Below, piece after piece: positions 1-64,000 of a stretch of DNA of 64,000 nucleotides; positions within the stretch are counted from its first letter, which is position 1; every line of letters starts with the position of its first letter. The notes beneath the pieces were generated by a model that was given only the letters and a program-made list of their open reading frames with translations, was not told the origin of the DNA and made no database searches. The translations under genes were made by a program, and so were the position numbers. Origin of the DNA: an uncultured Planctomycetota bacterium (GTDB lineage: Bacteria; Planctomycetota; Planctomycetia; Isosphaerales; Isosphaeraceae); assembly GCA_963845755.1 (NCBI GenBank), contig CAWJTV010000020.1:288001-352000 (forward strand), in the 5' to 3' direction.

Positions 1-1
1 C

Positions 2-697
2 AACGAATTCGAGCTTTCGGAATTCGGCGATCCGGAGACCCTGACGCGGATCAGTCAGTATGAGCTGGCGTTCCGGATGCAGATGGCGGTCCCCGATGTG
101 ATGGACATCCGTCAGGAGCCGGAATCGATTCGCGAGGAATATGGGGCCAACCCCGGCGCCTCGTCGTTCGCGAACAACTGCCTGCTGGCCCGCCGGCTCG
201 TCGAGCGAGGCGTTCGGTACGTCCAGCTTTACGATTGGGGCTGGGACTGCCACGGCACCGGTCCTCACGACGATATCGTCAAGCACCTCCCGCAGAAGTG
301 CAAGGAGGTGGATCGGCCGATCGCGGCGCTGATGGCGGACCTGAAACGACGCGGACTGCTGGAAGAAACCCTGGTGATCTGGGGCGGCGAATTCGGCCGA
401 ACCTCGATGAACGAGGCGCGTGGCGGCTCGAAATCCCTCGGACGCGACCATCATCCGCACTGTTTCAGCATCTGGATGGCCGGCGGCGGCATCAAGCCGG
501 GCATTACGCTGGGTGCCACCGACGAGCTGGGCTATCACATCGTCGAGAACCCCGTCAGCATCCACGACCTCCAGGCCACGATCCTTCACCTGCTCGGCCT
601 CGATGCCTGGAAGCTGACCTATGCCTATCAGGGCTTGCATCAAAAGCTAATCGGCCCCGAGGGCGCGGCCAGGATTCGTAAGGAGTTGCTGGCCTGA
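2..697 (+). CDS. DUF1501 domain protein (sulfatase-like), 5' truncated by window edge
   Basis: Frame open from position 2 (…QYELAFRMQ…); motifs [51 protein letters not shown]. Confidence 0.92.
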
Positions 698-705
698 AAC
701 GCACA

Positions 706-732
706 ACGCGGCGGGCGCGATGCCCGCCGCGT
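706..732. terminator. Hairpin between convergent genes (likely bidirectional terminator)
   Basis: acgcggcgggc-gcgat-gcccgccgcgt, perfect 11-bp stem. Confidence 0.6.
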
Positions 733-757
733 CGTCCGAGTGATCTTGATGTCACGT

Positions 758-3700
758 TCAATGCCGAAGACGCCACTTGTTCTTGGTACTCACGAGGGAG
801 GCGATGGCCTCGTCGAGAAGACCGGTCGGGCTCTGCGCCGGGCTGGCATTGTGTTGTGACTGCACCACATTGATCACGCGCGGTTTGGCGACGGCTTCGA
901 GCCGCGCAGCGGACCGATTCGCCATCGACGTTGCGGGCTTGGCATAGCCGGCCTGGATCGGGAAAGGTCCCAGGACCCTCCTCGGCATCGCCGTGATCTG
1001 GGCCACGAAATTGCTGCCGGCCCCGCCATTACCGCTCGGGAACGATCCGTAGAACCGCCCGTCCAGCGGGTTCCCCGCGATGTCGGTGATCCCGGCGGCA
1101 AGGACCTGGATGGTGTAATGCCCCCCGCGGAGCGGCTTGCCGTGGTTGAAGAGGATGGCCGCCTCGTCGATCCCCGTGGTACCGGCCCCCGGAGTCACCG
1201 AGATACTGGTGGGGATGATCACCTTGCGGACCGGGATCTGGTTATTCAGCGGCGTGGCCGAGAGCCGATAGTTGGCCCCGTTGCTCAGGTCCGTCAGGGA
1301 CACACCACTGAGGTTGTCCTGGAAGAAGACGTCCATCTCGCCGCCGAGGCGATGGAAGACGACGTTCGTGATCACCGGTGCGACGGTATCGATGACGACG
1401 GTCCCGAGCGAGATCGATACGTTGTCGCCGCCGTTGGACGCAACGGCACTGATCTGATACGAGCCGTCGGCCATCGGGGCGCTCACGACGGTGGCCGACC
1501 AGACGCCCGCGCTGTTCGCCACACCGGTGGCGATCGGTACGGGCGAAGCGGACGAGCCCGTGGGGGTCTCGAACACCTGGATGACCGCGCCGGCGTCGGC
1601 GTTGCCGACGAAAGTCGGCGTGGTCACATTGGTGATTCCGTCGCTGTCGCTGATCCCCGAGTCGCTCTGGGGACTCAGCCGGCCACCGGTGATCAGGGCG
1701 GGCGGTGGGGGCGGATCGGCGATGGCGACCGTCGCCGAATCCGTCCCGACGATGACGCCGGCTCCATCGCGGATCGCGACGCTCAGCGTATAGGTCCCGG
1801 GCGTGGCGTAGACGTGCCCGCTGGTCTGGACGTCGAACGCGGTGGCGCCAGCGATGCTTGCGGGGCTCAGGGTGGCCGGAACGGTCGGAGAGCCGTCGCC
1901 ATAATCGACGCTGGCGCTGTACCCCTGATAATCGAGTCCCGGCAACCCGAGGGCGAACGGCACGGAGACCGTCGCTACGGTCCAGTCGCCCGTCGGGACG
2001 TTGTCCTTTCCCGTCAGTCCGGTCGCGACCTGCACGCTCGGTGCCTGGACGGTGACCGAGTATTCGGCGTCGGCCACGACCAGGTAGGGCGCGTCATAGA
2101 CCGTGACCGAGACCGTGTAGGTGCCGGCTGCGGCGTAGTTGTGGCCGCTGGACCCGATGACCAGCGACGAGCCGCTGACGGTGACGTTGGCGGCCGCCGG
2201 GGTCGAGCCGTCGCCCCAGTCGATCACCGCCGTGTAGTTGCCGGGCACCGGCGCCGGGCTGCTCCCCTCCGCAACCCCGGTGGCGACCGTCAACGCGCCC
2301 GTGGCCGTGCCGGCGGTAGCCACCGGCCCCGAGGCGGGCAGCCCTTTCGTGAGGCTCAGACCGGTGACAGTCGCGCTCAGCGGGATCGACACGCTCTGTC
2401 CCGTCGACAGGTCGTGGAGCTCGATCGACCCCAGGTAGGTGCCCGGCGCCGGGTAGACGTGCGTGCCGCTGAGGCTGAAATCCCCATTGACGCTGAACGT
2501 GGCCCCGGACAGGCCGCTGCTATCGCCCCAGTTGATCTGGGCCGAGTAATCGCTGGGGTCCGTCGATCCGTTCGTGTTGCTGAACGTCGCCAGCACGCCG
2601 GCCCACGGGCTGCCGGCCGTGGCCGTGACTGCCGAGGTCGTGAGGACCTGGAGATCGGCGACCGAGGCGACGGCGGTGTTGTCACTGACGGCCGCGATCG
2701 CGTCGAGCTGCGCCGTCACCGGGACCACGACTCCCCCCGAGTTGACGAGGGTCGAGTTGAAAGTGCCGCCGAGATCGGTCAGCGTCACGGTGATCGGGTC
2801 GCTGCCCGTGGCCTGATACGCATGGCTGCCGGAGATGATGTACCGGCCCGGCGTGCTCGGGTCGGCGGTGATCGTCCCCGTCGTCGGCGCCGTGCCGTCG
2901 CCCCAGTCGATCGTCGCCTGATAGGAGCCCGCGTTCTCGATCAGGTCCGTGTCGGTGAAGATCGCGACGGGAACATCCACCAGGGGCAATCCCGGCTGTG
3001 CCGAGATCGTCGGCAAGGGCGCCGAGATTTGGATCGCCGGGGCGTGGTTGGTCGCGAAGTCCGCGATCGTGCTCATGTTCGTGAATGAGAAGCCTGTCCC
3101 GGTTCCGAACGCGGCCGACGCCGGATTCGTTGGCGTGCTGGGAGTCAAGGTCGCCGTCGACCCCGTGCCCTGCGAGTTGATCCGCAAGCTGTTGACGCCC
3201 GTGCCGCCCAGGATCGCGAGGTTGGAGGAATTGGTGCCGGCCGCGAGTTCCGCGCCGACAACGGTGACCAGATCGTTGCCGACGCCGCCATTGATCGTCG
3301 TCGTCACCGTTGCCGGGTTGGCTTCCACGTTGAGCGTACTACTGCCGGAGCCCAGCTTCACCATTGAGGTGGCCTGGCCGCTGGCTTTCGTGGGATTGTC
3401 CAGGATGAAAACATTGTTCTCATTGACGGCCGAGGCGTCGATCGTCACGTTCGTCTTGTTCGAGTAGGCAACCGACTCGAACGACGGGCTGGCCGATGGA
3501 TCGGAGATCAGCGTGAAACCGGCCGTCGAATCGTCGGTCACGGCGATCGTCCCGGCGGAGGGCGGGGCCGTGAAGGTGTAATTCGTCACCGGCGTCGAAT
3601 CTGTCGTCGGCGTGAGGTTCGAGAACTGGACGCCTCCCTGGAAGTCCGGCGTGGCGCCGTCGTAGAACGCGACCGTTCCGCTGCCGGGCCCGGTCGCCGT

Positions 3701-6700
3701 GTAGTCCTCGCTGGTGAAGATCGGAGGCGTCGAGCCGGATGAGTCCTCGAATCCCAGCGAGTCGCCTCCGCCGCCGCCGTTGAACGACAGGTTGATCGGT
3801 ACGGCCCCCCCGTCGGACCCGAACAACGGGTTCCCGTGGGCGAAATCGACGTCCAGATTATCGGCGCCCGTTCCGGTGGTGAGTCCGAAGGAAACGAGGG
3901 CACTGGGGTCGTAGGAGAGCCCACCGCCCGGCAGCACGCCGTCCAGGTCGGCCATATTCCCGTTCATCTCCAGGAGCATGTTACCAAACGAAGACGTTTC
4001 CGCCGAACCATCGACGTTCAGGATGGTGGAATCCGGAGCCCCGGTGACGGAGATGCCGGCGTCGAGGTTCGCGAGGCTGCCATCGTCGCCGATGTCGACC
4101 GTGTTGGGATCACCTTGCGCTCCCGGCTGGTCATCGATGACCAGCGAGCCATCGGCGGTGACGTTCTCGACAAGAACGGTGTTGCCATTGCCCCCAAGCT
4201 GGATGGTATTGACCGTCCCCGGCGTGGTCCCGTTGATGGTGAGAGTCTGACCGCTGGTATCGGGCCCGAAGTACCAGAATGTGAGACTCTGGAGTCCGGT
4301 CGCGTTCGTAGCCGGGGGCTGAACGTACGTCGGGTTGGTGACGTCCCTCAAATCGACCAGGACGTCGGCCTTGTTGGCGAAATCCATCGGCGTGAATACG
4401 GGCGGGATGTCGCCGCTGGAGATCTCGTCGGTTGACAGCGAGCCGATGGCCGGGCCGGTCGTGACGTGAATGACCTGGGCATTCGAGGGTGCGTCGAAGC
4501 GGTAACTGGATACCGGGACCGTATCGGTGATCGAGGCCAAATTGCTGAATTGCACGGTCGTGAACACCGAGCCTATTCCGAACGCCAACTCGGCGGCATC
4601 GGCACCCAGGTAGGCCCAGTCCTCGGCTCCGAACGGCGTCGGGCCGGGTAGCTCGCCCTGGAGGATCAGGGCGTTGTTCACTCCCTGCATTCCCTCGAAA
4701 TCGAAGATAGAGGGTACTGGGTTTCCCTGGCTGAAATCCACCATCATGGTGTTGGACGAGCCGGAGCCCGTCGCCAGGGTCACATAGCTGACCGTGCTCG
4801 GGTCGAAGCTGATCGTCGCGGCGGAAACACCGGTCAAGTCGCTGAGATTGGTCGTGCTGTTGTACTCCAGCAGCGGCGTCGTGGAGTTCGTATCACTCGA
4901 GTCGTCGATGGTCAGACTCGTGGTGCCGGACAGATCCCCATGCACCCTAACGGCACCCAGACCCGACGCGGGGTGGGATTCGTTGCCCAGCGTCATCCAG
5001 TCGGTCTTGCCCGTGCCGGGGTTGGTCTCGAGATTCGTGGTGGCCGTTGTGGGCGTGCCGGTGACGCTCCAGGTGTCGCCTCCGCTACTCCCCTGGATCG
5101 TCAGGCCGGTCAACCCCGTCAAACCGCTATAGCTGACACTGGGCGTCTCGCCGATGGAGAATCCCATGCTGGTGAGGTCGTAGGAGGCCGACGCCGTGCT
5201 GGCGGAATCGTCGATCGTGAGCGAGGCAGAACCGCTGCCCTGAACGTTGACATTGCCGGTCAGCCCGGATGCCGGGTCGATCTCGCTGCCCACCATGACC
5301 GAGTCGGGATTGTCGTTCGGTGCCGACACATTGATCACCGTCGCATCCGCGACCAACTGCGGCGAACCGGTGACGGTGATGTCATTTCCACCCGCGGTAC
5401 TGGCATCGAAGGTCAGCCCGCTGAGTACCGCGGTGTTGTAGACGAAACCCGGCCCGTTGATGAAGCTCAGCGACGTCGCATCGATGCCGACGGTTTGGGG
5501 ACTGGCGTCGCCCGAGTCATCGACGGTCAGGCTGGTCGAGCCGGGAAACTCGGTGAAGAAGTTGATACTTCCCAGCCCGCTGGCGGGGCTCAGGACGTCG
5601 CCCACGGTGACCGCATTGGTCGCCCCCGTGCCCATGTCGAGACTCAGCGGGTTGGACGCTCCGGGCGTGCCGGTCACGGTCACCAGGTTCGATCCCGCGT
5701 CGCTGGCTTTGAGCGACACGATCGAGAGGCTTGCGCCGCCGTAATTGAAGGTTGGCCCACCGCTAAAGCCGACAGCCGTGCCCGTCACACCGATGGTCTT
5801 GCCGCTGACATCGGCCGAGTCGTCGATCCACACGCCGGTCTGACCGACGACACCGGTCGTCACCGTGACATTGCCCAGGCCGTTGGCGGCGTCCGAGGCA
5901 TCGCCCAGGTTGACGGTGTTGCCGGTGGCCGTGCCCATGTCGAGCATCAGTGGGTTGGTTGTCACAGGTGTGCCTGTCACGATCACCGTGTTTTGATTCG
6001 CGTCGCTAGCGTCGAAGGTCAACGTGGTGAGGTCGGCATTCGTGTAGTCGAAGTCCGTCGCCCCGAAGATGGTGACCGCTGTCGGCGTCACGCCGACCTC
6101 CTGGCCGGATCCATCGTCCGAGTCGTCGATCGTCAGGCTGGTCGAGCCGCTGACCGGTGGTACGCCGACGGTTGATGTCGTGACCGTGACATTACCCAGG
6201 TCGGCGGCGGCATCGGTGGCATCGCCCAGGTTGACCGCGTTGCCCGTGCCTGTGCCCATGGCGAGGGTGATCGGGGCCAGCCCCGGCGACTCCGAGGGCG
6301 AGCCGGTGGCGTTGACCGTGTTCGAGCCCTGGTCGCTGGCGTCGAACGTCAAGCTGCCGATGGTCGCCGGGCTGAGGTCGAAGGCCGGTCCGCCGGTGAA
6401 GCTGAATTGAGTCGAGGAGATGCCGATGGTCGCAGTGCTCGCCGTGTCGGCCGAGTCGTCGATCGTCAGGTCGTACGGGGCGCTGCTACCGGACCCGATC
6501 GAGATGCTCCCCAGACCGCTGGCGGCGTGGGAAGCGTCGCCCAGGTTCATCGTATTGGTGCCACCAGCGAATGCTGAGATGACCATCGGGCTGGCCGGCG
6601 GCAGCGTGGGCATGCCGGTGACGTTGATCGTGTTCCCGCCATTGTTGTTGAGATCCAGTTCCAGGCTGGAGAGCGTCGCGCCGCCGTAGGTGACGGTCGG

Positions 6701-8579
6701 GCCGCCGATGAGGCTCACCGCCGACGCCGTCACGCCGTAGGTCCAGCTACCATTGCCGACCGAGTCGTCGATGGTTAGTCCGGTCGTGCCGCCCGCCCCG
6801 GTCGTCAGCGTGACGTCGCCGTAGGCGTCGGCCCGGGGGCCGAAATCGACGGAGTTCCCCGTCCCCGCGCCCATGGCCAGGGCCATCGCGTTGGTCGCGG
6901 TTGGCGTGCCTGTGACATCGACGGTGTTCGAGCCGGCGTCGGCGGCATCGAAGGTCAAGCCGGAGAGGGTTGCCCCGCCGTAGGTGAACACCGGCGCGGT
7001 GTTAATGGTGAGGGTGGAGCTGGCTACGGCGACGGTCTGGCCGGTCGTATCGTCCGAGTCGTCGATCGTCAGTCCGGTGGTGCCCGTGACCGTCACGTCC
7101 CCCAGGTTGCTGGCGGCGTGGGAGGCGTCGCCGAGATTCACCGCGTTGCTCGTCGAGCCGCCCATGGCCACCGAGGTGGTGGCCCCGGTGGGCGTTCCTG
7201 TCACCAACACCGTGTCGGCTCCGGAGCCGAACGCCGCCGTCAGCGAGCTCAGGTTCGCGTAATTGATCGCCGCCGGCGAGGTCCCGCTGAACTGCGTGGC
7301 GGTGAGGGTCGAGGTGCTGGAGCTGGCGTCGGCCGAATCGTCGATCGCCAGGGCGGTCCAGCCTCCGACGTTGTCGAGGCTGACAATCCCCGAGATGCCG
7401 CTGAGCAGGCCGACGTCGCCGATGTTGACGATATCGCTGCCGCCCTGACCGTGGATCGTGAGGGGATTACTTGTGGTGGTCCCCTGTGCATCGACCGTAT
7501 CGCCGCCCGTGCCGGTGTTCAGGGTCGTGGGGCCGGGCGTGCCGGTCACGATGAACGTGTTGCCCCCCGAACCGCCGCTGATGGTCAGCGACCCGGGGCC
7601 GGAGAAGTTCACCGCGGCCGGGGCCAGGCCCGCCGAGATCCCACTCGAACTGATGGTGGCGGTGGTGGCGGTGGTGTCGGCCGAGTCGTCGATCGCCACG
7701 GTCGTCGACGCGCTCGTGTTCGCGACGGTGACGGCCGCCAGGATCCCCTGGGCACTGCCGGCGTTGCCGACGTTGACGGCCTCGGCCCCTGACCCCTGGA
7801 CGCTCAGCGGCGCCCCTGCGGTCGTGGAGTGGACATCGACGGTGTCGCCGGTGCTATTCCCCTGGATCGTGGTCGACGTTTCGGTGCCGTCGACGGTAAA
7901 GGTGTCCGCACCCGTCCCCGCAAAGAGCGACAGGGCTGATAACGTCGCATTGGTGAGGTCGATCGAGGCCGGCGTGATGCCGGTCACGGACGTGCTCGTG
8001 ACGCTGACATTCCGCCCGGTGGCGTCGTTCTGGTCATCGACCGCGGCGGTCGAAGTTCCCACGGTCGAACCGATCGTAACGGTCCCGTTGATCGCCTGGC
8101 TGGTGCCGAAGCCAATCTGGAATAAGTCGCTGCCCCCGGTCGAGTCGTGGAGGGTGGTGGGATTGTTGTTGGAGATCAGGATCAGGGAGCTGTCGCCCCC
8201 ATGCATGTCGAAGTCCAGCGAGGTCGTGTTCGTGGTCGTGATGGTGTTCGTGCCGTTGCCGGTCACGATGCCGGTGCCGTTATTGGTGACGTTGATCACG
8301 TCAGCGAGGTCGGTGATCGTATAGACGCCGCTCGTGTAGGAGACGTCCACCGTGGTCGGCGTATCGGCCACGAAGGCGAAGGCGTCGCTCGCGTCGATGG
8401 TCACCGCCGCGGCCAGGAGGGTCCTCTCTTCGAGGGCATCGATCAGGAGGCGAGGCTCGACCGCGCGTTCGACGCCTTGCGTCGCGGGCGACCGGCTTGG
8501 TCCACGGCTGGCGAAGACTTCTGGACATGTCTCGTCGCGTCCCCAAGAGCCGGCCGTGGTTGCCAAAGGTCTCCGACAT
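758..8579 (-). CDS. Giant (~2600 aa) secreted repeat protein/adhesin: planctomycete extracellular-domain motif, about 11-12 ~100-aa beta-rich repeats, 4 PKD/Ig-like domains and a bacterial Ig domain; probable frameshift near the N-terminus
   Basis: RLLIDALEERTLLA motif; repeated LTIDDS.D…VTGTP…NLGDA; four Y.A.IDWGDG-type motifs; SDSGISDSDGITNVTTPTFVG. The Arg-rich leader (ATG 8579/8528, MSRSLRQ…RRRTRGR) lies in another frame. Confidence 0.85.
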
Positions 8580-9258
8580 GGTGCAAATCTCCGAAGGAGG
8601 AAAAGCGTTCAGGGAGTTACAGCGACCCATGTGTCTCTTGGGTGCGCACTGCGGTCGGCCCGGCGGACGGCCGGTCTCGACGACTCCCGATGTTATTCGT
8701 CACGAACGAACAGTCCGATTCGCCCGATCGGCCATCTCTGGTCGGGGCCGACTCGTACGATGGCCGAACCGATGGGCGAAGGAAGCAAACCTGCCGCCCC
8801 GAGCGGGTGGGCGGAGTTTCTCGATCGGCGTGGTCTTTCGTCCTCTCCACACGGTAGGGCTCGACGTCCCGCAACAGGGCTCCCCGTCCAAGACGAGCCC
8901 GCGACCCGACTGGCCCCCTCTTCAAAGCGATAGGACGTCGCGCGTTCTTTGTCTACTTACCGTTGGATAAATACATTCCCTTTTTTTCTCTCAAAAGGTC
9001 GCGATGGACGGTCGATCCCGGACAATCTGAACCTTGGGCAAGGTCCACCTTCTTCCCTGACATGGCCCCACTCTGCCACGTCATGGAGGATTCCGACTTT
9101 CCCGGGCGTCCGATCCCACATTGATGGCCGGGATGGGCCCTTCCGGCGAGGTCGCGTCTCGTCGCGCCATTAACAAACAATGGTTCATCCGGATCCGTGC
9201 GCGCCCGGTCTTGAAAACGGTGGAGTTGTGATCCGGCCTCGCCCACGGCGAATCCTTG

Positions 9259-9338
9259 GCCCGAAGGGGCCGCAACATAACAGCCCGGGGCAACGCCCCG
9301 GGAACGGAGCCCCCAACGGGAAAATGCCCTGAAAGGGC
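9259..9338. repeat. REP-like palindromic element
   Basis: gcccgaaggggc … cccggggc-aac-gccccggg … gccctgaaagggc: three short hairpins of the GCCCTGAAAGGGC / CCCRGGGCAACGCCCYGGG type. Confidence 0.6.
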
Positions 9339-10183
9339 GACACAGGTGCAGGCCGCCGGCCCGGTTTGTCTGGCCCCTACCTTCTAGACATATGTCCGAC
9401 CGCATCCTCGGCACGCAAAAAAGCCGGTCGGACAGCATGTTTCAGAAGGCTGATCCGGACCATATGTTGTCCAGCGGCACGACATATGTCCGGATCTCTG
9501 GGGCTTTTGGAACAGACTCTCAAAACCGGTAGGTGCATCGACCCAGGAGTGTCCCAGTCTCGCGTCCAAATCGTTCGAGGTCCAGCACCAACTGTACGCC
9601 TGAATCACCGATGATGAGAGTCAAAATCCATCAGAGAAGGTATCCCGCTCGCTAGTTCATCAAGCCGAAGCGACGGCCGAAGTCAGACATCTCACCACAG
9701 GCCCGATCATGTGTCCGGGAAGCACCAAAATCGGCCAGGAGAAGCCAGCCTGCTCATCCCGCCCGCCGGTGAATGAAGGGGCGTCACGACCGAAATGAGC
9801 CTCCAATCCGACTCGACCGTGGGACGAGCAGCTAATCCTCGGACCGGCGCCCTTGGGGTTGACGGCCAGGGCTCCCCGAATCCGGTCCGGGCCGAGTCAA
9901 GGATCCAGTACGGGGGCACCCGAACGACCAACGACAGATCAGTGCTCATGCTTGACCAGAGGCCAAGTGGACAAGCAATGTCCGTCCGTGGTGATTTTTT
10001 CGCCACAAATTCCGACTCGTCGGTGAGGATCCCCGGCGCCACTCTTGCGATGATCCGACTACGACTACCATCGTCGCATGCATGATGCGAATGAGCTTTC
10101 CGACATCTCCCAGCTACCTCGCAACGCGGGCCGGTGGCGAGGTCGTCAGTTCCGACCAGGTCGAATTCCGCGTATTCACGCGA

Positions 10184-10981
10184 TTACGGATACCAACTGG
10201 GGTTGGTGAGGATCACTCCGCCGGGATACATGCCCAGGTAGGCGTCGGGCTTGAGCACGGACTTGGCGTGGCCATCGAGATAGAGGACGTTCGAGCTGCC
10301 GTGCCGATTCCAGGGGATCCATTTGTCGAGCGTGACGGTGCCGAGCCAGATGTCGTAGTCGTCCTGCCTCGGATCAGTGGCCGCGACCGGGTCGTTGATA
10401 TTGGCGTCCATGACCGCGCCGTCACGCTCGTTCATGCAGACGAAATTCGACGTTCCGATGTCATACTGGAAACGGGGAAACGTCCAGCGGCCATAGCGGA
10501 CGGTCTTGTGGCTGAGCTGCGAGTTCAGCAGGTAGCTCGTCCGGTTGGTGATGCCATCGATTAGCCCGGTCGAGGGGTCGATATAAGGCTGAACGACCGA
10601 AATGTCGGACATGCAGCGGAAGATTTTCTCATCGGCAATCTGGGTTCCGCCTTTGGCGATCGCGTCGTTGGCGAAGGTCGGGTTGACATAGGGCATGATC
10701 TTGTCTTCCCAATAGATCTCCGCGAACGACTCGGCGTTGTGTACCTCGGAGAGGCTGTCGGCGTTGAACGGGTGATGGAGGAAGAACTGCCCGTTCCAAT
10801 CGTCGAAGTATTGCATGATGCCCAGGCCGATCTGATGCAGATGGCTCTGGCAATCCATGCGGCGGGCCGCCTCGCGTGCGCCTTGCACGGCGGGCAGCAA
10901 GAGCGCGACCAAGACCGAGATGACGGCGATCACCACCAGCAACTCAATCAGGGTGAATCCCGATCGGATTCGATGATTCAT
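10184..10981 (-). CDS. DUF1559 / prepilin-type N-terminal cleavage-methylation protein (divergent subtype)
   Basis: [35 protein letters not shown]-terminal [13 protein letters not shown] (H-X9-DG-like). Confidence 0.92.
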
Positions 10982-11696
10982 GGAGTCTAACTCTCTCGAG
11001 AAGGGTTGGCGGCGCCGCGTGTTACGAACGGTCAAAAGATACTACCCGTGCGACGGGTTCGCAAGAGGGTGACCCGAATGCGGGCCGCAGAGACAGTGCG
11101 TGATGGCTGCGATGCCGATTGATCGAACGCAATGTCGGCGTTTGTGGGAGCATTGCTCGCATGATCCTCCCGGAGTAGCGTCGGGCTATTCACATGCGCG
11201 AACGACGAGGCGGCAATCTATTCAAGCGACTGCGCCCTCCCGGCCTCGCGGGTTCAACTTTTTTCGGGGGCACGGCGGTGTGCGGGGCCTTCTTGCTTCG
11301 CCGACAGCGTGAAGCCGGTGATAGGGGACAGGCCGAGAAAGCTGTTTTTGGGCATCAATGAAGTGAACGCGGTCGACCTGAAAACCTCGGCCGGGAATCG
11401 GGAGACGGGCTGCTCGCCGGCCTTCCCACAAGTCTGAGTTGGCTCGTCCCCTCACGAGCGGTCCCTGCAAACGGCCGAATTCGTACGTTCGCGGATACCG
11501 GCGACTTCTCGCTCGCCCGTCGGGCGCCTGGCCGCGAGTTCTCGGCCCCGTTACGGCTGAAATCCGCCGACGAAAACCACCCTCTGGCGGAGGCTGTCTC
11601 GGCGCGTTATGATCCCCGGCTGTCTCGGTAGCACGATTTTCAGAATCGTATTATCGGGCCGAGTTGCTCTCGAATGTCCACCTATGGGAGCGTTTT

Positions 11697-12731
11697 ATGA
11701 GACATCGACACGGCTTCACACTGATCGAACTGCTGGTGGTGATTGCCATCATTGCCGTGCTCATCGCCTTGCTGTTGCCGGCGGTCCAGGCGGCCCGCGA
11801 GGCGGCCCGCCGCATCCAGTGCACCAACAACCTCAAGCAGATCGGCCTCGCCTTGCACAACTATCACAGCGCCCTGGGCTCCTTCCCGCCGGGCGGGATG
11901 GTGGCCCCGCTGACCAACTGGTGGGTCGCGCAGGGCCTGACCTGGCCCGGCCACTTCCGTTACTCGACCCCCGTCATGATCATGCCGTTCATGGAGCAGA
12001 CCACCGGCTTCAACGCCATGAACTTCCTGATCCCGTTGTACGACCTCAACGGCGACGACATGCCCCAGAACACCACCGTCTACTCCATGCAGGTGAACGC
12101 GTTCCTCTGCCCGAGCGACGTGCGCAATTCAATCGAGATCGAATTCGAGATGCCGTGCAACTACGCCGCGAACTCGGGCAACGGATTGCCGGGCGGCTTC
12201 AGCCTCCCGGCCTCGTACGGAACGCCCAACGGGCCGTTCTACTCCAACTCGGGGACGACGATGGCCAACATGATCGATGGCTCGAGCAACACGGCGGCCT
12301 TCGGCGAGAGCATCATCGGCACGAATTCGAATATCCCCCCGTCGCCGGGCGCGCCGAACCCCCAGGAGATCGTGGTCCAACTGCCCTCGGGCATCAACAC
12401 GTTCGCCGATACGTTCACGTACATCCCCCTGGTCGCGTCCGATTGCCTCGCCTCGACGAACTACCGCTGGGACCGCCAGACGAACTGGATCGACGCGGAC
12501 TACCGGCACACGCTCTACGATCATTACCTGACCCCGAACAGCACGATGTATGACTGCCTTCGCGGGCCGATGCACGGCTGGCGGACGGCGCGGAGCCGCC
12601 ACCCGGGCGGGGTGAACATCCTCTTCGTCGATGGCAGCGTCCACTTCATGAAGAACTCGATCAACCTCGTGGCCTGGCAGGGCATTGCCACCGTCGCGGG
12701 CGGCGAGGTCATCAGCTCGGACTCCTACTAA
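11697..12731 (+). CDS. DUF1559 prepilin-type protein
   Basis: [73 protein letters not shown]; ends [10 protein letters not shown]. Confidence 0.96.
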   Translation: MRHRHGFTLIELLVVIAIIAVLIALLLPAVQAAREAARRIQCTNNLKQIGLALHNYHSALGSFPPGGMVAPLTNWWVAQGLTWPGHFRYSTPVMIMPFMEQTTGFNAMNFLIPLYDLNGDDMPQNTTVYSMQVNAFLCPSDVRNSIEIEFEMPCNYAANSGNGLPGGFSLPASYGTPNGPFYSNSGTTMANMIDGSSNTAAFGESIIGTNSNIPPSPGAPNPQEIVVQLPSGINTFADTFTYIPLVASDCLASTNYRWDRQTNWIDADYRHTLYDHYLTPNSTMYDCLRGPMHGWRTARSRHPGGVNILFVDGSVHFMKNSINLVAWQGIATVAGGEVISSDSY

Positions 12732-12749
12732 GTGAAAGGGGCAAGACCG

Positions 12750-13863
12750 ATGCGCAGGACCAAGGTTCTCATGCTGGCGGTGGCCGCGGCGCTGCTGCGC
12801 GGACGTGGCGAGTGCTCACGAGCTCTGGTTTCACCCGGGCGCCGGAGGCCAGTCCTCCTCGGTGCGATTATCCTTCGGCGACTCGCCCGACCTCGGCGAG
12901 GCGGAACGCGTCGCGGAGATCGCCCACACGAAGGTCTGGGCCGACGGGCAACCGCTGGACGTCGAGCGTCTGCCGGATGGCCTCGAGGCTCGTCTGGGGG
13001 ATCGTCGCCCCGCCGTGATCAGCGCGTTCGCCGACCGCGGCATCGTCAACTACATGGGCGACTCGTTCATCATCTACCTGGCGGCCTATTCCCAGACGCA
13101 CGCGATCGAGGCCAATCCGGCCCGGAAGCTGGGCCTCGGCGACGATCAGGTCCGGCTCCTGTTGATCGCCAAGGGGGACGGGCCGCCGGTGGTGCAGGCC
13201 CTGTGGCGGGGGAAGCCCGCGGCGAACGCAGCCGTGAAGCTCTTTCACGGCCGCGAAACGCCCACCGAGCTGCGGACGGATGCCCGCGGCGAGATCCCGT
13301 GCCCGGATCTGAGAGAAGGCCCATGGTCGCTGCTCGTCGACGTCAGGGACAAGACGCCGGGCCAGCGAGACGGTCGGGATTACACACACGTCCGCTACAA
13401 GGCCACGCTGGCGATCGGCGCGGAAGCGGCCTTCGCCCCGGCCGTCGCCGCCTGCCTGGCCCGGGTCAAGGAGATCCACGGCGCGACCGGTCCCTGGGCG
13501 GTCGCCGGCTATCGGATTGGCGAGCGTGCGCTCAAGGAGCTGGGGCTTCCCCGGCAGAGCCATGACCTGGACGTGGTCCACCGATGCCCGGCCGAGGTGC
13601 AGTATTCCTGCGTCGCCGACGGCGTCCAGGCGGCGACCGGGGCCAGCCCCGGCAAGCTGAACCTGCACATCGAGCAAGCCACCCGCGAGGATCTCCGCAC
13701 CGTGATCCGCAACAAGAAGTCCGGGCGTACCCTGACGTTCACCCTCAAGCTGGAGTTCGCCCATTCGATCACAGACCTGCCGTTCGATCGGCTCGAAGCC
13801 GAAGGGCGGCGGGTCGCCGCGCTGGCCGATGACGTCATCTTCCGGATCGCCGAATCAAAGTGA
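12750..13863 (+). CDS. Secreted DUF4198-like + FmdE-domain protein (frameshift in signal peptide near 12800)
   Basis: MRRTKVLMLAVAAALL signal, then ASA-HELWF in another frame; LWRGKPAANAAV…TDARGEI (DUF4198-like); HGATGPWAVAGYRIG…C…SCVADGVQAATGASPGKLNL (FmdE-like). Confidence 0.75.
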
Positions 13864-13892
13864 GGGACGGACTTTCAGCCGGGAGGAGGCCG

Positions 13893-14357
13893 ATGCGTAC
13901 ATGCCGGAGGCGGCCATTGTCGCGGGGCCGCATTGTTGTTACGTCCTTGGCGAGCTGGGCCGTGTTGTCCCTGCTCGGCCTGGCCGGTTGTGGCGGCCCC
14001 GGCCCTTATACGGGCTCGCTCTATCCGGTCAAGGGTCAGGTGCTGCTGGCCGATGGCACGCCCCTCAATGGCGGCACGGTCCGATTCATCCCGACGCGGG
14101 GCGGACTGCCTGCATCGGGCACAATCGCAGCAGACGGTACGTTTTCGCTGAAGTCGAAGAGCCGCGACGGGGCCGCCCCGGGCGAGTACAAGGTCCGGAT
14201 CGAGCCGAGTGCGGAGTTGCTCGTGAAGAAAGGGAGAACGGCCCCGAAGCTGCCCTTCGCCTCGAAATATCGCGAGTACGACGGCAACACCGGTCTGACG
14301 GCCACGATCAACGCCGGGGAGACGCAGCTCGAGCCATTCCGGCTCGAGGCCAAGTGA
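13893..14357 (+). CDS. Planctomycete lipoprotein, carboxypeptidase-regulatory-like fold (typical DUF1559 companion)
   Basis: LAGC lipobox; PVKGQV…DGTPL…GTVRFIP…DGTFSL…GAAPGEYKVRI. Confidence 0.85.
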   Translation: MRTCRRRPLSRGRIVVTSLASWAVLSLLGLAGCGGPGPYTGSLYPVKGQVLLADGTPLNGGTVRFIPTRGGLPASGTIAADGTFSLKSKSRDGAAPGEYKVRIEPSAELLVKKGRTAPKLPFASKYREYDGNTGLTATINAGETQLEPFRLEAK

Positions 14358-14925
14358 CCCTCCACTGGCCTCCGGGAATTTGTCCCTGCACACTCCCGAT
14401 GCCGTGCTTGATCGTGAGATAGACGGCGAAGATCATCATCCGCAGGATCGTAAACTGGACATGGGGCACCTGCATCGCCGGGTGCTCTTGGCAAGGTTCA
14501 TCTCGACCCGCCTCCCACAGTCTAACGTGCAGGTAAGCCCTTACGCCCAAGCCTTATTCCGGTTTTCTGCTCCGATGCGACTCACGGCCAATGACCGGCC
14601 AGATGTGCGCCTGGACCCACGGTCCTGCACCACGAGACGGCCGCGTGGCACGTCGCCGCGCGGATCGCGAGGTCGGCGGTTCGGACGGTTTCCACAGGGC
14701 CCACATCGATACCGCTCTCCCCTCGACTGCTGGCAAAATCACCGGTTCGGAGGCCACAACATCCGAGTCCCGCCGTTGTCGTCAAGTCGGGTGTCGCCGT
14801 AAAATTATTCAAGGTTTTCGAAACCAGGCGGTGGATTGACAGCACAATTCTCATGTCGGATCATGAATCTAGCCCGATCTCCGGGCTCGGAATGATATGA
14901 CCTGCCCTCGGGGAATCGACTGCGA

Positions 14926-15399
14926 ATGCGTCGCCGCTCCCATCCATCCCGCACGAATGACATCGTCCGCCGGTTGCTGCCGGCGGTCGTGCTCTTCTGC
15001 GGCCTGGGAGTGGAGGGCAAGGCGGCCGAGATTTCGGTCTCTTCCGCCGGCGCGTTCGACGGCGATCACACCCAGCACTGTAGTTGTCGCGATTGCCGGA
15101 AGGGGTCCTGCTGCTGCGGCCCGCGCGGGCCGCAGACGAAAGGTGGTCGCACTAGACTACGGACCGAGCCGGTTCGGAATGGCGACGGTCCCTGCTTGAG
15201 AGCCGCCCCCTGCGGCGATTCGGGGTTGCCGGGTGCGCCGGTCCTCGGGCCGACCGGCAAGGTGGCATTCCACACGGCACAGAACTGTGTGGTCCCCTTC
15301 GCGACAGGCCACCTGCTCCCGCCGGACCGTCGTTGCGTTCTCCCATCCCGACGAGCCTCTCTTCTCGACGAGCCCCCGGAACACCTCGCCCTCGCCTGA
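14926..15399 (+). CDS. Small Cys-rich exported/leader protein (DUF2946-like architecture)
   Basis: N-terminal hydrophobic stretch, [15 protein letters not shown] cluster, PC…PC, C-terminal LDEPP; TTGACA upstream at ~14836. Confidence 0.65.
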
Positions 15400-15574
15400 T
15401 CCCAGGCCATTGCCATCGGCGTATCTCGAGCCCCGCCCGTGCGGTCGTTGTGTGCGCGCGGGACAAGGCACCGTCCGTTGCGTGATATCGCTGCGGTCCC
15501 CGATCTCCGCGGCCCTTGGGTCGTCGGCTTCACGTGGGATTGCGCCGAGCCTTCTCATTCCGGGAGTTCATCCA

Positions 15575-16582
15575 ATGCATCGTCGTCGAGCCTTCACGCT
15601 GATCGAATTGCTGGTGGTCATCGCGATCATCGCGGTGCTGATCGCCTTGCTGCTACCCGCCGTCCAGGCCGCCCGCGAGGCGGCCCGGCGCTCCCAGTGC
15701 ACCAACAACCTCAAGCAGATCGGACTCGCCCTCCACAACTACGAGGGAGTCTGGAACACGCTCCCCGCCGGACGTTACGGTTACCCTTACCTCTGGTCGT
15801 CGCTGGCCTCGCTGCTGTCCTACATCGAGGCAGCGAACATGTACAACGCGATCAACTTCTCCTTCGCCTCGGAGACCGCTCAACTCCCATATCCGGTCAA
15901 TTCCACCGTGGAGTCGGCGGCGATCGCGGTGTTCCTCTGTCCGAGCGACGGGCAGATGCGGGTGGACCCGACGAACTGGGGCGGGACGAATTATGTCTCG
16001 AATTCCGGGACGGGCACGCTCAATAACGGCAATTTCAACGTCGTCTCCGGGGCGCCCTTGCCCGACGGACCGTTCTACAACACCAGCGCCGTGCGGTTCG
16101 CCGCGATTACCGACGGTCTGAGCGGCACGGCGGGGTTCAGCGAGACGATCCTGGGCAACAATATCAATACCTCGCCCGGCAGCTCCCCGCCCTCGAACCC
16201 GAAGCGGCAATTCGCCCTGTTCAATACCTCTGAGATCCTGCTGACGTTTTCGCCGTCTTACTTCGTGCTGCCGAGCATAACAATCCCTCCCTGCGCGATT
16301 CCTGACCAGTGGTCAGGAGACCGGGGCCGCGAATGGTCGCGCGGCAGCTTCATCATGACGTCCTATAACCATTTCTACACGCCGAACAGTAAATTCCCGG
16401 ACTGCACCGACGCCGGCCGCAACGCCGCCGTGATCGGCCCGCGCAGCTTCCATCCCGGAGGAGTGAACGTCTTGCACCTCGACGGGCACGTGCAGTTTCT
16501 CAAGGACAGCGTCAATATCATCACCTTCCGGGCAATCTCGACCCGAGCGGGCGGCGAGGTCATCTCGTCGGACTCCTACTGA
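15575..16582 (+). CDS. DUF1559 prepilin-type protein
   Basis: [14 protein letters not shown]…[37 protein letters not shown]. Confidence 0.96.
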
Positions 16583-16608
16583 TCGAATCCAAATCCTGGA
16601 GATTCATC

Positions 16609-17990
16609 ATGAGCGAGTACGACCGTCCTTCCGCGATGAGATCCTGGCCCGACTATCGGGCCGTCTGGCGATGGCACTTCTATGCGGGGTTGTTCTGCAT
16701 CCCGTTCGTCATCGTGCTCTCGATCAGCGGCTCGATCTACCTCTTCAAGACGGAGATCGAATCATGGATCGATCGCCCTTATGACCGGCTCGAGGTCACG
16801 AGGTATCCCGCCACGGCCGCCGATCAGGTCCGCGCCGCACTGGCTGCCGTGCCGGGTTCGACCCTGAACGCCTACGAGTTGCCGCAGGCCGACGATTCAG
16901 CAGTCCGCGTGATCGTGGACAGGGATGGTGAGGCGATCCGGGTGTACCTGCATCCGCAGAGCCTGGACGTCTTGAACACGGTCGCGGAGAACGATCGCTT
17001 CATGCGCATCCTGTTCCGCCTCCACGGCGAACTGCTTCTCGGCAATCGTGGCTCGGCGTTGGTGGAGCTGGCGGCCTCGTGGACGATCATCATGATCCTC
17101 ACCGGCCTGTACCTCTGGTGGCCGCGAGGGGCGATCGGTTTGCGTGGCGTGGTGTTTCCACGGCTCGGGTCCAGTTCGCGGGTGTTCTGGCGGGACATCC
17201 ACGCCGTCACCGGCGTCTGGATCTCCGCGTGGGTCCTCTTCATGCTCTTCAGCGGCCTGCCCTGGGCGAAGTTCTGGGGCGACTACTTGAAGACCGTCCG
17301 TCGGCTCACCGGCATGGCGGTCGCCCGTCAGGATTGGACGAACGGAGCCGCCTCAGCCGTGAGAACGCGAACAGCTCGTGGATCCGGAGAGTCGCACCAT
17401 GCAACCGGCCGATGGTCAGGCCAGGGGCGTGGCACGAGGAGTATTCCGAGCGACCTCACCGCCGTGGACCGAATCGTCGCAACTGTCCGCCCGCTAGGGC
17501 TGGACCCGCCGGTGGTCATCGAGCCTCCCGCCACGGGCTCCAACGACTGGGCCGCGAAGTCGATGACCCCCAACCGCCCGCGCCGGGTCGACCTCGTTGT
17601 AGACGGTAAGACCGGGGTCATCAAGGATCGCAAGGATTTCGCGGACCGGCCCTGGATCGACAGAGTCGTCGGCACCGGGGTCGCCGCTCACGAGGGCGCC
17701 TCTTCGGTTGGCCCAATCAACTCCTCGGCCTCGTCGCTGCAATCGGGCTGGTCCTTCTGAGTATCAGCTCGGTGGTCCTGTGGTGGCGCCGTCGTGAGTC
17801 CGGTGTCCTCGGCGCTCCCCAGCCGCTGGCGGCTCCCCGGTTCTCGGTCAGCCTTTTGACGCTGGTGGTGTTCTTGGGAATCTATCTCCCGTTGTTCGGT
17901 GCGTCACTCGTCCTTGTGTTGCTGCTGGAGGCGACCGTCTTGCGCCGGATCCCGCGGATACGCGAATGGCTGGGACTTTCAAGCCCTTGA
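16609..17990 (+). CDS. PepSY-associated TM helix domain protein (frameshift ~17697)
   Basis: VWRWHFYAGLF, RLHGELLLG, TGLYLWWPR, WRDIHAVTG, SGLPW, AHEG, then LFGWPNQLLG…LWWRRR in the next frame. Confidence 0.9.
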
Positions 17991-18066
17991 TACGATTCGT
18001 GGGGGCTTGTTGCGATGACGTCCGGTGAGCTGTCCGCACGACCGGATTCCGAGGCCCGGTGAATGA

Positions 18067-18264
18067 GAGCCCGTCCTGCCCGCTCCGATCACCGATTACC
18101 AACTCGCGCTTCCTGGCATTCGCCACGTGAAGGCGGCCACCTCCGTCGCGGGCGTCGTGGGGACCCTCGTTGTCTTCGGGGTCGCCTGGGGATTCGCAGG
18201 GGTATTCTCTCGGCGGTCGGCGGGGACTTCGGGCATCGCCGTCAGTGACGATTCCGGATCATGA
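18067..18264 (+). pseudogene. C-terminal remnant of a CbiM/CbiN-type PDGLE-domain protein (Co/Ni ECF transporter component)
   Basis: Frame 1 reads EPVLPAPITDYQLALPGIRHVKAATSVAGVVGTLVVFGVAWGFAGVFSRR, preceded by an in-frame stop and lacking the N-terminal part. Confidence 0.55.
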
Positions 18265-18455
18265 GGCAGGAGGCGGCGGGGGTGCTGTCTCTGAATTTCC
18301 TCGTGGAAAGATTGACATATGTCGGACGGACGCCGTAGGCTCGTATACGGTTTCCGTTCGCCCGCCGCACGGGACGGGGTGTCAACTCCAACCCGAGCGA
18401 TCGGGTCCAGGGCCCCCCGGACAGCATCTGCGTCGTCGCATAAGAGGGACCTCTT

Positions 18456-19493
18456 ATGTTGAAGACCGGAACGCATCGCGGCTTTACGCTCATCGAGCTG
18501 CTGGTGGTGATCGCGATTATCGCCCTGCTGATCGCCCTGCTGCTACCGGCGGTTCAGGCGGCGCGCGAGGCCGCCCGCCGCATCCAGTGCACCAACAACT
18601 TGAAGCAGATCGGCCTGGCCTTGCATAACTATGAGACGGCCGCCGGGGCGCTACCCATGACGATGTCGTTGCTGGGGGCCGGCAACACGGTCTACTACGA
18701 CACCGGCTGGAGCGCCCAGGCCCGGCTCTTGCCCTACATGGAGGGGACCTCGTTGTTCAACGCGGCGAACCTCAGCGTCTTCAAGGAGGACCCCACCAAT
18801 TCCACGGTTATCTCGTTGACGGTGAACGCGTTCATCTGCCCGAGCGAGATCAAGCCGCAGGTTTCCTCGCACGATTATGGCCTCTCGGGTGTGATCAATT
18901 ACGGGGTGTGCGGGGGCGACTGGTTCGTCTGGGGTGGGTTCGGCGGGCCGTATAATCGCCAGGCGTTCGGCCCTAACCGGAGCCTGCGGCTGGCGGCGAT
19001 CACTGACGGGTTGAGCCAGACGTTGTTCGCCGCCGAGGTGAAGGCGTATCAGACCTCGTCGAACTGCCGCTTCACCACGCTGCCATCGGTCAACAACCCG
19101 AACAACATCCCGAGCCCGTACGCCGACCCGTTTCAGGTGGCGCCGGAATACGACAACGGGGTGTGCGTCACCGAGAATCAGGCGGAGTTCCACACCGAGT
19201 GGTCCGACGGGCACGTGCATGCGGCGGGGTTCACAACGGCCTGGCCTCCGAACAAGGCAATCATCGGCCGGTCGTTCTATCCGGGCATGGACCTGGACCT
19301 CAACGGCAAGAACGAGGAGAACGGCGGGCCGACCTTCTCGGCGATCAATGCCCGCAGTTATCACCCCGCCGGCGTCAACACCCTGCTGGGCGATGGCAGC
19401 GTGCGGTTCGTCAAGAGTACCATCGACGGGATGGTCTGGCGGGCCATGGGGACGGTTGCCGGCAGCGAAGTGGTCTCCTCAGATGCGTACTGA
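18456..19493 (+). CDS. DUF1559 prepilin-type protein
   Basis: [14 protein letters not shown]…[39 protein letters not shown]. Confidence 0.96.
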   Translation: MLKTGTHRGFTLIELLVVIAIIALLIALLLPAVQAAREAARRIQCTNNLKQIGLALHNYETAAGALPMTMSLLGAGNTVYYDTGWSAQARLLPYMEGTSLFNAANLSVFKEDPTNSTVISLTVNAFICPSEIKPQVSSHDYGLSGVINYGVCGGDWFVWGGFGGPYNRQAFGPNRSLRLAAITDGLSQTLFAAEVKAYQTSSNCRFTTLPSVNNPNNIPSPYADPFQVAPEYDNGVCVTENQAEFHTEWSDGHVHAAGFTTAWPPNKAIIGRSFYPGMDLDLNGKNEENGGPTFSAINARSYHPAGVNTLLGDGSVRFVKSTIDGMVWRAMGTVAGSEVVSSDAY

Positions 19494-19515
19494 TCTCGAG
19501 GCGGGAGGTGGTTCG

Positions 19516-19677
19516 ATGGGGCGTACTCTCATTCTTTTCACCCTGCCGGTACTGCTAGGTGCCGGTTCTCAACCGACTCAGGCCCCCGACGGACCGGAGG
19601 ATAAGCGTTCGGCTCCAATCCTCGTGCGTACCTTTCCACTCGAGGCGGAAGTGCGAGAATATCGCTTCCCAGAATAA
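19516..19677 (+). CDS. Small signal-peptide-bearing ORF (53 aa), possibly truncated
   Basis: GGGAGG RBS; MGRTLILFTLPVLLGAG hydrophobic start; immediately follows the DUF1559 gene. Confidence 0.35.
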   Translation: MGRTLILFTLPVLLGAGSQPTQAPDGPEDKRSAPILVRTFPLEAEVREYRFPE

Positions 19678-20231
19678 ACATGATCGAACAGAGTCATGCT
19701 GTGACTCTGAAGACTGGGCCTCCTCTTGCTTGCGTCGATCCGACGACACCAGCGTGGGCCACATCCAGGGCGCGCGAGGAACCGACAGGGAGCCTCTCAA
19801 ACTGGCCCATGTCCAACAGCCAGGGACGGAAGTGATAAACCCGGCATGGTGGTTCCTCGCTCGATTGAAACGATGAACACGATCTACGCCTGCATGGCAC
19901 TTCGGTGGAGCGAGACAACGAAGAAGACGGTTTTGCACATCAGGATGGGAAGAGACTCAGTCAGGAAACACTGGTTGGTGGCGCCGGCCTGACGATCGAA
20001 CCTCGCTCTGATTTCTCGATCTGTGCCAGCCTCCCCGGGTGCTCCATAGCTCATCGATGGCGGGGATCCACACCTCTCGACAAGACGTATCTCGTTTCTT
20101 CATTAACAAACAATTACCCCAATTTAGGCCAAGCTGGCCTCGTCAACCGCGGGATTCCGACGATAATGCCCCCGGCCCCGAAAGGATTCGGTCGCACCTC
20201 AATTCGCCAGAATGCTGGAAGAGGTCGTGTG

Positions 20232-20627
20232 ATGAGAGTGGATTCAACGGCACTCCGAATCGGTCGTCACTTCCTCCTGATCGCCCTGGCGATACAGGGG
20301 TTCACCCCGGATTTCCGTGATCTCGCATCCCGCTGGCTGATCAAACTGCTCACGTGCAACTCAACCGCGTTCACGATGGACGTCGGATCCTCACGCCATC
20401 ATGGTGAGAATCATCGCGAAGGGCCGGATCACGTGTGCTCGCCTGCGAGCGTCGATGCAAGCTTGCGCACTCGGCTCGACAACGGCTCTCGCCCATTCGC
20501 GGCATTCACGCCGCTGAAACCCTGCGGGGGATGGGTTCCCTTGGTTCACGTTTTCTCGCGCCGCCTCGGCATCGCCACGCGAGAACGCCACGACCTGACC
20601 CGGTCTCTCTGCCGCTTCGTCTGCTGA
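20232..20627 (+). CDS. Hypothetical 131-aa protein ending LCRFVC (paralog of 24510..24908)
   Basis: Shares ALAIQ..TPD.RD..S, D.VC.PAS and LCRxxC-stop with the second copy. Confidence 0.7.
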   Translation: MRVDSTALRIGRHFLLIALAIQGFTPDFRDLASRWLIKLLTCNSTAFTMDVGSSRHHGENHREGPDHVCSPASVDASLRTRLDNGSRPFAAFTPLKPCGGWVPLVHVFSRRLGIATRERHDLTRSLCRFVC

Positions 20628-20892
20628 GATCCCGACTCCAGACCTCGGGGCGACCCACATCCACGCCGGCACGGACCCGAGACCGGGAGCGCCGTGAACC
20701 GATGCGTCGCGAAGCCGGATCGTCGCCGGAGGGATCGCGAAATCGGCCGACTTCGGTCGAGCGGGCTCGGGCCGCCGTGCCCCGAGCGATCGTTCCCCCG
20801 CGCGACCATGTGCGCCACCCGTCGTGACCGAGAAGACGATCTTTCCACCGGCCGAACAATATAAATAAGAATATTTATTGGAAAATTTGATT

Positions 20893-22322
20893 ATGCCGAT
20901 TGATATCGATCGTGGTCGGGGCGAGGCGGCGGCATCGGTGCGGCGCGGGGACGGCCTTGGATCGGGTCGCCGCCGGCGATCGGTTCCTCATCGCCGGTAC
21001 CTGCCGGTTTCTCGGACGATCTCGACCGGGCGTCCGGGATTGTATCCCGGTGAACCGGAGAACTGCCGGCGCCGGCTGCGCGAGTTCCTCGTGATCATGG
21101 CCCAGCTCGGGCTGATGCTGGCCGTCTTCGACGCCTACCGGCTCGAGACCCGATCGTTCCGGATCCTCGTCCTCCTCACGATCGCGACGCTGCCGGTCCA
21201 CTACCTGGCGACCTATCGCTGGAAGAAACCGCTATTCGTGGCCATCTCGATCCTGGGAATGGTCCTCGTCAATGGCCTGTCCACGTCGGGCGGCATCGTG
21301 GCAGTCTCGGCGGTGCTCCTGGCGCTCGCCGCGGCGCCGATCGCCTGGTGGATTCGCGTCGGATTGATCGCCGCTCTGGCCATGTCCCTGGCCGTGATCC
21401 GGTCGCGGGCCGGTTCCGCGCCGAGGCGATCGCGACGGGGGTCATCCCGGTCGTCGCGACGATGTTCATGTTCCGGATGATGGTTTATCTCTACGAGCGA
21501 AAGCATGCCCAAGGCCGCGAGCCCCTCGTCGATACACTCGGTTACTTCTTCCTCCTGCCCAATTATGTCTTCCCGCATTTCCCCGTGGTCGATTATCGGA
21601 CGTTCCAGCGCGGTTATTTCGCGCACGGCATCCACGAGATCCAGAGGGAGGGCCTGGCGATGATGTCGCGGGGGACGACACATCTGCTTCTCTATCGTTT
21701 GATCGACCGCCTGTTGCTGATTTCGCCCGATGCGGTGCACGACCCCCTGAGCCTCGCGGGCTACCTGGCCTGCAATTACTTGCTGTATCTCCGGGTGTCG
21801 GGCCAGTTTCATATCGCCTGCGGCATGCTCCACCTGTTCGGCTTCCGGCTTCCCGAGACCCACCACCACTTCCTGCTGGCGACCGGTTTCACGGACTACT
21901 GGCGACGAATTAACATCTACTGGAAGGACTTCATGGTGCGGCTCGTGTTCAACCCGGTGGTTTTCCGCCTCAAGCGGCGACCCCAACCCGTGGCGCTGGC
22001 GGTGGCGACAGCGGTGGTGTTCGTGGTCACCTGGCTCCTCCACGCCTACCAATCGTTCTGGCTGCGGGGCACCTGGGGCTTCAGCGCGCCCGACGCCCTG
22101 TTCTGGGGCATCCTGGGCTTCCTGGTGCTGATCAACGTCCAGCTCGACGCGCGGCGGGGTGCGCGGCGAGTCGGGGGGTCTTCACGGTCGCCGTTGTGGT
22201 CGGCGAAACGCGCGGCTCGGATCGCCGGCACGTTCACGACGATCGCCTTGCTTTGGTCGCTCTGGTCAAGCCCGAACGTCGGGGCCTGGGTGGATATGAT
22301 GCGCCGGGGACTTGGGATCTGA
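20893..22322 (+). CDS. MBOAT-family O-acyltransferase (AlgI/DltB-like), frameshift ~21420
   Basis: Multi-TM; GQFHIACGMLHLFGFRLPETH…ATGFTDYWRRINIYWKDF; TWLLHAYQ (catalytic His). Confidence 0.88.
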
Positions 22323-22443
22323 GTTGGTGGCGAGGCGTTCGGAAATCCCCCCGCCGAGGGACCGACTGGCGTTTCTGTCGGAGCGGCGGACCATTGGCGC
22401 TCATCGCCGTCACCCTATCACTTCGGTCGATGGAGTACGAACC

Positions 22444-23577
22444 ATGTCTCATACGTCGGCGACGGCCCTGCGATTGCTCGTGACCGTGGCGATGCTGGGC
22501 TGGCGCTGTGTGCCGCGCGAATGTGCCCCGCACGCGGTGGATCGGGTGCGATGGGCGCTCGGCTGTGACGAGATCGAGAATCTCGACCGCTTGCTGAGCC
22601 AATCCGAGCCCGATCGGATGGATCAGGGCTATTACAACCAACTCCTCGACACCGGCCTGGAGGCCGGCCTGTCGCCGCCGATCTGCAAGCGCGTCCCGGA
22701 GTTGCGTGAGGTCGTGCTGAGATCGGATCTCTCGATCGTGCGAGCCGACGGGACGACATGGAGCACCAATGAGTTGGGGATGCGCGATCGGCCGTATGCG
22801 GCGTCCAAGCCATCGGGCACGTTCCGAATGGCGATGGCCGGGGACTCGATTGGCGTCGGGCTAGGCGTCGGCGACGGCCGGGGTTTCGAGCCGGCGCTCG
22901 AACGCTGGCTCGACGAGCACTCGCGCCGGCACGGCGGACCGACGGTCGAGATCCTGAATCTCGCCCTGCCCGGCCGCAGCCCCGGCCAGCGCTGGGATCA
23001 CTTCCAGAAAGTCGGCTGGGCGATGGAGCCCGACCTCATCCTGTTCGAGGCGACCGCCGCGGATGTCGGCTGGGACCAGCGCCGGCTCGCGGACCTGCTG
23101 CCCCGCGGGATCGGCTGGGACTCCACGCTCTACGGCGAGGTCTTGAAGCGTTCGGGCATCCGGCCGGGCGCGACGAGCGAGCAATACGCGCGGGCGCTGT
23201 GGCCGTATCGCTGGGAACTGGTCGCGGCGGTCTACCGCTCCGTCGCCGCCGACTGCCGGTCTCGCGGCGTGCCCTGCCTCTGGGTCTTGATCCCCCGGGT
23301 CGGTCGCGTTGTGGGGCCGGCCGAGCACCGGCGACTCCTCGACCTGGCCCGGGCCGCGGGTTTCGCGGCGGTCGTGGACATTTCGGATTCCTTCGACGGG
23401 TTCGATCCGGCCGATCTGGTGATCCACCCCAGCGACTTCCACCCCAACGCCGAGGGCCATGCCATCCTGGCCCGCCGACTCGCCGATGCCCTTTGGCCGC
23501 AACCTGTGCTGGGCGGGCTCCGGGGTCGCGATTCGAGCGAGGATGCGTCGCTTCAGGTGGGGGGCAATCTCCGATGA
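22444..23577 (+). CDS. SGNH/GDSL hydrolase-like protein (O-acetylation partner)
   Basis: TNELGMRD, FRMAMAGDSIGVG, EILNLALPG, DFHPNAEGH. Confidence 0.85.
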   Translation: MSHTSATALRLLVTVAMLGWRCVPRECAPHAVDRVRWALGCDEIENLDRLLSQSEPDRMDQGYYNQLLDTGLEAGLSPPICKRVPELREVVLRSDLSIVRADGTTWSTNELGMRDRPYAASKPSGTFRMAMAGDSIGVGLGVGDGRGFEPALERWLDEHSRRHGGPTVEILNLALPGRSPGQRWDHFQKVGWAMEPDLILFEATAADVGWDQRRLADLLPRGIGWDSTLYGEVLKRSGIRPGATSEQYARALWPYRWELVAAVYRSVAADCRSRGVPCLWVLIPRVGRVVGPAEHRRLLDLARAAGFAAVVDISDSFDGFDPADLVIHPSDFHPNAEGHAILARRLADALWPQPVLGGLRGRDSSEDASLQVGGNLR

Positions 23578-23726
23578 ACGAGGTTCGGCGCGGGATTGCT
23601 GAGTGCCCGTTCGCCGGACGCTTTCAATCTCCGGGTTTGGCCCGGAAGGTACCTGGCGGCGAGTCTCGGCGAGTGAGGCGGGCCGGTGTGCAGGTCCCCG
23701 GACAGCCGAATCCAGGACGCGCCGGT

Positions 23727-23984
23727 TCAGCCTCCTCGCCTGGGACCGCGAACTTTGCCGGAGCGTCCGTAGGTGAACAAGGCCGTTAGACCGATGCCAG
23801 CGAGCGGCACGACCACCCAGAGCAGGACGGATCGCCAGAACCCTGCCACGTCCTTGCCCAGAAGCCTCATGATGGCATTGGGGACGACGACGACCATGCC
23901 GCCGAGCGCGATCATCGCCCCGAAGATGAGCATGACGAAACAGCCGATGGCTTCCCGCGAGTCGTGCTGCGTCACCTTCGGCAT
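23727..23984 (-). CDS. Small two-TM membrane protein
   Basis: 85 aa with two hydrophobic helices; GAGG upstream of ATG. Confidence 0.6.
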   Translation of the reverse strand: MPKVTQHDSREAIGCFVMLIFGAMIALGGMVVVVPNAIMRLLGKDVAGFWRSVLLWVVVPLAGIGLTALFTYGRSGKVRGPRRGG

Positions 23985-24509
23985 CGCAAGACCTCATCTC
24001 TGAGCCGACTCGACCGGAGTGGCGATCGCACCGGGCCGGACCGCGACGATTCGTGATGTCACGCCCGTCGGGCCAGGGGGTACGTGCACCGACCCAGTGG
24101 CTGGCATGGATCGTCAACCACTCATCCCGGCGGCATTGTTCGGAGGATTCATACGTTGAGAATCGACCGTAGTCCAGCTCAAATTATTAGAGAATAATAT
24201 TTTTTACACTCTTTAATTTGTAGCCGACGAGTGACGTGTGGCAACCCCGCCTTCCGTGAGGGCAAGACCCGCGGTTTCGATCGATCGATCGACCGGCGGG
24301 AACGCGGCGGCCCGGGCAGGCCGGTGCACCGTCTCGGGGCCGATCGCCGCACCGGCGGAGGCGCCTGATCGTCCGGCTCCCAACCGATCGAAAGTCGCGT
24401 GTAAGGGGTCTGGTTCAGCCCGCCTGCGTCCCGTCAGGGAAGCCGGGACGACTCGGCCGCGGTATGGGAACGCTGGGGGTGGCTCGTGAGTGGCCGGAGG
24501 CGAGATTGG

Positions 24510-24908
24510 TCAGCAGGTGAGGCGGCAGAGGAGGAAGATCAACTCTCCGGTGCGGGCGATACCGCCGAAGGGTCGCGACGAGCGCAGGCAGCCGGGAGAC
24601 GGGGGACAGCCGGATGGCTGTGTCGCGTTCGCATTGTGACCCGTCGAGCCGTTGGCCGATCGTCGCAGGACAATCTGCGGTCCGGCCGAGGCGGGTGCGC
24701 AGACCTCATCGGCCTTCTCGTCCTGCGAGTCCTCTCCCGGTGGGACGGCGGCGTCTGTCGGCGGAAGTTCGTCCGCCACAAGCGATTGCAGGATCCGCGA
24801 GATCGAATTTGACGTGAAGTCACGAGAGTCGGGGGTGATCGCCTGGATCGCCAGGGCGACCAGGGCGAATCCGAAACAGCGAGTACGCAGCCGGAACCCC
24901 TGTAGCAT
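24510..24908 (-). CDS. Hypothetical 132-aa protein ending LCRLTC (paralog of 20232..20627)
   Basis: ALAIQAITPDSRDFTS; DEVCAPAS; LCRLTC-stop. Confidence 0.7.
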   Translation of the reverse strand: MLQGFRLRTRCFGFALVALAIQAITPDSRDFTSNSISRILQSLVADELPPTDAAVPPGEDSQDEKADEVCAPASAGPQIVLRRSANGSTGHNANATQPSGCPPSPGCLRSSRPFGGIARTGELIFLLCRLTC

Positions 24909-25102
24909 TAAGACCTTCCGTCACGCTCGAGACCGACGATCCGCAATCCTGACATCACGCGTATCGTCAGGATCATCGACGCGAATCGACCCGCGACTAA
25001 ACCGAAATCGGTGGACTCCGTCCTTTTCGCGAACTCTCCCTCCCGCCGGTTTGCATGAGTCCAACATCGTTCGTCGTGGGCTCACATTCGGGGCCGTCGG
25101 GG

Positions 25103-26293
25103 TCACTGGTCACGGTAGGGCTTTTTCTCCCCGTAGAGCTTAAACCTCGCTACGCCCTCGGAGCGGTCGTCGGCGTTCGGTTCGTGGTTGTTGGCCTCGG
25201 CCTGCCATCTCGCGGCCGAGACGAAGTCGCCGGCCTCGGCATGGGCCGCGGCGAGAGCTGAGAGGCATGAGGCATCCTTCCATTCCGTCAGCTCGCAGGC
25301 CCTGGTGCCCGCCTTCACGGCATTCTTGCCATCGCGGAATCGCTCGACGGGGCAGGTGGCCCGGATCCAGGCGAGGCGTTCGTACGGGATGGCCTCCTTG
25401 GAGTCGAGCTGAATCGCAAGGTCAAGGTCGGCGACGGCTTTGGCGTACGCTTTCAAAGCCTGCCAGGCGCGGGCGCGTCGGGAGTAAGCCTCGGCGTTCT
25501 CGGGATCGAGCCGAATCACCATGTTGTAATCGACGATGGCTTTCCCGTTCTCCCTCTGTCCTTGCCAGTCCACGCCGCGCGCGAGGTAGGCGGGGATGCA
25601 GAGAGGATCCAGCCAGATGGCCTCGCTGTGATCCTCGACGGCCTTGTCGTAATCCTTCTTCATGGCCCGCGCCGCCCCCCGGCCGATATAGGCCAAGGTC
25701 AACCTGGGGTCGAGCCGGATCGCTTCACTGTAGTCGGTGATGGCCCCGTCCGCGTCGTGCAAGGCAAGACGGACGTCGCCTCGCCTGCGATGCAGGGGCG
25801 CATTCCGCGGATCGAGCCCAACGGCTCGGTCGTAGTCGCGGAGCGCGGCGTCGTAGGCTTTCTGGTCCTGCCGCACGACCGCCCTCATGGCGTGAGCGAA
25901 TCCGCTCCGAGGATCCGCTTTGACCAGTTCGTCGAAGAAGGCGACGGCCTTCTCGACGGGAACGACGTCCTCGGCGCTGGCCGAACCGCTCAGGCGCTGT
26001 CCTTCGGCCTGGAGCCAGAGTCGAGGACCATCGGCCCGCTCGACTCGATAGATCGCGATCGCCCTGCGGCTCGATTCGACCGGTCCATCGTCGTCCAGGA
26101 GAACAAAGGCACCATTCTTTGGGACGACGCGTTTGCCGACCCAGTCCTCGTCATCCCGAGCCGAGGCCCGAACGGGTGCGGCCAGGAGCAGGACGAGCAC
26201 CGCGGCAAGCAGAGCGACGGTGTCGGCCCGACGGCCGGCGAGTCCCATTCGCCCCCGGACGAGCCCGCCTGCCATCGCGTTGCTCGAGACCAT
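25103..26293 (-). CDS. Secreted tetratricopeptide-repeat protein
   Basis: Signal-like segment; repeated AI.DY.EAIRLDP TPRs; C-terminal LAWIRATCP…RDGK.AV…ACELT.W. Confidence 0.92.
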   Translation of the reverse strand: MVSSNAMAGGLVRGRMGLAGRRADTVALLAAVLVLLLAAPVRASARDDEDWVGKRVVPKNGAFVLLDDDGPVESSRRAIAIYRVERADGPRLWLQAEGQRLSGSASAEDVVPVEKAVAFFDELVKADPRSGFAHAMRAVVRQDQKAYDAALRDYDRAVGLDPRNAPLHRRRGDVRLALHDADGAITDYSEAIRLDPRLTLAYIGRGAARAMKKDYDKAVEDHSEAIWLDPLCIPAYLARGVDWQGQRENGKAIVDYNMVIRLDPENAEAYSRRARAWQALKAYAKAVADLDLAIQLDSKEAIPYERLAWIRATCPVERFRDGKNAVKAGTRACELTEWKDASCLSALAAAHAEAGDFVSAARWQAEANNHEPNADDRSEGVARFKLYGEKKPYRDQ

Positions 26294-26690
26294 CGATCGC
26301 CCCTTCCTCTCAAGTTCGAGCGGCCCACGACCAGTTTACATTCAGGACGACATTGATGTAGATATTAAAATCTATTATTTATTATATTGACACCGATGGA
26401 TTCGAGGTGAGGGCGCTTGACGGTTAGCTCCCACACGGCTCATACGAGCCCGACGCGCCAATGAGTGGATGGATGATGCCATGGCAGAACTCACTCGATG
26501 GCGATTCGGGCACTTATTCAATCGATTCTGTTATTGTGTGCAGTATGAGCGTTCGGCGCACTCGACCGTCACACCTGTTATTCCACCTGTTCTCAGAAGA
26601 GCGGCGATGGGACCGTGCGTGCACCACGGGAGCGCCGTGTTGGGTGCAAGTCCTCCGTTCGGCGCCCTGATCACGAGGGTGCTCCGTGCT

Positions 26691-27014
26691 TCAGGCTCGT
26701 CCATTCGGCGCACCAGGAGAGCAGAGATCAGTGCAAGGCTCGGGGGCGTCGGCGTCGGCCATCCGGAATCCTTCTCGCGCCGTGGCGGCCGTCACGCCGG
26801 CGTTGACCGCCGAGACCACGTTCACCAGCGCGTTGAGCACGTCGTCGACAATACCGGCCGCCCGCGCCTTCTCGATCCGGTTCCGGGTACAGACCTGGCA
26901 ACCTCGCGTCATGGTCACCGCCAGCCCGACCAGGTGCTTCTCCCGATCGGTCAGCAGCGCTGTCTCGTGCGACTGGCGCACATATCCCACGATCGGCGTA
27001 TCGTCATAGGGCAT
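26691..27014 (-). CDS. Carboxymuconolactone decarboxylase / AhpD-like protein
   Basis: LTDREKHLVGLAVTMTRGCQVC (CxxC), ARAAGI. Confidence 0.8.
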   Translation of the reverse strand: MPYDDTPIVGYVRQSHETALLTDREKHLVGLAVTMTRGCQVCTRNRIEKARAAGIVDDVLNALVNVVSAVNAGVTAATAREGFRMADADAPEPCTDLCSPGAPNGRA

Positions 27015-27060
27015 GAGAGCAACTCCGTTCGGATGATCGCGAGTCGGTCGTAAGTGCGGC

Positions 27061-28593
27061 TCACTTCTTCTTCGCCCAGATTGCGGAGAGGTCTTCGGAA
27101 GCCTGCTGGCGAACGCCGTTGTCGGAGAGGACGTCCTCGGTCGCCTTGAGTGCTTCCTGATGGTCGAAGACGATCGTCTCGGAGGCCCGATCATCGAAGA
27201 CAATCCGGGTGTATTTCTCCTTCGAATTGCGCAGTAGCTCCACCATGTGGCGGATGTTCTTGATGCGGACTCCGTTGATCTCCTTGACCACCTTGTACTG
27301 GGGGCTGTCGTACCCCTGGCCGATCTTGTGCGGGAATTTCGGCGCGGTGACGACGACCAGCTCCTCGCCTTCGAACCGCGGGTAGTCGCCCCGACGTGTG
27401 ATCAGCGGATTGCCCGTGACCGACAGGATCGAGGCATACCGTCCGAACGCCGCGGCGAACTCGCTGGTCACGGGCGAGAAGACCAGCGGGCCGTAGATGA
27501 AGTAAGACGGATACTTCCCCTTGAGCGATTCGATCAGCATCGGGTTGTGTGCCTTGACCGGCATGTCGATCTTGAGGGGCTTTCCCTGACGCACGACGGT
27601 CAGGGGTACCTTCCCGTCCTTGCCCACCTTCTGGATGAAGTACTGGAACCTCAATCGGAGGCTCTCGCTGATCTTGATCATGCCGGTATTGTCGATCTCC
27701 TGCTCGCCGATCTTCGTGATCAGGTCGAACGGCTTGAGCGGGTCCTGGGAATCGCCGGGGGTCGGCGCGTGGACGACCATGCCCTGGGTCTTCCTGTCGA
27801 GGTGGAGGAAGCTGCGCAGGGCGTCGTTCTCGAGGGTCTGGAGCGAGTCATGCATCGCGGGCTTGCCGTCGTAGGTGCCGTCGGCGACATCCTTGAGGAA
27901 GAGATCGATCTCCTCACTTGGGATGATGTAGCCGATGTTGTCGGACTGGGTGAGCTTGCTGAAGATGAGTCCGACCATCCTGCCATCGATCAGGGCGGGG
28001 CCACCGCTGTTACCCGGGTTGATGGCGGCGTCGATCTGGACGCGGACCCCCTGGGCACCTTCACCATAGCCGGTGAACTCGATCCGAGAGACGATCCCCT
28101 TGGTGATCGAGAGGGTCGAGCCGCCCTGCGGGAAGCCGTAGACCAGGACCGTCTCCTTCACTGGGGGAAGGGCCTCGGTGCGCGCCATCGGGGTTCTCTT
28201 GTCGAAGAACGATTCGTCCTCCAGCCTGATCACGGCCAGGTCGATCCCCGGGCTGACTGCCTCGACCCGTGCCGACAGCTTGTCGCTCGATTGATTGCTT
28301 TCGACGTAGAGTTGGGTGGCGTAGGTGACCATATGGGCGTTGGTCAAGATCCGCTTCCCATCGATGACGACTCCCGTACCACTGGCCTCGCTGGGCGCGT
28401 TCTTAGTCCAGGGGCTCGTGAAGTTGGGGTAGCGCATCGTCGCCGTGATCTTCACGACCGAGTTGCGGATCTTCCCTTCCTGCGTGTCGTCTTCTACGGC
28501 CGCCAAGGCCGATCGTGGGACACTCCAGGCCAGTAGCGTAACCGCGACGGCCGCGGCCGTCATCGAAGCCGAGATCATCCGTGGCATGTTCAT
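27061..28593 (-). CDS. Trypsin-like serine protease with PDZ (DegP/Deg2-like)
   Basis: GTGVVI, ILTNAH, IDLAVI, IDAAINPGNSGGP catalytic triad motifs; signal peptide. Confidence 0.93.
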   Translation of the reverse strand: MNMPRMISASMTAAAVAVTLLAWSVPRSALAAVEDDTQEGKIRNSVVKITATMRYPNFTSPWTKNAPSEASGTGVVIDGKRILTNAHMVTYATQLYVESNQSSDKLSARVEAVSPGIDLAVIRLEDESFFDKRTPMARTEALPPVKETVLVYGFPQGGSTLSITKGIVSRIEFTGYGEGAQGVRVQIDAAINPGNSGGPALIDGRMVGLIFSKLTQSDNIGYIIPSEEIDLFLKDVADGTYDGKPAMHDSLQTLENDALRSFLHLDRKTQGMVVHAPTPGDSQDPLKPFDLITKIGEQEIDNTGMIKISESLRLRFQYFIQKVGKDGKVPLTVVRQGKPLKIDMPVKAHNPMLIESLKGKYPSYFIYGPLVFSPVTSEFAAAFGRYASILSVTGNPLITRRGDYPRFEGEELVVVTAPKFPHKIGQGYDSPQYKVVKEINGVRIKNIRHMVELLRNSKEKYTRIVFDDRASETIVFDHQEALKATEDVLSDNGVRQQASEDLSAIWAKKK

Positions 28594-28870
28594 CGGGGGA
28601 CTCACCTCAATAATTGCCAGACGCCGATTCCCGAACGTCAACGATTAGCCGCCTGGTCGAACGATCGGACCGATGGATCGCAACCATCTTATCCCCATGC
28701 GAGCCGACTGGATAGTACCGTGATGCGCAATGAGGCAGTAGGCTGTGGCAGCCAGCGCTGGCGGGTGAGATAGTAAAGGGCCAGTGATGAACTGCGAAGT
28801 TAGCCCGGCGAGTCTCCATTCCCCGATCGGCCTGCCACCGACTGCCTACCGTTCAGAAGGAGCCGTAGCG

Positions 28871-30649
28871 ATGTCACGACGCGCACTGATCGTTGCCCTG
28901 GGATTGTGTGCGATGCCTGGAGTCCGCGAGGCGATGGCCCAGGAGGCCCCCGCCCGTGGCGGAGGGGCACCGACAACGCCTGCCACGCCGCCACGATACG
29001 CCGATTGGAAGGACAGGGGGACCGGGGGGGCCGTGTCGGCAGGGGGACGCGAGGCGGTCGCCGCCGGCATCGAGATCCTCAAGCGCGGCGGGAACGCGGC
29101 GGATGCGGGAGCGGCCACGATCCTGGCCTTGAGTGTGACCGACGCGCGATCGTTCTGCTTCGGCGGCGAAGTGCCGATCCTCGTCTACGACGCCCAGACC
29201 AAGGGCATCACGGTGATTGCGGGACAGGGCGTCGCGCCCCGACTGGCGACCCGGGAGGAGTTCGTACGTCGTGGCGGAATCCCGCTCCGGGGAATCACGG
29301 CGGCCGCGGTCCCGGCCGCGCTCGACGCCTGCCTGACCCTGCTCGATCGGTTCGGGACGATGACTTTTACCCAGGTCGTCGGGCCCACGCGACAGATCCT
29401 CGCCCGGCCGTCGCGTCGCGAAGCCTGGCACGCCGACTTCATCCGGACGCTCGAAACGCTGATCGCCGCCGAGGCCATGGCCTGTCCTGTCGGCTCACCG
29501 AGTGACCGCTCGCGGGGACTCCGCTTCGTCGCTGACGCGTTCTATCGCGGGTCGATCGCTCACCGCGTCGATGCCTGGTCGCGGGCCAACGGCGGTCTGA
29601 TCCGTTACGTGGATCTCGCGACCCACACGACGCGGATCGAGGAACCGGTCTCCGTCACTTACCGCGGCCACACCGTCTACAAGTGCGGAGTGTGGACCCA
29701 GGGACCTTGCCTGCTCCAGGCTTTGCAGATCCTCGAGGGATTCGACCTCAAGTCCATGGGGCGAGATCAACCCGAGACGATCCACACCATCGTCGAGGCG
29801 ATGAAATTGGCCATGGCCGACCGCGACACCTATTACGCCGATCCCCTGTTCGTCGACGTGCCGCTGGCGGAGCTCCTGATGCCGGATTATGCCGCCAAGC
29901 GTCGCGCGCTGATCGACCCGAAGCATGCGTCCTTGGAACGCAGACCGGGCGATCCCCGCGCGGGTAAAGCGGTCCTCGATCCGTCGGCCGATCCGGCAGC
30001 GCGGCGCCCGGCGCCTCCGGTGGCCGCGGTCCAGGACACGACCACCTGCCTGGTCGCCGATCAAAGCGGCAACATCGTCGCGGCCACGCCCAGCGGCTGG
30101 TCGGGGGTCGTGGCCGGTGACACCGGCGTCTGGCTGGGCAGCCGGCTGCAAAGTCTCAACACCTGGGAGGGTCATCCGGACGTCATCGAACCCGGCAAGC
30201 GGCCGCGAATCACCCTATCGCCGACCATCGTCCTCGATGATGACCAGGACCCCGTGCTGGCCGTCAGCGTCGCCGGGGGCGATAACCAGGACCAGATGAT
30301 CTTGCAGCTTGTGATTGACCATATCGACTTTCGCCTGGGGCCTGCCGACGCGGTCGTCGCACCACGGTTCATGAGCGACCACTTCATCAGCTCGTTCGGC
30401 CAGAAGCCGCCCGCTCTGGGCCAACTCAGGATCAATCCCGAACATGGCCAGGAGCGGCTCGACGCGCTCAAGAAACTGGGCCACAAGCTCGTGGTCCGTT
30501 CGGGACCGCTCAGCGCGGCGCCCTGCGTCATCGGCCTTGAAGAGCTCCAACTGACTGGTCGCATGCTCGACGCCGCAGGCGATCCCCGTGCCGGCCGCCA
30601 TGTGAAATCGTTAGGCGCGTCCCAGGACCACAACCTTGATCACCGTTAG
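28871..30649 (+). CDS. ggt: Gamma-glutamyltransferase family protein
   Basis: GGNAADA, FGGEVPIL, EAMKLAMADR, DTTT (nucleophile Thr), PGKRPRITLSP, AGDPR. Confidence 0.92.
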   Translation: MSRRALIVALGLCAMPGVREAMAQEAPARGGGAPTTPATPPRYADWKDRGTGGAVSAGGREAVAAGIEILKRGGNAADAGAATILALSVTDARSFCFGGEVPILVYDAQTKGITVIAGQGVAPRLATREEFVRRGGIPLRGITAAAVPAALDACLTLLDRFGTMTFTQVVGPTRQILARPSRREAWHADFIRTLETLIAAEAMACPVGSPSDRSRGLRFVADAFYRGSIAHRVDAWSRANGGLIRYVDLATHTTRIEEPVSVTYRGHTVYKCGVWTQGPCLLQALQILEGFDLKSMGRDQPETIHTIVEAMKLAMADRDTYYADPLFVDVPLAELLMPDYAAKRRALIDPKHASLERRPGDPRAGKAVLDPSADPAARRPAPPVAAVQDTTTCLVADQSGNIVAATPSGWSGVVAGDTGVWLGSRLQSLNTWEGHPDVIEPGKRPRITLSPTIVLDDDQDPVLAVSVAGGDNQDQMILQLVIDHIDFRLGPADAVVAPRFMSDHFISSFGQKPPALGQLRINPEHGQERLDALKKLGHKLVVRSGPLSAAPCVIGLEELQLTGRMLDAAGDPRAGRHVKSLGASQDHNLDHR

Positions 30650-30810
30650 TAACACTGCCACGGCCAAGGTGTCGTCGGCGGGTGCCCGGAGTCGGTTGGG
30701 CCCGATTCCCGGTTCGCACCTGCCCTCAAGCTGGCGATCCAAAGTTCCTCTTCGAGTTCCCGCGGTGCGGGTTGATCCCGCCCCCTCCGACGCACTCACG
30801 GAGCAAGGTC

Positions 30811-32887
30811 ATGCCCTTTCAGGCCTCCGCCTCCCCCTGGTACGCGACCGCCTACCGCCGCGCCGTCATCGACATGCACATCCCCGATTGGGACGATGCG
30901 TTCCTGTCGCGGTTTGACGCCGGCCAGTACGTCGCCATGTTGGTGAAGGCGCGCGCCCAGTCGATCGTCGCTTATGCGATGTCGCACGTCGGGTTGTTCA
31001 ACTACCCGACCAAGGTCGGCCGACAGCACAAGAACCTCAAGGGGCGGAACATCGTCCAGGAGATCCTCGACGGCTGCCATACACGCGGGATCGCCGTGGT
31101 CCTGTACAACAGCCTGATCTTCGACCGCACGACGGCCGACCTCCATCCCGAATGGCGGATGCAGGCCGTTGATGGCAAGCCGCACGGCGGCGGCGGTCGG
31201 CACGGACTGGTCTGCCCGAATTCCCCCTATCGCGAGTACGTCCGCGCCTGGGTCGAGGAAGAATGCCGGCTGTTCGAACCCGAGGGGTTCCGATTCGACA
31301 TGACCTTCTGGCCGTCCGTCTGCTATTGCGATCATTGCAAGAAACGGTTCGCCGACGAAGTCGGCGGCGCGATCCCGACTACCGTGAACTGGCACGACGA
31401 GCGGTGGGTCACCTTCCAGCACCGACGCGAGGCCTGGCTGACCGAGTTTGCCGCAATCCCCACCGGAACCGTACGGAAACTTCGCCCCCGGGCGAGCGTC
31501 GAGCATCAATCGTCAACCTATCCGCTACACTGGCAATTCGGTGTCAATGTCGCCGTTGATCCCGCAGAACGACTTCCTCCAGGGCGATTTCTACGGCGAC
31601 TCGTGGCAGGGGTCGTTCGTCCGTAAGCTGCTGGAGGACCTGACGCCTCATCGTCCGTTCGGGTTCGAGACGAGCTTCTCGGCCGAGCTGGCCGATCACA
31701 CCGCTATGAAGTCCGAGGCGCTCCTGGAAGCCAAGGCGTCGGCGGCCGTGGCCGACAATGCCGCTTTCATCTTCATCGATGCCATCGACCCGATCGGCAC
31801 GCTCAACCCCAGGGTCTACGACCGCATGGGCGGGATCTTCGAGCGGCTGATGCCGTACTACGCCGAGCTGGGCGGCACGCGGGTCGCGGACGTCGCTGTG
31901 TACTACAGCCTCGACTCCAAGTTTGACTTCGCCGGGAACGGGCGGTCCGTGCCAGGCGCCGACACGACTGATGCTCACACCAGGAGCGTCACCTCGGTCA
32001 CCCGCGGATTGGGAAGCCACCACATCCCCTTTGGTTTCGTCACAAAGACGACCCTGGCCCACTTGAACGAGCACAAGGTCTTGATCCTGGCGAACGTCAA
32101 CATGATGGACGACGCCGAGATCGAGGCGATTCGCGACTGGGTGCGCCAGGGCGGTTCGCTCATCGCCACCGGCTCGACGTCGCTGGTGGATGCCCGAGGG
32201 CGCCTCCGCAAGGATTTCGGCCTGGGAGACGTCTTCGGCGTTTCGTTGAAGTCGCCAAGCTGGGCGGTCTGGCCGCACTACATCTCACCGTCGGGGGAAG
32301 GTGAAGCCCTCTTCGGCGAGTTCAGCTTCCTCTACCCGGCCTTCGCGCGGACGACCGGCCAGGAGATCGAGCAGCGACCGGCTTCCCACGTGACGGTGCT
32401 CGCCACGACGACCCTGATCTGGCCCACCGATGACCCGAGCCGGTTCTCCTCGATTCACAGCAATCCGCCCTGGCAGCCGACCGTCCGGCCCGAAGTGGTC
32501 CTCAACCACTTTGGCAAGGGGCAAGCGATCTACTGTGCCAGCCCGCTGGAAACGATCGAAAGTCTGAACGGTACGATCGCCCAATTGGTACGACGACTCC
32601 ACGAACGACCAGTCTTCGAGGCCGATGCACCCGCGGCCGTCGAATTGACGCTGTTCCACCAGCCCGAGCGGCACCGTTATCGCCTCAGCCTGGTCAACTT
32701 CCAGATGGACCTGCCCAACATTCCGGTCACCGAGATCCCAGTCCGGCTCCGACTGCCGGAGAAGGTCGTCCGGGTGGTCCAGCTTCCGGGAGACCGGCCG
32801 ATCGCCCACACCGAGACCGAGGGCGTCGTCCGTTTCGTCGTCCCGCGGTTGGAGACCCTGGCGATGTTCGGCGTGACCGTGGCGTAA
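30811..32887 (+). CDS. Glycoside hydrolase (GHL6/alpha-fucosidase-like TIM barrel + beta-galactosidase trimerisation domain), frameshift ~31545
   Basis: IDMHIPDW, YPTKVG, VCPNSPY, FDM…CYCDHC; C-terminal IRDWVRQGGSLIATG. Confidence 0.8.
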
Positions 32888-32890
32888 GGA

Positions 32891-33765
32891 TCAATCCATT
32901 AGCACCATTGAGAGCTGTCTCTGGAATTCGGTGACCAGCTCTTCGCCGGGGGGAAAGAGCTGGAAGATCGCGATCATAGTCTGGCGGTGCGCTCGCCAAT
33001 GCCCTTGCGATCGCGCTCGACTAACTCCAAGCAGAGCGCCAGGGCGTCGGCGTACTGGCCCGAGGCGGCCAGGGCCTCGGCGAGCTGAAACTTGAGATTC
33101 AGGTCCTCGGGATTGGTGGCCAGCGCGGCGCACGCGGCCTCGACGCCGCCGGCGTCCTGCGCCTGGAGCCGGAGGATCAATTCGGCCTTGAGCCTCTCGG
33201 CTTCCGGCTCGAGGAAGCCCTGGCGTTCCATGGCGACAATCGCGGCCTGGGTGTCTTCGAGCCGGCCTTGCTCCAAGGCGACCCGTGCCAGTCCGATCTG
33301 CGCCGGGAGCAGGTCGGGGTCAAGCGACAGCGCCAGGTTGTATTTCGTCTCGGCGGCCTGAGGATCGGTCGGTTCCAGCCGGCGCGCCTCGGCGACGATT
33401 CGTTCGGCCGGCGTTGGCAGCAATCGATCGAGCCACGACCGGATCACCGACTCCGATTGGACCCCGATGAAGCCGTCGACCGCCCTGCCGTCGCGCACCC
33501 CGAACACCGCGGGGATCGACCGGACGCCGAATTGCATCGACAGTTCGGACTCCTTGTCGGTGTTGACCTTTGCCAACACGAACTGACCGCCGTACTCTTC
33601 GGCGAGCCGCTCTAGCAGTGGACCAAGCATCTTGCAGGGTCCGCACCACTCGGCCCAGAAGTCGATCACCACCGGCACTTCCGATGATCGCTCGATCACG
33701 TCTCGCTCGAAGTTGGCCGAGGTCCCTTCGATCACCCACGAAGATGGAGTTGTCTGATCGTTCAT
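32891..33765 (-). CDS. Thioredoxin-TPR chaperedoxin (CnoX/YbbN-like), frameshift ~32995
   Basis: VIDFWAEWCGPCK, FGVRSIPAV, TPR helices; C-terminal tail QTMIAIFQLF…FQRQLS in a second frame. Confidence 0.88.
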
Positions 33766-34083
33766 CGATCGAGTATCCCTTTGCATGTTTTTCGTTTCGC
33801 AAGGCAGCCGGTTCCCCGCGCGCGCAAGGCCGAAGGCTGTCGCCTCTCGCACCGGGTTGACGATTTCCATGATAGGAGATCCGGCAAGTGGGGAGAATGC
33901 TCTAGCCCGTTGCAACTGGCGTGGCGGCGCGGACGACTGTCAAACCGGCAGTTCAGGTTCCATCGGTGTGGCATCATCACACCGCCACCACGATTCAGGA
34001 TGAGCCGTGCGACGACTGAGTTGCGGTCGTAACCGTCGAATCACATCGGGACTTCCGATGTCGAGCCCCGATCCCGCGAGAAT

Positions 34084-34098
34084 TGGCATGTGCATTGC
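34084..34098 (+). promoter_or_regulatory. Sigma-54 -24/-12 promoter motif upstream of csrA
   Basis: TGGCATGTGCATTGC (GG-N10-GC). Confidence 0.6.
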
Positions 34099-34180
34099 GA
34101 ACCGGTAACCCGAATCGATACAACAGGAGGATCGCCTCGATCGATCCTGGCGATCGATGGAGTGCATGGAGGACACGAGG

Positions 34181-34453
34181 ATGTTGGTACTCACTCGAAA
34201 GCTCGGCGAGAAAATCCTGATCGGCGACGACATCGTGATCACGGTAGTCGAGGCTGGAAAGTCCCGGTTGAAGTTGGGGATCACGGCTCCAGCCGGCACA
34301 CGGGTCCTGCGGAGTGAGCTGGATCCGGGCCGAATCCCTGCGGGTCTGGATTGCGTCGCCGGAGGCGAGGAGTTCCTTGTCGCGCCCGCGGAGCGGCCAA
34401 AGCCATCGCGACGGCAATGGGTACGGGCGAGGGTCGAGTCCGTCGGCGCCTGA
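34181..34453 (+). CDS. csrA: Carbon storage regulator
   Basis: MLVLTRKLGEKILIGDDIVITVV…KLGITAP…VLRSEL. Confidence 0.92.
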   Translation: MLVLTRKLGEKILIGDDIVITVVEAGKSRLKLGITAPAGTRVLRSELDPGRIPAGLDCVAGGEEFLVAPAERPKPSRRQWVRARVESVGA

Positions 34454-34651
34454 CGTCACTCAACGCACTGCGGATGCGACGGAGCCGGCCACACCCCGAG
34501 GAAACCCTGCCTTATCGAGCCGCCCCGCGCCTCTTTTCTCCGGAGCGATTCCGGCGTATGCTCGAACGATCACAGCCGCTCGGCCGCGCGGAAGTTAGCC
34601 CTCGCGCCGGTCGAGACCCGCCCAATTGACGATCATCCGGAGAATCACTCC

Positions 34652-35494
34652 ATGAGACGACTCGACAACCTCAGTGCACCCGCTGCGCTGGCCGCGATGC
34701 TGATCGGAATCATCGCATGCGCCGGTCCGGCCCGCGCCGCCTCCCCGTTCCCGGACAAAAATCTCGAGGCCGCGATCCGCGACGTGCTCAAACACGAGCC
34801 CAAGGTCGAACTGACCGATGAGAAACTTCAGAACGTCTATATCCTGGAAGCCGCGGGGAAGGATATCAAGGACCTCACGGGCCTGGAGAAGTGCAAGAAC
34901 CTGGCGCTGCTCAAGGTCGACAAGAACAAGATCACCGACCTCAAGCCGCTCAAGGACCTGACGAACCTGGAATCGCTGGACCTCTCCTACAATGCGATCA
35001 AGGACATCGGGCCGCTCGCCAACCTCAAGGGTCTCCAGCGGATCGAGCTCTCCGGCAACCAGGTCGAGAAGCTCGATCCCCTGAGCGGACTCACCAGCCT
35101 CACATCCCTTTACCTCGACGGCAACGCGATCAAGGACATCGGACCCCTGGCCACATTGACCAAACTGTGGTCTCTGTCACTGCCCAAGAATCACATCAAA
35201 GACATCAAGGTCCTGGAGAAGGTGAACAAGGTCTCTTCGCTCAATTTGAACGACAACCAGATCGAGGACATCGGACCACTCACGAAGCTGACCGAGTTGA
35301 AGATCCTCCAGATCCAGCGAAACCGGATCAAAGAGCTGAAGCCGCTGGCCGATGCGGCCAAGGCCGACGCCGCCGGTCCGAAGTTGTTCGCTCCCTACCT
35401 GCGCCTCTATTTGGAGGGCAACCCGCTGTCGGATGCCGCCAAATCATCGCAGACCAAGCAGCTCAAGGACGCCGGCGTGCGGATCGAGGGATGA
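34652..35494 (+). CDS. Secreted leucine-rich repeat (internalin-like) protein
   Basis: FPDKNLEAAIR cap; 22-aa LxxLxLxxNxIxDIxPL repeats. Confidence 0.93.
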   Translation: MRRLDNLSAPAALAAMLIGIIACAGPARAASPFPDKNLEAAIRDVLKHEPKVELTDEKLQNVYILEAAGKDIKDLTGLEKCKNLALLKVDKNKITDLKPLKDLTNLESLDLSYNAIKDIGPLANLKGLQRIELSGNQVEKLDPLSGLTSLTSLYLDGNAIKDIGPLATLTKLWSLSLPKNHIKDIKVLEKVNKVSSLNLNDNQIEDIGPLTKLTELKILQIQRNRIKELKPLADAAKADAAGPKLFAPYLRLYLEGNPLSDAAKSSQTKQLKDAGVRIEG

Positions 35495-35673
35495 GGCGGC
35501 TGATCGGCAAAGGTTTGGATGGACGTCGAACGAGGCGCCTCTGCCGCGAGAAGTGTCTCGTTTCTCTCTTGGGCCCCGCTCGTCTTCGATGCAGAGACGG
35601 TATACTCGATCGTGGCACGAGCCATCATCAGGAAACGAGGATCAGGGCTAGGGCATCGAGGAGCCCATCTAGC

Positions 35674-36860
35674 ATGAACCGGTCGGAACTCGAAGGAATG
35701 CTGTCGGAGCTCGAATCCGATCGCGTCGAACTTACGATCTCCTTGACGGATTTCGAGAAGTTTAGCGAGGCGATCTGTTCGTTCGCCAATGATCTGCCGA
35801 ACCACGGAAAGCCGGGATACCTCTTTATCGGCGCCACACCCGATGGTAATGCAAGTGGGGCCGTGATTACGGATGATCTTCTCCAGCGCCTCGGCGCGAT
35901 CCGCTCTGACGGGAACATCCAGCCCCTACCCGTGATGAACGTGCAGAAATGGCCCCTGGGTGGGGGCGAGATGGCCGTGGTCGAGGTATTCCCGTCCGAC
36001 CTTCCTCCGGTGCGATATCGAGGGCGCACGTGCATCCGCGTAGGTCCCCGTCGGCGCCGAGGCGAGTCCTGCGGAGGAGCGAATCTTGTCCGAGCGGCGG
36101 CTCGATCGTGCCCGGACCTGGGACGCCCGGGTCTGCCAGGAGGCCACTCTTGAGGATCTCGCGCTCGGTCTGTTCACGCTGACCTACCGGTTGAATGCCG
36201 TAGCCTTCGATGTCGTTGAAGAGAATGACCGGCCGCTGGACCTCCAGCTCGCATCACTCCGATTCTACGACTTGAAGGCCGGCCATTCGACCAACGCCGG
36301 TGTCGTTCTGTTCGGCAAGGATCCCCTGTCGTTCTTTCCCGGAGCCTATGTGCAGTACGTCCAGTATTCCGGACAGTACCAAGCCGATGAGGTAGTCCAG
36401 GAGCGGCGAATCGTTGGCGACTTGCTCGACGTGTTACGCGATCTCAACCGGCTGGCTCTTGAAATCGCCGACGAGCGTCCCGTTCAGGGGCCCGATCTTT
36501 CGGAGGCTGCTGTCTTCGATTACCCTCCGAGAGGTATGCGCGAATTGTTCATGAACGCGGTCGTACACCGAAACTACGAGGAATCGACCACACCGATCCT
36601 GATCAATCATTACAGCGATCGAATCGAGATTCAGAATCCGGGAGGACTGTACGGCGATCTGACGCCCGAGCAGTTCCCGGACGGCACGGCCTATCGCAAT
36701 CCGATCCTGGCAGAGGCTGCCAAAGTCCTGGGATTCGTCAATCGATTCGGCCGAGGAATCAGCGTGACACAACGGGAACTTGTGCGGAACGGCTCGCCTC
36801 TCGCGGTTTTTCGAACTCCGGCCGAATTTCTTCCTCGCGACGGTTTGGAGGCGCCCATGA
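35674..36860 (+). CDS. AlbA_2 (Schlafen-like) + HATPase_c_4 ATP-binding protein, two apparent frameshifts (~36060, ~36810)
   Basis: ESDRVE…AICSFAND…GYLFIG; RELFMNAVVHRNY, DRIEIQNPGGL, YRNPILA…FVNRFGRGI. The corrected end FELRPNFFLATVWRRP* overlaps the next ATG (ATGA 36857-36860). Confidence 0.85.
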
Positions 36861-37927
36861 AGACCCTGGCGTTCTTCAACAACAAGGGCGGTGTGGGGAA
36901 GACGTCGCTCGTTTATCACCTCTCCTGGATGTTCGCCGAGTTGGGCGTCAACGTCGTGGCCATGGACCTCGATCCGCAGTCGAACCTGACCTCGTCCTTC
37001 CTGGAGGATGAGTCGCTCGAAGAACTCTGGGAGCCTCCGCAGACGACACGCACTATCCTCGGCCTGGTTGACCCACTCCTCAATCACCTGGGCGATATCG
37101 CAGAACCTATAGTTGCCGAGATCAATGACCGCATTGGTCTGATACCAGGGGACCTTCGCATTGGTCTGGTACCAGGGGACCTGGGATTGAGCCGGTTCGA
37201 GGATCGCTTGGCCGAGACATGGGGCAAGTGCCTGGACGACAACCAAGCGAATGCAGCCGACGGGTTCCGGGTCACGACCGCGTTCTATCGCATCATGGAG
37301 CAGGCTGCGAAACAGAATCGCGCCGATCTCGTATTGATCGATGTCGGGCCAAACCTGGGAGCAATCAATCGCGCCGCCCTCGTGTCGGCCGATCACGTCA
37401 TAATCCCGCTTGCCGCCGATCTTTTCTCACTTCAAGGCTTGCGAAACCTGGGGCCAACCCTACGTTCCTGGCGCAAGGGTTGGCAAACGCGGAAGACGCG
37501 GAGCGCCGACTTGACGAACAACAATTTGATGATTCCTGACGGGGAAATGCAGCCGGCCGGTTATGTGGTCATGCAGCCGTCGATCCGGGAGAATTATCCC
37601 GTTGCCGCTTATCGTCGCTGGATCAATCGCATTCCCGAAGTGTACCATGTTGAGGTCCTCGGGCGTCCAGCATCCGAAAGCGTCTTCAATCCCGATCCCA
37701 TGGCCCTAGCTACGTTGAAAAACTATCGGAGCCTTGCGCCTATGGCCCAGGAGGCTCGTAAGCCGATGTTCGCTCTCAAACCGGCCGACGGAGCGATTGG
37801 AGGTCATGTCGCTGCCGTCCAGGACTGTCACCGTGCGTTTCGAAAACTCGCCGAGCGGATTGCGAACGTCTGCGGTTTCTCCCTCCCTACGAAAAAAACC
37901 GCGAGTCGAATAGAAAGCCTGACTTGA
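36857..37927 (+). CDS. ParA/Soj-family ATPase (orphan type)
   Basis: FFNNKGGVGKTS, DLDPQSNLT, IDVGPNLGAINRAAL, DLFSLQGL. Confidence 0.92.
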   Translation: MKTLAFFNNKGGVGKTSLVYHLSWMFAELGVNVVAMDLDPQSNLTSSFLEDESLEELWEPPQTTRTILGLVDPLLNHLGDIAEPIVAEINDRIGLIPGDLRIGLVPGDLGLSRFEDRLAETWGKCLDDNQANAADGFRVTTAFYRIMEQAAKQNRADLVLIDVGPNLGAINRAALVSADHVIIPLAADLFSLQGLRNLGPTLRSWRKGWQTRKTRSADLTNNNLMIPDGEMQPAGYVVMQPSIRENYPVAAYRRWINRIPEVYHVEVLGRPASESVFNPDPMALATLKNYRSLAPMAQEARKPMFALKPADGAIGGHVAAVQDCHRAFRKLAERIANVCGFSLPTKKTASRIESLT

Positions 37928-37928
37928 A

Positions 37929-38262
37929 CGCCGATTTCCGCGGGGGGGAAACCGACTGACAACTTCTGGCGGGAGGTGGCGAGATTCTCCGGAATTCGCG
38001 ACAACTTGTCCCCTGGAATGTCAGATGGTTTTGAGGCAAGAGACCAGGAAACCGGGAATGTCAAATCGCAGGTGGCTCAAGGGGAAGGTCCGCCAAACCG
38101 CGGAAATCCGCGCCAATGGCCCACACTTCGATGTGACTTGGCGATTGGCCCACGCAGACCCTGACTGACAAAACCGACTGACACCAAGTCCAAGATATCG
38201 CGGGAAAACCAGTCCTGGCGTGGACCAAATGTCAATCGATTTCTCCTCCGCGGAAATCGGCG
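37929..38262. mobile_element. MITE-like non-autonomous element, 334 bp
   Basis: 33-bp TIRs (29/33 identical, beginning CGCCGATTTCCGCGG); flanked by direct repeat TTGAA (37924-37928, 38263-38267); no transposase ORF. Confidence 0.72.
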
Positions 38263-38302
38263 TTGAAGGAGCGGCCTCGATCGGATCCAAGGGCTGTTCC
38301 GT

Positions 38303-39099
38303 TTACTTGCCTCGGAGGCCTTCATTTTCCTGGCTAAGTCGTTCAATCTCAAGCTTGAGTTGTTCGATCTGCCTCTCGGCGAGTTCGAGCTGAGCCTCGG
38401 TGATCTTGAGGTTGTTCTCGGCGAGCAGGCGCCGCATCTCCACCAGGTCGAGTTCGAGGGAAACCAGACGTCTTGCCTTCTCGAATTGGGTTCGCATCGA
38501 CTCGCCCTCTGCGCTCTGCTCGGCCGACGTAAGGAGTTTCAGGCCGTCGCCCGGATCAAAGACTCGGAGGGCGTATCCTTCGCGCGCCAGGTTCAGGCCC
38601 AGGACATGGCTGGGCAGGCCGGGGACTCACCCTTCCACGATCGGGACGTATCCCCGCTCGACCATCGGAGGCCCTGGAGAGGTGCTTCGAAGAAGCCTCC
38701 GCACGGATCGATCCGGAAGATCTCCGGAACTTTCAAGACATCGCGATATAATTCAAATTTTTTCTGGTCCTGCCTTCGCCTGGACTTCGAAGTCAGGTCG
38801 ATGACGAGATCGGGACTCTTTCTTTCTTCCCAGAGCCGGTAATGGTCGCGATCGCGCTTTCTCAATACCACGCACGACGAGGATGTCCGGCGTGAGGCGT
38901 TTCTTCGGGTTTCCCTCTTCGTAGTACATCATCAAATTCGCCGCCACGTAGACCATCGGGTCGTCGGCGAAATGGTCGCGCAGGATCTCGAGCAGATCGA
39001 ACAGGTTCTCGCGACGGATGTCGGTCTCGGCCATTGGCTTCCGGTCGCTGGAACGCTGTTCGACAGGGGGCGTTTGCGCCGGTGCTGGTCCATCGCCAT
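38303..39099 (-). pseudogene. Uma2 (DUF820) family endonuclease, several frameshifts
   Basis: SSDRKPMAETD, YVAANLMMYYEEGNP…PDILVVRG, PDLVIDLTSKS, LKVPE..RIDP and a coiled-coil tail, spread over at least 3 frames. Confidence 0.82.
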
Positions 39100-40219
39100 G
39101 CGAGTTCTCCTCTTGCCTGCCGAACGGCTTGCGATTGACCGGCATCCGAACCAGTCGATCGGTCGCCAGGTCTGTGCCGATTGTATCACAATTCGGGAAT
39201 CCTGAATCGAAATAAGGGGCGACGATGGCACGCCTCTGTCTGCTGAACTCTCGATCACATCCACATCCTGCCGATCACGATGTCTCGGGCGAACGCCTTC
39301 GGGCCTTGATGCCCAGGATACGTTGTTTTTTTGCAACGTTTTGCCGGCCGGCGTTTGAATGTTCTGCCTATTTTCCCTATATTCGCGCAATCGGGGAGGA
39401 ATGTTGCCTCGACGCGGTTTTTTTCGAGGAGGATGGTTCAATCGCAAAAAACTTTACTTATCATGTGCACGATCCGGCCTCAGGCGTCGGATTGCTCATT
39501 TTTGAAATAGTCTATACTTATTGATGCATTGTCGCCGTTTTTGTTTTTTCTCCGAGGAGGAGTCGTCGTGGACCGGTACGAGCCGGTAGGTCAATCGTGA
39601 TCCTGGAAACCGAGAAAAGGGGGATGGTTTTCGGCAAAATCAGTGTCGCGTCGCCTATCCGCTGGCGATACTCCACGCGACCATCGATCAACGAAGGAAG
39701 GTACGTAGTGTAACGAGGTTCCGTACCGAATCGGGCTACGCATTCACGAGGCGATCTTGATCCGGGCCTCGAGAGCCGACCGATCCATGCCGCCCGGCGC
39801 GATCATTCTCGGTTTGTTGACCTATCGTCGTCGATGGTCACGCGGATTAGATGAGCTTCGCGTGCCGCTCGAGGTCGAGTTCTACGGGTTCGCGTGTATA
39901 CAGATTTCCGCCTCCGAGGTCTTTCTTTCGCCTCAGACTTCTTAAGAATGTCCCTATCTCTTGACTCGATGTTGATTTTTTTGAACCCCTTCTTGACATG
40001 AGCGGTTTGGGACTCGACGATGGCGGCCGCGGTCCGAGATCCATGCACAGAGCACCTCTCCGAACCGTTCAACATTGATTGAGGATTGGCTTGAATCGGC
40101 AGGACGGAAGCCAATCCATGACCGCGGTAACACGACCATGGATGCAGGGAACTCGAGGCAATGTGCCCCTGTGACGCAGCCCAAAGACGAGCACTCCATA
40201 AGGAGACGACGAAGTGATT

Positions 40220-40999
40220 ATGAAAGTGCGGATTTCTCGCCTAATTCTCGCTGCGATGCTGGTGACCGCGACGATCCAAGGCGGCCAGGCGGCGAGGGCG
40301 GGCTCTACGATCTGGTATAATGGAGACTCCGACGGCCGGGATGGCATAGTCAACCAGACGGGTACCCCGGATGGGTTGGTTTATGATAATTTCATCGTTC
40401 CCGCGGGACAGACCTGGACGATCAACAGCGTCTTCTCGAACGACTTGTTGGCGTTCGCACCGACGACGGCCGCCTGGGAGATCCGCTCCGGGGTCAGCGC
40501 CGGCGACGGCGGGACTCTCGTGGCGAGCGGAGACGGCGCGGACACCTTCACGGCTACCGGCAAGTCTTACAATTTCAATGGAGTCGTCGCGGTCAATGAG
40601 TACACCAACACGGTGGCCGTCAGCGGCGTGACGCTCGGTCCCGGGACCTACTGGCTGGCCGTCGCCCCGGACATCAGCGGGTTCTATTACGGTGGACCGG
40701 CGACATTCATCGACACAACGAGTGGCGCCAACGCGATCGGCAACCCGCCCGGCAATGACGGCAATTCGTTCGTCAGCAGCGCGTTCTTCGGTTACAGCTT
40801 CGTGCCGCTCTCGACGATCGAGGGCACTACGGGCGTGAATTGGGACGTCTCGATGGGCGTCAATGGGACCGTGGCGTTCACCACCATCCCCGAACCGTCC
40901 TCGATCGTGAGTGGGCTGACCGGCCTGATGCTAGCGGCGGGGTTCTTCCGCCTGCGACACCGCAGGTCCGCGGAGCCAGTCCGTCCCATGGAGAGTTGA
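40220..40999 (+). CDS. PEP-CTERM sorting domain protein
   Basis: Signal peptide; C-terminal IPEPSSIV + TM helix + RLRHRR. Confidence 0.88.
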   Translation: MKVRISRLILAAMLVTATIQGGQAARAGSTIWYNGDSDGRDGIVNQTGTPDGLVYDNFIVPAGQTWTINSVFSNDLLAFAPTTAAWEIRSGVSAGDGGTLVASGDGADTFTATGKSYNFNGVVAVNEYTNTVAVSGVTLGPGTYWLAVAPDISGFYYGGPATFIDTTSGANAIGNPPGNDGNSFVSSAFFGYSFVPLSTIEGTTGVNWDVSMGVNGTVAFTTIPEPSSIVSGLTGLMLAAGFFRLRHRRSAEPVRPMES

Positions 41000-41226
41000 G
41001 ACGAAGGAGACGCGACGAATCGCGACCTCGCGACCCGGAGGCACTCGCTCCGGGATCCCGAGGGAGCCGAACGTTATTGACCGGCCCGGTCGTCACGGCT
41101 CCGAAGTACGAGGCCAGACCGTCCGCCGATTCCCCCCCGGATTTACGGATTCGACACCGGCTCGCTCGCCCAGCCGCCAACTGGCGCGGCGAGGCCGCAC
41201 ACCCAGCGAACCAGGAGCACCCACTC

Positions 41227-42612
41227 ATGATGCGCAACCGAACCATGACTCCGCCGGCTCGACGTCGGCCGACGCTGAACTTCGACTTGCTCGAATGCCG
41301 TCAGATGCTCAATGCCTCCCCGATCACGCAGCAGCACACCTTCGTTCTGGAACAGCAAGCCTTTTTGCGGACCATCTTCCAGGAGGTGCGGCAGGCGATG
41401 GCCCTTGCCCGCGCGACGAACCCCTCCTCCACCGTCAACGCCGGGTCGCCCATGGCGGCCGATCCTCAGCTCTCTCTCATAGCCATGAAGCCGGCCAGCG
41501 CAGGAGCTGGGCCGCTGGTTTCCGGATTCGGGTGAACCGTATACTCGCCGTCGCAGGTCCAGAAGGCTTATGGATTCAACCTCGCCCCCAACCAGGGCCA
41601 GGGCGAGACCGTCGGCATCGTCGACGCCTACGGGGATCCGAACATCGTCGGCGACGCCTCCGTCTTCTCCTCTCAGTTCGGACTGCCCCAGATGAATGGT
41701 GTCGGCGGCAATCCGATCCTCACGGTCATCCAGCAGACGCCCGGGAATACGCCGCCGGCGGGGAGTAATTGGGCTCTGGAGACGGCACTTGACGTGGAAT
41801 GGGTCCACTCCGTCGCACCGATGGCCAACATCGTCCTGGTCGAGACCACGGACAACTCTTACAATAACCTCCTGGGAGTCGGAATTCCGACGGCGCAGGC
41901 GAATGGTGCAGTGGTCATCTCGAATAGCTACGGTGGAGGTGAGTTCAGCAGCGAGGCGAGCTACGACAGTGCCTATCTCGCCGGCCCCTCACAGAGCGCC
42001 GTGCTCGACTTCTCGACCGGCGACAACGGCGCGCCGGGAGAGTTCCCGGCCTACTCGCCCAACGTCGTGGCCGTCGGCGGGACAAGCCTTTACACGTCAT
42101 CGGCCAAGGGTGCCTACGGCAAGGAGGTCGGCTGGGGCAGTGGCGCTGCTAACGAGCCGGGTGGCGGCGGCGGCGTCAGCCAGTACTTCGGCACGCCGAC
42201 CTATCAGAGCAATAACGGCGTCAACTTCGGGGCTCGGAGCAACCCGGACGTTTCGATGATCGCCGATCCGAGCACCGGCGCCTGGATCTACGACTCTTAT
42301 GACTTCCCGGGCGAACTCATTGGAGTCGGCGGTACCAGCCTCGCATGCCCCGTCTTCTCCGGGATGGTCGCGATCGTTGACGCGGCACGTGCGTCGCACG
42401 CCTTTGCCCCGCTGGTCTCCAACGCGAGCAATTCCTACTCGATCCAGAACAAGCTCTATGCCGACTACGACTCGACCAACTACTTGAACGACTTCCACGA
42501 CGTCACGACCGGAAACAACGGCTTTGCTGCTGGTCCCGGCTACGATCTGGTCACGGGGATCGGTACCCCGAAGGTTCAGAGCCTGGTCTCGACCCTCTCG
42601 ACATCAGCCTGA
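41227..42612 (+). CDS. Secreted S53 (sedolisin/kumamolisin-like) peptidase, frameshift ~41530
   Basis: RRRPTLNFDLLECRQML leader; ETALDVEW, STGDNG, PNVVAVGGTSL, GGTSLACP, GYDLVTGIGTP. Confidence 0.88.
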
Positions 42613-42642
42613 CGTCCCTTCAGCGGTCATTGGGACAACACC

Positions 42643-42671
42643 GGGCCGCCGTCGCCACGCGACGGCGGCCC
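42643..42671. terminator. Hairpin between convergent genes
   Basis: gggccgccgtcgc-cac-gcgacggcggccc, perfect 13-bp stem. Confidence 0.65.
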
Positions 42672-42769
42672 ATCGTGCTTTCCAGGGTGGCCGAACGGAT
42701 CGGCAAGAGTCGTCTGGCGTGTCCAGAGGCTTCGACCAGCGACTCCGGCACGCTTGCGACGTACTTACC

Positions 42770-45061
42770 TCAAGCCGGCTCATGGGCCGAACTCGGCGGC
42801 AAGCCCTGGCACCACCTGCGCCAGATCTGTCGGTAGACCTGCTCAACATTGCGTGCGAATCGGTGGGCGTCCATGAGCGGTGACCGCGCCATCCGCTCAC
42901 GCAACGTCCCGCGCAATTCTTGGAGGCGGGGCAGATCGCCGGCCAGTTGGGCGGCGATCGCCACGAACTGCTCCGGAGTTTCCGCGGCCATTTCTTTCAG
43001 GTCCAGATTGCACAACTGGCTCCAGCCCGCCCGGCCGACAACCGTCTTGCCCAGCAGAGTAAGGGTGGGAACCCCCATCCAGAACGCGTCCAGGCTGGTG
43101 GTGTGTCCATTGTAAGGCAACGGATCCAGACCCAGATCGATCTGATGGTAGATCTTCAGGTAGTCCGCCCGGGGACGCTTGTCGGCAAACGCCACGCGTG
43201 CGCCCGCGATCCCTTCCTGGTAGAGCCTGGCCAGCACCCTCTCCCGCACTGGACCCGGGGGGGCCAGCAACACGAGGCGTGACCTCGGCACCGTCCGGAG
43301 CACCTGGGCCCAGAGCGCCAGACTCCCGTCGTTGATCTTGCAGAAGTTGTTCAAGCAGCCGAAAGTCAGCGTGCCGGCTTCGAGGGCAGGAAGCCCATTG
43401 ACGCACGGCTGGTCGGTCAACGGGTCGTAACACCAGAAGGTGTCCGGCAGTCGCAGCGAGACTTCCGAATAGAAATCATCGAAGAGCCCCGGCGGATCGA
43501 GGTAGGGATCGGTGAGTCGGTAGTCGATGGTCGATAAGCCCGTCGTCCCGGGATATCCCAGCCAGGTCACTTGCACCGGCGCCGGCTTGCGGGCAAAGAC
43601 CAGGAGCCGGTTGTCTGCCGTGTGCATCCTCAGGTCGACGAGGATGTCGATCTGGTCGCTCCGCACCAGGTCGGCAGCCTGGGCGTCGGAGAGCCCCACG
43701 AGGCTTCGGCAGACGTCGGCATAGCCGCCAACCCGGCCTGTCGAGGTGTCAAGCTGTGCCTCCTGGGCATAGCAGAAGATTTCGAATTGGCCGTGGTCGT
43801 GGTTCGCGAGGAGGGGGACCGTGAGGCAGGATTCGGGATGATCGCCAAATTGCGGCGACAGGTAACCGACCCGCAAACGCCGCGCGGGGTCCCGTAGATT
43901 CTCATGCGGCTGTATTTCCCGCTTGAGCGATTCGGCATGCCGTTGGTTCCAATCTCGGCATTCTTCCCAGATCGCCCGTTGGTCGTAATGGGGATGATAC
44001 AGCAAGGTCAGTATCAGATTACTGTGAAAGTTGGCGGCGGCCGGCTTCAACTCGAGTGCGGTCCGATAGGCCGCGATCGCATCATCAACCTGGCCCTGAG
44101 CCTTGAGACAGTTGCCGAGATTCAGGTGAGCCTCCGAGTAATCCGGCTTGAGACCAATCGCCCGCCGATAGCAGATCGCGGCCTCCTCCAGTCTCTCCTG
44201 GCTCCAGAGCGAAACACCCAGGTTATAGGCGGCCTCGGCATAGTCCGGCTTGAGGCGAAGGGCCTGCCGCAAACAGGAGTCCGCTTCCTCGAACTGCCCG
44301 AGTTCCCGGAGGGCATTGCCCAGGTTGCTGTAGGCCTCGGCATGGTCAGGCCTGATGCGCACAGCCTGCCGATACGAGGTCACGGCCGCGTCCAGCCTCT
44401 CTTGCACCCGGAAGGCATTCCCCAGTTCGAGAAGGGCCGCGGAATAGTTCGGCCTGATGCGAAGGGCCTGTTGAAAGTGGTTCACAGCCTCCTCCAGCCT
44501 TCCCAGGCTCATGAGGGCAGTCCCCAGGCTGTGGTGGGCCTCGGGGTAGTCGGCCCTGAGGCGAAGGGCGTTCTGCAAACTCGCTACGGCCACCACCGGC
44601 TGCCCCTGGTGCAAGAGGGCATATCCCAGATGGCAGTGGGCCTCGGCATGATCCGGCCGGAGATGCGCGGCTCGCTGAAAACTCGCCGCAGCCTCGTCCA
44701 GGTTCCCCTGGTATTGCAGGGCGATTCCCAGGCCGAAGTGAGCTCGGGCGTACTCCGGCCTGACGCGCAACGCCTGCCGGAAGCTGTCCACGGCCTCCTC
44801 CAGCTTCTGCTGGACCGCCAGCTCGATGCCCAGGTCGTTATGTGCCTCGGCGAAATCGGGGTTGAGGCGAAGCGCGGCCTGGAAGTAATCGATTGCCAGA
44901 TCGTTCCGACCCGCCCGACCCGCGATCAACCCCATGAGATGCAGGGCGCCGAAATGGCCGGCATCTCCTTGCACGATCTGGCGGCAAAGCTGATCCGCCT
45001 GCGGCAGTCGACCGGCTTCGAACTGTTCCCAGGCCATCCGGAATGCTTGGGGGATCGACAT
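42770..45061 (-). CDS. TPR + O-GlcNAc transferase (SPINDLY/GT41-like)
   Basis: About 10 TPRs; RLRVGYLS, IDILVDL, KPAPVQVTWLGYPGTTG, TFGCLNNFCKI, LDPLPYNGHTTSLDAFWMGVP. Confidence 0.93.
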   Translation of the reverse strand: MSIPQAFRMAWEQFEAGRLPQADQLCRQIVQGDAGHFGALHLMGLIAGRAGRNDLAIDYFQAALRLNPDFAEAHNDLGIELAVQQKLEEAVDSFRQALRVRPEYARAHFGLGIALQYQGNLDEAAASFQRAAHLRPDHAEAHCHLGYALLHQGQPVVAVASLQNALRLRADYPEAHHSLGTALMSLGRLEEAVNHFQQALRIRPNYSAALLELGNAFRVQERLDAAVTSYRQAVRIRPDHAEAYSNLGNALRELGQFEEADSCLRQALRLKPDYAEAAYNLGVSLWSQERLEEAAICYRRAIGLKPDYSEAHLNLGNCLKAQGQVDDAIAAYRTALELKPAAANFHSNLILTLLYHPHYDQRAIWEECRDWNQRHAESLKREIQPHENLRDPARRLRVGYLSPQFGDHPESCLTVPLLANHDHGQFEIFCYAQEAQLDTSTGRVGGYADVCRSLVGLSDAQAADLVRSDQIDILVDLRMHTADNRLLVFARKPAPVQVTWLGYPGTTGLSTIDYRLTDPYLDPPGLFDDFYSEVSLRLPDTFWCYDPLTDQPCVNGLPALEAGTLTFGCLNNFCKINDGSLALWAQVLRTVPRSRLVLLAPPGPVRERVLARLYQEGIAGARVAFADKRPRADYLKIYHQIDLGLDPLPYNGHTTSLDAFWMGVPTLTLLGKTVVGRAGWSQLCNLDLKEMAAETPEQFVAIAAQLAGDLPRLQELRGTLRERMARSPLMDAHRFARNVEQVYRQIWRRWCQGLPPSSAHEPA

Positions 45062-45256
45062 CGTGAAGTCCTCGAGCGGCTCGCGGTTACCTTCCCGAAC
45101 CATCGGCCTCCCGCTACACTGGGATGGTGGGCCCGATGAGGAAACCGTCACACCGGACATCGACTTGCTCCGATGATATTCAGTTCGTCGAATGGCCGCC
45201 AGGAGAGTCACCGCGACCCGATCCGGCGGCTGAGATATGATGATCTGGCCTCGATC

Positions 45257-46126
45257 ATGGCCGGCAAGTTCGCTCGCGGAACGGGCGAGGGGAGCGCGGA
45301 GAAGACGTCGGTTCCATCCACGGCGTCGCCATGGCTGCCGCAAGGCCACTCGGGCCGTCGGTTCGTGATCGTTGCCGGGTTCACGGTCCTCGCGATCTGG
45401 GGAGTGTTGTTTCTCGTCTTTCGGGACTGGCGTGCGCGATACCGCGAACGCGCCGCCTACGGCGCAACCCAGGTTGTTCCGGCGATCGACCGCATCGCGG
45501 AGACCATCCCGCTCGACGTGGACCAGGCCGCCTGGCGCGACGCCGTCCGCCGAACCCACGACATGCTGCTGACCGTCACCTCCTCGAACCTGCTCGGCAC
45601 GGACAAGATGCGGGCCCTTCGCTCCGAGCTCGACCGGACGGTGAGCCGAGTTCAAGCCCATCCCGAGTCGGCCGTCGCTGAGTTAGCCGGCGTGTGGGAT
45701 GACATGGCCGAACGCGGGGAGTTCCTATTCAAAGATAGCCGATCTACTAGCGGCGATCGCCATACTCGACCGAAGATCCTCCCTTCCTACGGAGAATCAC
45801 GGGTCGTCTCGGCGCTGCGGCCCCTGGTCCGCTTCGCACCACCAGGTGTCGATTCGGCTGATTGGCGTGACGCCGTCAGCCGGACGGCTACGATGCTCCT
45901 GACGGTGGTCGACTCGAACTGGCTCAGCATGACCCAGAAGAAAGCCCTGCGGACCGATCTGGATCAAGCGGTCGCCAAGGCCATGGCAGATCCAGACTCG
46001 GCCGTCGAGGAAATGGCTCGGTTGTGGGACTCCGTTGCCGACCGGTACCGGTCGCCGCTCAAGAACAGCCGCTCCGGCGGCGACGACCGCTTCGCGCGAC
46101 CAAAGGTCCTGCCGCTTCGTGATTAG
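45257..46126 (+). CDS. Membrane-anchored hypothetical protein with two tandem ~110-aa helical repeats
   Basis: N-terminal TM; YG..VV…WRDAV.RT..MLLTV..SN…RPK.LP present twice. Confidence 0.75.
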   Translation: MAGKFARGTGEGSAEKTSVPSTASPWLPQGHSGRRFVIVAGFTVLAIWGVLFLVFRDWRARYRERAAYGATQVVPAIDRIAETIPLDVDQAAWRDAVRRTHDMLLTVTSSNLLGTDKMRALRSELDRTVSRVQAHPESAVAELAGVWDDMAERGEFLFKDSRSTSGDRHTRPKILPSYGESRVVSALRPLVRFAPPGVDSADWRDAVSRTATMLLTVVDSNWLSMTQKKALRTDLDQAVAKAMADPDSAVEEMARLWDSVADRYRSPLKNSRSGGDDRFARPKVLPLRD

Positions 46127-47046
46127 TCCCTGGTATCCGGCAGCTCCGCCCATCGCGCTTTCAACGTGTGGGCCAGGCTGAGGAATTCCTCGACGTTGAG
46201 CGACTCGGCCCGGAGCTGGCCGCTGAATCCCTGCGACTCGAGCCAGGCATCCACGTCGGTCTTGGTCCAGTGCTCGCGCCAGAGCCCGGCCAGCACGTGC
46301 CGGATGTATTTGCGGCGGTGGAGGAACACACGGCGGACGAGTTCGTGGAACCACGCGACGTCGCCGACCTCCGCGCGTTTGGCGGCGTTCGGCCGGATGG
46401 CGACGATCGCCGAGTTGACCTTGGGCCGGGGCCAGAAGACCGTCGGCGGCAGCGTACGAACGATCGTCACCTCCGCCAGGGCCTGGACTACGACCGAGAC
46501 CGCTCCATACGACGAGCTCGCGGGCGGGGCACACAACCGATCGGCCAGTTCGCGCTGGATCGTCACCACCATCAGGGCCGGACAGAGGTCGTGATGAATG
46601 AGCAGGTTCGCGATCACCGGGGTCGCGACGTGATAGGGTAGGTTTGCGACGAGCTTGAAACGTAGGCCGGACTCTGCGGCCAGTCCAGAACGTACGGCGT
46701 CGAGTACTTCGGGGCTCAGGGTGTGCTTCCCCTCCAGCGCATCGCGATGGAGCACGCGGACATTCGGCAGCCCGGCGACCGCCTCGGAGGTCAGCTTCAC
46801 CATGGCCGGGTCGACGTCCACCGCCACCACGGCGGCACCCCGCGAGGCCATCAGCGAGGTCAACGCACCCGTCCCCGACCCGACCTCGAGGATCACGTCA
46901 CCCGAGCCCACTTCGGCCGACTTCACGATCAATTCGTGAATGTTCAAGTCGATCAGGAAATTCTGACCCCACTGGCGCCTCGGAGAGATGCCGCGCCGGT
47001 CGAACAGGCTCCGGAGGTACGACTGCGTCTGTCGGATCGGTTGCAT
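46123..47046 (-). CDS. rsmA: 16S rRNA adenine dimethyltransferase
   Basis: GQNFLID, LEVGSGTGALT, VANLPY, FWPRPKVNSA. Confidence 0.95.
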   Translation of the reverse strand: MQPIRQTQSYLRSLFDRRGISPRRQWGQNFLIDLNIHELIVKSAEVGSGDVILEVGSGTGALTSLMASRGAAVVAVDVDPAMVKLTSEAVAGLPNVRVLHRDALEGKHTLSPEVLDAVRSGLAAESGLRFKLVANLPYHVATPVIANLLIHHDLCPALMVVTIQRELADRLCAPPASSSYGAVSVVVQALAEVTIVRTLPPTVFWPRPKVNSAIVAIRPNAAKRAEVGDVAWFHELVRRVFLHRRKYIRHVLAGLWREHWTKTDVDAWLESQGFSGQLRAESLNVEEFLSLAHTLKARWAELPDTRD

Positions 47047-47192
47047 GTGTAGGAGACGCTCAGAGCTTGTGAAAGGATCGGATTCAACATTCCGAATTCA
47101 CGATTCAAGAATCCCAAGTCTCCGATTCATCAGGCTTAACATCCAATCAGAAGCCTGAATTTGTGATTCTGAATCGACTCTTTCACCGCGGC

Positions 47193-47786
47193 TCAACTCG
47201 CCAGCAGCTTCTGCACGTGCTTGGCAAGGATATCGGTCTCGATATTCACCCGGTCTCCGGGATGGATGAGGCCCAGAGTGGTGACGGCGAGCGTATGGGG
47301 GATGAGCATGACCGAGAACCCGTAGTGCCGGGCCTCGACCAGGGTGAGGCTGACGCCGTCGATGGCGATCGAGCCTTTGGGGACCAGGAGTGGCGTCCAG
47401 TCCGGATCGATCACGAACGAGAGAAACTCCCACTCTCCCTCCGTGCGTCGTTCGCGGAGCGTGGCGGTCGTGTCGACGTGTCCCTGGACGAAATGCCCCC
47501 CGAGGCGGTCGCCGAACCGGAGTGCCCGTTCGAGGTTGACACGGTCGCCCGGCTTCTTGTCGCCGAGGTTCGTACGGGCCAGGGTTTCCGGACCGGCCTG
47601 GACCTCGAAACGATCGCCCTCGGCCGCGACGACCGTCAGGCAGCAACCGTTGATTGCCACGCTCTCACCGAGCGTCAAGGGGTCGGCGGCAGGGAGGTCC
47701 GGCCAGGAAATCGTGAAACGAAAGCCCGAGCCCTCGTTCTCGCACAACTCGACTCGGCCGAGGCATTCCACCAATCCCGTGAACAT
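47193..47786 (-). CDS. ribE: Riboflavin synthase
   Basis: MFTGLVE, GESVAINGCCLTV, VNLERAL…GGHFVQGHVD, KGSIAIDGVSLT, VNIETD. Confidence 0.96.
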   Translation of the reverse strand: MFTGLVECLGRVELCENEGSGFRFTISWPDLPAADPLTLGESVAINGCCLTVVAAEGDRFEVQAGPETLARTNLGDKKPGDRVNLERALRFGDRLGGHFVQGHVDTTATLRERRTEGEWEFLSFVIDPDWTPLLVPKGSIAIDGVSLTLVEARHYGFSVMLIPHTLAVTTLGLIHPGDRVNIETDILAKHVQKLLAS

Positions 47787-48026
47787 GCACCACCTCTCCC
47801 ATTCGACTGCACTTCCCGACCCGCTGGTCTATGGTAGCACAGGATCGGGCCGGTTAGAATCGCAGGGTACGTCGCCCGGTACCGCCGTGCGACGAACGCG
47901 AGTGAGACTCTAGCTTCTTTCGATCCAACCCGATCCGATCCGACGTCCTCTTGCGAAGCCGTCCCCGGGCGTACGGGGCGGGATGATCTGTTCCAGCGAC
48001 TCTGGCACCGGGGAGACCCTAGCGAG

Positions 48027-48939
48027 ATGAAACCTCCTCTGAATCGCCGCGACTTCATGGCACAGGCGACCGCCTCCGCGACGGTCGCACTGGCTGCGAG
48101 CACGACCGTGGCTTCTGCCGCGGCCGGCCGTGACCGTTCCGCGTTGCCCAAGAGCCCGGCCGACAAGGTCACGCTCGGCAAGACCGGCATCCAGGTCTCG
48201 CTGGTCGGGATGGGTACCGGCAGCATCGGCTCCGGCCAGGCCAGCAACCAGACCCGGCTCGGGGTCAAGGAATTCGGCCGGGTCGTTCGCCACGCCGTCG
48301 ACCACGGGGTCTGCCTGTTCGACGTGGCCGATCAGTACGGCTCGCACGTCTATCTCCGCGAGGCCCTCAAGGGTGTCCCTCGCGACCAGTACGTCATCCA
48401 GACCAAGACCCACGCGACCCGTTTCGCCGACGCCAAGAGCCACCTGGAACGCTACCGGCTGGAACTGGGTGTCGATTACATCGATATCGTCCTGCTGCAC
48501 TGCATGCAGAAGAACGCCTGGCAGCACGACCATACAGGCTCGATGGAATACCTCATGAAGGCCAAGGAGGAGAAGATCATCCGCGCCCATGGCACGAGCT
48601 GCCATGGAATGCCCCCCTTACGCACTTCCGCCAAGGAGCCCTTCGTCGAAGTCGACCTGGCGCGGATCAACCCGGAAGGGTTGAAAATGGACAACGAGCA
48701 AAAGCCCGACGAGGTGGCCTCGGTCCTCGAGGAGATGCACAACGCCGGCAAAGGGATCATCGGCATGAAGATCCTGGGCGAGGGGCAGATCAATACGCCC
48801 GAGCGGAAGGATGCGTCCTTGCGCTTCGTCCTGGGCCTTGGAACCGTTCAACGCGTTCATCATCGGTTTCGAGTCCACGGCTCAAATCGATGACATCCTC
48901 AAGCGCACCAGCGATGCCCTGGCGTTCCTCAAGGGTTGA
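48027..48939 (+). CDS. Tat-exported aldo/keto reductase, frameshift ~48850
   Basis: NRRDFM Tat motif; LGKTGIQVS..GMGT, FDVADQYG, IQTK, DYIDIVLLH; tail AFIIGFES in the next frame. Confidence 0.88.
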
Positions 48940-49380
48940 TCGCGATGGCCACGCACACCGTAGAGCGGCTCCCGACGGGCTCGGCGACGCAACGATCAAT
49001 GCAAGTCGCACGCAGCCTGTCGGGAAATCACCAGATCGGCCGGTGCGTTGAAGGTAGGTGGAGGCTGAGTGGGGATTTCGGTTGACGGGAGGTTCTCCGT
49101 GGCCAACCCTGGAATCGTCTGATAATGGGAGCGGGCAACTGCAAGGGGTTCTTGGCCACAATCAGGCCTGCGTGCTCTCCGTAGTGTGCTCTTTAGCACC
49201 AGAGATGGTGAGCACGGGGGATCGGTGCTCAACCGAGTACCCCACAGACCCATGTGCAACCCAAACTCAACCGTAATGGTTGCGTAGTCGCAAGGGTGTT
49301 GACCACCTGCGAACGTCATCGCCCCTTCGGTTCCGTCTCATCGCCAAGGCTGGTAAGTCAGTGAGACCGCGCCGCAACCT

Positions 49381-49563
49381 TCAGGGAGTCTCCGCCTCGG
49401 ACGGCTGCTCACCGTGATGCATCGCGTGCCAGGCGACACTCCGCGGGACCGGATGCGAGTCCTTTGCCGACACATAACTCGCAAGTTGAGGCGTGAAATA
49501 GACCACCGCAGCGACAATCAAGATCATCGCTAACCAGACCAGCATGTCCCCGATTTGCCTCAT
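49381..49563 (-). CDS. Small single-TM protein (60 aa)
   Basis: GAGGAGG RBS; hydrophobic LVWLAMILIVAAVVYF. Confidence 0.55.
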   Translation of the reverse strand: MRQIGDMLVWLAMILIVAAVVYFTPQLASYVSAKDSHPVPRSVAWHAMHHGEQPSEAETP

Positions 49564-50108
49564 GACGGATTGCCTCCTCGACTGTTCTTCTCGCGAAGCC
49601 CGCGTTCGTTTCGCTTACAGGTTGAAACGCCTCAAGCGCGCTTCGCTCGACGTTCGCACCGAACAATCATCACTCTCATCCCCCATCATTCCCATCTCAA
49701 CCCGATTTGCGACGATCGCACCACCCATCCATGATGAAGGATTATGGAATCGCTTCCGCAAAACGGGCAGACGTCCATAACGATTCAGGCTGACACCAAG
49801 CTCTATCAGTAGATTCGATGTCATCCCGCACAGCGTTCTGAATTTTTTGGGAAAAATCACTGGCCGGATGGCCCCGCGCTGCTCCTGAGGAACACGAGAG
49901 GCTCTGTGGGAACACTAGATGATTTTGCGGTTTTTGTCTGCGACAAATTCACGCATTATCTGGACCAATTTTAGATTCCGAATCGCGACATACGTTGTGA
50001 AAAGAGAACACAGCGCATGGAGAGTGAGGAAAAGACCACCAAGGATGGAGTTTTGCTCAAAACTGACAAGAGGTTACGTCAGAACCAGGCTGGAAGAGGG
50101 TCAGCAAC

Positions 50109-53100
50109 ATGATGAAAAACAAGCTCGGTACCCATCGGTTCCACAATTGGATTCGAACTTCGCGTTTCCTGGGAGCTCTGTTCACTCTGATGGGTGGGGT
50201 ACATTCCATCGAGGCAGCCGAGTTCCAACTTGGCGGGCGGACGTTTCGCATCCCGGACGGGTTTGTGATCGAGCAGGTTGCCGGGCCACCGCTCGTCGAA
50301 CGACCGATCACGGCCGCATTCGACGAGATGGGGCGGCTGTATGTCGCCGACTCTTCCGGGTCCAACGAGCAGGTGCAGAAGCAGCTTCAGGAGAAGCCCC
50401 ACCGAATTCTACGCCTGGAGGATAGTAACCGTGACGGGAAATTTGAGAAGAGGACCGTATTCGCCGAAAGGATGATGTTCCCCGAGGGAACGATGTGGCA
50501 CGACGGATCGCTTTACGTAGCGGCTCCGCCGAGCATCTGGAAGCTGACCGACACCGACGGCGACGGCGTGGCCGATCAGCGAACCGAGTGGTTTCAGGGT
50601 AAGACGCTCAACGGCTGTGCGAACGACCTCCACGGCCCGTATCTCGGCCCCGACGGCTGGATCTACTGGTGCAAAGGGGCTTTTGAACGTCAGACGTACG
50701 AGCGCCCGGGCAAGACGCCCTTCGTCACCCGCGCGGCCCACATCTTCCGGTGCCGTCCGGATGGTAGCGGTATCGAACCGGTTATGAGCGGCGGCATGGA
50801 TAACCCCGTGGATGTCACGTTCACGGCTGGTGGCGAACGGATCTTTACAACGACATTCCTGATCAATCCCAGCGGAGGACAGCGCGACGGTCTCATCCAC
50901 GCAATTTACGGAGGCATTTATGGGAAGATCCACCCTCCCATATTCGAGCCCAGCCATCGATGGACCGGTCCCGAGGTCATGCCGGTTCTCCTTCACATGG
51001 GACCGGCCGCGCCCTGCGGATTGACCCGCTATGAGTCGGACGCCTTCGGCAAGGATTATCAGGACAACCTCTTCGCCTGCTACTTCAACCTCCACAAAGT
51101 CGGCCGGCACGTCCTTAAGCCTCAGGGGGCCACTTTTGCAACGCAGGACGAGGATTTCGTCACCAGTCCCGACCTCGACTTCCACCCGACCGACGTGATC
51201 GAGGATGCCGACGGCAGCTTGGTCATCGTCGATACGGGCGGCTGGTACAAGCTCTGCTGCCCAACCTCGCAGCTCCATAAGCCGGACGTGCTGGGGGCGA
51301 TTTATCGGGTCAGGCGGAAAGATGCGCCGAAAGTCGACGATCCGCGGGGGATGAAGCTGAGGCAGTACGGTCCGGCCCTGGGTACTGAGGATTTCCTCCC
51401 GTTACTCGAGGATCCCCGCCCGGCCGTGCAGCACTGGGCGATCGAATCGCTAGCGCGGACGGCGAACCTGGAATCGTGCGCGACCACGGAAAGCCAGCAG
51501 CGGATGGTTCTCACGGGACTCGAGAAGCGCCTGTGGCCGGAACCGTCGGTCCGGTTCCGGCGCAACGCCGTGTGGACCTACGCGCGGATCAACGATCCCG
51601 GGGCGCGATATCAGGTCCGCGAATTCCTCAAGGACCCCGACGAGACCGTCCGACAGTCCGCGATCCACGTGGCGGGCCTCTGGCGCGATCGCGAGGCGGC
51701 GGCCCGACTCATGGAGCTGCTCAAAGGCCCGTCGGCCCAGAACCGACGCGCGTCGGCCGAAGCGCTGGGAAGGATCGGCGACAAAGCCGCCGTGCCGGCG
51801 CTGACTAGAGGCCGCCGGATCGGCCAGCGATCGCATCACCGAGCACTCGATCACCTATGCGCTGATCGAGATCGCCGATCCCCAGAGGACGGCGGAGGGC
51901 TTGCAGGGCAAGAACGCTCGAGTTACCCGCGCGGCGATGGTCGCGCTCGATCAGATGGACGGCGGCTCGCTCGACCCGAGATTCGTCGCGGGCCTACTGG
52001 CGTCGAGTGATCCCGCACTCAAGGAGACGGCGTCGTGGATCGTCGGGCGGCACCGCGAGTGGGCCCAGGCGCTGGCTGGCGTCCTGGGCGATCGGCTGGA
52101 CCGGCCCGACCTCCCCGCGGCCGAGCGTACCGAGCTCGAACGACAACTGGGCCGGTTCGCGCAGGCGGCACCGATCCAGCAGGTCCTGGCCGCGCGCCTC
52201 CGCGATCCATCTGCTCCGCTGGCCGTGCGCCGGAGCTGCCTTCAGGCCATGGCCGGGGCGGACCTGCAGCTCAACGACCTGCCCGCCGCGTGGCTGGACG
52301 CGCTGACGGGCGTCCTCGAAGGCAAGCCCGCCGACGCACCCCTCGTCGCGCAGGCGGTCGCGACCCTGCGAACCCGGACTTCCTCCAAAGCCCGGCCTGG
52401 CGGCGTGTCCGCCTCCTTGCTACGAATCGCCGGCGACGCCAGGAATCCGGCTGAGCTCCGGCTCGACGCGATGGCCGCCATCCCCGGAGGACTGGCTAAT
52501 CCGCCTGAGAATTTATTCACGTTCTTGACCGGCAAGGTCGATCGCGACCAGTCCGTGGCCGCCCGGACGACGGCCGCCGACGTCCTGGCTCGGGCTCGGC
52601 TCGCGACCGAGCAGCTCTCCCGGCTGGCCGACTCCCTGCGGTCCTCAGGGCCAGTCGAGGTCGAGCGCCTACTCACCGCCTTCGAGCAATCGAGTGATGA
52701 GGCGATCGGCCTGAAGCTGGTCAAGATCCTCGGCGAATCCTCGGTCCTCACCAGCTTGAGGCCCGATGCACTCAAGGCTCACCTGTCGAAGTATGGACCG
52801 GCGGTTCAGAAATCGGCCGAGTCGCTTTACGCCCGTCTGAACGTCGACGCGGCCAAGCAGAAAGCCCAGCTCGAGCAGCTCCTGACCACCCTGTCGGCTG
52901 GCGATGTCCGGCGCGGCCAGCTCGTCTTCCATAGTGAGAAGGCCGCGTGTTTCTCCTGCCATGCCATCGGCTACCGTGGAGGAAACGTGGGACCCGACCT
53001 CACCCGGATCGGCTCGGTCCGCGCGGAGCGCGACCTACTGGAGGCCATCGTCTTTCCCAGCATCAGCTTCGTGCGCAGCTTCGAGCCGATTGCCGTGGCT

Positions 53101-53316
53101 ACCCAGGACGGCAAGGTATACAACGGACTGATCCGCGGCGAGACGGCCGACGAGCTCATCCTGGCCACCGGCGTCAACCAGGAAGCGCGGATCGCCCGAC
53201 GCGAGATCGAGGAGATGCGGCCCAGCACCGTCTCCGTCATGCCCGCCGGACTCGACCAGCAATTGACTCCCCAGGAACTTGCCGACCTCGTCGCGTTCCT
53301 GAAAGCCTGCCGATGA
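50109..53316 (+). CDS. PVC-type membrane-bound dehydrogenase / heme-binding CxxCH protein with HEAT repeats, frameshift ~51805
   Basis: Beta-propeller (DTDGDGVAD, GPDGWIY), HEAT region, C-terminal GDVRRG…CFSCH…VGPDLT…SVMPAGL…DLVAFL. Confidence 0.9.
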
Positions 53317-53451
53317 GTCCCGACGTGGGGACGAGGGACGAGTCAGAAACGACACCTGCCGCTCTCCGGTTTTCTCGCTTTGCTCGTCCCTCGCCCCATC
53401 CCCCCACAGGCTCCGCGCCGCTGGTCCCACACCCCGCGACTCGGCAAAGTT

Positions 53452-53467
53452 TGGCATTCCGCTTGCA
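53452..53467 (+). promoter_or_regulatory. Sigma-54 -24/-12 promoter motif upstream of EF-hand gene
   Basis: TGGCATTCCGCTTGCA (GG-N10-GC). Confidence 0.6.
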
Positions 53468-53596
53468 GGAGAGAGTCGCTCAACAGTGGCCAGGGATGTT
53501 TGGGGCCGGAAGGCGTGTTCCGGCCTGGAGGGCCGCTTGCGCCACACGCCAGGATGGAAGACGATCGATTGAGTCCGTTCAAAGGAGGCTGCGTTT

Positions 53597-54514
53597 ATGA
53601 AAAAGCGATTGCTAATGTGCGGAGCGCTCGCACTGGGGGTCGGTTTGTTGCCGGGCACGATTCGGGCCCAGACTCACCGAGGGGGCGATTTGCCCGGTCC
53701 GATCGACAGTATCGGCGACTTGCAGGACACCGCCAAGATGCTGTTCAAGCTGGCTGATACGAACAACGACGGCCAGATCTCTCAGAAAGAGGCGGTCGAT
53801 GTGGGTAACTTGCTGGTCGGCGGCTTTTTCTTCCGTGCCGACGCCAACGGCGATGGAATCTTGACGCCGGAAGAGGCGCGTACGGCCAGGGAGTCGTTGC
53901 TCCAGCAGCAGCCGTTATTGCGTTATGTGATGCAGAAGGCCCAGCCCCCCAATGCCAATGGTGCCCAGCCCGGCACGGTCGCGACATCTACCGCCGAGGG
54001 CGGCAATCCGATCGCGGCGATTGGTAAGATGCTGGATACCAATAACGACCAGAAGATCGAAGGGGCCGAGCTGCGCCAGGCCGTCCAGGGGGGTGTGCAA
54101 GTCCTGTTCTCGGTCGCCGACACCAATCAGGATGGGCAGTTGGTCCCGGCCGAGTTGAATCAGGCCGTCGCTGAGGCGGCGAAGACCGTCGTTCAAACCG
54201 CATTTCAGAAGGCCGACGATGACCATAACGGCGCCCTGAGCGTGGCGGAATTCGACAAGGCGCTGGCCGAACCAGCCCATGCGATCTTCCGCGTCCTCGA
54301 CGGCAACTCCGACAACCAGCTTTCGCTCCAAGAGCTCGAGAGGGCTCAGCAAATCATCGCCGCCCAGATCCAGCGGCTCCGCGTCCCGGAGGCGCAGAAC
54401 TCGATTCGAAATCAGATGCAGCACGGGAACACACCCAGTGCCGGACTTCCCGGCTCGATACCCGTGTCTCCGGCTCCGGTGACCCCGGCTCCGGTGGCCC
54501 CGGTCCGTCCGTGA
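53597..54514 (+). CDS. Secreted multi-EF-hand calcium-binding protein
   Basis: AGGAGG RBS; signal peptide; six DxNxDG-type loops (DTNNDGQIS, DANGDGILT, DTNNDQKIE, DTNQDGQLV, DDDHNGALS, DGNSDNQLS). Confidence 0.88.
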   Translation: MKKRLLMCGALALGVGLLPGTIRAQTHRGGDLPGPIDSIGDLQDTAKMLFKLADTNNDGQISQKEAVDVGNLLVGGFFFRADANGDGILTPEEARTARESLLQQQPLLRYVMQKAQPPNANGAQPGTVATSTAEGGNPIAAIGKMLDTNNDQKIEGAELRQAVQGGVQVLFSVADTNQDGQLVPAELNQAVAEAAKTVVQTAFQKADDDHNGALSVAEFDKALAEPAHAIFRVLDGNSDNQLSLQELERAQQIIAAQIQRLRVPEAQNSIRNQMQHGNTPSAGLPGSIPVSPAPVTPAPVAPVRP

Positions 54515-55018
54515 CCGGAATGAACCCGGCCTATCCCCGCCCGCGAGCCGAGGCGGTCCTCCGATCGGGAGGTCGCGCTTTGGTCGTGGGCCAATTCCTG
54601 CGCGAATCGGCTCCCAACTCCGCTCGAGCCCATCCGGATCGGGCGGGGAGGGACTTCTTCGTGTTGACGTATCATCCCCAGATCCCCGATCGAATGCTCC
54701 CCATGTGGCATCAGGGGACGATCTTGTCGCCACTTGCCGTATTGAGGGCGAGCGTGATGAAGAGATCGGACCGAGGCGGATAGCCACGAGCGAGCGAATG
54801 AAATGAGCGGCTCCTCCCAATGATACGCTGCGTACTCATGTCAATGTTATGAAGATTTGCAGGTAATGTGGTTCGATGTGATAACAGTCGCCAATAAGAT
54901 GGGGAAAGGCACCGAGTCGTCGAGGAGCGTTGGGTACTGTAAGCGTGGGATTCCTTTTCTTCTCCTATGGACGTACGCCCTTTCACCGAAGGCTCCCATA
55001 GAACTCCGCCAATAACAC

Positions 55019-55042
55019 GACCCGGGCTCGATGGCCCGGGTC
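55019..55042. terminator. Hairpin, likely terminator
   Basis: gacccgggc-tcgatg-gcccgggtc followed by tctttgt. Confidence 0.5.
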
Positions 55043-55093
55043 TCTTTGTGGTTGTCGAATATCGTGGTAGTTCGTCGGGCCTCGCAATTCCGC

Positions 55094-55462
55094 TCACGAT
55101 CGCTTCCAGGAGCTGGGCACGTACGAGGCCAGTGATTCGGGCACGTACTTTAGCCGCTCGGGCAAATGCCTGAGCTGATCGGGAAGGTCCTGGAGCGACT
55201 CGGGTGCATACCGTTCGAACCAGCCCGGCTCGCGCCTCGCCATCAGCAAGGTGACAAAGAGACCAAGTCCGAAGCCGATGCCAAAGCTGGTCATCACGCT
55301 GGAAGCAGGGTTCCGTGCGACGAATCCACGGACATGGCCCGACTCGTCCCAGGACTCGTCGGATTGATCATCGTACTCTGGGTCTGCGCGACCACCGGCA
55401 AACTGCTCGCCTCGGCCTTCCGACGGGCCAAGAAGGCGATGGGAGTGATTCCTCTTGGGCAT
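55094..55462 (-). CDS. Small membrane-anchored hypothetical protein
   Basis: AAGGAG RBS; RNPASSVMTSFGIGFGLGLFV TM; repeated PES/PDQ/PER units. Confidence 0.7.
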   Translation of the reverse strand: MPKRNHSHRLLGPSEGRGEQFAGGRADPEYDDQSDESWDESGHVRGFVARNPASSVMTSFGIGFGLGLFVTLLMARREPGWFERYAPESLQDLPDQLRHLPERLKYVPESLASYVPSSWKRS

Positions 55463-55528
55463 GTAAGGCTCCTTTGCCCTTCGGCAGACGGGTTCTGGTT
55501 GGAAGTCCAACGATCAGAGAGATTCTCG

Positions 55529-55544
55529 TGCAAAGATGGGGCCA
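55529..55544 (-). promoter_or_regulatory. Sigma-54 -24/-12 promoter motif
   Basis: Minus strand TGGCCCCATCTTTGCA (GG-N10-GC), ~67 nt upstream of ATG 55462. Confidence 0.5.
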
Positions 55545-55878
55545 ATCGTCCGGTGGAGTCCGTACACAGCGGGATCTGGGAAATCTGAGCGATTTGATCC
55601 CTTAATCATTCTGCCGGGTCATCGCGCCTGGTCGAGGTCTTCAGAGGAAGGGCTTATGAGATGCCCCGGATATAACGGCTCCGATCACAAGGACTTACAA
55701 CAGGACGGACCTTCCATCACCTCGCGATCATACGTCCTTTCGTAAGATACCGGGTATCGGCTGGCTGGCTTATGCCAAGGACACCGAAGAGAGTATATTT
55801 GGCATCGTGCAGGCTGACTCAGCGGCTCACTGACTCGACCGGCCCCGACGCGAGAGCGGCCACGAATCAGTACTTTCC

Positions 55879-56631
55879 TCAGAGCGATTCAAAGACCACG
55901 GCCGCGCTCTGCAGCGCCCAAGCTGTGACGTGGCAAGTGCGGCCCTGCCGATTTCCTAACAAGATTCGCTCTTCGGGCCGGGCGAAGATCCAGGTTCTCG
56001 AGAACTGGGTGCGACTTGTGTAATTTGGGGCGTCTTCGACCGTCCAGGCTCGGCTGAAGTCGTAGTATTTCCAGGGCTCGGCGTATGACGGATCTGACTT
56101 ATTGATTGCGTCGAACGACGGCTTCCAATTCAAGAATGCCATGATCTCGAAGTGATCGAGCTGGGTAAGGCTCGCTTGGTGATAGACCTTGTTGGCGTGC
56201 GCCGGAACGCCCATATCCTGGATCATGTGAAGGAGAACGCCGAGAAGAAAGTAGGCACGGGCTTTCTCGCCGGATCGATAAGCGTCACGGCAGTCGAGCC
56301 ACCACCCGGGGATGTCGTCGCAGCCCTCGTTCGTCCCCTTGTGCTCGACTCGTTTGGCGTCCAGGTCGACGCCGTATTTCCCCTCTTTGACTTTTCGCTC
56401 ATGCAGCTCCTGGTTGGCCCCCTCAACAAGCGGATTGCGGAATGTCTGGATCTCAGGGAACACATCCGCGAGGTGGTCGATGGCCCACCCGGTCAAGTAG
56501 CTGTGGGTGGAATGTGTGGGATTCACTCGGGCACTGTCCCATCCGAGAGCCGACAGACTGGCAACCGCCACGATGACCATGGTGGCCATGGCGGCCATGC
56601 TCGCGAACCCCTCGGCACAGACCTCGTTCAT
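55879..56631 (-). CDS. Zinc-dependent phospholipase C / P1-nuclease fold protein
   Basis: Signal followed by mature W…TH; LGVLLHMIQDMGVPAH; H.FE. Confidence 0.72.
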   Translation of the reverse strand: MNEVCAEGFASMAAMATMVIVAVASLSALGWDSARVNPTHSTHSYLTGWAIDHLADVFPEIQTFRNPLVEGANQELHERKVKEGKYGVDLDAKRVEHKGTNEGCDDIPGWWLDCRDAYRSGEKARAYFLLGVLLHMIQDMGVPAHANKVYHQASLTQLDHFEIMAFLNWKPSFDAINKSDPSYAEPWKYYDFSRAWTVEDAPNYTSRTQFSRTWIFARPEERILLGNRQGRTCHVTAWALQSAAVVFESL

Positions 56632-56825
56632 TGTCGGTTGCCTTCCGTTTCCGGACCAATGACGATTATCCTCAGTAGGATATCCCTTTGGGTCATCGGT
56701 TTCTATCGCGAACGACCGGGTTGGGCATCCGGAGTGAGGTCCTAGCATGCCGGTCCTCTCGCCGCGTGATAGAATGCCGGCTCGGAGGATAAGCCGATTC
56801 CACGACGTTTCCAGGAATCCCTCGC

Positions 56826-57725
56826 ATGCCACTGAAGATCGCAGCCTTCCCGAAGTGTTATATCGAGCAGATCGCGGGCGATCGGACCATGTCGGTCTTC
56901 GAGTGGATCTCGATGGCGCGGTCGCTCGACGCCGATGGGCTGGAGATGTACGACGGGTTCTTCACGAGCCTCGAGCCGGATTATCTCGACCGCGTGCGCG
57001 AGGCGATCCACGCCGCGGGCTTCGCGATGCCGATGCTTTGCTGCTCGCCCGATTTCACCAATCCCGACCCCGACGGCCGAAAGCGGGCCGCCGATCGCGA
57101 GGCCGAGCTGATCGGCGTGGCGCGACGTCTGGGCGGACCGCGGGCGGTCTGCCGTGTGCTCTCTGGCCAGCGCTATCCCCAGGTCGACCGGCAGCAGGGG
57201 CTGGAGTGGGTCGTCGAGGGGATCAACCGGGTCCTGCCCGTCGCTCGCGAGTTCGACATCGTGCTGGGCCTCGAAAACCACTACAAGGATAGCTTCTGGT
57301 CGTATCCCGAATTCGCCCAGAAAATGGACGTATTCCTCGAGGTGCTGGCCGCGATCCCGGACCGCGATCATTTCGGCGTGCAGTATGACCCGTCGAATGC
57401 CATCGTCGCGGGGGACAATCCCATTGCGTTGTTGCAGGCGGTCGCCGATCGAGTCGTCAGCATGCACGCCAGCGATCGGTATCTCGCCGAGGGGACGACG
57501 CTGGACGACCTGCGCCAGAGTGACGGAACGCTCGGGTACTCGCCGAATCTGCGGCACGGCGTGACCGGAAAGGGGCTTAACGACTACGACACGATCTTTC
57601 GCATCCTGGCCGAGCAGGGTTATCGGGGCTGGATCAGCATCGAGGACGGCATGAATGGCATGGACGAGATGGCCGAGTCGCTGGCATTCCTGCGCCGGAT
57701 GGCCGCACGCTATTTCCCCGATTGA
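56826..57725 (+). CDS. Sugar phosphate isomerase/epimerase (xylose-isomerase-like TIM barrel)
   Basis: LENHYKD, YDPSN, MHASDR, YRGWISIED. Confidence 0.9.
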   Translation: MPLKIAAFPKCYIEQIAGDRTMSVFEWISMARSLDADGLEMYDGFFTSLEPDYLDRVREAIHAAGFAMPMLCCSPDFTNPDPDGRKRAADREAELIGVARRLGGPRAVCRVLSGQRYPQVDRQQGLEWVVEGINRVLPVAREFDIVLGLENHYKDSFWSYPEFAQKMDVFLEVLAAIPDRDHFGVQYDPSNAIVAGDNPIALLQAVADRVVSMHASDRYLAEGTTLDDLRQSDGTLGYSPNLRHGVTGKGLNDYDTIFRILAEQGYRGWISIEDGMNGMDEMAESLAFLRRMAARYFPD

Positions 57726-57734
57726 GGTGACCCG

Positions 57735-58833
57735 ATGGATCGTCTCCGGACCGCGCTGGTGGGTTGTGGGAAGGTGGGGCAGATCCACGCCCAGGCGCTG
57801 GCGGGCCTACCCGAATCGGATTTGGTCGGAGTCTGCGATGTGGACGCCGGTCGCGCGGCATCATTCGCCGCCAGGTACGGCGGGCAAGCCTTCACGGATG
57901 TCGAGACGATGCTGCGCACCTGCGGCCTACAGGTCTTGAGCATCGCGACGCCGCATCCCCTCCACGCCGAGCCGGCGGTCTTGGCGGCCGAGGCCGGAGC
58001 CCATGTGCTGATCGAGAAACCCATGGCCGCAAGGCTGGAGGACTGCGATGCGATGCTCGCGGCGGCACAACATCGCGGCGTCAAACTGGGCGTGATCAGC
58101 CAGCGCCGTTGGTACGAGCCGGTCCTCCGAATGAAGGCGGCCATCGATGCCGGAAGGATCGGCCGGCCGGTGCTGGGGACGTTCGTCATGTATAGCTCGC
58201 GCGACCCCTCCTATTATCGCTCCGACCCCTGGCGCGGACGATGGGACACCGAGGGGGGTGGCGTGCTCGTCAATCAGTCGCCCCACATGCTCGACCTTGC
58301 TGGCATGGCTCATGGACGATGAGGTTGCCGAGGTCGGCGGCTATTGGGCCAACCTCAATCACCCCTCCGTCGAAGTCGAGGACAGCGCCGTGGCCATCCT
58401 CCGCTTTCGCGGCGGCGGCCTCGGCTCGATCGTGACCAGCCTCGCGCAGAAGCCTGGCATTTACACCAAGGTGCACATCCATGGGTCGAACGGCGCCACG
58501 GTCGGCGTCGAGACCGACCGAGGCGCGACGTTCATCGCCGGCGTGTCCGGGATTTCCGAGCCGCCGCTCAACGACCTCTGGACGATCCCGGGCGAGGAAG
58601 ACCGACTTGCCACGTTCCAGGCCGAGGACCGCGCACGGTTCGCGGCCCTCGACGCGGTGAGCCATTACCACGCACTCCAGATCCAGGACTTCCTCCGAGC
58701 GGTCATCGAGGACCGCCCGCCGCTGGTCACCGGTGAAGACGGCCGCCGCGTCGTCGAGCTCTTCCAGGCCATCTACCGCTCCCATCGCGAAGGGCGATCG
58801 ATCCCGATGTCGAGCGGATGGTGTTCAACGTAG
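57735..58833 (+). CDS. Gfo/Idh/MocA oxidoreductase, frameshift ~58297
   Basis: VGCGKVG, HVLIEKPMA, WRGRWDTEGGGVLVNQSPH.LD, EVEDSAVA. Confidence 0.9.
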
Positions 58834-58906
58834 GGCGCCCTGTGAGCGCCGATCATTCTCGGCACGACGATTCGATGCTCACAGAGTACCCTGCGAGGTG
58901 GGTGTC

Positions 58907-60179
58907 TCAGCCGATCAACCGGCGTAGGGAGCGGATGATGTAGGCGTTCTCGGGGCGGTTGCGAGCCGCGATCCGGATGAACTTGCCCACATCCAGCCCC
59001 TTTTTGTCGTCACATGTGCGAGTGTAGATGCCTCGTCGGATTAGGAGCCGACAGACGAGCTCCTCGGCAGCGAGTCCGTTCTGGAGCTCCACCAGGGCGA
59101 AGTTCGCGGAGGTCGGGTAGACGCGTAGTCCGTGGATCTTGGCCAGATCGGCGAAGAACCTCCGCGAATTCCGGATGAACCGGATGCGCTCGCGCTCGTA
59201 GCGCTCCTGGAAATCGGGCCGGGAGTAGAGGTCGAAGAAGTACTCGGCAAGTCCCGAGGAATTCCACAGGTAGCCGTTGCCGAGCAGGGCTCGTATGCGA
59301 TCGGGGGCCATGATCGCGTAGCCGGCCCGGATCCCGGCCACGCCGAAATCCTTGGACATGCTCTTGACGACCATCAGGTTCGGGAACCGTTGAACCTCGT
59401 CCGCCACGCTCCGGTAGGCATAACCATCGCCCTCACAGGCGAAATGGATGAAGCTCTCGTCCACGATGACATTCGGGACGGATTGCAACTCTTCTAGCAG
59501 CTCCACCATGAGCGCGTGCGGGATATAGCCCCCGTCGGGATTATTCGGGTTGATCAGGGCAACCGTATCGGGCCGCTCGCGATGGACTCGCTCGAGATAC
59601 GCGCCGGCGTCGAAGCGGAACTCGTCCTCCTTGTGCAGGATGTTGAAGAGAACTTGGGTGTCCGGGCGGGCGAACTCATAGTAGGGCGAGAAGGTGGGGA
59701 GGTTGACCAGGATCTTCTCACGAGTGAACCGGTGGAGAATTGCCTGGATGATCTCGGCGGCACCGTTGCCGACGAAGATCGAGTCGGTCTCCTGGTCCAG
59801 GACCCGGCCCAACTTGTCGGCGATCACGCGGTTCTGCGAGGGATATAACTCCAGCAGTGCGACGGAGTTTCCTGGGCCGAATCACTTCTCGATGAAAGTG
59901 CATCAGGAACAGCTTGGTGGCGTAGGGATTCGACAGGAAGCAGGCATCGACCTTCAACCGCAGCTCGGGGATCAGCTTGGCGAGCGTCCAGGCGCTGGGA
60001 GAATGGGAGCCAGCCTCCTTCTTCAACCGTTTGATCCGTTCGATCAGGGCCAGCTCGCGCGCGTTGAAATGGGATCGCACTGGGGCGCGCCGTGGCGGCC
60101 GATGGAGCCAGGGTGCCGTGAGGCCGAGGTCGAACGGTTTGAATTTCGGGCGGGGATCGCGGGAACGCGGAACGATCAC
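58907..60179 (-). CDS. PLP-dependent aminotransferase class I/II (HisC/CobD-like), frameshift ~59860
   Basis: DACFLSNPY; GNGAAE, NPNNPDG, VDESF, KSMSKDFGVAGIRAGY, ANF. Confidence 0.88.
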
Positions 60180-60504
60180 TGAAACCTCATGGATTTCCTC
60201 GTGGACGACTCATACGCCGATCCTGACGTCCACCGGAGAAACCCGGTTCAGAACGATGCTCGGCTGTTCATCGAGTCGCAACACGACTTTCACGCAACCT
60301 TTGCACATAGTAGGCCGATCGTCTCCGCCCGACAAGAACCTAGTGCCCGAGTTCCGGGGTCATGATCCCGACTGGAGTCTTCGGGATCCTGATTGATCGG
60401 GCTACACGGCGGACCCATCTTCCGCGGGACGCTCGTTATCCGGGGGTTGCATACGACATCTGGGCTCGGCTTTTTCTCATGCCCCAGGGCAACATCAGAT
60501 CTGT

Positions 60505-62004
60505 CTACTTCGACGGCTCGATACGCACATGCAGCCTGGCAGTTGCCTTGCGGCCGTGACGGTCAGTACGCTCGACTCGGGGCAGATAATCGCCGGGCCT
60601 GGCGAAGCCGTGGGTGGTCACGGCGTAACCGTCGAGGGCGAGTTCCTTGACGTTGCCGTCGGAGTGCACTTCCACGGTCGGGCTGCCGTCGCCGAAGTCC
60701 CAGGTCTCGCTGCCGTCGGTAGTGTCGAAAGTGCGCACCTTGAAGGTGATCGGGTCGCCGGGATGGAGGTTCTCCGTCGGCGCGTACGCCGCGTGGATTC
60801 CCGGAGGAATGGGGTCGGAGCTCGCGGGATCGAGTACCTGGACGATGGCGAAGTCGTACGCGACATGGCCATGGTTGTCCGAAACCTTGAGGATCTCGCT
60901 GTACTCGCCCGGACTGTCGTAAACGCGATCCGCCCGAGGCCCCGAGGCCGTTTTCCCATCCGAGAATGTCCAGTCGTACCGCACGATGGCACCCGATCGG
61001 CTCCAGGAGAGCGAGCCATCGAGGCCGACGCGATCGCCGATCCGAGCCAGATGGTGCGGTCGGGCCACCGCGACCACCGCCGGCTGTTGCTCTCGCAGGG
61101 CGGCCTCCCAGAGGAACGCATACCCCTCCTGCGTCCCCCAGCGGCCCGAGGGCTGTCGGCTGACGATCTCGAAGTGAAGGTGCGACCAGCCGCCACTGCC
61201 CCCTTCCTTGCCGAGCACGCCGATCTTCTGGCCCATGGCGACCAAAACTCCGGGCTTGATCGCCGCGTCGAACGTCTGGAGATGACTGTAGCGGTAGTAC
61301 CAACCGCGATCGTCGAGGATGTAGACGACGTCGTAACGCGGGTTGACCGGAGTCCCTTCGTAACCGGGAAGCGCGACCTTGCCGACGGAGATGACGCGTC
61401 CCGCACTGGCGGCCACCACGTTGACCAACCCTTCGGCCCCACCGATATCGAGCCCGCTGTGATAGTAGATCTTCCGGATAGAGGGCTGCTCGACGCCATC
61501 GACGTAGGTCGGTTCGTTGGCCATCTGGGTAGCCGAGGCGAACCAGCGCTGGCGGACCGGATAGACGAATGTTCCCGGCTCGATCCAGGGCGAGCCGACC
61601 GGCCAGAGCCGAATGCGTGCGGCCTTGGTAAGGCCCCAGTGGTCCTGGGTCGAGTTCTTGAGGTAACCCCCCGTGATCGGGCAGTCGACCTGTACGCCGG
61701 CGACGGTCCGAGGCAGATGGTAGGTTCCCGAGGTCAGCTCGATCTCCTGCCCGTTGACCTCGACCTTCACGACCGCCCGGCGAACGGCATCGCGAATCGG
61801 ATCGCGGGACTCCTCCAGCGCCAGAAGCTTGACCCGCGCGATGGTCGCATCGGAGAACTCGACTTGCTGCGACTCTCCGATGTCGAGGTCCATGACCCGA
61901 AGGCGAGGCGTGCGCGTCGGCGGGTCCTCGGCACCTGCGAGATTCCCCAGGGCAAGGATCATGGCGAGAATCCAGGCAAATCGACGCATCGTTGCCATTC
62001 TCAT
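60505..62004 (-). CDS. M23 peptidase-like + two PKD domains, secreted
   Basis: HSGLD, YSHL, HLHFE; WTFSDG and WDFGDG PKD motifs. Confidence 0.85.
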   Translation of the reverse strand: MRMATMRRFAWILAMILALGNLAGAEDPPTRTPRLRVMDLDIGESQQVEFSDATIARVKLLALEESRDPIRDAVRRAVVKVEVNGQEIELTSGTYHLPRTVAGVQVDCPITGGYLKNSTQDHWGLTKAARIRLWPVGSPWIEPGTFVYPVRQRWFASATQMANEPTYVDGVEQPSIRKIYYHSGLDIGGAEGLVNVVAASAGRVISVGKVALPGYEGTPVNPRYDVVYILDDRGWYYRYSHLQTFDAAIKPGVLVAMGQKIGVLGKEGGSGGWSHLHFEIVSRQPSGRWGTQEGYAFLWEAALREQQPAVVAVARPHHLARIGDRVGLDGSLSWSRSGAIVRYDWTFSDGKTASGPRADRVYDSPGEYSEILKVSDNHGHVAYDFAIVQVLDPASSDPIPPGIHAAYAPTENLHPGDPITFKVRTFDTTDGSETWDFGDGSPTVEVHSDGNVKELALDGYAVTTHGFARPGDYLPRVERTDRHGRKATARLHVRIEPSK

Positions 62005-62005
62005 C

Positions 62006-62248
62006 CTAAACCTTTCGGATGAATCTGAGCAAGAACAACAAGATCACCGCGCCAACGGTTGCGGAGATCAACGATCCCAGTAATCCCCCGGTATTCACCC
62101 CGAGCCGGCCGAAAACGAAACCCCCGATCAATGCGCCGATGACGCCGATAATCAGGTCCTCGACCCAGCCCGAACCGCGCCGTTTGACCAGGAGTCCTGC
62201 CAGCCAACCAGCTGCCAATCCGATCAGGAGGAACAAGAGGATATCCAC
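62006..62248 (-). CDS. GlsB/YeaQ/YmgE transglycosylase-associated membrane protein
   Basis: IGLAAGWLAG…DLIIGVIGALIGG…ATVGAVILL. Confidence 0.9.
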   Translation of the reverse strand: MDILLFLLIGLAAGWLAGLLVKRRGSGWVEDLIIGVIGALIGGFVFGRLGVNTGGLLGSLISATVGAVILLFLLRFIRKV

Positions 62249-62802
62249 GTCCAAAGTCTCCGGCTGAGGCCCACTCCTCGGCGCGAGCGCGCCGGTCGAC
62301 GATCCGATTCCCACGACGGACCTGATCGGTCGGAATACGAGTCTGAGTTTCGCGCAGGTCGGCCCGTGATGCAACCGCTCGCTGCCAACGATCACAGGTT
62401 TCCTTCCGCCTAGGCCGCGAGACGCCATGTCAGGAACCAATCCGGCCTCCTCGCAGACTTGCCGATCGACAGAACCCCGCCATCTCCCGGATTCCGAAGA
62501 ATCGCGAAAGACCTTCAAGTTTTCCTTCGGGGAATCCGAAAGAAATCGATAGACGAGAATCTTCAGAACTGACGACTGACGGCACTCGTTGCGACGAGGA
62601 CTCCCGCGTGCCTTTGCTGGCTCTCCGAGTGAGCAGGGTCGGACGGGGGTGTCCCTGTGCCAGAAGTTTGGGGAAATCCCGAGCGAGACATCCTGAGCAG
62701 ACTGGCCATCGCATGGCCGTCTGTCTGATCAGCTTCCGCGCCTGGTCACCGTTGCGCGGCCGGCTGAGAGTATGGCCCCTTCATGCGCCGAGCAGGGCAA
62801 CA

Positions 62803-63766
62803 ATGATGTTCGAACTCCTCGTGAAGTGTGTGGCGCTGATCGCCGTCATTCATGGCCTCCGGGCCGTATGTCGAACGGATCGGTCCCCGACTCAGCGGGT
62901 TGATCCTCGGTCTTCCCAGTTCCACGGCAATCGTCTTGTTCCTTTGCGGTCGGGAGCGAGGAGCCGTCGGTGTAGCCGAGATGGCCGAAGCCAGCCTTCT
63001 GGGGCTGGTCGCGGCGGTCGCCTTGCCGCTGGCGTATGCCCAAGCCGTCCGATGGGGCTGGCGACTTCCGGGTGTTATCGGAGCGGCCATCGCCGCCTAC
63101 TTCATTGTCGCGTCGGGGCTGGGGTCTATTCATGAAGGCGGTCCCTGGGTGTGCCTGGGGATCGCGCTCGGCGCCATCTTGCTCACTTCGGTGCTAGTCG
63201 CGCGGATCGAGGTTCGAAGCCCACGCGCCGGAGTCGTGAGACGATCGTCGCGCTGGTCGGCCGTGGTGCGCACCGTCGTCCCGGCGGTCTACGTTCTGGG
63301 CGTGGGAATCGCAAGCGGGGCGACAAGTCCGAGGTGGGCGGGGCTGGTCAGTACATTCCCGAGCATGTCCACGGTCCTCCTGACCGTCACTCACCTGGAG
63401 GAAGGGCCGGCCGAGGCGAGCCGGATCGCCAGGGCCCTGCCTTCGGCTAACCTGAGCACGGCCGCGTTCCTGGCCGCCTGCCGGTTCGGCTGCCCGATTC
63501 TGGGTCCCGGGTGGGCGATGCTCCTGGGCTATGCCGCCGCGTTGACGAACCTGGCCGCCATCGAGCTGGCCAACGCGCGTGGCGACCTGCGAAAGTACTG
63601 CCGAATCAGGATGCGGCAGCCGAGCTTGCGAGCGGCAGTCCGACGACCACAGGCCTTCCGAGCTCGGATTCGCACTCACGTCCGATCGGCACCCGGATCG
63701 CTCCGGCGGCACAGGCTGGCGCGTCGAAAACGCTTCGCCCCACATCTCGAGGCGCTGTCTTGCTGA
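62803..63766 (+). CDS. Multi-TM membrane protein with internal duplication, frameshift ~62870
   Basis: GPRLSGLILGLP and SPRWAGLVSTFP half-repeats; first TM in another frame. Confidence 0.7.
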
Positions 63767-64000
63767 TCCGCCCCGAAGGCGAAACCGGCATTTCCTGCTC
63801 CCGACCGCCAGGACGAAGCTCGGGAAAGCTGGCTCGCGGCGCTTGGGTATGTTCTAATAATCAGGGTCCACCAGCGACTGTTGCCTCACTCCCGCCCAAT
63901 AGCCACCAGGGTCCGAACCTGATGCAGATCACCCCCGCGGAACGGCAAGATCCGAGAGCTCCCCGCCCAGGGGCGGAGCCGGCCTCGGCGATTGACCTCG

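Follow-up and report, generated by a model that had tools for sequence, protein, structure and literature searches.

A conserved Cys-rich leader gene ahead of DUF1559 prepilin genes in Isosphaeraceae, a candidate ribosome-pausing switch on a probable metal-uptake operon

The closest described systems are upstream open reading frames (uORFs) of other bacteria. CruR (Bp2923, DUF2946/PF11162) heads the CruR-CrtA/BfrG-CrpH operon of Bordetella pertussis (PMC9426467; PMC13038864) and acts through Rho. CruR-type leaders carry CxxC 43-46 residues before RAPP/RGPP; in CruR the Cys-to-PP spacing of 45 residues is fixed, the spacer following cruR measures 162 nt, and cruR operons have AhpC/TSA and PepSY genes as cargo (PMC9426467). 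CutF-CutO of Rhodobacter capsulatus (PMC9973294; bioRxiv 10.1101/2025.02.05.636593) is characterized by a signal peptide, a Cys site, PP at most 15 residues from the C-terminus, a same-strand neighbour less than 1,000 nt away, and a pause that opens a helix shielding the Shine-Dalgarno (SD) sequence; RAPP is not needed, and the spacers of most CutF-like genes are under 100 nt (PMC9973294). In SecM-secA (PMC10987492; stem-loop mechanism as given in the CutF preprint) the paused ribosome on an exported leader also frees a downstream SD. RAPP/RGPP is the motif for which strong EF-P-resistant arrest has been shown (Fujiwara et al. 2025, PMC12992588). The source data of that study list RAPP/RGPP uORFs upstream of DUF1559 genes (112 RAPP cases, 6.5-fold enriched), a pairing that its main text passes over.

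The locus compared with these systems lies in the window, the 64,000-nt stretch of an Isosphaeraceae genome that was analysed. A sequence-only reading had described a co-oriented trio of leader, DUF1559 and PepSY genes and compared it with cruR/bfrG. The trio is real, and the leader was confirmed in coordinates and motifs (Table 1): 157 aa, a hydrophobic N-terminus, a Cys-rich stretch (residues 51-64) and LDEPP near the C-terminus (residues 147-151). That reading had overlooked the structured spacer of 175 nt and a second conserved motif, C90-x5-C96. The interpretation preferred here, with a probability of about 0.55, is that the leader is an exported, metal-sensing, ribosome-pausing translational switch that controls an operon likely to serve copper acquisition, with a prepilin in the place of a TonB receptor.

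Table 1. Features of the leader-DUF1559-PepSY locus (positions in the window)
Feature	Position	Strand	Basis or remark
sigma70-type promoter candidate (TTGACA, 17 nt, GATCAT)	14836..14864	+	10/12 matches
Cys-rich leader ORF, 157 aa	14926..15399	+	family without a name; uORF, export predicted
signal-peptide-like N-terminus (basic, hydrophobic, KAA)	14926..15024	+	sequence; cleavage inferred by eye
Cys cluster C52-x-C54-x2-C57-x4-C62-C63-C64	15079..15117	+	conservation in 76 members
C90-x5-C96 motif, candidate sensing site	15193..15213	+	53 residues N-terminal of PP
LDEPPE tail, candidate pause site; mRNA is anti-SD strand (15367-15381)	15364..15381	+	conservation; predicted pairing with 15558-15572
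intergenic spacer, 175 nt, recurrent hairpins 15394-15407 (over stop codon) and 15507-15527	15400..15574	+	52-row alignment
SD region of DUF1559 gene (GGGAG, 15562-15566), predicted masking by PP codons	15558..15572	+	minimum-energy fold; compensatory change
DUF1559 (SBP_bac_10) type IV prepilin-like protein, 335 aa	15575..16582	+	N_methyl and SBP_bac_10, E 6e-48
PepSY_TM membrane protein, predicted di-heme metal reductase	16609..17989	+	Pfam, E 1e-55; one-base frameshift near 17693

Full-length homologs of the leader with 39-56% identity were found, 318 representatives remain after 50% clustering, and six Cys residues and P150 are invariant over 76 members, so the ORF is beyond chance; judged by its sequences, the family is real and under constraint. 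It is present in 99 of the 121 genomes of Isosphaeraceae, the window's family, and its profile was not found in 250 other sampled genomes of the phylum (15 candidates scored per genome). Among the 76 members, C52, C54, C62, C63 and C64 of the cluster and C96 of the second motif are invariant, and C57, C90 and P95 are conserved in at least 90%. All 127 intact leaders contain PP, located 6 residues ahead of the stop in 96 of them. The conservation of leader, Cys residues and PP tail, whose absence in relatives would have refuted the sequence-only reading, is borne out. The tail consensus reads R-[LI]-[DE]-[RDEK]-P-P-[ER], with R at -4 in 112 of 127 leaders and L in the window's copy. Spacing between Cx5C and PP is 52-54 residues in 111 of the 118 intact leaders with a matched motif, and the distance from the first Cys cluster to PP varies from 73 to 106 residues. 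Homologs that were called are mostly 150-165 aa or longer; codon bias is weak, and the leader was therefore left uncalled by the coding model. An 11-residue window with a hydropathy of at least 1.8 precedes the Cys cluster in 125 of 128 leaders, and AlphaFold predicts a helix at residues 9-28 with the remainder unstructured (pTM 0.22); from hydropathy and the predicted helix, this N-terminus may be an SPase I-cleaved Sec signal peptide. Tat export was rejected by eye, the second Arg often being Trp. No match to Pfam or NCBIfam was obtained, and the nearest named ESM Atlas clusters, DUF6769 and CzcI, serve as a lead only. In the paper listings and text passages covered, on DUF1559/PF07596/SBP_bac_10, planctomycete prepilins and uptake, and arrest-peptide uORFs, the family is not described.

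The leader resembles CruR (PMC9426467; PMC13038864) in several respects. It is a small, predicted exported uORF at the first position of an operon (promoter box in 106/128, hydrophobic N-terminus in 125/128), its Cys motif lies at a set distance from a C-terminal di-proline, the spacer is long (175 versus 162 nt), a PepSY_TM gene with four conserved His codons follows, and AhpC/TSA is among the cargo. It differs by Cx5C plus a six-Cys cluster in place of CxxC, a spacing of 53 instead of 45 residues, R-L-D-x-PP where CruR has RAPP, a DUF1559 prepilin where the cruR operon has a TonB receptor, and evidence that favours SD masking over Rho. Membership in DUF2946/CruR was ruled out by this Cx5C spacing and by sequence comparison: none of 76 members matched the PF11162 profile at E<=1, using a library that detected true DUF2946 proteins, an hhalign comparison with a DUF2946-like protein of the same genome gave a probability of 0.2%, and RAPP/RGPP occurs in 0 of 127 leaders. 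The cruR/bfrG analogy thus stands in architecture, fixed Cys-to-PP spacing, gene order and slot, but not in DUF2946/RAPP membership, and probably not in mechanism, where the RNA evidence favours a CutF/SecM-like SD switch over the Rho route. True DUF2946 genes occur separately in these bacteria and head DUF1559 genes too, preceding prepilins in 17 of 23 loci of the window's family and in 9 of 16 others.

With CutF (PMC9973294 and the preprint) the leader shares PP in the last 15 residues, a same-strand neighbour within 1,000 nt and a Cys/His site; at 157 aa it exceeds the limit of 150 residues, which is a search filter and not a functional criterion. Unlike in CutF, the leader's own PP codons would serve as the anti-SD and close a loop of 175 nt with several hairpins. 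The gene controlled encodes a prepilin, and the operon probably serves uptake, so metal may act here with the reverse sign. From SecM the leader is distinguished by its arrest motif, a Cys-rich sensing region and a target that is not Sec/YidC machinery. The uORFs of Fujiwara et al. (PMC12992588, source data) also head DUF1559 genes and end with a di-proline, but the leader has another Cys pattern and neither RAPP nor RGPP, and a motif-based uORF list would therefore miss the family. xPPx alone may pause weakly.

The window's genome contains 95-119 DUF1559 copies, about 1% of its genes (total gene number estimated from 14.3 Mb), and around 90 are reported for Tuwongella (PMC8567305). In 112 of 145 loci the gene next to the leader is nevertheless a DUF1559 gene, as a rule separated from it by about 175 nt, so this association is beyond chance. 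In the window's assembly, 19 of 95 DUF1559 starts are truncated. The expected order leader-DUF1559-PepSY recurs, but PepSY_TM is present in only 20 of the 145 operons; the fixed unit is leader plus DUF1559, and PepSY is one of several cargoes. Others are AhpC/TSA (AhpC/Trx, 23 loci), cytochrome c' (11), DJ-1/YHS (9), BNR (9), Fe/Mn SOD (8), cytochrome c-Trx (7), DUF4198 (6), Fe(III)-type SBP (3), FmdE (2) and CbiM (1), and in 36 loci no co-oriented gene follows the prepilin. SCO and PCuAC were not found among 68 cluster representatives scanned. The window's DUF1559 belongs to a clade of 13 leader-linked DUF1559, 7 of which are followed by PepSY (FastTree support 0.76).

The DUF1559 protein scores above the cut-off for both N_methyl and PF07596 and ends in H-X9-DG. 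Its model (pTM 0.83) suggests a pilin fold with a large insert; among known folds it comes closest to type IV pilins (Z 4.7, rmsd 3.8, 122 aligned), a weak match since all Z scores are 4.7 or lower. Pilins and pseudopilins such as PilA4 (6xxd), EpsG and PulG share the prepilin cleavage motif, the 50-residue alpha-1 helix and the C-terminal sheet; an insert of about 200 residues without structural match is peculiar to DUF1559. Foldseek yielded no match at E<=0.001 and none to solute-binding proteins, which does not exclude such kinship. In the PepSY_TM protein, PF03929 is above the cut-off (190 bits), and four membrane-flanking residues, His23, His139, His198 and His361, are conserved in 18-20 of 20 homologs, as expected for the heme ligands of the FoxB/CrpH superfamily (PMC13038864). 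Its final ~97 codons (17697-17989) are in another frame. This frameshift is probably an assembly error, because one extra base is present at the site in an independent contig (0 mismatches over 242 nt, depth 3.3) and 13 full-length homologs are unbroken across it, reading HEG(R/Q)LFG or similar.

Several relatives of this PepSY protein elsewhere follow TonB receptors, namely three of four inspected on proteobacterial plasmids and one, 62% identical to a family member, in an acidobacterial genome. This supports the view, already put forward from the sequence, that DUF1559 holds the TonB-receptor position ahead of the same PepSY lineage. One of the four plasmid loci is arranged DUF2946-TBDT-PepSY, its PepSY being 42% identical; SCO or PCuAC copper chaperones are encoded near two of the four, and a siderophore receptor gene is near one. 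Copper and the support of heme-copper oxidases are the functions assigned to the CrpH subfamily, to which this PepSY may belong. For the receptors next to the PepSY relatives, the top-scoring models were PqqU, siderophore or heme ones, with scores under the cut-off. PF00593 was not found in genome G000 (87.9% complete), and the literature search returned no paper linking DUF1559 and TonB.

In a rival reading, the same stalling switch would respond to periplasmic thiol-disulfide status or export capacity, disulfide folding of 8-10 cysteines or Sec pulling ending the pause and tuning pilin and redox genes. The redox-rich cargo (AhpC/Trx, cytochrome c-Trx, SOD, cytochrome c', DJ-1) and the frequent even Cys numbers (8 in 42 and 10 in 33 of 126 leaders) would fit, as would the constant target, a Sec/pilin-pathway protein; for CutF, release of the stall by disulfides has been proposed (bioRxiv 2025.02.05.636593), and thioredoxin/DsbA genes are among those preceded by RAPP peptides (PMC12992588). 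However, AhpC/TSA genes are found in copper cruR operons too, the DUF4198, CbiM and solute-binding cargo is metal-linked, and the PepSY lineage elsewhere is accompanied by TonB receptors, SCO, PCuAC and DUF2946. This alternative is considered unlikely, if the strongest of those weighed.

Upstream of the leaders, TTGAC is located 170-330 nt 5' of the first Cys codon in 106 of 128 cases, and TTGACA is enriched about 15-fold. An operator search in the regions upstream of the 128 leaders revealed the -35 box only; a Fur-like half-site spotted by eye in the window was discarded, being without enrichment there. Downstream, the distance from stop codon to prepilin motif is 172-215 nt in 76 of 107 loci, and the spacer hairpins are 78-88% paired in the 52-row alignment. 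The window's spacer region folds no better than shuffled sequences (z -0.17), and RNAalifold detected 0 and 3 pairs in 52 and 20 spacers, almost no consensus and no consensus helix. A known riboswitch was dismissed, since an Rfam scan of 11000-25500 gave nothing at E<=5.

Pro codons (CCN) are naturally complementary to GGAG, a caveat on the pairing. Pairing of the PP window with its own SD is stronger than in the controls: the duplex has -13.58 kcal/mol compared to -11.6 for permuted partners (0/10,000 permutations; n=101) and -11.76 upon synonymous-codon randomisation (0/100; n=101). The effect holds after GC adjustment (-1.9), under within-genome swaps (38/60) and with one locus per genome (z about -6); a nearest-relative control was weak (58 vs 43). 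Of the informative pairs that are disjoint on the tree, 31 of 43 show the covariation (sign p 0.005), the same test being not significant for five control windows. Compensatory change was counted in 76 cells versus 36.7 in shuffled data (0/500) and is confined to one register; one of its positions, for instance, shows AU:20/GC:18. In the long-form leader family of other Planctomycetia (22 loci) the effect was replicated (41/5,000 permutations), an earlier test on 8 loci having been negative. This covariation of the PP codons with the downstream SD region is new in this analysis and points to a CutF-like switch in which the stall frees the SD. A helix shielding the SD is thus indicated computationally; contrary to it are the RNAalifold result, a per-column phylogenetic test with 1-3 supported pairs, too few to reach significance, and a small gain in accessibility. 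In silico masking of the PP region raised mean SD accessibility from 0.34 to 0.39 (101 loci: 27 up, 13 down) and from 0.13 to 0.42 in the window's copy; of the 101 full folds, just 42 contained at least four PP-SD pairs, and after masking the SD can again be covered by a local hairpin.

As in CruR, a paused ribosome might instead block Rho-dependent termination in the long spacer, PP-SD pairing being secondary. The 175-nt spacer is nearer to the 162 nt of cruR (PMC9426467) than to the CutF-like range below 100 nt (PMC9973294). No intrinsic terminator was found in it, and the leader end (C 0.43/G 0.27) and the first 30 spacer bases (C 0.37/G 0.24) are C-rich and G-poor, values without a control set. 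Against this, the covariation is specific to PP window and SD in one register, and the GC-rich hairpins in the remaining spacer are ill-suited to a rut site; the Rho explanation is rated somewhat lower still than a thiol or export signal. SD-masking and Rho routes can coexist. In the least probable reading of all, the ORF encodes a stable secreted protein, metallothionein-like or accessory to the pilus, that is co-transcribed with DUF1559 and keeps its tail for protein function or translational coupling without regulated pause: two to three metal-site-like Cys groups, the signal-like N-terminus, a weak match of one member to a plant metallothionein model (E 0.011) and the signal-peptide genes often flanking DUF1559 genes (PMC8567305) would agree with it, but the leader is always first after its own promoter, Cys-to-PP, PP-to-stop and stop-to-ATG distances are fixed, codon bias is weak, no fold is predicted, and the covariation with the neighbour's SD is at the mRNA level.

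According to the preferred reading of a metal-sensing switch, the PP codons would pair with and conceal the prepilin gene's ribosome-binding site. A ribosome that pauses at these codons, with the cysteines meanwhile sensed beyond the membrane, would free the SD and switch the operon on; the pause would last during copper starvation and end once bound metal makes the chain fold. The insert domain of DUF1559 may capture the metal or its chelate at the surface, PepSY downstream of the prepilin being the predicted heme metal reductase. Copper is favoured as the sensed metal. Conservation, gene order, the constant Cys-to-PP distance, the statistical covariation of PP and SD and the slot swap are what the data show; beyond these, confidence falls from leader export through pausing at PP, SD release, a metal signal and copper to surface capture by the insert. 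A wider proposal is more speculative and clearly less probable than the switch itself: Planctomycetia, with few or no TonB receptors, might import trace metals through DUF1559 pilins, with three or more leader families, unrelated or only distantly related (true DUF2946, the short Cys-rich form, and a long Cys-rich form of complementary distribution), independently gating DUF1559 in the TonB-receptor slot. The ~200-residue insert would catch the chelate and pilus retraction deliver it to the PepSY reductase, and R-L-D-x-P-P would be a new non-RAPP arrest motif whose own codons act as anti-Shine-Dalgarno across the 175-nt folded spacer.

The surprise is limited, because this kind of switch is known and the pairing of RAPP uORFs with DUF1559 is already tabulated in the supplement of PMC12992588. 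With the leader comes an arrest-motif candidate that does not belong to the RAPP class, and its dual-coding anti-SD allows clean mutational tests. Few uncharacterised planctomycete families are as large as DUF1559; through the conserved leader, taken as regulatory, and the exchange of position with TonB receptors, one for one, a branch of it gets a concrete, testable role in metal acquisition, and the exchange bears on how nutrients pass the planctomycete outer membrane.

In the Isosphaeraceae window, the co-oriented trio of a Cys-rich leader, a DUF1559 prepilin and a PepSY-associated membrane protein proposed in the sequence-only reading was confirmed by the gene coordinates (see table). At the frameshift site of the PepSY_TM gene, the extra base is present in one independent contig, otherwise identical across 242 nt. 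Many such breaks occur in this assembly (14.3 Mb, 87.9% complete), with truncated starts in 19 of its 95 DUF1559 genes; the PepSY_TM gene was therefore treated as intact. The leader probably acts as a metal-sensing switch (probability about 0.55, of which perhaps three-fifths falls to copper as the sensed metal). It would be exported during its translation, the ribosome would pause at a di-proline (PP) near its C-terminus, and the pause would set free the Shine-Dalgarno (SD) sequence of the DUF1559 gene, so that an operon serving metal acquisition, in all likelihood that of copper, would be expressed. Exported leader, pause and SD release place the proposed switch in the CutF/SecM type.

Features of the window and of related loci (L, compared locus; C, contig of the window's genome)
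Feature	Location	Strand	Remarks
Leader ORF, 157 aa	window 14926-15399	+	
DUF1559 (SBP_bac_10) prepilin gene	window 15575-16582	+	
PepSY_TM gene	window, from 16609	+	split by one-base frameshift near 17693
DUF1559 prepilin, DUF4198/FmdE fusion, carboxypeptidase-regulatory-like lipoprotein	window 11691-14357	+	directly upstream of the trio
DUF1559 prepilin gene	window 18456-19493	+	
DUF1559 prepilin gene	window 10184-11035	-	
Small-family member	window 19905-20627	+	ahead of frameshifted membrane protein and GDSL-like gene
Small-family member	window 24510-24908	-	
Thr/Gly/Ser-rich repeat protein, 2602 aa	window 758-8566	-	IDALEERTLL motif of planctomycete type at the N-terminus; resembles a large surface protein
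Apparent frameshifts/fused frames in unrelated genes	window 30682-32887, 36086-37927, 50109-53316		consistent with assembly indel errors
Leader copy	L001:8649-9209 (C43)		precedes DUF1559; tail lost through frameshift
Leader copy	L155 (C9)		precedes DUF1559; 353-nt spacer containing second TTGAC box
DUF2946-like uORF	L153:2147-2503 (C11)		CxxC-43-RAPP, E 3e-4; ahead of DUF1559, HEAT lipoprotein and Tat-type Cys/His-rich helical protein (no Pfam match) with resemblance to copper storage proteins (Csp)
Third leader type	L154:1613-1999 (C28)		CAGGMC ... IERPPR; ahead of DUF1559, then lipoproteins, heavy-metal-binding adaptor, RND pump
PP-tailed leader candidate	L156:18224-19234	-	ends PCSGLSCS ... 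PPERPPR; heads cluster comprising four DUF1559 genes plus genes for AhpD/CMD-like proteins

The leader family is real. Full-length homologs exist (318 representatives), and matches were detected in 99 of 121 Isosphaeraceae genomes, often several per genome. The named records carrying it are Isosphaeraceae, Paludisphaera soli among them; a search of 250 further genomes, sampled across the phylum, did not detect it, and it has no match in Pfam or NCBIfam. The hydrophobic N-terminus is conserved, as are the motifs CxC-C-CCC and Cx5C and the tail sequence R-[LI]-[DE]-[RDEK]-PP, and AlphaFold predicts a single N-terminal helix and no fold. The survey comprised 143 places among the 150 listed of 177 matches, merged to 122 regions, 120 of which were examined; one weak region was left out, and copies in the source genome were read directly. 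Genes were called by our own codon model, by which small genes may be missed. Among the matches listed, 145 unique loci were obtained, 127 intact and 18 broken or cut. PP is present in all 127 intact leaders, a count favoured by the rule that the profile must reach the tail for a copy to be considered intact. Exactly six residues follow PP in 96 of these leaders, and RAPP or RGPP occurs in none of the 127. The predicted conservation of leader, Cys cluster and PP tail in relatives was thus borne out; 0 of 76 members matched the DUF2946 profile. The last Cys of Cx5C precedes PP by 52-54 residues in 111 of the 118 leaders with Cx5C matched; from the first Cys cluster the distance varies between 73 and 106 residues. 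Given the dimensions of the ribosome tunnel, a 53-residue spacing would place Cx5C just beyond tunnel and translocon during the pause.

DUF1559 is the first gene after the leader in 112 of the 145 loci and PepSY in three; in 13, no co-oriented gene was called by our codon model. The cargo of the 145 operons includes AhpC/Trx (23), PepSY (20), cytochrome c' (11), BNR (9), DJ-1/YHS (9), Fe/Mn SOD (8), cytochrome c-Trx (7) and DUF4198 (6). Hence, the suggested recurrent order held for leader and DUF1559, but PepSY is restricted to the 20 operons. Sensing of redox state or export, not metal, by the leader was weighed as a rival and appears rather unlikely. Of 128 leaders, 106 have a -35 box upstream, where a search for operators found none, which fits control after transcription initiation; Rho-type control exerted by the leader is considered doubtful. 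In a FastTree phylogeny with midpoint root, leader-linked DUF1559 proteins are scattered over several clades among the other copies of the genome, and the one from the window's trio belongs to a clade with 13 leader-linked members, seven of which are followed by PepSY.

In the window, four DUF1559 genes are found on a stretch of 9.3 kb. Since DUF4198 and FmdE are also leader cargo elsewhere, the segment directly upstream of the trio may be a neighbouring Ni/Co-type unit. The two members of a small unnamed family without Pfam match begin with a hydrophobic ..LAIQ.ITPD.RD.. stretch and end in LC-R-(L/F)-x-C-stop; paralogs are present on C43 and C22, and this is possibly another leader family.

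The sequence-only reading had also placed a prepilin where a TonB-dependent receptor (TBDT) would be expected, and this part of its interpretation was supported; as a whole, the interpretation was partly supported and sharpened. When genomes were scanned with a PepSY of the family, 14 loci were obtained, of which 13 were inspected. In the planctomycete loci among them, the gene directly upstream is either DUF1559 (partial in one case) or the leader, whereas a TonB receptor ends 5 nt before the acidobacterial gene, whose product is 62% identical. Among 275 records of plasmid relatives, four were inspected, and a TonB receptor also precedes PepSY in three of these, those from Acetobacter (small gene with RGPP tail-TBDT-PepSY-SCO), Pseudoalteromonas (TBDT-PepSY adjoining PCuAC and SCO) and Novosphingobium (DUF2946-TBDT-PepSY); the fourth lies behind a two-component system with a siderophore receptor gene nearby. 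No TonB-receptor barrel was found in the source genome at its completeness of 87.9%. One DUF2946 gene is present there, with a match just under the cut-off. True planctomycete DUF2946 genes are followed by prepilins at 17 of 23 loci in the family and at nine of 16 others, a pairing recorded in the source data of PMC12992588. At L180 and L190, loci of two genomes, DUF2946 precedes a Flp-like pilin (GQGLVEY motif) in place of DUF1559.

Leader stop and prepilin are 172-215 nt apart in 76 of 107 loci. In the predicted fold of the window, the PP codons are paired with the SD region of DUF1559. In a comparison of 101 distinct loci, the predicted duplex between the 27-nt PP window and the SD region of the same locus has -13.58 kcal/mol, versus -11.6 with those of other loci (0 of 10,000 permutations), and this binding exceeds that of synonymous recodings (0 of 100). 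The effect survives GC adjustment, restriction to one locus per genome and within-genome comparison (38 of 60), and of the 43 tree-disjoint pairs that were informative, 31 show it (p 0.005). None of five control windows was significant, one immediately upstream being borderline (p 0.085). The helix comprises 15 pairs in one register with 76 compensatory cells versus 37 shuffled, as read from the window's own fold and scored on 52 of the 76 spacers in a plain MAFFT alignment, the 24 more divergent ones having been excluded by eye. Counting against pairing, masking of the PP region in silico raised mean SD accessibility from 0.34 to 0.39, a small average gain, RNAalifold found no consensus helix for the spacers, the spacer region folds no better than shuffles, and per-column tree tests of covariation were underpowered. 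Overall, PP-SD pairing is rated as probable. That the leader is a plain secreted protein appears very unlikely.

A long form of the leader, a Cys-rich protein of 220-300 aa ending in PPPR, heads the same PepSY-DUF1559 pair in Planctomycetia outside Isosphaeraceae (L210-L239; CGCxSAxxCWxxCCC ... CxG-48/49-PPPR). It is unnamed in Pfam and NCBIfam and was found in 115 of the 251 genomes sampled from the class, with none among the 62 Isosphaeraceae, a distribution mirroring that of the short form. It precedes DUF1559 in 24 of 30 cases. PP-SD pairing beats permutation here as well (41 of 5,000, n = 22); an earlier test of eight loci with uncertain starts was negative. The two forms align in the Cys cluster only (probability 73%, 30 columns); they are likely homologous, but the similarity could be compositional.

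PepSY retains four His that resemble the heme-binding residues described for FoxB and CrpH (PMC13038864). For the DUF1559 structure model (pTM 0.83), the match to type IV pilins is weak, with a best Z of 4.7, and the model contains a large insert for which no structural match was obtained; from its gene position, DUF1559 may capture the ligand. The leader would represent a known kind of switch acting on an uncharacterised target, and DUF1559 would thereby gain a testable role.
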